Part shown: positions 1 through 32,000 of the stretch, one piece after another
Numbering within the stretch: the stretch's first letter is position 1
How the letters are laid out: each line of letters starts with the position of its first letter
Assembly: GCA_030149205.1 (NCBI GenBank)
Contig: JASBSB010000001.1
Span: forward strand, 870,001-902,000
Reading direction: 5' to 3'
Origin: Candidatus Heimdallarchaeota archaeon
GTDB lineage: Archaea > Asgardarchaeota > Heimdallarchaeia > Heimdallarchaeales > Kariarchaeaceae
Length of the DNA stretch: 32,000 nucleotides
Program-made: the position numbers and the translations under genes
Notes under the pieces: generated by a model
Seen by the model: the letters and a program-made list of their open reading frames with translations, nothing else
Told to the model about the DNA's origin: nothing
Databases searched by the model: none

Positions 1-381
1 CAGTCAAGGAGTAAAAAATGTAAAAGAATAAAGAAGGCAAAATGACTTAAAGGGATTTCAAATAAAACCACAATCTAATCACCATTATCTGAAAATATAA
101 TCGAATTTCTATATCTTGGTGGTTTGGAAAAGCATACAAAATTATCGGATAAATTTAACAAAAACACCCTTGAATTAAATTTTATTTATGACAAATCTCC
201 CTATGTAATTTTATTAAATTATGATATTATCCCATTCAGACTAATTTCAGGTTTAGTAATCACTCAATTAAAATTAGAACAAATCAACATAAGTTGATGC
301 AGGAATTTTATAGGATAATCAGAGCAAATTGAGGATAATTCAGCGATAAAGGTTATGTACCAAATAATTAATGGAAATTAA

Positions 382-1314
382 TTGATTCAGAAGAAGCTAA
401 GAGGGTACCTCTTTGGATCAGCGCTGGGAGATGCAATGGGTAGAGACCTAGAATTTGACTCCTATAAGCAGATTCTAAGGGGATGGGGAAAGGATGGGAT
501 GCTTGAGCCCCCGAAATCCTGTCACTGGACTGATGACACTCAGATGATGCTGGCAATAGCAGATGCAATTATTGAGTCTGACCTTGATGATGATGAGCTG
601 ATACTTGAAAATACAGCAAGATCATTTGTAAACTGGTTGAGAGATCCTGGACACGCACCAGGGGGAACCTGCATCAAAGGTGCAAATAATCTGAAGAGGG
701 GAATCCATTGGTCAGAATCTGGGGTAAAAGAATCTAAGGGGTGTGGGAGTGTGATGAGATCAGGTATCTTAGGATTCTTTTTTGATCCCCCTAGACTAAA
801 CAGTCTCTCCTCCAAGATAGGAAAGATGACACATGGGCATCCAACCGCAGATGCGGCATGCGTTGCTGGCTCACTTATCATCTCGTATGTTAGAGATGGA
901 TTGGAGCTGGATGAATGTTACAGAGAGATCAGAGAACAAACAGAAGGCATCTCAGACAGGTTCACTGAGCTACTTGACCGTTCCTTCTGGTTGGCAACCC
1001 ATGAGAAACCAAGCTATGAAAATCTGATATCGATAGGAAGAGGATGGGTGGCAGAGGAGGCATTCTGTATGTCATATTACTGTGCGTTGCAATATGAAAA
1101 TGATTTCAAGAAGGCAATACGACTTGCAATCAACCATTCAGGAGACTCTGACAGTGTCGGTGCAATTACAGGGGGAATATTAGGTGCACTCGGTGGCTAT
1201 GAGTTTGTCCCACCAGAGTGGGTCAGAAGACTGAGGGAGAAGAAAAAATTGGAACAGTACTTTCAAAGGCTAAAGATAAAAATAAAGGATAGAACCCCTA
1301 AGAACAGAAATTAA
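382..1314 (+). CDS. ADP-ribosylglycohydrolase (DraG/ARH family)
   Basis: Family motifs GSALGDAMG, WTDDTQM, GCGSVMR, THGHP and GDSDSVGAITG; TTG start at 382. Confidence 0.93.
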   Translation: MIQKKLRGYLFGSALGDAMGRDLEFDSYKQILRGWGKDGMLEPPKSCHWTDDTQMMLAIADAIIESDLDDDELILENTARSFVNWLRDPGHAPGGTCIKGANNLKRGIHWSESGVKESKGCGSVMRSGILGFFFDPPRLNSLSSKIGKMTHGHPTADAACVAGSLIISYVRDGLELDECYREIREQTEGISDRFTELLDRSFWLATHEKPSYENLISIGRGWVAEEAFCMSYYCALQYENDFKKAIRLAINHSGDSDSVGAITGGILGALGGYEFVPPEWVRRLREKKKLEQYFQRLKIKIKDRTPKNRN

Positions 1315-1516
1315 AATCTGGGAGTTAAAAGGGAGATGATCATCAGATTATAAATAAAAGGGAAGATCAATGAATATCCAGCATATAGAGGACAGATCTG
1401 AAAGCTGCTTAGCAAAGGTATGTAGGTTGGAATATCAAGTATTAAACTAAAGATATTTTAGAGGATAGAGCTTGTAAAAAAATTATAACAAATTACTATT
1501 CAATTTGGGTTTATTG

Positions 1517-1642
1517 TTAATGTTTCTCATTTTTGTCTGCTGCGCTCTGTGAACGTGATTTAAATTCTTCGTTCTTCCCTGTCTTGTCAGCATGACTTTG
1601 TATTCTTGATGCGGATTTTTTATTCATCTTGTCTTTTGCCAT
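1517..1642 (-). CDS. 41-aa hydrophilic peptide MAKDKMNKKSASRIQSHADKTGKNEEFKSRSQSAADKNEKH (copy 1; not in ORF track)
   Basis: Hand translation of the minus strand: ATG at 1642, TAA at 1519-1517. SD GAGGGGGTGA ends 4 nt upstream; TATA box at 1681-1688. Identical at 26 of 37 aligned positions to the peptide at 9620-9739. Confidence 0.88.
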   Translation of the reverse strand: MAKDKMNKKSASRIQSHADKTGKNEEFKSRSQSAADKNEKH

Positions 1643-1646
1643 TTTG

Positions 1647-1688
1647 TCACCCCCTCAATTGGTTGTTGTTTTCACGCAAGTATATAAA
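1647..1688 (-). promoter_or_regulatory. Archaeal TATA box and SD for peptide copy 1
   Basis: Minus strand reads TTTATATAC, about 25 nt, then GAGGGGGTGA-CAAA-ATG. Confidence 0.65.
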
Positions 1689-1765
1689 TATTGATTTTAT
1701 TGATTTTTACTCCTGAAAGTTTATTGTAGTGATGTTAAAGACCTTCATTTCAATATTAGGAACTA

Positions 1766-1815
1766 AACCACTGCCATGGAATTTAGTGGTTAATGTTAGG
1801 AATGCTTACCCTAAC
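1766..1815. other. Two adjacent short inverted repeats (possible terminator or processing structure)
   Basis: AACCACT(1766-1772)/AGTGGTT(1785-1791) and GTTAGG(1795-1800)/CCTAAC(1810-1815), lying between the operon end and the peptide-1 promoter. Confidence 0.3.
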
Positions 1816-1873
1816 CTGAAAATCACGGTACTTTTTAGATGGTGTATTAAATTATTATTAGTTAGTTTGTAAG

Positions 1874-3991
1874 TTACCCACCCACTCTATGAATACTCCA
1901 TCCTTCAAACTTCTGTTCATTTATGATTCTTCTTCCGTCCAGAATCAAATGCTTTGCTGTGTTAGATATCTGCATAGGTTCAAGCATCCGAAATTCTTCC
2001 CATTCCGTAGCTAAAATTATAGCATCTGATTCTTCCGTTGCCAATAAGACTGAACTGTGTAGTTGAAGATTGCTGTTATAAAAGCCCTGTATTTGATCAC
2101 TTCGTGATGGATCATATCCCTTTACAGTTGCCCCTAAACGAAGCAAAGTGTCTACTATGACTATGGATGGAGCATTCCGAACATCATCTGTATTTGGTTT
2201 AAAAGTTAATCCTAAGACAGTGATCACCTTCCCTTGCAAGTTCTTGTAAATTGATTGAAGTTTTTTCACTGGCCAGAGTTGTTGAGACTCATTAGTTTTT
2301 AGTGTTGCAGGAAGAATTTCAGGATGTAAATTCTCAGCATGAAAGGTAGAGACAAGAGAGGAGAGGTCTTTTTTAAAACATGACCCTCCAAAACCTATTC
2401 CAGGGTTCAAAAATCTTGGGTTGATCCTGTGATCTGAAGTTAGACCTGTTTTAATCCTGTCAAATGAGATATCTGTCTTTTCAGACAACCCTTCTGTTAA
2501 TAAGGCAACCTCATTGATAAATGAGACCTTGCTAGCTAGAAAAGCATTCGAAACATATTTTGTGAGTTCAGCATCTGTGATGCCCATTTCAATTATTTTA
2601 GAACCAAGTGATTCATATAATTCAACACAAATTTTTCGTGATTCCAAATCTTCTGTTCCAAATACCATTCGATCTGGATAAAAGAAATCCTTTAATGCAG
2701 TTCCCTCACTTAAAAACTCTGGAACCATTGCAAACCCAAAATCAGTTTTATGTGACTTTCCGGTTGACTTTTCGATCTGAGGAATTAAGAAAGAATTACA
2801 AGTTAAGGGTGGGACAGTACTTCTAACAACTATAGTCACTCGTTTTTCGGATGAAGAGATAATAGAACTAACAAGGGACCCAGCACCTCCAAGCTGTGAA
2901 AGGTCAGTAGAACCATCGTTCGCAGATGGAGTACCCACACAGATAAGCATCACATCAGGAGTAATGTTTGAAAGTTCCGCAGGATCTATAGACTCAGGAT
3001 ATCTTCCCTCTAAATCTAAAAAATCCATTAATTCGGGGAGACCTGGTTCGAGAAAAATGGGGTTGCGTTCGCGAGTTTGTAGAATTTTGTGTTGATCCAC
3101 ATCTGTAAATATTATGTTATGACCTAGCAAAGCCAGTCCAAAACCCGAGATTAATCCCATATATCCCATTCCGACAACTAAGACATCTAGTGAGTCTTTA
3201 CATTTCTGAGATAATTGGATAAATCGTCTTTGCAGCGCTGTATTCTTTAATTTTAAAGTTCTATGTTTGATAATTTCTTCAAATGGTTGAAGCTCTCTGC
3301 CTAGTATATGTTGCATTAAAGCATATATGGAATTGATCCTATTTTGCTCATTTAAGCCATTTATTTTAAATTTAAATTGCCTTAGTTTCTGTTTTATTTT
3401 GGGGTCAATTAATGAATCGTAGGCATTAAGAGGAAGATAATCCCTGTTCAACGTGGACTGAGAGAGAGTCAACAAATGCTTATGCGTCAAGAAGAGGTGA
3501 AATTCGGCGGAGTAATAATCAGAGTTCATCAAATCATTCAAAACAAGAAGAAAACATTCTATTGACCTGTTAGAATGATATGTATATTTCGTATTAGAGA
3601 CATTATTGAAGAATTTGAATTTCTCTTTTAATTCAGCCTGAAGATCTCCAGTGGCATCATAAAGGATCATTTTATTGATATCCGTTTTATTAATTGTTTC
3701 CTCTAAGAGATGAAAATGTGTAGAAATTGAGCTGGTAAAGTGGACATCATAATCAAGGGTATCATTTGACACTAAGATAAGTTTATCTTCATATTCTATT
3801 GCTTCATAACCACATAAACTTTCGATTATCTTTGATTTGATAGATTTGAAATCCCTGAAACTTGAAATCACAATTACATCGATGTCATGTGGTTCAGAGT
3901 TTATCTTTGTTTCATAGAGTGAAGAACCAAATTGTAAAATACCTGAAACTTCAGGTATTCCCTTTAAGACAGATACGATTGCATTATCCAC
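1874..3991 (-). CDS. ugd: Fusion: N-terminal Pol-beta-superfamily nucleotidyltransferase + C-terminal UDP-glucose 6-dehydrogenase
   Basis: N-terminal part: FGS-x12-DID (QFGSSLYETKINSEPHDIDVIV), then ILYDATG and a helical region. C-terminal part: Rossmann motif VVGMGYMG, ICVGTP, RSTVPP, PEFLSEG, catalytic GFGGSCFKKD, GLTFKPNTDDVRNAP. Confidence 0.9.
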   Translation of the reverse strand: MDNAIVSVLKGIPEVSGILQFGSSLYETKINSEPHDIDVIVISSFRDFKSIKSKIIESLCGYEAIEYEDKLILVSNDTLDYDVHFTSSISTHFHLLEETINKTDINKMILYDATGDLQAELKEKFKFFNNVSNTKYTYHSNRSIECFLLVLNDLMNSDYYSAEFHLFLTHKHLLTLSQSTLNRDYLPLNAYDSLIDPKIKQKLRQFKFKINGLNEQNRINSIYALMQHILGRELQPFEEIIKHRTLKLKNTALQRRFIQLSQKCKDSLDVLVVGMGYMGLISGFGLALLGHNIIFTDVDQHKILQTRERNPIFLEPGLPELMDFLDLEGRYPESIDPAELSNITPDVMLICVGTPSANDGSTDLSQLGGAGSLVSSIISSSEKRVTIVVRSTVPPLTCNSFLIPQIEKSTGKSHKTDFGFAMVPEFLSEGTALKDFFYPDRMVFGTEDLESRKICVELYESLGSKIIEMGITDAELTKYVSNAFLASKVSFINEVALLTEGLSEKTDISFDRIKTGLTSDHRINPRFLNPGIGFGGSCFKKDLSSLVSTFHAENLHPEILPATLKTNESQQLWPVKKLQSIYKNLQGKVITVLGLTFKPNTDDVRNAPSIVIVDTLLRLGATVKGYDPSRSDQIQGFYNSNLQLHSSVLLATEESDAIILATEWEEFRMLEPMQISNTAKHLILDGRRIINEQKFEGWSIHRVGG

Positions 3992-4472
3992 CTACCAGTT
4001 CCTCCATTTGATTGCTTGACATTTCAAATTCAACCTCTCCATCAAATATCAAATTTGGGTTCCAGAAGTTGGAATTAATTAATTTGCGTAACTCATCATC
4101 CAACCAAATTATTGTTTCATTTATATTAGACTTCCAAGGATAGGGGGTCAATGGTTGAACTGCATTGACCCTTTTTAGGCAGGTGTTTACAGATGTTGAG
4201 ACAAAAATAACTTTGAAGGCAGATTTTGAAAGTGCCTGTTTAACTGCATGTCGGTGTACCCCAGCACCGCTAAATTCTAAAACCATGTCTAAGCTGTTTT
4301 CACATGCCTCTAGGAATTTTGACCATGCTAAGTACTCACCTGCAAAAGACCCGTCACTGTATTCAATGCGTAGCTTATCTATTTGCACAGTTTTAAAGCC
4401 CAACATCTCTTGTAACACCTCCATTATTGTCGATTTACCAGAGCCTATGTTTCCAATTATTAGAACCTTCAT
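3984..4472 (-). CDS. Small P-loop kinase (NMP/polynucleotide/gluconate-kinase-like)
   Basis: Walker A GNIGSGKST at the N-terminus, IDKLR (DxxR) motif, CLKRV lid; overlaps the next gene by 8 bp. Confidence 0.8.
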   Translation of the reverse strand: MKVLIIGNIGSGKSTIMEVLQEMLGFKTVQIDKLRIEYSDGSFAGEYLAWSKFLEACENSLDMVLEFSGAGVHRHAVKQALSKSAFKVIFVSTSVNTCLKRVNAVQPLTPYPWKSNINETIIWLDDELRKLINSNFWNPNLIFDGEVEFEMSSNQMEELVGG

Positions 4473-4473
4473 C

Positions 4474-5496
4474 TCAGTTATTCCTCACACATTCTAAAAT
4501 TTTTATCTCATTATTCAAACTATAAGTCTCGGAAATTCTAAGATCAGTTGAGTTAATGAGTCTTAAATACTCAGCATAGGTTCTCTCCTTACCCCCAACC
4601 AACACCAACTGATTAAGTTGAAGGAAAGGATTGTATCGATTATCATCACTCAACCGCTCTATAATAAGGAGTTTCCCCTCTGGGTTGAGAGAATCTAAAC
4701 AGTTTTTCAAGATGTTTTGTGCCTTTTCATCTTCCCAATCATGTAACACCCTTGCAAGAATAATAATATCACTTTTTGGTATATGATCTTCAAAGAATGA
4801 GCCTGAGACATATTCCAATCCGGAATGATAATTCAATTCTTGTGAAATTTTAATCGTTAGTGGCAGATCAAACAAAACTAACCGATTATTTTTGTTGGAG
4901 CAATGAATAAGTTGAAGCAATCCCCCAAAACCTCCTCCCACATCTGTTATGATTGAATTTTCAGAAAAATTATAGACAGAATTAATATTATAGTAATCTA
5001 GTATTGCATATATATGTAGAGCCGAATAATATACCTTTAATTTTTCGGGTTTTGATTGATACCATTCAAACAGGGAAATACCATAAAGTGAAGAAAATTG
5101 CTCCTTTCCACTTTCAATAGCATCTTTTAAGGATCGCCACACTAAATTTTGTTCATCTCTCCAAAAAAGCAGGATATTAATTGGATTAAGTACATCATTA
5201 CTGACAAACAGTTTTCCAAGTTCTGTTAAAGCAACTTCTTGATCAATTAAAGATACAATTCCTAATTGATCCAACGCTTCAGTTAGTATTTTAGTTGAAT
5301 CTAGACCAGAGTTAATTTTTCCTGATAATTCGGTTATAGTTAACGATTTTGAAACTTCTAATTGCTGAAATAGACCAAGCTCCCAAGAACAAATAATGGT
5401 TTCAGTTTGCCAATACACTGTAGAAATAGTAGAAAATTGGTTAAGTCTGGTTGAAAATTTTGTGAGTACACTTAACACTGATGATGTAGACAACAT
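4474..5496 (-). CDS. SAM-dependent O-methyltransferase (Methyltransf_2/COMT-like, with N-terminal dimerisation wHTH)
   Basis: DVGGGFG SAM-binding motif, GSFF, ARVLHDWEDEKA, GGKERT; N-terminal LGLFQQL...LTITELS helix-turn-helix. Confidence 0.9.
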   Translation of the reverse strand: MLSTSSVLSVLTKFSTRLNQFSTISTVYWQTETIICSWELGLFQQLEVSKSLTITELSGKINSGLDSTKILTEALDQLGIVSLIDQEVALTELGKLFVSNDVLNPINILLFWRDEQNLVWRSLKDAIESGKEQFSSLYGISLFEWYQSKPEKLKVYYSALHIYAILDYYNINSVYNFSENSIITDVGGGFGGLLQLIHCSNKNNRLVLFDLPLTIKISQELNYHSGLEYVSGSFFEDHIPKSDIIILARVLHDWEDEKAQNILKNCLDSLNPEGKLLIIERLSDDNRYNPFLQLNQLVLVGGKERTYAEYLRLINSTDLRISETYSLNNEIKILECVRNN

Positions 5497-6225
5497 TTAA
5501 ACCCCCACACAGTCAAGTACCATGATTGTCGAACCTGTTTCATCAATTATTTTCTTTTTACCCTCTTTGGTTTCAACTAATGCCTGTCCATTATAAAATG
5601 GCTCTACCCAATTAAATCTTTGTTCATAAATTGAAGAACCTGATATATCCGAGTGGAACCACCCCTGTTGATCCTTACACCTGGCAAAACCTTTGTGAAA
5701 TACATCTAAATCTAAAAAACTCTTGTTGTTCAAAAAGTTACCATGAGTGTCAATATGCTTACAACGACCAGATGGTAACCTTACAACCGCATAATCATCC
5801 TTAAAATCACCCACATAACAATAGTTTGATTCATAAACCCTCTCACCTTTTAAGTTAATGTGGAAATACCTGTTGGCATTATCCCTCACAACACACCTTT
5901 GATATTGATAATTCCCACAGAAACTATATCTCTGAGGGTACAACGGTTTTCCATCTGATAAAATATGATACCACCCCATATCAGAGCTAACAGCAGCTCT
6001 TTCTTCATAATAACCAAAAGTTCTTAAAAATCTCTCTTTATAAGCAGGTGAACCATCCATATTGATATGATATGCACCCGAAGAATCTACAACAGGTGCA
6101 AGCCCAGGATGGTGAAATTTTAGAACCTCTTTGAACCTTTGTGAATACAATGGGTTATTCTTATAGATGTGATAGGTTTTATCCTTGGATACAGTTGTGT
6201 CATTCCACCTAGGCATGAATATCAC
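5497..6225 (-). CDS. WG-repeat-like beta-propeller protein
   Basis: Six to seven repeats of about 35 aa, pattern F/Y-xxx-AxV-...-(Y/F)HI-xxxG-xxxY-xxxF/Y; its stop codon abuts the methyltransferase ATG. Confidence 0.8.
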   Translation of the reverse strand: MIFMPRWNDTTVSKDKTYHIYKNNPLYSQRFKEVLKFHHPGLAPVVDSSGAYHINMDGSPAYKERFLRTFGYYEERAAVSSDMGWYHILSDGKPLYPQRYSFCGNYQYQRCVVRDNANRYFHINLKGERVYESNYCYVGDFKDDYAVVRLPSGRCKHIDTHGNFLNNKSFLDLDVFHKGFARCKDQQGWFHSDISGSSIYEQRFNWVEPFYNGQALVETKEGKKKIIDETGSTIMVLDCVGV

Positions 6226-7258
6226 CTTCAGGACGTCTCATATTACAACCTTTACAGAGAGGATGATCCAAATAATTTTCAACTAGATCTTTGTAATTAT
6301 CTCCTTCCCAGATTTCTGAGAAGCTGGCTTCATTTAAGTTACCAAAAAAACCCAATTCTTTTCTCTGCTCATCTGGGGCACAACATGGATTAAATCGTCC
6401 ATCCCAAGCAACCCAAGCCTCCCTTCCTAGAAAGGGACAAACTGAATCCTTCATTAGCTCCACACTTGATGTAGCAGGATTTAACAAGTATATATTGTCC
6501 AGTTTAACCCTTGAACCATCTGGTCTGCGGTATTTCTCTACATTTTTCTGTATTTCCTTTACAATTTTATTCCATTTATCAATAGATTCAGAACTTCTTC
6601 TCATCGATTGATCCTTTATTTCATCAAAGTGAGCCCAAAGATGATGTCCTTTAATTCTATCAATTCCAAGTTTAGCTGCAAATTTCACAAGTTCGGGTAG
6701 CTCCTGTGAATTTATCTCCATAAATGTATATTGTAGTGTCACAGAGCAGTAGTTACCACCCTCTCTGTAAATTTGATCTCGAATATTTAGAAATTCCTTG
6801 AGGTTTTTTATATTCTGATCAAAATCAATACCTTTCATTACCTGTTCTGAAGTCTCTTTAGTTACACCATTCCAAGATATTTTCACATCACTCCCAATAG
6901 GAACTATCATTTCAGCCCATTTTTTCGCTCCATTTCTTGGAAAGGTGCCATTTGTTGTTAGATTCAACATTACTTGATAGCTTTCACATAATGAGATGAT
7001 TTTCTCAAATTCTTTGTACATAAGTGGTTCTCCCATAGTTGAGGGAATAATCTCCTTAACTGAACCATAAGCCTTTACCTCTTCTAAGGTCTTTTCAATA
7101 AGGTCAACTGACATCCTTCTGCGTTTGACTCCATTTGGTAAAACACGCAATTCCTTGATGGAGCTAAACTCACTAAACTCCTCACACATTATACAGTGAA
7201 GATTGCAATCATCTGGATTTGTATCAAAAGTGATACGCCAAGGTCCTTTATTTTTCAT
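6209..7258 (-). CDS. Radical SAM enzyme with C-terminal SPASM/twitch domain
   Basis: CNLHCIMC (CxxxCxxC), GEPL, LTTNGT; C-terminal CPF...DGRFNPCC...GNL...EIW...CKGC. Confidence 0.93.
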   Translation of the reverse strand: MKNKGPWRITFDTNPDDCNLHCIMCEEFSEFSSIKELRVLPNGVKRRRMSVDLIEKTLEEVKAYGSVKEIIPSTMGEPLMYKEFEKIISLCESYQVMLNLTTNGTFPRNGAKKWAEMIVPIGSDVKISWNGVTKETSEQVMKGIDFDQNIKNLKEFLNIRDQIYREGGNYCSVTLQYTFMEINSQELPELVKFAAKLGIDRIKGHHLWAHFDEIKDQSMRRSSESIDKWNKIVKEIQKNVEKYRRPDGSRVKLDNIYLLNPATSSVELMKDSVCPFLGREAWVAWDGRFNPCCAPDEQRKELGFFGNLNEASFSEIWEGDNYKDLVENYLDHPLCKGCNMRRPEGDIHA

Positions 7259-8552
7259 TTGATTTACCTTCCATTATATTTTTGTAAATTTCAAGTAGTT
7301 CTTGGACATGGTCTTCAATAGAGACCACATCTCCCTCTGAATATAGATATCCTCGCATCCCCCACTTCTTTAGTAAGGCTGGATGATCGATTGCGAACTG
7401 CATTTGTTCTGCAAGAGATTTGACATTACGATGCTTAAACAACAGTCCATTCTCCTTGTGCTTTACATAATCTGCCATCCCACCTACATTCGCAGTAATT
7501 ACAGGAACTCTCACTTGTTGTGCTTCATGAATTACCAAAGGTGAGTTTTCTAACCAGATTGAAGGCACAACTAAACAATCAATGTGATTAAACACCTCAG
7601 ACACGATTTCTTCATTAATATATTCCTCTCTCCATTCTATGTGAAGGTGGGTAGGTGCTTTATTAGCTAATTCTTTCAAAAAAGGTGTGACTTCTCCACG
7701 GGATCTTCCCCAAATTACTAATCTGGCTTTTGAGGAAAGCTGAGAAAATGACTCTATTAAGTGATGAATTCCTTTCGTAACTATGTGAGTCCCAATATAT
7801 CCAAAGGTAAACTGTCCCTCACGTTTGACTCTACCTTGTAACCTTCCTAAATCAAACCCATAATCTAAATACTTAATTTGTTCATCTGCTAAACCCAAGG
7901 CTTGCTTCATCCGTTCAAGCAATGAAAATGAAGGGGCGATAAAGAGGTTAACATTCTCCACCAATCTGCTTATGTGCTTTCGTCTTAGTTTAACCCAGTT
8001 GGTCCAGTATGCTATATCATCTGTTATTGAATCTGATTCTCCTGAGGCAAACCTCATAAAACAATGAATTGCACACTTTTTGTCTTCTTGCCCATCACAT
8101 AGTGACCATGATGGTTCCAGCCCAAAATTATTTTGAATAAATTGTCCTCTAGGGCAAGACAACCAAAAATCATGGAGTGTAAACACTATAGGTAAATTAT
8201 AGCTAGCTGCAACATCAATTATCCCTAACGAGAGATGGTTGAGATGATTGAAATGCACAACATCTGGTGAGAATTCAGAGATTATTGTGTTGAACCTTTC
8301 ATCTACTTTGTCTGTCTGAAATCGGTTTTGAAGATTTACAACATTTATCAATTTTACTGGAAAACTGCTTTTCTGACTCTGATCTTGCTCATTGACAATT
8401 TCAAATTGATTGATGAAAGGGTTCTCCAACCTTGAGAAAATCATCACTTCATGTCCTAAATCTGATAACCCCCTTGCGATGTTCTGTGTATAAATTTCTG
8501 ATCCCGCATTATACCGCATTGGATATCCATGGTTCACAAGTAAAACTTTCAA
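7248..8552 (-). CDS. Glycosyltransferase family 4 (GT-B) with Cys-rich insertion
   Basis: MKVLLVNHGYP...GSEIY, DVVHFNHL, TLHDFWLSCP, KGIHHLIESF, VVPSIWLENSPLVIHEA, NVGGMADYV; TTG start with SD GGGGGA. Confidence 0.92.
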   Translation of the reverse strand: MKVLLVNHGYPMRYNAGSEIYTQNIARGLSDLGHEVMIFSRLENPFINQFEIVNEQDQSQKSSFPVKLINVVNLQNRFQTDKVDERFNTIISEFSPDVVHFNHLNHLSLGIIDVAASYNLPIVFTLHDFWLSCPRGQFIQNNFGLEPSWSLCDGQEDKKCAIHCFMRFASGESDSITDDIAYWTNWVKLRRKHISRLVENVNLFIAPSFSLLERMKQALGLADEQIKYLDYGFDLGRLQGRVKREGQFTFGYIGTHIVTKGIHHLIESFSQLSSKARLVIWGRSRGEVTPFLKELANKAPTHLHIEWREEYINEEIVSEVFNHIDCLVVPSIWLENSPLVIHEAQQVRVPVITANVGGMADYVKHKENGLLFKHRNVKSLAEQMQFAIDHPALLKKWGMRGYLYSEGDVVSIEDHVQELLEIYKNIMEGKSNEK

Positions 8553-8612
8553 TGAGTTCCCCCAAAATTTGGTAAGGTAAACCTTTTACATCATTATTTG
8601 AACGTTTAGTTT

Positions 8613-9533
8613 TTAGGTATCCATAATTGCCTGAAGATTTTTCTGAATAGTTTTCAGGTATAGTGATAAACCCGCTTCTACAGAATATTCAGGGATATAA
8701 CCCAAGAATTTCTTTGCTTTTGAGTAGTCACCATAAAAGTAATTCACATCATAAGACCTTCTCACATTTTCAACCATAGAAGATTTACTTTCGGTAAGCT
8801 CGATTATTTGTGTTGCTAACTCAAGTAGTGTGGTTGCTTTACCAGTACAGATATTGAAGTCTTCGATTAGTCCTGGTTTTTGGGCTTTTATCCACTTGAT
8901 TGACTTAAGAATTCCATCGACAGTGTCAAACACGTGAGTGAAATCAAAGGTATTATCTTTGCCATTCAATCTTAATGTTTCATTCTGTAGAGCTTGTTTA
9001 ACAAAGATGGGAATCACCCGTGTAGCATGATCTCGCAACCCCCCGTAAACATTTGAAAATCTAAGAATCGCTCCCCTTGAAGAATTAGATATGACAAACT
9101 CTCTGACCAGCTTTTCTGAAACCAGCTTAGTAACTCCGTAAACATTAATGGGAACTAGAGGATATGTCTCAGGAACTGGGAGAGAGGAAGGTTCCCCATA
9201 AATCTCTCGACTACTACCGTAAATTATCCAAGGTTTAAAACTCCTAATGCTTTCCAAAACTTTCAGAGTACCACCCACATTTACCTCCCAAGTCCTATAA
9301 GGATCATTCTCAGCATCAATAACCCGGGACACAGCCGCTAGATGAACAATTCCCTCAAATTTTCCAATCTCAGAGAGATAGTCTCCAAATTCTCTCACAT
9401 CACCTTGAACCCAATTAACTTCTGCTAACTGTGGTTTTTGCAGGTCAAATACCACAACCTCCGCTATTTTCTTTAGTCTTTGCACCAGTTCTGTACCGAT
9501 TAAACCCGATCCCCCAGTAACCACTACCCTCAC
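8613..9533 (-). CDS. NAD-dependent epimerase/dehydratase (extended SDR, GalE-like)
   Basis: VTGGSGLIG, VHLAA, SSREIYG, catalytic YGVTK (YxxxK), RFSNVYG; GTG start. Confidence 0.93.
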   Translation of the reverse strand: MRVVVTGGSGLIGTELVQRLKKIAEVVVFDLQKPQLAEVNWVQGDVREFGDYLSEIGKFEGIVHLAAVSRVIDAENDPYRTWEVNVGGTLKVLESIRSFKPWIIYGSSREIYGEPSSLPVPETYPLVPINVYGVTKLVSEKLVREFVISNSSRGAILRFSNVYGGLRDHATRVIPIFVKQALQNETLRLNGKDNTFDFTHVFDTVDGILKSIKWIKAQKPGLIEDFNICTGKATTLLELATQIIELTESKSSMVENVRRSYDVNYFYGDYSKAKKFLGYIPEYSVEAGLSLYLKTIQKNLQAIMDT

Positions 9534-9619
9534 TAATTGTGAATCTAATTTTGAACATTAAAAAATTATGAATAATATAGAGTTTTTTGTATTAACTTGA
9601 AAAATATTGAATGAAATTT

Positions 9620-9739
9620 TTACTTCTTACTGTTTTTTGCCCCAGCACTCTGAGTCCTTGCCTTAAAATCTTGGTTTTTACCAGTCTTATCAGCATGACT
9701 CTGAATTCTTTTAGCAGAATCGTTATTCATTTTTGTCAA
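9620..9739 (-). CDS. 39-aa hydrophilic peptide MTKMNNDSAKRIQSHADKTGKNQDFKARTQSAGAKNSKK (copy 2; not in ORF track)
   Basis: Hand translation: TTG at 9739 (in-frame ATG at 9730), TAA at 9622-9620. SD GGGAGGTGA ends 4 nt upstream. Shares RIQSHADKTGKN with copy 1. Confidence 0.88.
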   Translation of the reverse strand: MTKMNNDSAKRIQSHADKTGKNQDFKARTQSAGAKNSKK

Positions 9740-9743
9740 TTTT

Positions 9744-9788
9744 TCACCTCCCTTTTTTGGTAATTAAACATATCACATTGTATATAAT
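9744..9788 (-). promoter_or_regulatory. Archaeal TATA box and SD for peptide copy 2 (possibly also drives the downstream operon)
   Basis: Minus strand reads ATTATATAC, about 28 nt, then GGGAGGTGA-AAAA-TTG; same layout as the copy 1 promoter. Confidence 0.65.
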
Positions 9789-9882
9789 AGCTATAGTTTC
9801 TTAGACTTTGAAATTTTTTCAAGAATTTCTAAAGATAAGAAATTTAATTAATATATCCTCAAGAATTTTATGTTAGTTTATG

Positions 9883-10677
9883 TTAGTGGGGATAAATTAG
9901 ATGGTAGAACCTCTTCAATTCTTCGCCCGCTGTATTCAATTTCTGATTACTGTGGTGATGATTTATGAAATTATTATTTAACACCTTTTTCTTAAACTCA
10001 GAAACTCTTTTCTGACTCACCTTAAGAGCAGTAGATAATTCTTTTTGAGTTGGATAGGTACCCCATCTATTCAATATTTGCACATCCTTTTTATCAATGA
10101 AAGGCAGTTCCATTAAAGGAATGAGTTGAAAACCTAACTCATTTGTAGAAATCGATGATTTAATCGAAGAATCTGTACTATGTAAATTAGGGTTTTCTTT
10201 TAATGAAACCGGATTTGTAATGAAAGAATATTTCCGATTTCTGAGACTGCAGTCAATATCTTTAAACTTGATAAGGAAATTGATAACGTTAAAAATAACC
10301 GCTGAAAGTGCCCTTCTACCCCGGGCAATCTGAAAAACTATCTTTGATATATCGGGTTGCATACCTTTAGTAATTTCTCTGGATAGAGATAGCACGACTT
10401 CTTGCTGCATTTCCAGATTATTGGCCACCGTCATTTCAAAGCAAGAAAGATCAACACCAAATTTTCTAACAGGAAAATTTGACCCAAACTCCTTACTCAC
10501 TTTCTTTATGCTCATTTCCCAATTTTCTAAGATTGATCCTTCTACAGGGTTTTTTGGTTCTTTTGAATACAGACCAATCAAACCTTTAGCTCTAGTTTCA
10601 GTTAATGTACGTATCAGCGGATCAATAAACTTGGTTTTTCTTCCAAGTGTAGTGACGAGAAGTGAACCTTCCTCCAT
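9883..10677 (-). CDS. CARF-like domain + C-terminal winged HTH (Csa3-like nucleotide-sensing regulator)
   Basis: N-terminal strand LLVTTLG; IVFQIARGRRALS is a degenerate form of the CARF D/NxT/SxGxK/R strand-loop; C-terminal TQKELSTALKVSQKRVSEFKKKV...LNTAGEEL winged HTH. Confidence 0.65.
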   Translation of the reverse strand: MEEGSLLVTTLGRKTKFIDPLIRTLTETRAKGLIGLYSKEPKNPVEGSILENWEMSIKKVSKEFGSNFPVRKFGVDLSCFEMTVANNLEMQQEVVLSLSREITKGMQPDISKIVFQIARGRRALSAVIFNVINFLIKFKDIDCSLRNRKYSFITNPVSLKENPNLHSTDSSIKSSISTNELGFQLIPLMELPFIDKKDVQILNRWGTYPTQKELSTALKVSQKRVSEFKKKVLNNNFINHHHSNQKLNTAGEELKRFYHLIYPH

Positions 10678-10749
10678 TTAAATTCATTCTTTTTACTTAA
10701 ATAAAGCAGTTTTGTCTGACAGTTGACCTTTTAACTAAAATTTTATCAT

Positions 10750-12165
10750 CTATGAGCAAAGTTTCTCAGGTACCAATGTACACATTTCTTTGAACTCTCC
10801 TGTTTCAAAATCTCTGTCGTATATAACAACTGATTTTTTTTGTTTGAACAAATATCTGCCAAGATAAACCGCAATTGGTGTGGGCCCTCGAAAATAGAAA
10901 TGAACTTTTTCAATATCTTGAATAAAGGGACTAAACAGTTCAATTAATATATCTGCATTTTGTTTTGCTTCTTCCTGTGTGGTGACCTCTAAATCACCTT
11001 TTGGGTGGATATCAATCAAACCTAGGTTATTTGGAAGTGAGATTTCTTCTTTGTACAAATGTATAATAATTAAATTTTTGGCTTTCAAGGTTTTTGCTTC
11101 TTTCTCCCAGATATTTTGCTCAGAATATTTTTTGAGTTTTTGATTGTTTTCTGAAGGCATAAGGTTTACAATTTCACTCCTACCCATATCACTGGGCAGT
11201 CGTAGAAAGGTTGACAGTGATGTCTCAGGAAATTTTGATTCAAAAATATAAGCGAAAATTAAACTTTGAACTTGAGATGCCTTGTTAAATAGCAAAAATC
11301 CTAAATTACTTGATTTAAGCTTACTAGAGTTAAAACTACTTAATTTCAAACGACTACAAATCTCTTCAACTATAAAGTCATATGACCCTGGTAATACTCT
11401 GTTTTCTCTAATAACTTCTCCCGGATAAAATTTATCAACAAAGGAAATTTTTAAATCTACTGGATACATCATACCTCCGTAAGCATCCAATCCCAAAGTG
11501 AAGTAATTGATAATTTCAAGTGACCCAAATTGATATCGTAGATACCCATCAATCTTTTCATCGAATTTGGAAGAGATAGAACTAAATTCTAATCCTAAAT
11601 TTATGTATTTGTTCCAACTTGTCTTAATTTTATCTTCTCTAAAATTTAACGTACCATCTTCATCAATAAATTTTGCAAATAAGATATAAAGAACATTGCG
11701 AGCAGAGTTTATGATATTTGCAACCGATTCATCTGAAGTTTTCTTTTTCGAAGTATTTAAAAAAGTAAACTTGTGTGTAATGGAGTTCCTGAAATCAGTT
11801 AGACTTGAGATCACATCTCCAATTCGCTGGCGGTACCATGTGTTATCTGAAATCAAAAGTCTACAAAGTCGGTTGATTTCAAAAGATTTAATCTGCCACT
11901 CTTTTTTGTCAAAATAAGGTTTTAACAGCAGTTCTAGAACACAATGCAACTTGATTATAAGGGTTTTATTGACCTCGTGTTTAGATTGAATCACATTTTT
12001 GTTTGAAAAGGACAAAAACAGATTAATTGCATCATAAATAGATTTTAGATGTTTTGAAGAGTTATTGTCATAATTATCGACAAATACTTGTAACTGAGTT
12101 TCAACATTATCTTTAAGTTCATCAAAATACTTACCGGATTTCCATGGATTGTTACTTTTTCTCAT
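10750..12165 (-). CDS. HEPN (RxxxxH) + SAVED domain protein, putative cyclic-oligonucleotide-activated RNase
   Basis: N-terminal LHCVLELLLK and LTDFRNSITH (HEPN ExxLK and RNxxxH). C-terminal KVHFYFRGPTPIAVYLGRYL...VVIYD (SAVED signature), with an earlier degenerate half-repeat GFLLFNKASQVQSLIFAYIF. Confidence 0.75.
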   Translation of the reverse strand: MRKSNNPWKSGKYFDELKDNVETQLQVFVDNYDNNSSKHLKSIYDAINLFLSFSNKNVIQSKHEVNKTLIIKLHCVLELLLKPYFDKKEWQIKSFEINRLCRLLISDNTWYRQRIGDVISSLTDFRNSITHKFTFLNTSKKKTSDESVANIINSARNVLYILFAKFIDEDGTLNFREDKIKTSWNKYINLGLEFSSISSKFDEKIDGYLRYQFGSLEIINYFTLGLDAYGGMMYPVDLKISFVDKFYPGEVIRENRVLPGSYDFIVEEICSRLKLSSFNSSKLKSSNLGFLLFNKASQVQSLIFAYIFESKFPETSLSTFLRLPSDMGRSEIVNLMPSENNQKLKKYSEQNIWEKEAKTLKAKNLIIIHLYKEEISLPNNLGLIDIHPKGDLEVTTQEEAKQNADILIELFSPFIQDIEKVHFYFRGPTPIAVYLGRYLFKQKKSVVIYDRDFETGEFKEMCTLVPEKLCS

Positions 12166-12254
12166 AGATTTGAGTTATTAAGTCAAAATTTAAGGCTTAC
12201 AGCTCTAGATATAGAAATTTTCTTAATTACTTTGAATCACAGAAGATAAAGATA

Positions 12255-12917
12255 TTATATAACCAATAAAGGATTTTGAATCTCTGCTAATTCGTTCACC
12301 CAGTAATAATACCTTTCTGAGATATTCGTATTTAAACTCAGAAGGGCAGTAATAATAATCCCATCTATTAATTCAATAGAGACCCCAGCTCTTCTCATAA
12401 TCCCCAGACCAGATATTGTGTTTACAAGATACCAAGCCAGCTGTTCATTAGATGAGTAAGTATTCTCTATCTGTCCAAGATCTGTGGCTTTGTCTAATGC
12501 AAATTTAAATGCATCTTTGTAGAGATTAAAGAATACAAGGGATTTGTGGGCAACATCAAAATTATTTAGTGCCTCTTCGATTGTGCAGTTTGAGATATAA
12601 CAGCTGTTATAGATATGAGATTCAATTTGAAATTTCCGATTTAAGGCAAAGTGCTTTACAATCATATCCAAAGGATTTAAGGAATCACTATACAAAGTTG
12701 AGGATTGAAGGGTCTGGCTCATCATCTGTGTAAATAAGTCCATAGTTTTCAGGAAGATTGTCTGTTTATCCCCGAAGGTATCATAAAAACTACTTCGTGA
12801 GATATTTAATTTTTCTAAAAGATCAGACATCGATGTCCCTTCAAATCCCTTCTCCCAAAATAATTGAAGAGCTTTTCTGACAGCAGTAACTGGTGAAAAA
12901 TTCTTTGGTCGACCCAT
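12255..12917 (-). CDS. TetR/AcrR family transcriptional regulator
   Basis: MGRPKNF...ALQLFWEKGFEGTSMSDLLEKLNISRSSFYDTFGDKQ; CYISN in the C-terminal domain. Confidence 0.95.
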   Translation of the reverse strand: MGRPKNFSPVTAVRKALQLFWEKGFEGTSMSDLLEKLNISRSSFYDTFGDKQTIFLKTMDLFTQMMSQTLQSSTLYSDSLNPLDMIVKHFALNRKFQIESHIYNSCYISNCTIEEALNNFDVAHKSLVFFNLYKDAFKFALDKATDLGQIENTYSSNEQLAWYLVNTISGLGIMRRAGVSIELIDGIIITALLSLNTNISERYYYWVNELAEIQNPLLVI

Positions 12918-13051
12918 AAGATTTAATTCGCCTTACTCATAAAAATTCTTCTTTTGTAAGCATATATCATCAATAATTAAAGACAAACTAATCCAATAAA
13001 AATTCAGAATTTAGTTAAATGTCAATATTCCAACGTTAAAACCATTATATT

Positions 13052-13069
13052 TTGGAATGGGCATTCCAA
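13052..13069. promoter_or_regulatory. Palindromic operator, likely for the TetR
   Basis: Perfect inverted repeat TTGGAATG-GG-CATTCCAA in the divergent intergenic region, 4 nt upstream of TATA-like TTTATAT (13074-13080). Confidence 0.7.
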
Positions 13070-13136
13070 TATGTTTATATGGCAGTAAATTGTCAAAAGG
13101 TAGCTATAACATGTAATGCATTGTTTGGTGAAAATT

Positions 13137-13676
13137 ATGACAGTTCATGAGGAAATATTAATTAATTCTGGCTCAGACAAAGTCTGGGCAGCAGTAAAAG
13201 ATTTTGCTAATGTGCAAAAATGGAACCCCTATGTTGAATCAGTTTCTCTGTTAACTGACGAAAGTGAAAACAAGGGAGCGACAAGAGTATGTCACCTATA
13301 TGATGGGTCTAAATTAAAAGAAAGGGTTATGGATTTAGATTCAGAAGAAAGAATTGTAACTATTAACATTCTCGAGGGTATAAAAGGTCCAATTGTTTCC
13401 CCCCCAGAAATTAAACTTACAGTGTTAGATAAGGATGATAAAACTCTTGTAAAGATGGACTTTGATGTCCAACTCCGCTTTGGATTCATAGGTAAAATCA
13501 TTAAAAAATTGGTTGTCGAACCTCAGATTAAAAACAATGTCGAAAACTTGCTTAAAGGATTAAAATCTCATATTGTATCTGGAAGTTACATTGGAAAAAG
13601 GGGTGAACTTTTAACGCTTGATGCGGCTAAAAATGAATGGGGAAAAGCAGCAGAAAGTTTAGAGATGGTAAATTAA
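13137..13676 (+). CDS. SRPBCC / polyketide cyclase-dehydrase (START-like) family protein
   Basis: MTVHEEILINSGSDKVWAAVKDFANVQKWNPYVESV...GATRVC. ATG 13137 follows SD GGTGA (13127-13131); the ORF track starts it at 13116. Confidence 0.85.
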   Translation: MTVHEEILINSGSDKVWAAVKDFANVQKWNPYVESVSLLTDESENKGATRVCHLYDGSKLKERVMDLDSEERIVTINILEGIKGPIVSPPEIKLTVLDKDDKTLVKMDFDVQLRFGFIGKIIKKLVVEPQIKNNVENLLKGLKSHIVSGSYIGKRGELLTLDAAKNEWGKAAESLEMVN

Positions 13677-13911
13677 ATTATTCATCAATATCTGACCTTA
13701 AAATTAAATTAGAAACTAGAGGTTTACAAATTAAAGCACCTATTAGACAATCATTTTTTGATATTTAGTATTAAGGATCTTAAAGTATTGCCTGTTCAAT
13801 TTTAATTAGATGCTAAGGCATGCAGGAAAACCTTGGGTCACCCTACATCCTCAGCATGCAAATTTTAACAGTCTATGGGAAAATATCACCTTTGATAAAC
13901 AATTCAATGCC

Positions 13912-14072
13912 AAATTTAAATGCGACTTTGAAGAGATTAAAGAATACAAGGGATTTGTGGGCAAGGTCAAAATAATTTAATGCCTCTTTGATTGTACAGT
14001 TTGAGATATAACAGCCGTTGTAGATATGAGATTCAATTTGAAATTTCCGATTTAAGGCAAAGTGCTTTACAA
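13912..14072 (-). pseudogene. Partial duplicate of the TetR gene (C-terminal domain fragment)
   Basis: Direct repeat of 12501-12661: 161 bp, 11 mismatches by hand count (about 93% identity), no gaps; lacks the HTH and a start codon. Confidence 0.88.
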
Positions 14073-14298
14073 GGATAATCTCATTATTGAGGAATACTAA
14101 AGATAAGAGTGTTAATTTTACTTATTCCATTTAATTTAAATTACCATACAAGTAAACCTTTGTTAATATCTTCTAGAATTATACATTGACTTTTTCTCTC
14201 TACTCGATATCATTCTTTTTATAAGTAGTTTTGATTTTTTACCAATCCAATAATTTTTAGCCCACAACTTTTTATTCTATAATCCATATTCATTAAAT

Positions 14299-14931
14299 AT
14301 GAAGAGCGTGAATAAAGAAATTACATCTCTTCTAGTAATACTATTAATTTCTCAAACCGTAGCTCTTACGTTAGCAGTAAATGGAAACAGTGCTGGAGCT
14401 CAACCAAAAAATCTCTCTTTCAACGAAAATCTGGTGCTTAATCCCGCAAAAATACAATTGGACAACGTAGGTCTTCAAATCCAGTTTATATCACCATCCC
14501 AGATCACTCCACTGGACAATCATTTTTTCAAGACCTCCATTCGGCAAAGAACATATATTACGATTGAATGGAAAGTGCTCTCAAATATCCCCATAAAGGG
14601 GTATTGGGTAAGTCTTGACGGGGAGTCAAAGCTTTTTGAAACTGGTAACAGGTATTCATTAGTCAATTTTCAAGCTCGCTATGATCCATATATTTTTACG
14701 ATCAGTGCTGAAGATATTCAGGGAAACTTGGGGGCAAATTACACCCTTAGTATTCAGATTTTGACAATGAATGGGAATATTCCAGCATTGTCAAACAATT
14801 CAGACAAATCAAATGTTATCCTCATTTTTTCCATAGTAGCTCTGTTTATTGGACTTACTTTGGTATATTGGTTAAGAAGAAACAAAAAGAAACAGTTTAA
14901 ATTTACCCCAAAAATAGAAAACCTTCCTTGA
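14299..14931 (+). CDS. Membrane-anchored surface protein (signal peptide, Ig/FN3-like beta domain, C-terminal TM)
   Basis: Hydrophobic N-terminus, beta-rich YITIEWKV...YIFTISAEDIQGN, C-terminal TM followed by RRNKKK. Confidence 0.75.
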   Translation: MKSVNKEITSLLVILLISQTVALTLAVNGNSAGAQPKNLSFNENLVLNPAKIQLDNVGLQIQFISPSQITPLDNHFFKTSIRQRTYITIEWKVLSNIPIKGYWVSLDGESKLFETGNRYSLVNFQARYDPYIFTISAEDIQGNLGANYTLSIQILTMNGNIPALSNNSDKSNVILIFSIVALFIGLTLVYWLRRNKKKQFKFTPKIENLP

Positions 14932-14935
14932 AATA

Positions 14936-15055
14936 ATGTGTGAAACTGAAGTAGAAGAGACCTTTGAAGAGGTCTTTGATGAAATTCATGAACACAGCCT
15001 ATCTCTGATCATGATTGATGAATTCTCTAATGAAATTAGGATTATTGTTAAGTGA
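14936..15055 (+). CDS. Possible 39-aa acidic peptide MCETEVEETFEEVFDEIHEHSLSLIMIDEFSNEIRIIVK
   Basis: Hand translation; ATG 4 nt after the upstream stop; no clear SD. Confidence 0.3.
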   Translation: MCETEVEETFEEVFDEIHEHSLSLIMIDEFSNEIRIIVK

Positions 15056-15062
15056 ATCCCCA

Positions 15063-15242
15063 TTATGAGAGCACAGGTTCAATCCTCTGAAGTTTTCTTG
15101 CCTTTTCAGGTGATTCTTTAAGGGGAATTGGCTGTGAAGAGAGGAAAATTGGGTAACCACAATGTGGGCATAGTTGCATCTCAACAGAAAAAAACTGGGA
15201 GAAAAATGTGTAACAGTTCGGACATCCATGTATCTGTATCAT
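15063..15242 (-). CDS. Small zinc-ribbon protein (CPNC-x14-CPHCG), about 59 aa
   Basis: Two CxxC motifs; ATG at 15242 with TTATAA about 23 nt upstream (leaderless layout). The ORF track extends it to 15302. Confidence 0.6.
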   Translation of the reverse strand: MIQIHGCPNCYTFFSQFFSVEMQLCPHCGYPIFLSSQPIPLKESPEKARKLQRIEPVLS

Positions 15243-15298
15243 ACTTTCATATTGTGAATATGAGTTATAAGTCACTGAATAAAATTGATATTTTACAT

Positions 15299-16273
15299 TC
15301 AAATCTGTTTAGTTCTTCTTCTAGGGAGAATCATACCAAGTATAAAGATCGAAGAAAGAAGAGCGATTGATGAAAAAGGAAGAGGCGAGGAAATGGTTGG
15401 TGAAGTCGTTGATTGAACCTTATCAGTAATTTTTGAGACACTAAATGAATGAAACGAGACATCCACCCTTTTCCAATTATCAGAAAAATATCTTCCAGCA
15501 TCTGCATACTCTTTAGTAGTTTTTGTGGAAAAAGTTGAAAGCATACCATTTGAGTGGTAATTGAGCTCCAACTCAAATGAATAATTGGGAATTACGACAT
15601 ATTTATTGCCATTGTAAGAAGATTCAACTTCAAAAACTCGGTGGTTTAGATGTATTTCCACCCTGAACTTATTCATCGTCTTGGGAATCTGTGGAAAGTC
15701 ATAAACAGATTTAGACCCAAAGATGTATACATAACCGTCTTGTGAGTACAACATCCCCAGGGTAAACCTTCTTCCATCTAAAATAGTTTGATTATTGAAA
15801 TACTGTAATATTCCTTTGACCACATTTGTCCAATTTGCCTCCACATAAACAGAGGGTTGACTGTTTAAGCCTATACCAGATTGGAGTGAAAGAATTACCA
15901 AACTTCCATTTGCAAGCTCTTGTGTTCGCATCGAAAAGAGTCTCTCTGTTAACATTAAGATGAGCTGTTGTTCAGAAGTAGAATCAGTTCTTGCAAATCC
16001 TTGGATCTGACCTTTTCCAGCAATCTTTACCTCTCCATTTCCATGAGATTCAATGACTCGTGACTCTGTCGAAAATTTTGCTCTTGTTGCATTTCCAACC
16101 ACTGTTGCATTATTTTTATTGACCACTAAAGAGGACTCATAATCTAGGGTGGTCTCAGTGAATTCATCTCCTACATTGATAGCTGTTGTTTGACTAATAG
16201 ATCCAAGCAACAGACTCATAAGCAGGACTATGACTAAGTTGTGAGGTTTTCTTAACCTATACATTGAAGCCAA
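15299..16273 (-). CDS. Secreted/surface protein with C-terminal TM anchor and basic tail
   Basis: Signal peptide LVIVLLMSLLLGSISQTTA; S/T-rich linker; PLPFSSIALLSSIFILGMILPRRRTK. Start is TTG 16273 or ATG 16264. Confidence 0.8.
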   Translation of the reverse strand: MASMYRLRKPHNLVIVLLMSLLLGSISQTTAINVGDEFTETTLDYESSLVVNKNNATVVGNATRAKFSTESRVIESHGNGEVKIAGKGQIQGFARTDSTSEQQLILMLTERLFSMRTQELANGSLVILSLQSGIGLNSQPSVYVEANWTNVVKGILQYFNNQTILDGRRFTLGMLYSQDGYVYIFGSKSVYDFPQIPKTMNKFRVEIHLNHRVFEVESSYNGNKYVVIPNYSFELELNYHSNGMLSTFSTKTTKEYADAGRYFSDNWKRVDVSFHSFSVSKITDKVQSTTSPTISSPLPFSSIALLSSIFILGMILPRRRTKQI

Positions 16274-16725
16274 ACCAATTTGTGATATAAAAAGCTTCTT
16301 AATTACTGTTGAACCTTATGAGACAATGGTTTGAAGGCTCTTGCTGGTGGTTTTATAGTTTGGGATTGAGCTCTTGTAGAATCGTAGAATCTAAGAATCA
16401 TCAAGTTAAACACAAACTAAATATATGAGGATTAATCATAAAAAATTACAACATATTAAACCCTGGAAGAACATACAATATCTGTAATAAATGATAACAA
16501 TCAACAAATCCATTTGTGACCTAAGCCTGTCGAGAAGTCAGAAAATGCTCAATGAAATTGAGAAAGTTGGGACATTAAAACCAGCCTAGATTGACACAAT
16601 TTTTAAAAAATAGAAATAAGAAAAATACATCTATATCCCCATTATATTCAAAAAATTAGAATTAATTAAAAAATAATTAATTATTATATTTGACAAAACA
16701 GTAAGTTTTTATACCCAGGGGATAT

Positions 16726-17250
16726 ATGTTTTTTATGGCAATTCTTCCGGTGTTTGATCGGATTGAAACAAAGGAGATCATTAAAATGCTGATGCACAAC
16801 CCACAGACCGCTGCTGACCTGAACAAAACATTAGTGATCGAAAGATCCATCTGTTCAACCAGCACACTCTACAGGAGGTTAAACGAACTGCAGATAGCAG
16901 GCATCATCGAAAAGGATGGAAAACTGTTTCGATTGACAAAGTACGGGGAGAAACTCTTCTCAGAGTACACCAGACAGCCCACAAGGTTAACAGCAAAGGA
17001 ACTACGAATCCTGAAAAAGCTACGCAGACCTGTCTCATTTGTGGAGCTCTACAAAGAGCTCAACATCTCACCTAACAAGTTACAGGAGATACTTCAGGAG
17101 TTGGAGGAAGAAAACCTCATCAAAAGAAACAAGGAGACCGAGAGCAGTGGGGCTGGGAGACCCAAGATTCTATACAGCTCAACAAAAGAAGGAGAGAGGG
17201 TAAGAAAAAAGGGGAAGGATCTTGAGAGGAAAGCCAAACACAAGAGGTGA
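16726..17250 (+). CDS. Tandem winged-HTH transcriptional regulator
   Basis: Two wHTH units: STSTLYRRLNELQIAGII...FRLTKYG and SPNKLQEILQELEEENLI...GRPKILYSSTKEG. Its stop overlaps SD GAGGTGA of the next gene. Confidence 0.85.
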   Translation: MFFMAILPVFDRIETKEIIKMLMHNPQTAADLNKTLVIERSICSTSTLYRRLNELQIAGIIEKDGKLFRLTKYGEKLFSEYTRQPTRLTAKELRILKKLRRPVSFVELYKELNISPNKLQEILQELEEENLIKRNKETESSGAGRPKILYSSTKEGERVRKKGKDLERKAKHKR

Positions 17251-17256
17251 AAAATC

Positions 17257-18756
17257 ATGTATGAGAATATCTTAGAAAATGGATTGGTAAGGTTAAGAGT
17301 TATCCCCTCTGTTTCTTACGTGCTACGGGGGATCGAGAACAAGATGTATCTCCTGTTTGAACTGACTACTGACAAAAAGGAAACTGAGGTCAAAAGAAAA
17401 CCATTTGACCTGTCTGTCGTCTTGGACAGATCAGGGTCAATGCATGGTCCAAAACTGGAAAGATCAAAGGAGGCAATTGAGTTACTGATCAATAACCTCA
17501 GGACTGAAGATGGGGTGTCCCTCACAGTCTATGATAACCAGGTTGGGGTTGTGTTTAAGAACCAAAGCACAAAAAACAAATCAGTTTTGTTACAGAACAT
17601 TCGGTCGATTCACAGTGGTGGATCTACCTTCTTATCTGGGGGTTTAGAGCAGGGAGCAGAGCTCCTCAAAAAAAGCAGCCACCAAGACAGGAGAGTCTTC
17701 ATCTTCTCTGATGGACTTGCAAATGTGGGAATTAGAGACATTGATGGAGTCTCCCGTCTTGCTCAGCAAATAAGAGCGGAGGGCATAAAGACATCTTCAT
17801 TCGGTATTGGAGATAATTTTAGTGAGGACATGATGGTGTCTATCTCTGAGAGTGGAGGAGGTGAATTCTACTTTATTGAGTCAGCATCAGATATCCCAGT
17901 TATTGTGGAGGACGCCATTGAGGGAATGCTTGCAAATGTGCTTTTGAATGTGAGACTTCAGCTACGAGAGGCATTGGATGTGCAGATCAAAAAGGTCTTT
18001 GGATTTGACTCTACCACCATCGATGTGGGTGACATCAAATCTGAGGAGACCAGACAGTTCCTTGTGGAGATCAATATCACACCAGGACAGAGCGACAGCA
18101 TTGATGTCTTACAGTTCAAGCTAGATTACTCAAAACCTGAAAACCTTAAGGAAATCGGATCATTGTCTGACATTGTAAAGATCAAGATAACTGATGATGA
18201 AAGTCTTATCTCTGAGGAGAATCCCGAGGTCATGCAACTTAAGGAGATGTTAGAAAGCGCAGAACGAGAGACAGATATGATAGAACTCATAGATCAGGGG
18301 AGGTATGATGATTCGATCAGGATGTATGAGAGAGAGATCGATAAGCTTGAAATGATAGAAAATAAGGATCCACATCTGATTGACAAGATAGACCTGATGA
18401 AGGACAACTTAACGCAGCTAAGACTTGACAAAGAACGGGATGATTACAGGATGTCAAGAAAGAAAATTCACTACGACAGTTATTCAACTGCAAGATCACT
18501 CAGACGTCACAGCTCCAGAAGAGGTGAGAGATTAAGAGAAACTAGCGAGCCTTCAGCACAGAATCAAGAGAGACGATCTCCTGAAAAGAATAATGTGACG
18601 AGAAAGAGGAGCAAAGGGGGATCAAAAAGAACACAAAAAGAGAGCCCTGAAGAAGGTCAAAAGAGAAGGTCTGTACGAAAGAACAAGGCAGAACATGGAG
18701 CAGGATCTGGAAAAGACGCTAAAAAGAGACACTATAAAGAGGGAAAAAGGGTGTAG
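17257..18756 (+). CDS. von Willebrand factor A (MIDAS) domain protein with Lys/Arg-rich C-terminal tail
   Basis: DLSVVLDRSGSMHG (DxSxS), GSTFLSGGL, FIFSDGLANVG, FGIGDNF; the last ~80 aa are low-complexity basic. Confidence 0.9.
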   Translation: MYENILENGLVRLRVIPSVSYVLRGIENKMYLLFELTTDKKETEVKRKPFDLSVVLDRSGSMHGPKLERSKEAIELLINNLRTEDGVSLTVYDNQVGVVFKNQSTKNKSVLLQNIRSIHSGGSTFLSGGLEQGAELLKKSSHQDRRVFIFSDGLANVGIRDIDGVSRLAQQIRAEGIKTSSFGIGDNFSEDMMVSISESGGGEFYFIESASDIPVIVEDAIEGMLANVLLNVRLQLREALDVQIKKVFGFDSTTIDVGDIKSEETRQFLVEINITPGQSDSIDVLQFKLDYSKPENLKEIGSLSDIVKIKITDDESLISEENPEVMQLKEMLESAERETDMIELIDQGRYDDSIRMYEREIDKLEMIENKDPHLIDKIDLMKDNLTQLRLDKERDDYRMSRKKIHYDSYSTARSLRRHSSRRGERLRETSEPSAQNQERRSPEKNNVTRKRSKGGSKRTQKESPEEGQKRRSVRKNKAEHGAGSGKDAKKRHYKEGKRV

Positions 18757-18758
18757 GT

Positions 18759-19532
18759 GTGAGAATGGGATTTAGGGAAGAAGTAGATAATTTTCGTGCA
18801 TTATGTCGATTGCTTTTCTCTCAGGATATGAAACTTGAGGTTGATTTTGAAGAAAAAGGATTGACACTATTTAGCATACCGTATCTCCCCTCCGAGATAA
18901 GTGAACTGGTGAGTTTGGAGTGTTTGGATATAGACGACAGTCCAGAACTGACAGAATTGCCACCTGAAATTGGACAACTGAAGAATCTTAGGTATTTAAG
19001 ATTAAGTCATAGTAATGTTCATTCACTTCCATTTGAGATTGGGAGATTGGTAAATCTTGAGGAACTTATCATAACCTCACTTCCGTTGATCCAGTTACCA
19101 CCTGAAATAGAGAATTTAAAAAAATTAACGACAATAAAGCTTGCTTCAATTCCCCTTACATCATTTCCAAAAATAATTTGCAAGCTTGAGAATTTAGAAG
19201 TGGTATACCTTGTAAATCTGGTTAAAATCAGTGAAATTCCTAAAGAGTTTACTAAATTAAATAAACTAAAAAGTGTCGAATTGAAAGCGCTGAGAGGTTT
19301 ATATCACCCACCTGATGAAATCAATCATTTGATAAAGTGTGAAATTAAATGGAGTATGCACGAAGTTATTTACTCTTACTCAACTCGTAAAATAATTGAT
19401 CCTGAACTGCGGCATTATGAAAACAAATACAGATACACAAGGTACTTATGGGTTAATAAAGGGAACAAATATAAAGAAATTATAAATTTGGATGGAACAC
19501 AATATTATGCATCCCAAGTTTTCAGAATATAA
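18759..19532 (+). CDS. Leucine-rich repeat protein (about 6-7 repeats of ~23 aa)
   Basis: LPPEIGQLKNLRYLRLSHSNVHSLPFEIGRLVNLEEL pattern; starts 2 nt after the vWA stop. Confidence 0.9.
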   Translation: MRMGFREEVDNFRALCRLLFSQDMKLEVDFEEKGLTLFSIPYLPSEISELVSLECLDIDDSPELTELPPEIGQLKNLRYLRLSHSNVHSLPFEIGRLVNLEELIITSLPLIQLPPEIENLKKLTTIKLASIPLTSFPKIICKLENLEVVYLVNLVKISEIPKEFTKLNKLKSVELKALRGLYHPPDEINHLIKCEIKWSMHEVIYSYSTRKIIDPELRHYENKYRYTRYLWVNKGNKYKEIINLDGTQYYASQVFRI

Positions 19533-20002
19533 CACTAACTGAAACAATTGTATTGAACCTCACAGAATACAACAAAAGAGAACCAGCAATACTTAACCAG
19601 ATTCACATTATTGTGCAAGTTAATCAGGTTACAGGTGTGAGACTTTTAATTTATAATAACAAATGAGTAATTTTTTCAATTGGATTTTGAGAATGAGTAA
19701 CGTAAATTGATGGTTTTCCTCTTTAATTTTTTTAAAAGGTCAAGATAGTTTTTCAGATGAAACCCGTTCCTATACCAGTGAATAACATGTAAAATTTCTG
19801 AACTTTTATGTTCCTAATAAGAATTAACGCTTTCAAATGTATTCCCCCTCGAATAACTCAGTTAAATTTTGGCAAAATTATTCAAGATTAAAACCCTTTA
19901 AAACACTTTAAAATTCTTTAAAATTTAGAATTAGAAAAAATATTCATGAATTTTTTACAATACACTGCAAATCTTTTTATTACCAAATAGCAAATAGTAA
20001 AC

Positions 20003-21046
20003 ATGCTCAATCAAAACACTGATCTAATAAATCAGTCATATGTAGCACCTGATACAACTGAGGTGACGAGAAAAATAACAGGGAAGAGTTTAGCATTCAT
20101 GTCCTGGATGCTCTTCCTAGCACTTCAACTGAGTGGGTATTTTCTGACATTATCGAAGCTAGGCAATGACAGCAGGCTAAACTCAATTTTTCTCGGATTT
20201 ACTGTATTCACAGTGTTTGTGGTAATTGTGATCGCTGCTCTGTATCTAGATTTCCTCGCTAAGGCTTCTGCATCTTTTTTACGAATGGAATTCTATATAT
20301 TTCTTCTTATAACCTTAGTTGTTAGCTTTAGCAATTTCTTGAAGCTCTCCTTTGGAATCAGTGATATGAGTGTCACCTATATCTATTTCCCTCTTCCATT
20401 AGTAGGGTGGGTGGTGTACCCACTTGATCTGTTTAGTTTTTATGTATTCTTATTACTGGTACTAGAAGCGCCTTTGAGAGTACTAGTTGCGCTTTACAAA
20501 AAGGTCTTTGTTGATGACCCAGAAGCGAGATATCCATTGTATGAGGCAAACCTTGATTTAATAGATAAATCCTCTTCACTTGCAAAATGGGGGTTAAAAT
20601 ATTTGCTTCCTTTTTTTATAGTATATGGCCTGATAACAGGGTTTGTCGTTTGGCTGTATTCAATCGCTCTGAGTGTAGGTTTAAGAGTTCCCACTATTTC
20701 ATGGATCCCGTCGCTTTATCTCCTGTTTATTATACCTTTATTGCTAATTGAACTTTTATTGATCTACACTGTACTTCCTAAAGAGCAGGAAGGATTCTTA
20801 AGACGGCTGATTCCTCATTTCAACCACCATCGTACAACTATTGGTTTCTTTGCACTGATATCCACACAGCTGGCTGGAATTGCATTGATCTTCTCTCAGA
20901 ATCTTTTGTTTGGATGGTTTGCACTGATTGCATGGGTAAACCAGTACATGTTCTTCACATTTGCAATCAACAACAGAACGATTTCGGAGGACAAGAAGTC
21001 TGCTAATGAACCTAATACCATCTATTTTTATTCTTACCTAAGCTGA
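20003..21046 (+). CDS. Polytopic membrane protein, family A (paralog of 28329-30062)
   Basis: Multiple hydrophobic segments; LIPHFNH...QLAGI and C-terminal PNTIYFYS align with the paralog. Confidence 0.8.
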   Translation: MLNQNTDLINQSYVAPDTTEVTRKITGKSLAFMSWMLFLALQLSGYFLTLSKLGNDSRLNSIFLGFTVFTVFVVIVIAALYLDFLAKASASFLRMEFYIFLLITLVVSFSNFLKLSFGISDMSVTYIYFPLPLVGWVVYPLDLFSFYVFLLLVLEAPLRVLVALYKKVFVDDPEARYPLYEANLDLIDKSSSLAKWGLKYLLPFFIVYGLITGFVVWLYSIALSVGLRVPTISWIPSLYLLFIIPLLLIELLLIYTVLPKEQEGFLRRLIPHFNHHRTTIGFFALISTQLAGIALIFSQNLLFGWFALIAWVNQYMFFTFAINNRTISEDKKSANEPNTIYFYSYLS

Positions 21047-21103
21047 ATTAATTGGATAATTATTATAATGTGAATTTTGAGGAGGGGAATATAACTTGTC
21101 ACA

Positions 21104-21253
21104 ATGATTGAGGTCAGAACAAAGAGAAATGACCCTGCAACAGCGATAGGAAAATTAAATTTGGGAGATACAAAAGTGTATATCCAGTTTGCAGTGGTTG
21201 GTCAGAGAAATTTTGAGAAGGGCAGGAGGTTGTTTCAAGAACTAAATGCTTAG
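21104..21253 (+). CDS. Possible 49-aa ORF MIEVRTKRNDPATAIGKLNLGDTKVYIQFAVVGQRNFEKGRRLFQELNA (small gene or remnant)
   Basis: Hand translation; the SD-like GAGGAGGGG lies 16 nt upstream, which is too far to be optimal. Confidence 0.3.
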   Translation: MIEVRTKRNDPATAIGKLNLGDTKVYIQFAVVGQRNFEKGRRLFQELNA

Positions 21254-21861
21254 AAACTTCTCTCAGTGACTGACTTTATTATGCTCACTTACGCTAGCTC
21301 CAACAATATTTCAAAGGTTGCTGGGCTCGACAAACAGTTATGGTCCTTTCTTCAACTGATACCCTAAGGTATCACTCAATGGTCTCTGAATGAAATGGGA
21401 TGCATTCACCTCTCTAATCCAGTTGATTGGCAAAGTCTATTGAAATGATGTTTTTTTTGCAGTTTTGATTTAAAATGTGAAGTTTGTAATAGAATATAAT
21501 TATTAGTATAATTATATTTTAATAATAATAAAAAATTTATTAATTTTTAGTTACTTATTTATTATTTTTAGTTATGAATTGAATTTTGCTAAATCTAAAT
21601 TTAATAATCACCCTAAGACCATTGTACATCAAAATATCTCGGAGAAATTAGTTGAAAACTATTTAATTTAGGAATATTATTATTTTTCAGTAAAATTATT
21701 ATTCAATAATTAAAACTTTCATATAGTAAAATTTTAAACTGAAAGGTCTTTATACACTACATGCTAAATCTGCTCAGAGAGTTTTACTCTCAGGAAATCA
21801 TTATGAAGTATATAGATTTATCACAGACTTTCAAGACCCTGATGATAATCCAACATTTTAG

Positions 21862-22752
21862 TTGGAGGTGAGATATTTGTCAATTAACTACATTGCATCT
21901 AATAAAATTGTATTTGACCAAAAAATTAACCGGTTTGATCCCCTCATTTATTTAATCGGTGGTTTCTTGTTCTTAGTGCTCGGAAGCGTTGGTGTCTTTC
22001 TATTAATACCACAGGCAAAAAACTCCAATTATTTGCTGACTTCTCTTCTCCTGCTGGGAGTTAGTGGTGGGTCTGTTATTGTGACCATTGTGTTAACACA
22101 GTTCATGGGGGCTTATTTTAGAGATGTAAACAGTGTTCCCCGATTTTTAGAGCAAATAGCTGTAGCTACAATCTTACCTATTATAATAGTATTGACTTCT
22201 CTAAATTTTTTAGGTATATCTCAGGTTCTATTATTTTCAGGAACAATCCTATTTCTCTACATTCAGGGGTTGTTTTTTCTCTATAACTCATATTACATCA
22301 ATAATGCAGAGAGCAGTAAATTCATAGAAAAAATTGAAAATCACGTTAAAATTCATTACGAGATGAAGGTTCCCCTAGTTGGTGGGAAGATGAGTTATAC
22401 AAATCTCTTTGAATTGACTCTACCACTGCAAGAGAGATTAGACTTCCTTCTTGTTAGAAACCATAAAAGGAACTTGCTCTTTGATGAGACAAAGATTGTT
22501 TCTGCTCAGGAAATAAAGGTATCACCAGAAAACTCAAGGTTTGACCTTTATCTGCTCCTTAGGAATGATGCTTCGAAAGCCTATTCAGAGGGAGTATTAC
22601 TTAGTAAAGACCTGGGAAAGAGCGATCTAGAAAAGATCCAGAATATGATTGACAAATTTATTCACTATAAATTTTTAGAGAAAGAGAAGGTTGGTTCTCA
22701 CGCTTCTTTTTATTATGATAGAATCATATTAAATAATCCACAACCTGAATAA
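21862..22752 (+). CDS. Membrane protein (about 4 TM) with soluble C-terminal domain, unknown function
   Basis: Four hydrophobic stretches, then a beta-rich soluble region; TTG start uncertain. Confidence 0.75.
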   Translation: MEVRYLSINYIASNKIVFDQKINRFDPLIYLIGGFLFLVLGSVGVFLLIPQAKNSNYLLTSLLLLGVSGGSVIVTIVLTQFMGAYFRDVNSVPRFLEQIAVATILPIIIVLTSLNFLGISQVLLFSGTILFLYIQGLFFLYNSYYINNAESSKFIEKIENHVKIHYEMKVPLVGGKMSYTNLFELTLPLQERLDFLLVRNHKRNLLFDETKIVSAQEIKVSPENSRFDLYLLLRNDASKAYSEGVLLSKDLGKSDLEKIQNMIDKFIHYKFLEKEKVGSHASFYYDRIILNNPQPE

Positions 22753-22777
22753 ATGTTCTAATTGAAGAGGTATTCGC

Positions 22778-23779
22778 ATGAATCTGGTATTTATTATTTT
22801 TGAGAGTCTCTACAGGTTCATGGGTCTTGATCAGGATGTGAAGATCGTAGAAGGAGAAGACAAACTTACCCTGATCCCCAATCTAACAAAATCAAAACTC
22901 GTTTTTCTCATAATTCCAATTGTAGGTTCTATGCTCATGTTAGCATTTCAGTCTGTTCTCTTATACATTTTTAATTCTCACCATTACACATTCTCCTATT
23001 CAGACATTTTTTGGTTGCTAGGTCTACCCATTCTTGTGTATCTTTTTGTGATTTTTTTAACAACGAGAGTTTCAGGATTAAAAAAAACGATGCAGGTTAG
23101 CCCATTAAATTATTATCAACTGATTGTGACAATTTCATCACTAAATCTACTAATAGGTGTTGGGATAACTCCAATCTTTTTTATGTCTACAGTCACCAAA
23201 TGGTCTTTGGTGTATGTGTTAGCAGTCAATAACCTTAATTTGATGATCTATTTGACCTTAATGCAGCTTGCATCCACGTTTCATTCTTTTACCATACTCG
23301 AAAAAACAGGAAACAATATCCTTGGTTACTTCCATCTAAGTTATTATATTTTCCCATTTATAAAAATGCAGACGAACCTAACCTTCAAGTCACACGAACC
23401 AATGAAAATGAGATTTACCATAAAAGATTGGAACAGGGAAAGGAATGCAAAATTAACCGATGAGGCAACCATATCCTCTTCTTATTCTTATACCTATGAG
23501 GAATTTTTAGATCTAAAAGAAGGTAGAGGAAAAAATTTTGTTTTTGCGCTATATGGCCCACTTGAGCAAGATAAGAATTTACTTGGAGGATTAATAATTG
23601 TGTCTGAGAAGAAAAAGCAAATCCTTGAATGTATCCAGGTAATCTCCAGATTTTGTGAGATTGAGTTTGTAAAAGCTCCAACAACGATTGTAAAAAGTTA
23701 TTTATCTGGTGGTTCAGTTCATGAAACAGTCACAGAGGAAAAATCTCCTGAACAAATCCTAAGTGAAATGATGAAATAG
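22778..23779 (+). CDS. Membrane protein, family B (paralog of 30305-31252)
   Basis: About 4 TM; shares VKIVE...LxPNLT, SxEPMKMRF and EQILxEM with the paralog. True start is probably ATG 22820 by comparison with the paralog. Confidence 0.82.
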   Translation: MNLVFIIFESLYRFMGLDQDVKIVEGEDKLTLIPNLTKSKLVFLIIPIVGSMLMLAFQSVLLYIFNSHHYTFSYSDIFWLLGLPILVYLFVIFLTTRVSGLKKTMQVSPLNYYQLIVTISSLNLLIGVGITPIFFMSTVTKWSLVYVLAVNNLNLMIYLTLMQLASTFHSFTILEKTGNNILGYFHLSYYIFPFIKMQTNLTFKSHEPMKMRFTIKDWNRERNAKLTDEATISSSYSYTYEEFLDLKEGRGKNFVFALYGPLEQDKNLLGGLIIVSEKKKQILECIQVISRFCEIEFVKAPTTIVKSYLSGGSVHETVTEEKSPEQILSEMMK

Positions 23780-23803
23780 CTCATATTTTGGTTGAATTTC
23801 TAA

Positions 23804-24655
23804 GCATACCATTTATATTGTTTTAATTCCATTGTATCAGCCTTATTTGAACAAGATTTCTCCTCTCATCTTGGTAGTCATATCAACTGGGATTTCATCA
23901 GCACATTGGTGAAGAGTTCAGCCTCCCAGAGGCACTTCTTCCTCCCTTGTGACTCTGCAACGGTGACAGAGCTTACCCATGCAACCGGAAAGTATGTCTA
24001 CAGCTTTGGGATGGTGGTGGATGCAATATTTGGGACAAATCTTATTTCCTTTGCCCTGACAAAGCTACTTAACCTGGTGAACCCTCTAAATTTCATCATC
24101 AAGGCACTTAAACGGTTTGGTGTCATGAGGTACAGCTTTCTACCTCTCTTTGTGAATAACAACCCCTTTGGCCCGACAGGTGAGATGGTGTGGAATGAAG
24201 TATTGTGGGATTTTGGCAATCTGTTTATGGTGTTAACTTCAGTGTTTTTAACCTATTCAGGTCTCATTGTCATTCCCTACATTGCAGTTACAGTCACCTC
24301 AGCGAGCTTAGCATTGTACAGTTCTCTTGCAAACTTTGTTGGAGTTCTTTACAATCACCTGAGTAACGTAGCTGCTGTTGGGTCCGCCTAATTTAACCTT
24401 CTTCCCCTATTTTGGGATTTCTTGTGGATGGTTTTAGGAAGAATAGCTTGGTTTAACCAAGCTGTTGTGGCTTCAGATATCACTGCACAATCAACTGCAA
24501 CTGCTGCTTCAGGTGGATGGCCAGTGGTGCTTGCGAAAGCTATCCAAATTATCTCAATAGTAGGGGGTGTCATTTGGTGGCTTTATGGAGTCTATTCAGA
24601 TATCACAGATGTTGATGACATAGCAAACATGCCTTCTTGGATATTTGGTGGATAA
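23804..24655 (+). pseudogene. 5'-truncated hydrophobic-protein remnant with one in-frame TAA
   Basis: One frame is open from 23804 to 24655 except for TAA at 24389-24391. ORF-track entries 23906..24391 and 24422..24655 are in the same frame, and the gap translates FNLLPLFWDF. Confidence 0.65.
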
Positions 24656-24689
24656 ATAAGAAAATTAATAAACTGAGTTAAGGGAGCAA

Positions 24690-25538
24690 ATGAATATGGA
24701 TTATGATCACATGTACTTCTTTCATTATAGGGCAAAAACGCAATCATGTCAATACAAGTCGACCGTTCCTTTTCAGGATAAGATCAAGTCAACTTTTATG
24801 CTCTTTCCTTTTTTATTGGTTGGATTGCTGGCAGGGGTGATACTTATCTCTCAAGGATGGGACAAGGTCGAATTTTTCAACTCTTTGACATTGATTGGGC
24901 TGTTATTAACTTTTACTGCCGTTTTGGTGTTAAACTTTGGATTGATTTCAGTTTTAAGATCCTTCAAAAGATATCAGTATGAAAAATCATTCTTCCCAGT
25001 TTTTGATGGGGTGAGCAAAAACCTTGCTGTGTTCGTCATTGTCACTGTGCTCTACGGGCTTGGTTTTGTTTATCTCTGGTTACCCAATTTACCAGTAATA
25101 AAACCGAACAACAGACTATACCTGGTTCCTCTGTTTTTGATTGCACTTCCAGGAACAGGAGTGCTAGTGGCTACAGGTGCATGGCTTAATGCAGTATTTA
25201 ACCGAATAACCATAAAGGTTGACCAATCAACCAAAACGTTATCCCTTAAGGTTTGGTCGAGGTTTGACACTTACCGTTCTTTCAAATTTAATCTAAATGA
25301 TCCAATTTGGATAATCAAAAAAAATTTTTTATACAAATCCCGTCATGATTCTGAGTTTCCGGGAAGTAAAGCCTATGCAGCAATTATTGAGAACCAGGGG
25401 AACCGACATCTGGTGTACTGGAACTCAGAAGAGCTATGTACCGCATTTATCTCTGAGCTGAGGCAGTGCACTGACTGGCAGGTAACGGAGGAGGAGGCAG
25501 GATTTATTGATAAGAACAGCTATAAATGCGTTGTGTGA
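24690..25538 (+). CDS. Membrane protein (about 4 TM) with C-terminal soluble beta domain
   Basis: Hydrophobic segments followed by RITIKVDQSTKTLSLKVW...; SD GGGAG before the ATG. Confidence 0.78.
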   Translation: MNMDYDHMYFFHYRAKTQSCQYKSTVPFQDKIKSTFMLFPFLLVGLLAGVILISQGWDKVEFFNSLTLIGLLLTFTAVLVLNFGLISVLRSFKRYQYEKSFFPVFDGVSKNLAVFVIVTVLYGLGFVYLWLPNLPVIKPNNRLYLVPLFLIALPGTGVLVATGAWLNAVFNRITIKVDQSTKTLSLKVWSRFDTYRSFKFNLNDPIWIIKKNFLYKSRHDSEFPGSKAYAAIIENQGNRHLVYWNSEELCTAFISELRQCTDWQVTEEEAGFIDKNSYKCVV

Positions 25539-25909
25539 TAAATTTAACTAATGCCAACAATTTCAAGCTTTGATAATTTATTTATCTCTAATTTGGAATC
25601 TATTTTTTCTTCACTCTGAATTCATTTCAAATCTTTGTTATGATGTTTTTTCCTCATCAAGGTTATGGTAAGTTTACCAGACAACCATTTTTGGAATTAC
25701 TGTCTTCATAGCAACTTGCGGGTTTTTTACACAGTTGACGGCAAATTCAGTAATGAAAACTGAGACAGTCGCATCTGCAACTTGGCCGAAAATGATGCTT
25801 AATTCTTAAGATTTCGATTTGAAAGTCTCAATAATAGAAATGCTTTTTGTTATTGATAACTGAGATATAGTTATATTCTACCTTGAAAAAAAAAAATTGA
25901 GGTTTTATA

Positions 25910-26227
25910 ATGACCACTGTGAATTTTAAGTTAAGAACCAAAAGGTGGCCCCCTGTTTTAGTTAAATTGATGACCATTGGAATTATGTTTAGTTTCATTT
26001 TCCTCGTAATTTCAAAGGAATTTAATATACTCTATGGTGTATTCTTTTTGTATTATTTCTTCATTTATGAGCAAATAATAGAACCAATGCTTGAGCGAGA
26101 GAAAGATCAGTGGAGTCCTACCGCATTTAAAGTTGTACAGGGCTTGTCAGTGTTTATTTTTATCCTTCTTATGTTTGGATTGTTACTTTATACTTTTATT
26201 GCTCTTACCCTCTGGATTCTACCTTGA
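25910..26227 (+). CDS. Small 3-TM membrane protein
   Basis: Three hydrophobic stretches; SD GAGGT upstream. Confidence 0.72.
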   Translation: MTTVNFKLRTKRWPPVLVKLMTIGIMFSFIFLVISKEFNILYGVFFLYYFFIYEQIIEPMLEREKDQWSPTAFKVVQGLSVFIFILLMFGLLLYTFIALTLWILP

Positions 26228-26299
26228 AATATAGCATAAGTTGTAATTGAGAATCGCATCCAAAATTTTTTTTATAACAAAATTAAGTAGAACAATCAT

Positions 26300-28225
26300 A
26301 TGAGTTTGTTTGAGTACCAGGTGAAGAACCTAAAACCAATTTACATGTCTCCAGCACCACACAAAATAAGAACGGATATCAAAACGAAAACGGTGTACCT
26401 CGAGGGGTACTCATCATTTCTCAATCTAACAGAACTATCAGATATGAACAGATTATATGTCACATGGGATTACAACTCTGGTTTAGGAGTTGAAGCTCTA
26501 GACAGTCTTATCCAACAGGTCTTAAAGCTGAAGAACCTAAAATCTCTGCATATAAGGGGATATAATCTCCCTCCTCCACCATTGGAAATCTGGGGATTAC
26601 AGGGGTTAGACGAACTAGCGCTTGAAGGTTTTATCCTGCGATCTATTCCCACCTCGGTTTCAAAGCTGACAAATCTAAAGGGATTGACATTAAAGGACTG
26701 TCACATCTCCTCTTTTCCAAAGGAATTGAAGTTTCCAACAGATTTACGCTTCTTAATTCTCAGTAATAACAGATTTAATTTTATACACCCTGATATTTGG
26801 AATTTGAAAGAGCTGAGAGTACTCAACCTGTCAACAAACGGAATTTATCATTTTCCAGATGAAATTGGAAAACTTACAAATCTCAGGGTCTTAAGATTGA
26901 GAGGCACAAAACTGAGGAAGCTGACCGCAGAGGTTGGAAAGCTTACCAAACTACAAGTGTTGGATATACTATACACTAACGTTTGGCCTATACCACGAAC
27001 GATTGAAAACCTCACGGATTTGAAATATTTTTGTATAGATGGGTCTGGTTTTTTAAAGCTTCTCCCGGAGCTGGGCAAGCTGCTGAACATCAAAAATTTA
27101 AAGATTAGAAGTTTAAGTGTTACAAATAGTAGTCTAATCACTCTAACAGAAAGGTGTAATGATCTTATACATCTAAAGGCCTTAACAGTATCCCTTGAGA
27201 CACCAGACAAATTATCCGAAAAAATTATGTGTTTTTCTAACCTTAATTCATTGGTCATTCGAGGTAAAGTTACAGAGATTCCTCCTGAGATTGGAATGTT
27301 GCGGAACTTAGAAACATTAGAAATAACTTCTGGTGCCTTCAGACAGCTACCAACAGAATTAGGATTGTTAAGCTCATTACAAGTTTTGAAAGTAAATTTC
27401 TCAGACTTACAGGCACTTCCAGAAAGTATTGGAAACCTCAGAGAGCTGAAGGAGTTGCATTTAAAATATACTCTACTTGAGAAACTTCCTCACACTATTG
27501 GTAACCTTGGCTCACTGAAAATTCTAAATCTTCATGCAAGTAAATTTAGAGAAATTCCTGCAGAAATCGGAAAATTGAAAGAACTGAGAATTTTGGTTCT
27601 TACCATGAACAAATTATCAACTTTACCAGAAGAAATTGGGGAGCTAAGCTCCTTAAACGTGATTGAGGCCTCAGGTAACAACATTAATACCTTACCAAAG
27701 GGGATTGACAAACTGTCTAAGCTGAGATATCTTAATCTTGGGGCTAATGAGTTAAATTCGCTTCCCTCTGAAATTGGAGGACTTCAGAGCTTGGAGAAGT
27801 TAAGCCTCATTTCAAATCAACTTAGTGAGGTTCCTGAAAGTATTGGTGCTCTAGAAAGTCTCAAGATACTTTACCTGAATGAAAACCAACTGATCGAAAT
27901 CCCTACCGGAATATTTAAGCTAAAAAAGCTGGAGAAGTTAAGCATTGGATCCAATCAAATACAGAGTATCCCTCCAGAGATTTCCAAGCTTGCAACCCTA
28001 AAAATACTGCATCTTCCAGGAAATCAACTGACTGAAATCCCTCCTCAGCTTGCTTCCCTAGAGAGACTAGAGATACTGAACCTTTGTAGAAATTCAATAC
28101 AGTCTGTGCCATCACAAATATCTGAGCTTAGATATCTGAAGAGATTTGACCTGAGCTACAACCCAGTAACCAACTTTTGGAGAAAGTTATTTGGGAGATT
28201 TTTTGATATTGAAAAAAATGGTTGA
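26300..28225 (+). CDS. Large LRR-only protein (over 20 repeats of ~23 aa)
   Basis: Continuous LPxEIGxLxxLxxLxLxxNxL repeats; no Roc/COR, TIR or NTPase domain visible. Confidence 0.95.
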   Translation: MSLFEYQVKNLKPIYMSPAPHKIRTDIKTKTVYLEGYSSFLNLTELSDMNRLYVTWDYNSGLGVEALDSLIQQVLKLKNLKSLHIRGYNLPPPPLEIWGLQGLDELALEGFILRSIPTSVSKLTNLKGLTLKDCHISSFPKELKFPTDLRFLILSNNRFNFIHPDIWNLKELRVLNLSTNGIYHFPDEIGKLTNLRVLRLRGTKLRKLTAEVGKLTKLQVLDILYTNVWPIPRTIENLTDLKYFCIDGSGFLKLLPELGKLLNIKNLKIRSLSVTNSSLITLTERCNDLIHLKALTVSLETPDKLSEKIMCFSNLNSLVIRGKVTEIPPEIGMLRNLETLEITSGAFRQLPTELGLLSSLQVLKVNFSDLQALPESIGNLRELKELHLKYTLLEKLPHTIGNLGSLKILNLHASKFREIPAEIGKLKELRILVLTMNKLSTLPEEIGELSSLNVIEASGNNINTLPKGIDKLSKLRYLNLGANELNSLPSEIGGLQSLEKLSLISNQLSEVPESIGALESLKILYLNENQLIEIPTGIFKLKKLEKLSIGSNQIQSIPPEISKLATLKILHLPGNQLTEIPPQLASLERLEILNLCRNSIQSVPSQISELRYLKRFDLSYNPVTNFWRKLFGRFFDIEKNG

Positions 28226-28328
28226 TACACAATTTAAAATAATGGATCTAAATTCATTGAATGTGAATTTCAAAGCCACTATGGCTAAGCGAGGTGGACT
28301 TCCCCTCATTTAAAGAATTCATGAGGTG

Positions 28329-30062
28329 TCAGAGCTGTTTATACAATGAATAGAAATAGACAGAGTTTGGTCTTGCTTTATTGCTATAGTGTTTCATAGC
28401 ATTTCTCATCAGGTAAACCAAGATAAGGTAGAAGTCAAAAAAGGCGAGCATCCCCAGAATCCCAAGACCCCAGTTTATGGCAATCATTCCCCAGACTATC
28501 CCAAAAAGCTGAACAAGCATAAGAAGATAAAACAGAAGAGGTTTGATCTTGTGACCCAGAGTTGGCATCAGCACCCCTGACACACCAAACCTCTTGAAAA
28601 GATCATAGGAGAATACAAAGACTTGCATAACTTCGACAAATATTAGTGCAACAATAAAAATTGAATATATTGATTTTTTCCCCATAACTGACATCAATAC
28701 ATCACCTAATGATGTAAAATAGACCGTGAGAAGGATGACTACATTAGCAAGGATAATCAATATTATGGCTGAGTAAAAAAACAACCACCGAAAGAGAAAG
28801 AGTGCCAAAGATGAATTAGAGAAGTTAACTTCATAAATCTGTACATGAGAATTTTTTCTATAGTTAAGGTAAAATATATAGAAGAAAGTTGGTACCATTA
28901 CAGCGAAGAAAACTCCGATACTCATTAGGGGAGCAAAAATTGTTTCGTTGAAATTATAGACATTGAGAAATTTACTGAAAGATCGCTGTAATACTATCAT
29001 GATCAAAATGGAACCCCCGACCAGAAATGCAAAAAATACCATACCACGAACAGTCAAGATGTTGAAAACATTGAATGAATCTGTCACAATTAGGTAAAAA
29101 AAGAACATTGCGAAATTATAATACAATAACCAATTAAATAGACTTCTTTGCTGATTTACAGAATTCAAGGAAAAGAGAAATAAATAAAAGGTAAGCTGGT
29201 AAAATAGTAAAAAGATCCAGAAGGTTACAATATTCATTTTAAAGGTCTCTCTCGCTATTGTTGGGTTATTGAATCGCTCAGTTACAGGGACTGGTTCAGA
29301 GATGTTTTTTTCTGGCTCGATCTCCATTTTCGTATTTAATCCACTGTCTCCACCTATTTCTGTACCCCAATGATTAACGACCAAATAACTGCTAAATTCC
29401 TCAGTACTCTCACTTTTCGTCGTGTTAAACCCCTCTCTGCTGAGCCGCTGTAAAAATTTTTGTAAATCTAAATTTGACACATTGTTAACTTGGGTTTTGT
29501 AGCTGTATACGTTTGCTGATTCGGAAGATGATGAGTTGTTCAAAAATTTCTCGCTGATCTTGGTAAATTTCTCAGGGATAAACGAAACCCTAAAGCTCAA
29601 ATGTCCAAATTTATCTGCCTTTCTTAATTCCCGGAGCTTTGCTATCAGAGATCTGGGGGTGGGGGCAAATGTAAAGGTGAGTTCCAACATTTGGATTTCT
29701 TTCATCTGAATTTTCTCTTTTTTATTACTCAGTCTGTTTTTGATAATTAGACTCCCATCTGTGTTAAGATATACCATTTCACCAAACGCATGAAACACAA
29801 CTGGGTAGGTAACCCATAAGAAGAGATACAGAAATCCAAGCACGGAATAAGGCCAGTATGATGGAAACACAAGGCTCTGACTATCTGCAATGATTTTTGC
29901 CAGGCGATCCTGGGTGAGGGGACCCAAAGCAAGTCTAACTATGAAGAGCTGATAAGCCACCCAAAGTCCTATCAAATTGAACAGAATCTTGAGATCAAGG
30001 TTTTGGACATTGAGCAACCAATCCACAAAAAGCTTATTGCGAATGCTTCTTTGAGATGGCAA
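28329..30062 (-). CDS. Polytopic membrane protein, family A, with N-terminal extension
   Basis: LMPTLGH...QLFGI and C-terminal PNSVYFYS match 20003-21046; extra N-terminal TM pair and soluble domain; TTG start. Confidence 0.82.
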   Translation of the reverse strand: MPSQRSIRNKLFVDWLLNVQNLDLKILFNLIGLWVAYQLFIVRLALGPLTQDRLAKIIADSQSLVFPSYWPYSVLGFLYLFLWVTYPVVFHAFGEMVYLNTDGSLIIKNRLSNKKEKIQMKEIQMLELTFTFAPTPRSLIAKLRELRKADKFGHLSFRVSFIPEKFTKISEKFLNNSSSSESANVYSYKTQVNNVSNLDLQKFLQRLSREGFNTTKSESTEEFSSYLVVNHWGTEIGGDSGLNTKMEIEPEKNISEPVPVTERFNNPTIARETFKMNIVTFWIFLLFYQLTFYLFLFSLNSVNQQRSLFNWLLYYNFAMFFFYLIVTDSFNVFNILTVRGMVFFAFLVGGSILIMIVLQRSFSKFLNVYNFNETIFAPLMSIGVFFAVMVPTFFYIFYLNYRKNSHVQIYEVNFSNSSLALFLFRWLFFYSAIILIILANVVILLTVYFTSLGDVLMSVMGKKSIYSIFIVALIFVEVMQVFVFSYDLFKRFGVSGVLMPTLGHKIKPLLFYLLMLVQLFGIVWGMIAINWGLGILGMLAFFDFYLILVYLMRNAMKHYSNKARPNSVYFYSLYKQL

Positions 30063-30304
30063 GTAAACCTAGGTCTAATTTTCACACATAAGAACTTTTT
30101 TCTCATGGTTATCTTTCAGTGATGTAATACCTAAGGAATGTGAGGGAGTATTTGAATTATCTATCAATACACTAAACCATGGCTTGCTTTCAGTAATCGA
30201 TAAGAACAGAAATATAGAGTGATTCATGCAACACTGACTTGGTAAAAAGTGAGACTAGATCTTGAAAACGAACTTTTTTTAAGTCAGTTGTTCTTTATAG
30301 ATTC

Positions 30305-31252
30305 ATGGATCTGCATCGAGGTGTAAAAATAGTAGAAAATGAGAATAAACTTATTTTACTCCCAAATTTGACCACATTTAAATTAGGGTATCTAATTATT
30401 CCAACTTCGATTTTGATCTTCTTTTCAATACCAGAGATTATGGCCATTTATCTTTTTGTGAAACATCAATTCTTTCTAACAGTGTCTGATTACTTTTGGA
30501 TACTAGGGTTACCCATGCTTGTGTATTTATTTATAATTATTGGAATAACAAGAATTCCATCTATAAAGCAATCATTGCAAATAACCCCAATGTATTATTA
30601 TATAATAGTTGTAACTTTTACAATTCTGATACCGTCAGTTGGTCTTGGATTCATCTCCGACACTTTTTTAGTAAACGTCACCAAAGGTCGTCTGTTGTAT
30701 ATATTGGCATTTAGTAATTTTAGCATGTTAATATCTTTGAATTTGGGTTTCCTTGCTCTCTCTTTCTATACTTCTATTGTATTAGAAAGAAGAGGAAGGG
30801 AGATAACTGGATACTCCTATTTCAGCTACTATATTCTTCCATTTGTCAAAATTCAGAGAAATTCAATCTACAAATCACAAGAACCAATGAAAATGAGATT
30901 CTTTATACAAGACAAGAACCGAGAATCAGTAAAAGATGGGCAGGTATATGCGTCTTATTCATATACACTGAATGAATTTTTAAACCTTCAAGAGGGACCC
31001 AACAAGAAATTTTTGCTTGGTCTGTATGGACCTGTTGATCAAGGACCGAATATTTTCGGAGATATTATAATTCAATCCAAAGAGAAAAAGGATATTCTTG
31101 AGACTATACAGAGGATCTCAACATTTTGTAAGGTTGAAATTGTGAAAATACCAGCCATTTTTGAGAAGGTTTCTCTGTCTGGTGCTGTTAAAAATGAATC
31201 TGCCAAAGATGGGAGAACCGCTGAACAGATCCTAACCGAAATGAAAACATAA
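30305..31252 (+). CDS. Membrane protein, family B (paralog of 22778-23779)
   Basis: VKIVENENKLILLPNLT, SQEPMKMRFF, LYGP, AEQILTEMK. Confidence 0.85.
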   Translation: MDLHRGVKIVENENKLILLPNLTTFKLGYLIIPTSILIFFSIPEIMAIYLFVKHQFFLTVSDYFWILGLPMLVYLFIIIGITRIPSIKQSLQITPMYYYIIVVTFTILIPSVGLGFISDTFLVNVTKGRLLYILAFSNFSMLISLNLGFLALSFYTSIVLERRGREITGYSYFSYYILPFVKIQRNSIYKSQEPMKMRFFIQDKNRESVKDGQVYASYSYTLNEFLNLQEGPNKKFLLGLYGPVDQGPNIFGDIIIQSKEKKDILETIQRISTFCKVEIVKIPAIFEKVSLSGAVKNESAKDGRTAEQILTEMKT

Positions 31253-31260
31253 CTTGTATT

Positions 31261-31790
31261 TCATTGAAATTTCTGAGTATTTACATCCCTCTCGTATTCA
31301 ACTGCATCAGACCAATAAATTGTTGATTTACCTTGTTAACAACATATTGACCGTCCCTCCTGTAAGTGATTCCCAGTTACCATACCCAGATGATATTTTC
31401 CCACCCTGAGACACTTTTAAAATTTTACAGATCCATTAAACCACCCGCTTAACCGTTAATTGGTAAATAGGATTACATTTTTCATAAAACTTGAAGAATT
31501 GTGTCTATTGCAAATAAAGCTATAGCATTTGCTGTATTATCTGCAAAAGCATCCCCTTGGCTCCTCCAAGGCAAGCTTGCAATGTAACGGAGAATAATTG
31601 ACCTATTGAGTATACTACATCTCAAAAGGTACTGTGGATAGATCCAAGGTCAGAATTAAGAGTTGGAATAATTTCTGGGAATGTTGTTATCAAATTGATC
31701 CACGAGGAAACATTACCAATAATCCGTAAGCATGAAACTACCAATTATTGCTAATAAAGCTGATGTTGAAGGATAGAGGGTTTGATAAGT
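31261..31790 (-). pseudogene. Possible decayed membrane-protein gene (fragments in several frames)
   Basis: Protein-like fragments such as PWRSQGDAFADNTANAIALFAIDTILQVL and LGSIHSTF*DVVYSIGQLF are broken by stops and frame changes. Confidence 0.3.
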
Positions 31791-31820
31791 CTTAAGAACC
31801 AAAATAATCTAGATTTATAA

Positions 31821-32000
31821 ATGACATATATCCTTGAAAATGATGAAGCCATTAATCTTGTTCAATTCAAATTGGAATCGATTCAAGAAGCTATTTCATC
31901 AATTTTAGATATGTGGAAAATTTCAACCATTGAGGAATTTTTGGATTTAACGAAGGAAGGTCAATTAGATGCAGCAGTCATGGATGCTATATCCATGCGT
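31821..32000 (+). CDS. Small acidic helical protein, truncated by the window end (MTYILENDEAINLVQFKLESIQEAISSILDMWKISTIEEFLDLTKEGQLDAAVMDAISMR...)
   Basis: Open frame from ATG 31821 to the window edge, amphipathic pattern; not in ORF track. Confidence 0.7.
   Translation, partial: MTYILENDEAINLVQFKLESIQEAISSILDMWKISTIEEFLDLTKEGQLDAAVMDAISMR

What the first reader, a model, noticed from the sequence alone, without database searches (positions are those of the whole stretch)
10750..12165. HEPN-SAVED fusion: an apparently uncharacterised cyclic-oligonucleotide-activated RNase architecture, with no cyclase nearby
Seen: an N-terminal HEPN signature (VLELLLK...FRNSITH) and a C-terminal SAVED signature (VHFYFRGPTPIAVYLGRYL) with a degenerate first half-repeat. 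Established: SAVED domains sense cyclic oligonucleotides in CBASS and type III CRISPR effectors (Cap4 endonuclease-SAVED, Cap5 SAVED-HNH, TIR-SAVED, SAVED-CHAT, CalpL). HEPN RxxxxH domains are RNases that usually pair with CARF (Csm6/Csx1). I do not know of a characterised HEPN-SAVED effector. No CD-NTase, Cap2/Cap3, Cas10 or CRISPR array is visible in this window.
Basis: partly seen in the sequence, partly recalled or inferred. Interest (0 to 1): 0.8.

Follow-up and report, generated by a model that had tools for sequence, protein, structure and literature searches.

The report
HEPN RNase fused to SAVED sensor
An Asgard (Heimdall-group) archaeon encodes a very rare protein that joins a probable RNA-cutting HEPN domain to a SAVED cyclic-nucleotide sensor, a combination I found described nowhere, and in all seven known copies it sits beside the same sugar-modifying gene cluster rather than beside CRISPR genes.

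Summary
Window 10750-12165 (minus strand) encodes a 471-aa protein. Its C-terminal half (residues ~220-470) is a complete SAVED domain: profile-profile probability 98.1%, E 1.3e-13, and Z 14.6-18.5 to 13 solved SAVED proteins. Its N-terminal half (~35-190) is a HEPN-like helical domain. Across seven homologues at 15-24% identity, the only invariant residues are E78, R126 and H131 (the Rx4H dyad). The best structural matches are HEPN toxins (Z 8.4). A predicted homodimer (0.54 vs control 0.01) places the two Rx4H motifs face to face.

The family is tiny: seven members among billions of proteins, all in one order of Heimdall-group Asgard archaea. "No cyclase nearby" is true for the window, but the genome has a type III CRISPR locus with a GGDD Cas10 on another contig. 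It also has a canonical Csm6 and a CARF-wHTH/viperin pair, both encoded away from the CRISPR locus.

Unexpectedly, every family member adjoins the same accessory epimerase-GT4-radical SAM operon.

Best reading (confidence 0.55): a cyclic-oligonucleotide-gated RNase fed in trans by Cas10. This is a new variant of a known kind, and the conserved operon link is unexplained. This scan has not seen the fusion before on other DNA.

The parts
10750..12165 (-). HEPN-SAVED gene, 471 aa (P0001)
   Evidence: ORF and translation. Seven homologues are known in total.
11596..12063 (-). N-terminal HEPN-like helical domain (residues ~35-190)
   Evidence: AF2 pLDDT is mostly 80-96 here. VIA matches: HEPN toxin 8xdj Z 8.4 (rmsd 2.9, 118 aligned), YutE 7.8, AF_0298 6.7, HI0074 6.5, 7ae2 6.2, 5yep 5.8, 1wol 5.2. 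Homodimer prediction 0.54 vs best control 0.01.
11773..11790 (-). Rx4H catalytic motif RNSITH (R126...H131)
   Evidence: Translation. R and H are invariant in 7 of 7 homologues. The motif lies on the predicted dimer axis, with contacts 130-130 and 126-130.
11932..11934 (-). Invariant Glu78 on an earlier helix, predicted to contact H131 of the partner chain
10756..11520 (-). C-terminal SAVED domain (residues ~216-470), with both CARF-like halves
   Evidence: hhalign 98.1%, E 1.3e-13. Foldseek top 50 hits are all SAVED proteins. VIA Z 14.6-18.5 to 9r8s, CalpL, Cap4, SAVED-CHAT, Cap5, Cap14 and TIR-SAVED.
9883..10677 (-). Downstream neighbour P0002 (264 aa): C-terminal HTH plus a possible, unproven CARF-like N-terminal domain. 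Homologues flank the same operon in G052 and G045.
   Evidence: Weak CARF/Csx1 hits at residues ~82-149 in all three members, plus HTH hits. Homologues found at 7.7e-30 and 6.8e-15. hhalign against a bona fide CARF-wHTH gives only E 0.066.
1874..9533 (-). Conserved accessory operon beside every family member: epimerase, GT4, radical SAM-SPASM, WG-repeat protein, O-methyltransferase, P-loop kinase, ANT-like NTase fused to UDP-glucose dehydrogenase
   Evidence: Pfam. Synteny in G052, G043, G011, G012 and G032. The NTase head is ANT(6)/LinB-like.
12255..12917 (-). TetR-family regulator upstream. It is not conserved beside the other family members and is probably not part of the unit.
   Evidence: Pfam TetR_N 1.2e-11. 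Absent from the other loci.

Best explanation
The gene encodes a two-domain sensor-effector protein. A SAVED domain binds a cyclic oligonucleotide, and a HEPN domain cuts RNA.

Proposed mechanism:
1. In the resting state the protein is a monomer or an inactive assembly.
2. A virus transcript is recognised by the genome's type III CRISPR complex, encoded on another contig.
3. The GGDD cyclase site of Cas10 makes cyclic oligoadenylate.
4. The ligand binds the SAVED domain and drives SAVED-SAVED stacking, as in CalpL, TIR-SAVED, SAVED-CHAT and Cap4.
5. Stacking brings two HEPN domains together so that two Rx4H motifs, with Glu78, form a composite RNase site.
6. RNA cleavage then slows the infected cell or destroys viral transcripts.

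Shown here: the two folds, the invariant catalytic motif, a predicted dimer with the motifs face to face, and a cyclase-competent Cas10 plus other trans-encoded cOA receivers in the same genome.

Inferred: ligand identity, activation by oligomerisation, RNase activity, and the link to Cas10.

The conserved position beside a P0002-type HTH regulator and a sugar-modifying operon suggests that the whole island is one signal-responsive defence module. That part is speculative.
For: SAVED domain:
- hhalign 98.1%, E 1.3e-13 over 206 columns.
- All top-50 Foldseek hits are SAVED proteins.
- Z 14.6-18.5 to 13 SAVED structures.
- Distant members P0006 and P0007 exceed the NCBIfam SAVED cut-off and match Cap4-type PADLOC profiles over the SAVED part only, E ~1e-11.

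HEPN domain:
- E78, R126 and H131 are the only invariant residues among 7 domains at 15-24% identity.
- HEPN-fold proteins lead the N-domain structural hits, although no outside HEPN sequence was in the alignment.
- Homodimer score 0.54 vs best control 0.01, at least 94% contact agreement between runs, partner pLDDT at least 81. The mark was reached by 20 of 30 true homodimers and 1 of 23 single chains. The interface runs through residues 126 and 129-133. This pass may partly reflect likeness to solved HEPN dimers.

Signal source:
- Cas10 Palm2 at 66.9 bits with an intact 'IGGDDV' motif, inside a Csx7/Csx10/Cas6 operon with CRISPR arrays.
- No SMODS/CD-NTase in the genome.

Trans-encoded receivers are normal in this genome: a canonical CARF-6H-HEPN Csm6 on contig 12, and a CARF-wHTH next to a viperin on contig 11.

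Cas10 is present in 5 of 6 carrier genomes against 8 of 41 non-carriers in the order (Fisher p 0.004).

Ligand-induced oligomerisation as the SAVED activation mode is reported in PMC11417357 and PMC11229360.
Against: - No family member lies on the same contig as a cas10 gene. Here the nearest CRISPR array is ~870 kb away and the Cas10 is on another contig. Typical type III ancillary genes sit inside cas loci.
- One carrier, G032 (79% complete), has no Cas10, and none of the 25 genomes of its genus has one.
- Collapsed to genera, the Cas10 co-occurrence is not significant (p 0.18).
- The one invariant genomic association is with the sugar-modifying operon, not with CRISPR.
- The HEPN fold match (Z 8.4) is below the level at which helical bundles can match by chance.
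- The sequence hits to HEPN families are weak, E 0.03-0.06.
- No biochemical data exist.
Confidence: 0.55

Rival explanations
1. The protein belongs functionally to the neighbouring operon, not to CRISPR. Its SAVED domain senses a nucleotide-containing product or intermediate made locally. One candidate is an adenylylated or nucleotide-linked sugar made by the ANT-like NTase, the kinase or the UDP-sugar enzymes. The HEPN RNase then acts as a feedback regulator, or as a guard or addiction module for the cluster.
For: - All 7 members adjoin the same epimerase-GT4-radical SAM-WG operon, in at least three different arrangements and across three taxonomic families. The HEPN-SAVED proteins themselves have diverged to 17-25% identity.
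- The operon is itself a patchy accessory element, found in 20 of 400 genomes.
- The G032 locus exists in a genus without Cas10.
- A small-molecule kinase and an ANT-like NTase recur in the operon.
Against: - All characterised SAVED ligands are cyclic di-, tri- or tetranucleotides.
- The NTase resembles aminoglycoside adenylyltransferases, not CD-NTases, and is absent from the visible G011 and G032 operons.
- At least 12 operons in other families have no HEPN-SAVED gene nearby.
- Adjacency within one order could be inherited synteny.
Confidence: 0.2
2. The protein is mainly a signal-quenching enzyme. Its SAVED domain (and possibly its HEPN domain) degrades cyclic oligoadenylate, so it limits the type III response rather than executing it.
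For: - The best structural match is a viral SAVED ring nuclease (9r8s, Z 18.5). CalpL, whose SAVED domain is a ring nuclease, is second at Z 18.3 (PMC11417357).
- HEPN domains of some Csm6/Csx1 proteins also cleave cOA (PMC9704534).
- The genome already has a canonical Csm6 as an RNase effector.
Against: - Z values among all the SAVED matches lie within about 1-4 units, so they do not discriminate ring nucleases from plain sensors.
- An invariant Rx4H dyad with a predicted composite site is what an RNA-cleaving effector needs.
- Ring-nuclease and effector roles are not mutually exclusive.
Confidence: 0.1
3. The N-terminal domain is a HEPN-toxin-like module controlled by covalent nucleotidylation, as in MNT-HEPN toxin-antitoxin pairs. 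Alternatively, it is a non-catalytic nucleotide-binding HEPN/KNTase_C-type domain, and the protein is not a ligand-activated RNase.
For: - The closest N-domain structures are MNT-HEPN toxins (8xdj AMPylated HEPN toxin, 7ae2, 5yep) and the C-terminal domain of an aminoglycoside nucleotidyltransferase (6nlt).
- A Pol-beta-type NTase gene lies next to, and overlaps, the G052 copy, and recurs in the operon elsewhere.
Against: - From my own knowledge, unchecked here: the Tyr that is AMPylated in Rx4HxY toxins is Phe or Leu in 6 of 7 members here.
- The NTase is not present in every locus.
- Fusion to a complete SAVED sensor argues for regulation by a ligand.
Confidence: 0.08

Closest known systems
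Csm6 / Csx1 (CARF-HEPN type III CRISPR ancillary RNases)
   Same: Same logic: a cyclic-oligoadenylate sensor fused to a HEPN Rx4H RNase whose active site needs two HEPN domains. A canonical Csm6 exists in this very genome.
   Different: The sensor is SAVED (a single-chain pseudo-dimer), not a dimerising CARF. The domain order is reversed, with HEPN at the N-terminus. The HEPN domain shows no detectable similarity to the genome's own Csm6, and the Pfam scan of P0001 lists no Csm6 or Csx1 HEPN family. The gene is not in a cas locus.
CalpL (Lon-SAVED), SAVED-CHAT, TIR-SAVED (Cap12), Cap4, Cap5
   Same: N-terminal effector plus C-terminal SAVED. SAVED fold match Z 14.6-18.3. Activation by ligand-induced oligomerisation is the likely shared mechanism.
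   Different: The effector head here is a HEPN RNase instead of a protease, NADase or DNase. There is no adjacent CD-NTase and no cas10.
MNT-HEPN toxin-antitoxin toxins (e.g. SO_3166, PDB 5yep; 8xdj; 7ae2)
   Same: These are the closest solved folds for the N-terminal domain (Z 5.8-8.4). They share the Rx4H motif and a dimeric active site.
   Different: Those are small stand-alone toxins neutralised by an NTase antitoxin. Here the HEPN domain is fused to a SAVED sensor, and the residue after the motif is mostly Phe or Leu, not Tyr.
Other sensor-HEPN single-protein defence RNases
   Same: The idea of a small-molecule sensor domain gating a HEPN RNase within one polypeptide (those notes were not checked by me).
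   Different: The sensor domain and the presumed ligand class are different.

Membership tests
SAVED domain (Pfam PF18145 / NCBIfam NF033611) | Significant match to the family profile | tested here: met
   P0001 alone falls just under the cut-offs (22.4 bits vs 26.2; 29.9 vs 33). However, 7 of 7 family members hit PF18145. P0006 and P0007 exceed the NCBIfam cut-off at 65 and 56.7 bits. The family profile against 18 bona fide SAVED domains gives 98.1%, E 1.3e-13.
SAVED domain (Pfam PF18145 / NCBIfam NF033611) | Fold made of two fused CARF-like alpha/beta halves | tested here: met
   The AF2 model (pLDDT 80, pTM 0.70) aligns over residues 220-470 to 13 SAVED structures at Z 14.6-18.5, rmsd 3.0-3.7, 207-228 residues. 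Caveat: SAVED sequences were in the input alignment.
SAVED domain (Pfam PF18145 / NCBIfam NF033611) | Binds a cyclic oligonucleotide | not testable with these tools
   Needs binding assays (ITC, SPR or DSF with cA2-cA6, cGAMP, cAAG).
HEPN superfamily RNase | Conserved Rx4-6H motif | tested here: met
   RNSITH at residues 126-131. R and H are invariant in 7 of 7 homologues and, with E78, are the only invariant residues of the domain.
HEPN superfamily RNase | All-alpha HEPN bundle fold | tested here: inconclusive
   HEPN proteins lead the N-domain matches: 8xdj Z 8.4, 1ylm 7.8, 2hsb 6.7, 1jog 6.5, 7ae2 6.2, 5yep 5.8, 1wol 5.2. The tool warns that Z under about 13 for helical bundles can reflect a common arrangement. 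The domain was not folded alone.
HEPN superfamily RNase | Dimer that brings two Rx4H motifs together into one active site | tested here: met
   Prediction only. Homodimer score 0.54 vs best control 0.01, runs agree in at least 94% of contacts, partner pLDDT at least 81. The mark was reached by 20 of 30 true homodimers and 1 of 23 single chains. Contacts include 130-130, 126-130 and 78-131. The pass may partly be memory of solved HEPN dimers.
HEPN superfamily RNase | RNA cleavage dependent on the R and H residues | not testable with these tools
   Needs an in vitro RNase assay with R126A and H131A mutants.
Type III CRISPR ancillary (CRISPR-associated) effector | Gene located in or next to a type III cas locus | tested here: not met
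   No cas gene lies in the window. Cas10 is on contig 8, and the contig-4 array and Cas1 are ~870 kb away. In G011, G012, G043 and G052 the Cas10 genes are on other contigs than the HEPN-SAVED gene.
Type III CRISPR ancillary (CRISPR-associated) effector | Co-occurrence with a cyclase-active Cas10 in the genome | tested here: inconclusive
   5 of 6 carriers against 8 of 41 non-carriers (p 0.004 by genome, 0.18 by genus). G032 lacks Cas10. GGDD was verified only for this genome's Cas10.
CBASS effector (Cap protein) | Operon with a CD-NTase (SMODS) cyclase | tested here: not met
   No PF18144 match anywhere in the 93.5%-complete genome, and none among the neighbours in any locus.
Csm6 / Csx1 | CARF sensor plus a Csm6- or Csx1-type HEPN domain | tested here: not met
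   The sensor is SAVED. The N-domain profile shows no similarity to the genome's own Csm6. The Pfam scan of P0001 at E up to 10 lists no Csm6 or Csx1 HEPN family.

The most novel reading that the evidence does not exclude
The 11-kb island is a single signal-controlled chemical-defence module. On this reading, a cyclic-nucleotide signal comes from type III CRISPR or from an unknown local synthase. It is read by two receivers: the HEPN-SAVED RNase and the P0002 HTH regulator. It switches on both RNA degradation and synthesis of a modified, aminoglycoside-like sugar compound made by the epimerase-GT4-radical SAM-methyltransferase-kinase-NTase operon. That would link adaptive immunity to inducible small-molecule defence in the archaeal relatives of eukaryotes. 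The same genome's CARF-wHTH/viperin pair would be a second example of this design.
Probability: 0.15. Interest if true: 0.85.

Novelty: new variant of a known kind. Interest (0 to 1): 0.62.

Why it matters
SAVED and CARF sensors fused to effectors are the output layer of cyclic-nucleotide immunity (type III CRISPR, CBASS). HEPN is the commonest CARF partner, but I found no description of HEPN fused to SAVED.

The fusion poses a real mechanistic question. HEPN needs a symmetric dimer to form its active site. SAVED proteins are asymmetric single-chain units that, in the characterised cases, are activated by ligand-induced oligomerisation or filament formation. How one geometry drives the other is not known.

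The family is confined to Heimdall-group Asgard archaea. It is always tied to an accessory sugar-modifying operon rather than to cas genes. That hints either at an unrecognised ligand or at signal-regulated chemical defence.

A compact cyclic-nucleotide-gated RNase with a new sensor could also be of use in type III CRISPR diagnostics.

Tried and rejected
- **First AF2 run:** on the 3-sequence alignment it gave pLDDT 37.8 and was discarded.
- **Large-database searches:** word-indexed searches with P0001, A1 and A2 found only family members. phmmer over 1.84 billion representatives found only two relatives.
- **PDB profile searches:** these gave only borderline hits, a SAVED chain at E 2.1 and colicin at E 0.37.
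- **ESM Atlas by features:** nothing usable for the whole protein or for the N-domain.
- **The search for related loci:** A1 and A7 returned only known members plus one near-duplicate metagenome contig.
- **Apparent split gene in G043:** this is a 10-N scaffold gap, not a real split.
- **Operon NTase as the missing signal synthase:** unlikely, because the domain is ANT(6)/LinB-like.
- **P0002 as a CARF protein:** not established. hhalign against a bona fide CARF-wHTH gave E 0.066, and the PDB profile search found only the HTH.
- **Same-genus empty-site comparison:** failed, because G053's contig ends right after the epimerase.
- **N-domain vs this genome's own Csm6:** no similarity found.
- **Makarova 2020 CARF/SAVED census (PMC7498327):** not held, so I could not check whether a HEPN-SAVED architecture is tabulated there.
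- **The look-up of sequencing runs:** closed, so there is no expression evidence.
Full report
**1. The observation**

Window 10750-12165 (minus strand) is an intact 471-aa ORF (P0001). RNSITH lies at 11773-11790 and the VHFYFRGPTPIAVYLGRYL strand-helix lies near the C-terminus. The 32-kb window holds no cas gene, no CD-NTase, no CRISPR array and no Rfam match. The flanking genes have an archaeal flavour (HVO_A0261-type and TrmB/PadR-type HTH proteins, many LRR proteins). Relatives' records name Candidatus Heimdallarchaeota MAGs.

**2. How rare it is**

- HMMER over 1.84 billion representative proteins found only two relatives, P0004 and P0005, at 27-28% identity.
- A six-frame profile search of 400 genomes of the phylum found it in three.
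- I then collected bona fide SAVED proteins from the phylum and scored their ORFs with the family profile. This uncovered three more distant members with the same architecture: G011 (P0006), G012 (P0007) and G032, of 473-507 aa, carrying RSDVAH, RNEVAH and RNTITH.
- Two of these exceed NCBIfam's curated SAVED cut-off, and the database's own annotation tags them PF18145.
- Further searches added nothing.

The family therefore has seven known members, all in one order of Heimdall-group Asgard archaea. An apparent split form in G043 is a 10-N scaffold gap.

**3. The SAVED half**

- P0001 alone scores just under the curated thresholds: Pfam E 1.1e-4, NCBIfam E 3.8e-7.
- All seven members that include the region hit Pfam SAVED.
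- P0006 and P0007 match Cap4-type PADLOC effector profiles across the SAVED part only, E ~1e-11.
- The family profile against an alignment of 18 bona fide Asgard SAVED domains gives hhalign probability 98.1%, E 1.3e-13. This covers P0001 residues 237-464 and positions 35-256 of 257 in the reference. Both CARF-like halves are therefore present. The first half is only divergent.
- With a 26-row alignment, AF2 gave mean pLDDT 80 and pTM 0.70.
- All top-50 Foldseek PDB hits are SAVED proteins.
- An exhaustive VIA search gave Z 14.6-18.5 to 13 SAVED structures over residues 220-470: a viral SAVED ring nuclease, CalpL, Cap4, SAVED-CHAT, Cap5, Cap14 and TIR-SAVED.

**4. The HEPN half**

- In an alignment of the seven N-terminal domains (15-24% identity to P0001), only three residues are invariant: E78, R126 and H131. 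These are the Rx4H dyad plus an acidic residue on an earlier helix.
- Two members give weak hits to different HEPN families at the motif: HEPN_Apea 0.056 and HEPN_RiboL-PSP 0.032.
- The AF2 N-domain is confidently helical, with pLDDT mostly 80-96. No outside HEPN sequence was in the alignment.
- Its best structural matches are nevertheless HEPN-fold proteins: HEPN toxin 8xdj (Z 8.4, rmsd 2.9, 118 of 130 residues), YutE 7.8, AF_0298 6.7, HI0074 6.5, AbiA 6.3, 7ae2 6.2, SO_3166 5.8 and ST0689 5.2. These Z values are below the level at which helical bundles can match by chance, so I rate the fold test alone as inconclusive.
- A homodimer prediction of the N-domain passed: score 0.54 against a best control of 0.01. 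The runs agree in at least 94% of contacts and the partner's pLDDT is at least 81. The mark was reached by 20 of 30 true homodimers and 1 of 23 single chains.
- The symmetric interface runs through the motif itself, with contacts 130-130, 126-130 and 78-131. That is the geometry of HEPN composite RNase sites. The pass may partly reflect likeness to solved HEPN dimers.

Taken together, I put the HEPN assignment at about 0.85-0.9.

**5. The signal source**

- The genome (3.3 Mb, 12 contigs, 93.5% complete) has no SMODS/CD-NTase, and P0001 is its only SAVED protein.
- It does have a type III-D-like operon on contig 8, with Csx7-like and Csx10-like RAMPs, Cas6, and a short, HD-less Cas10 of 496 aa. 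The Cas10 has Palm2 at 66.9 bits and an intact IGGDDV motif.
- That operon sits next to a 43-repeat array and Cas1/Cas2/Cas4. There is a second array at the contig's start, and a third array with Cas1 at the start of contig 4.
- Other cOA receivers in this genome are also encoded far from the cas locus. One is a canonical CARF-6H-HEPN Csm6 on contig 12. Another is a CARF-wHTH protein divergent from a prokaryotic viperin (304 bits, cut-off 180) on contig 11. Trans-encoded receivers are therefore normal here.
- Among the 47 genomes of the order, Cas10 occurs in 5 of 6 carriers against 8 of 41 others. That gives p 0.004 by genome but only 0.18 by genus.
- G032 (79% complete) lacks Cas10, and so do all 25 genomes of its genus.

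**6. The unexpected context**

Every family member lies beside the same accessory operon: epimerase, GT4 glycosyltransferase, radical SAM-SPASM and WG-repeat protein. Variable additions are an O-methyltransferase or carbamoyltransferase, a P-loop kinase, a histidine phosphatase, and an ANT-like NTase fused to a phosphatase or to UDP-glucose dehydrogenase.

The arrangement differs between genomes:
- directly upstream and co-directional in G043;
- separated by P0002 in this genome;
- separated by an opposite-strand 205-aa P-loop kinase-like gene in G011, G012 and G032;
- convergent at the far end in G052.

The GT4-rSAM-WG core is itself patchy, present in 20 of 400 genomes. It occurs without HEPN-SAVED in other families. 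P0002 homologues flank the epimerase in G052 and G045 as well.

P0002 has a clear C-terminal HTH, and all three members give weak hits to different CARF profiles at the same position. However, a profile comparison with this genome's bona fide CARF-wHTH gave only E 0.066. P0002 being a CARF protein is therefore unproven.

The operon's NTase head resembles aminoglycoside 6-adenylyltransferases and is homologous to the Pol-beta domain of the G052 neighbour. It looks like a tailoring or self-resistance enzyme, not a cyclic-nucleotide synthase.

G011's flank also carries a GmrSD-type restriction enzyme, and it differs from the flank in the same-genus G012. That is typical of variable defence regions.

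**7. Mechanism and rivals**

The best-supported reading (0.55) is a cyclic-oligonucleotide-gated RNase. Ligand binding to SAVED drives self-association, as shown for CalpL, SAVED-CHAT and TIR-SAVED. This brings HEPN domains into the dimer that forms the Rx4H site. The ligand probably comes from Cas10 in trans.

Rivals:
- The sensor reads a product of the adjoining operon, or otherwise serves that operon (0.2).
- The protein is mainly a ring nuclease that quenches the signal (0.1).
- It is an MNT-HEPN-toxin-like module controlled by nucleotidylation, or a non-catalytic HEPN domain (0.08).

**8. Comparison and novelty**

It works like Csm6/Csx1 (sensor plus HEPN) and like CalpL, Cap4 and TIR-SAVED (effector plus SAVED), but it is a member of neither group. 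It fails the locus criterion for a CRISPR-associated gene and the CD-NTase criterion for a CBASS effector.

I found no paper using 'HEPN-SAVED' or 'SAVED-HEPN'. No such fusion appears in the reviews and surveys I could read. The 2020 CARF/SAVED census is not held. An actinobacterial SAVED cluster with an unannotated N-terminus aligned over residues 15-467 of the model. Unrecognised bacterial analogues therefore cannot be excluded.

This scan has not reported the fusion before on other DNA.

**Verdict**

A real, new domain combination within a known signalling logic, so a new variant of a known kind. It has an unexplained, conserved link to a sugar-modifying operon, and that link is the most interesting lead. 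Interest 0.62.

Noticed in passing
G000 contig 11: L067:1201-1860 (-) and L067:1914-2888 (+) (= C11:15843-16631): A bona fide CARF-wHTH protein (Cas_APE2256 3.9e-9, Card1 CARF, DUF6293_C winged helix) sits divergently next to a prokaryotic viperin (NF038283, 303.9 bits, cut-off 180). A second viperin lies at C5:762-1544. This suggests cOA-regulated viperin expression in this Asgard genome.
   Followed up: partly
G000 contig 12: L068:1024-2583 (+): A canonical Csm6 (CARF + 6H + Csm6 HEPN, 519 aa) is encoded on a different contig from the only Cas10 locus.
   Followed up: partly
G000 contig 8: L006:12526-19812 (-), arrays at L006:1-1981 and 9225-12362; contig 4 array at L008:16-2500: A type III-D-like locus with an unusually short (496 aa), HD-less Cas10 that keeps GGDD. 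It has four Csx7/Csm3-like RAMPs, a Csx10-like protein and a 364-aa Cas6. Two different repeat families flank a Cas1-Cas2-Cas4 block that includes an unannotated 946-aa protein and a DUF2797 protein.
   Followed up: partly
window 1874-9533 (-): The conserved accessory operon has the enzyme logic of an aminoglycoside-like or modified-sugar natural-product cluster: SDR epimerase, GT4, radical SAM-SPASM, WG-repeat protein, O-methyltransferase, P-loop kinase and ANT(6)-like NTase fused to UDP-glucose dehydrogenase. Its GT4-rSAM-WG core occurs in 20 of 400 genomes of the phylum, often with the WG protein extended to ~580 aa.
   Followed up: partly
window 9883-10677 (-), residues ~115-125 of P0002: Where canonical CARF domains carry the ligand-binding 'GGTK' loop, the P0002 family has an invariant 'GRR' (ARGRR). 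If the domain is CARF-like, it may bind a different ligand or none.
   Followed up: partly
L044:10679-11296 (-), L045:7118-7735 (-), L046:5986-6612 (+): A 205-208-aa P-loop kinase-like protein (AAA_18/AAA_33/CPT/Zeta-toxin-like hits) lies tail-to-tail, 1-8 bp from the HEPN-SAVED gene in G011, G012 and G032. It also occurs at the end of the G181 operon.
   Followed up: no
L044:845-2566 (+) and 5517-6218 (+): The upstream flank of the G011 copy carries a GmrSD-type (DUF262) restriction endonuclease and an AAA ATPase. The same-genus G012 has a different flank, consistent with a variable defence region.
   Followed up: no
ESM Atlas cluster, row 1: An actinobacterial 'SAVED domain-containing protein' cluster (443 aa, 79 members, only SAVED annotated) aligned over 298 residues spanning residues 15-467 of the model. 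It might be a bacterial analogue with an unannotated helical (HEPN?) head.
   Followed up: no
window 17257-19532 and 26300-28225 (+): A VWA-domain protein is followed by an LRR protein, and there is a separate 641-aa protein made almost wholly of leucine-rich repeats. Several neighbouring ORFs of 280-580 aa have no Pfam family.
   Followed up: no
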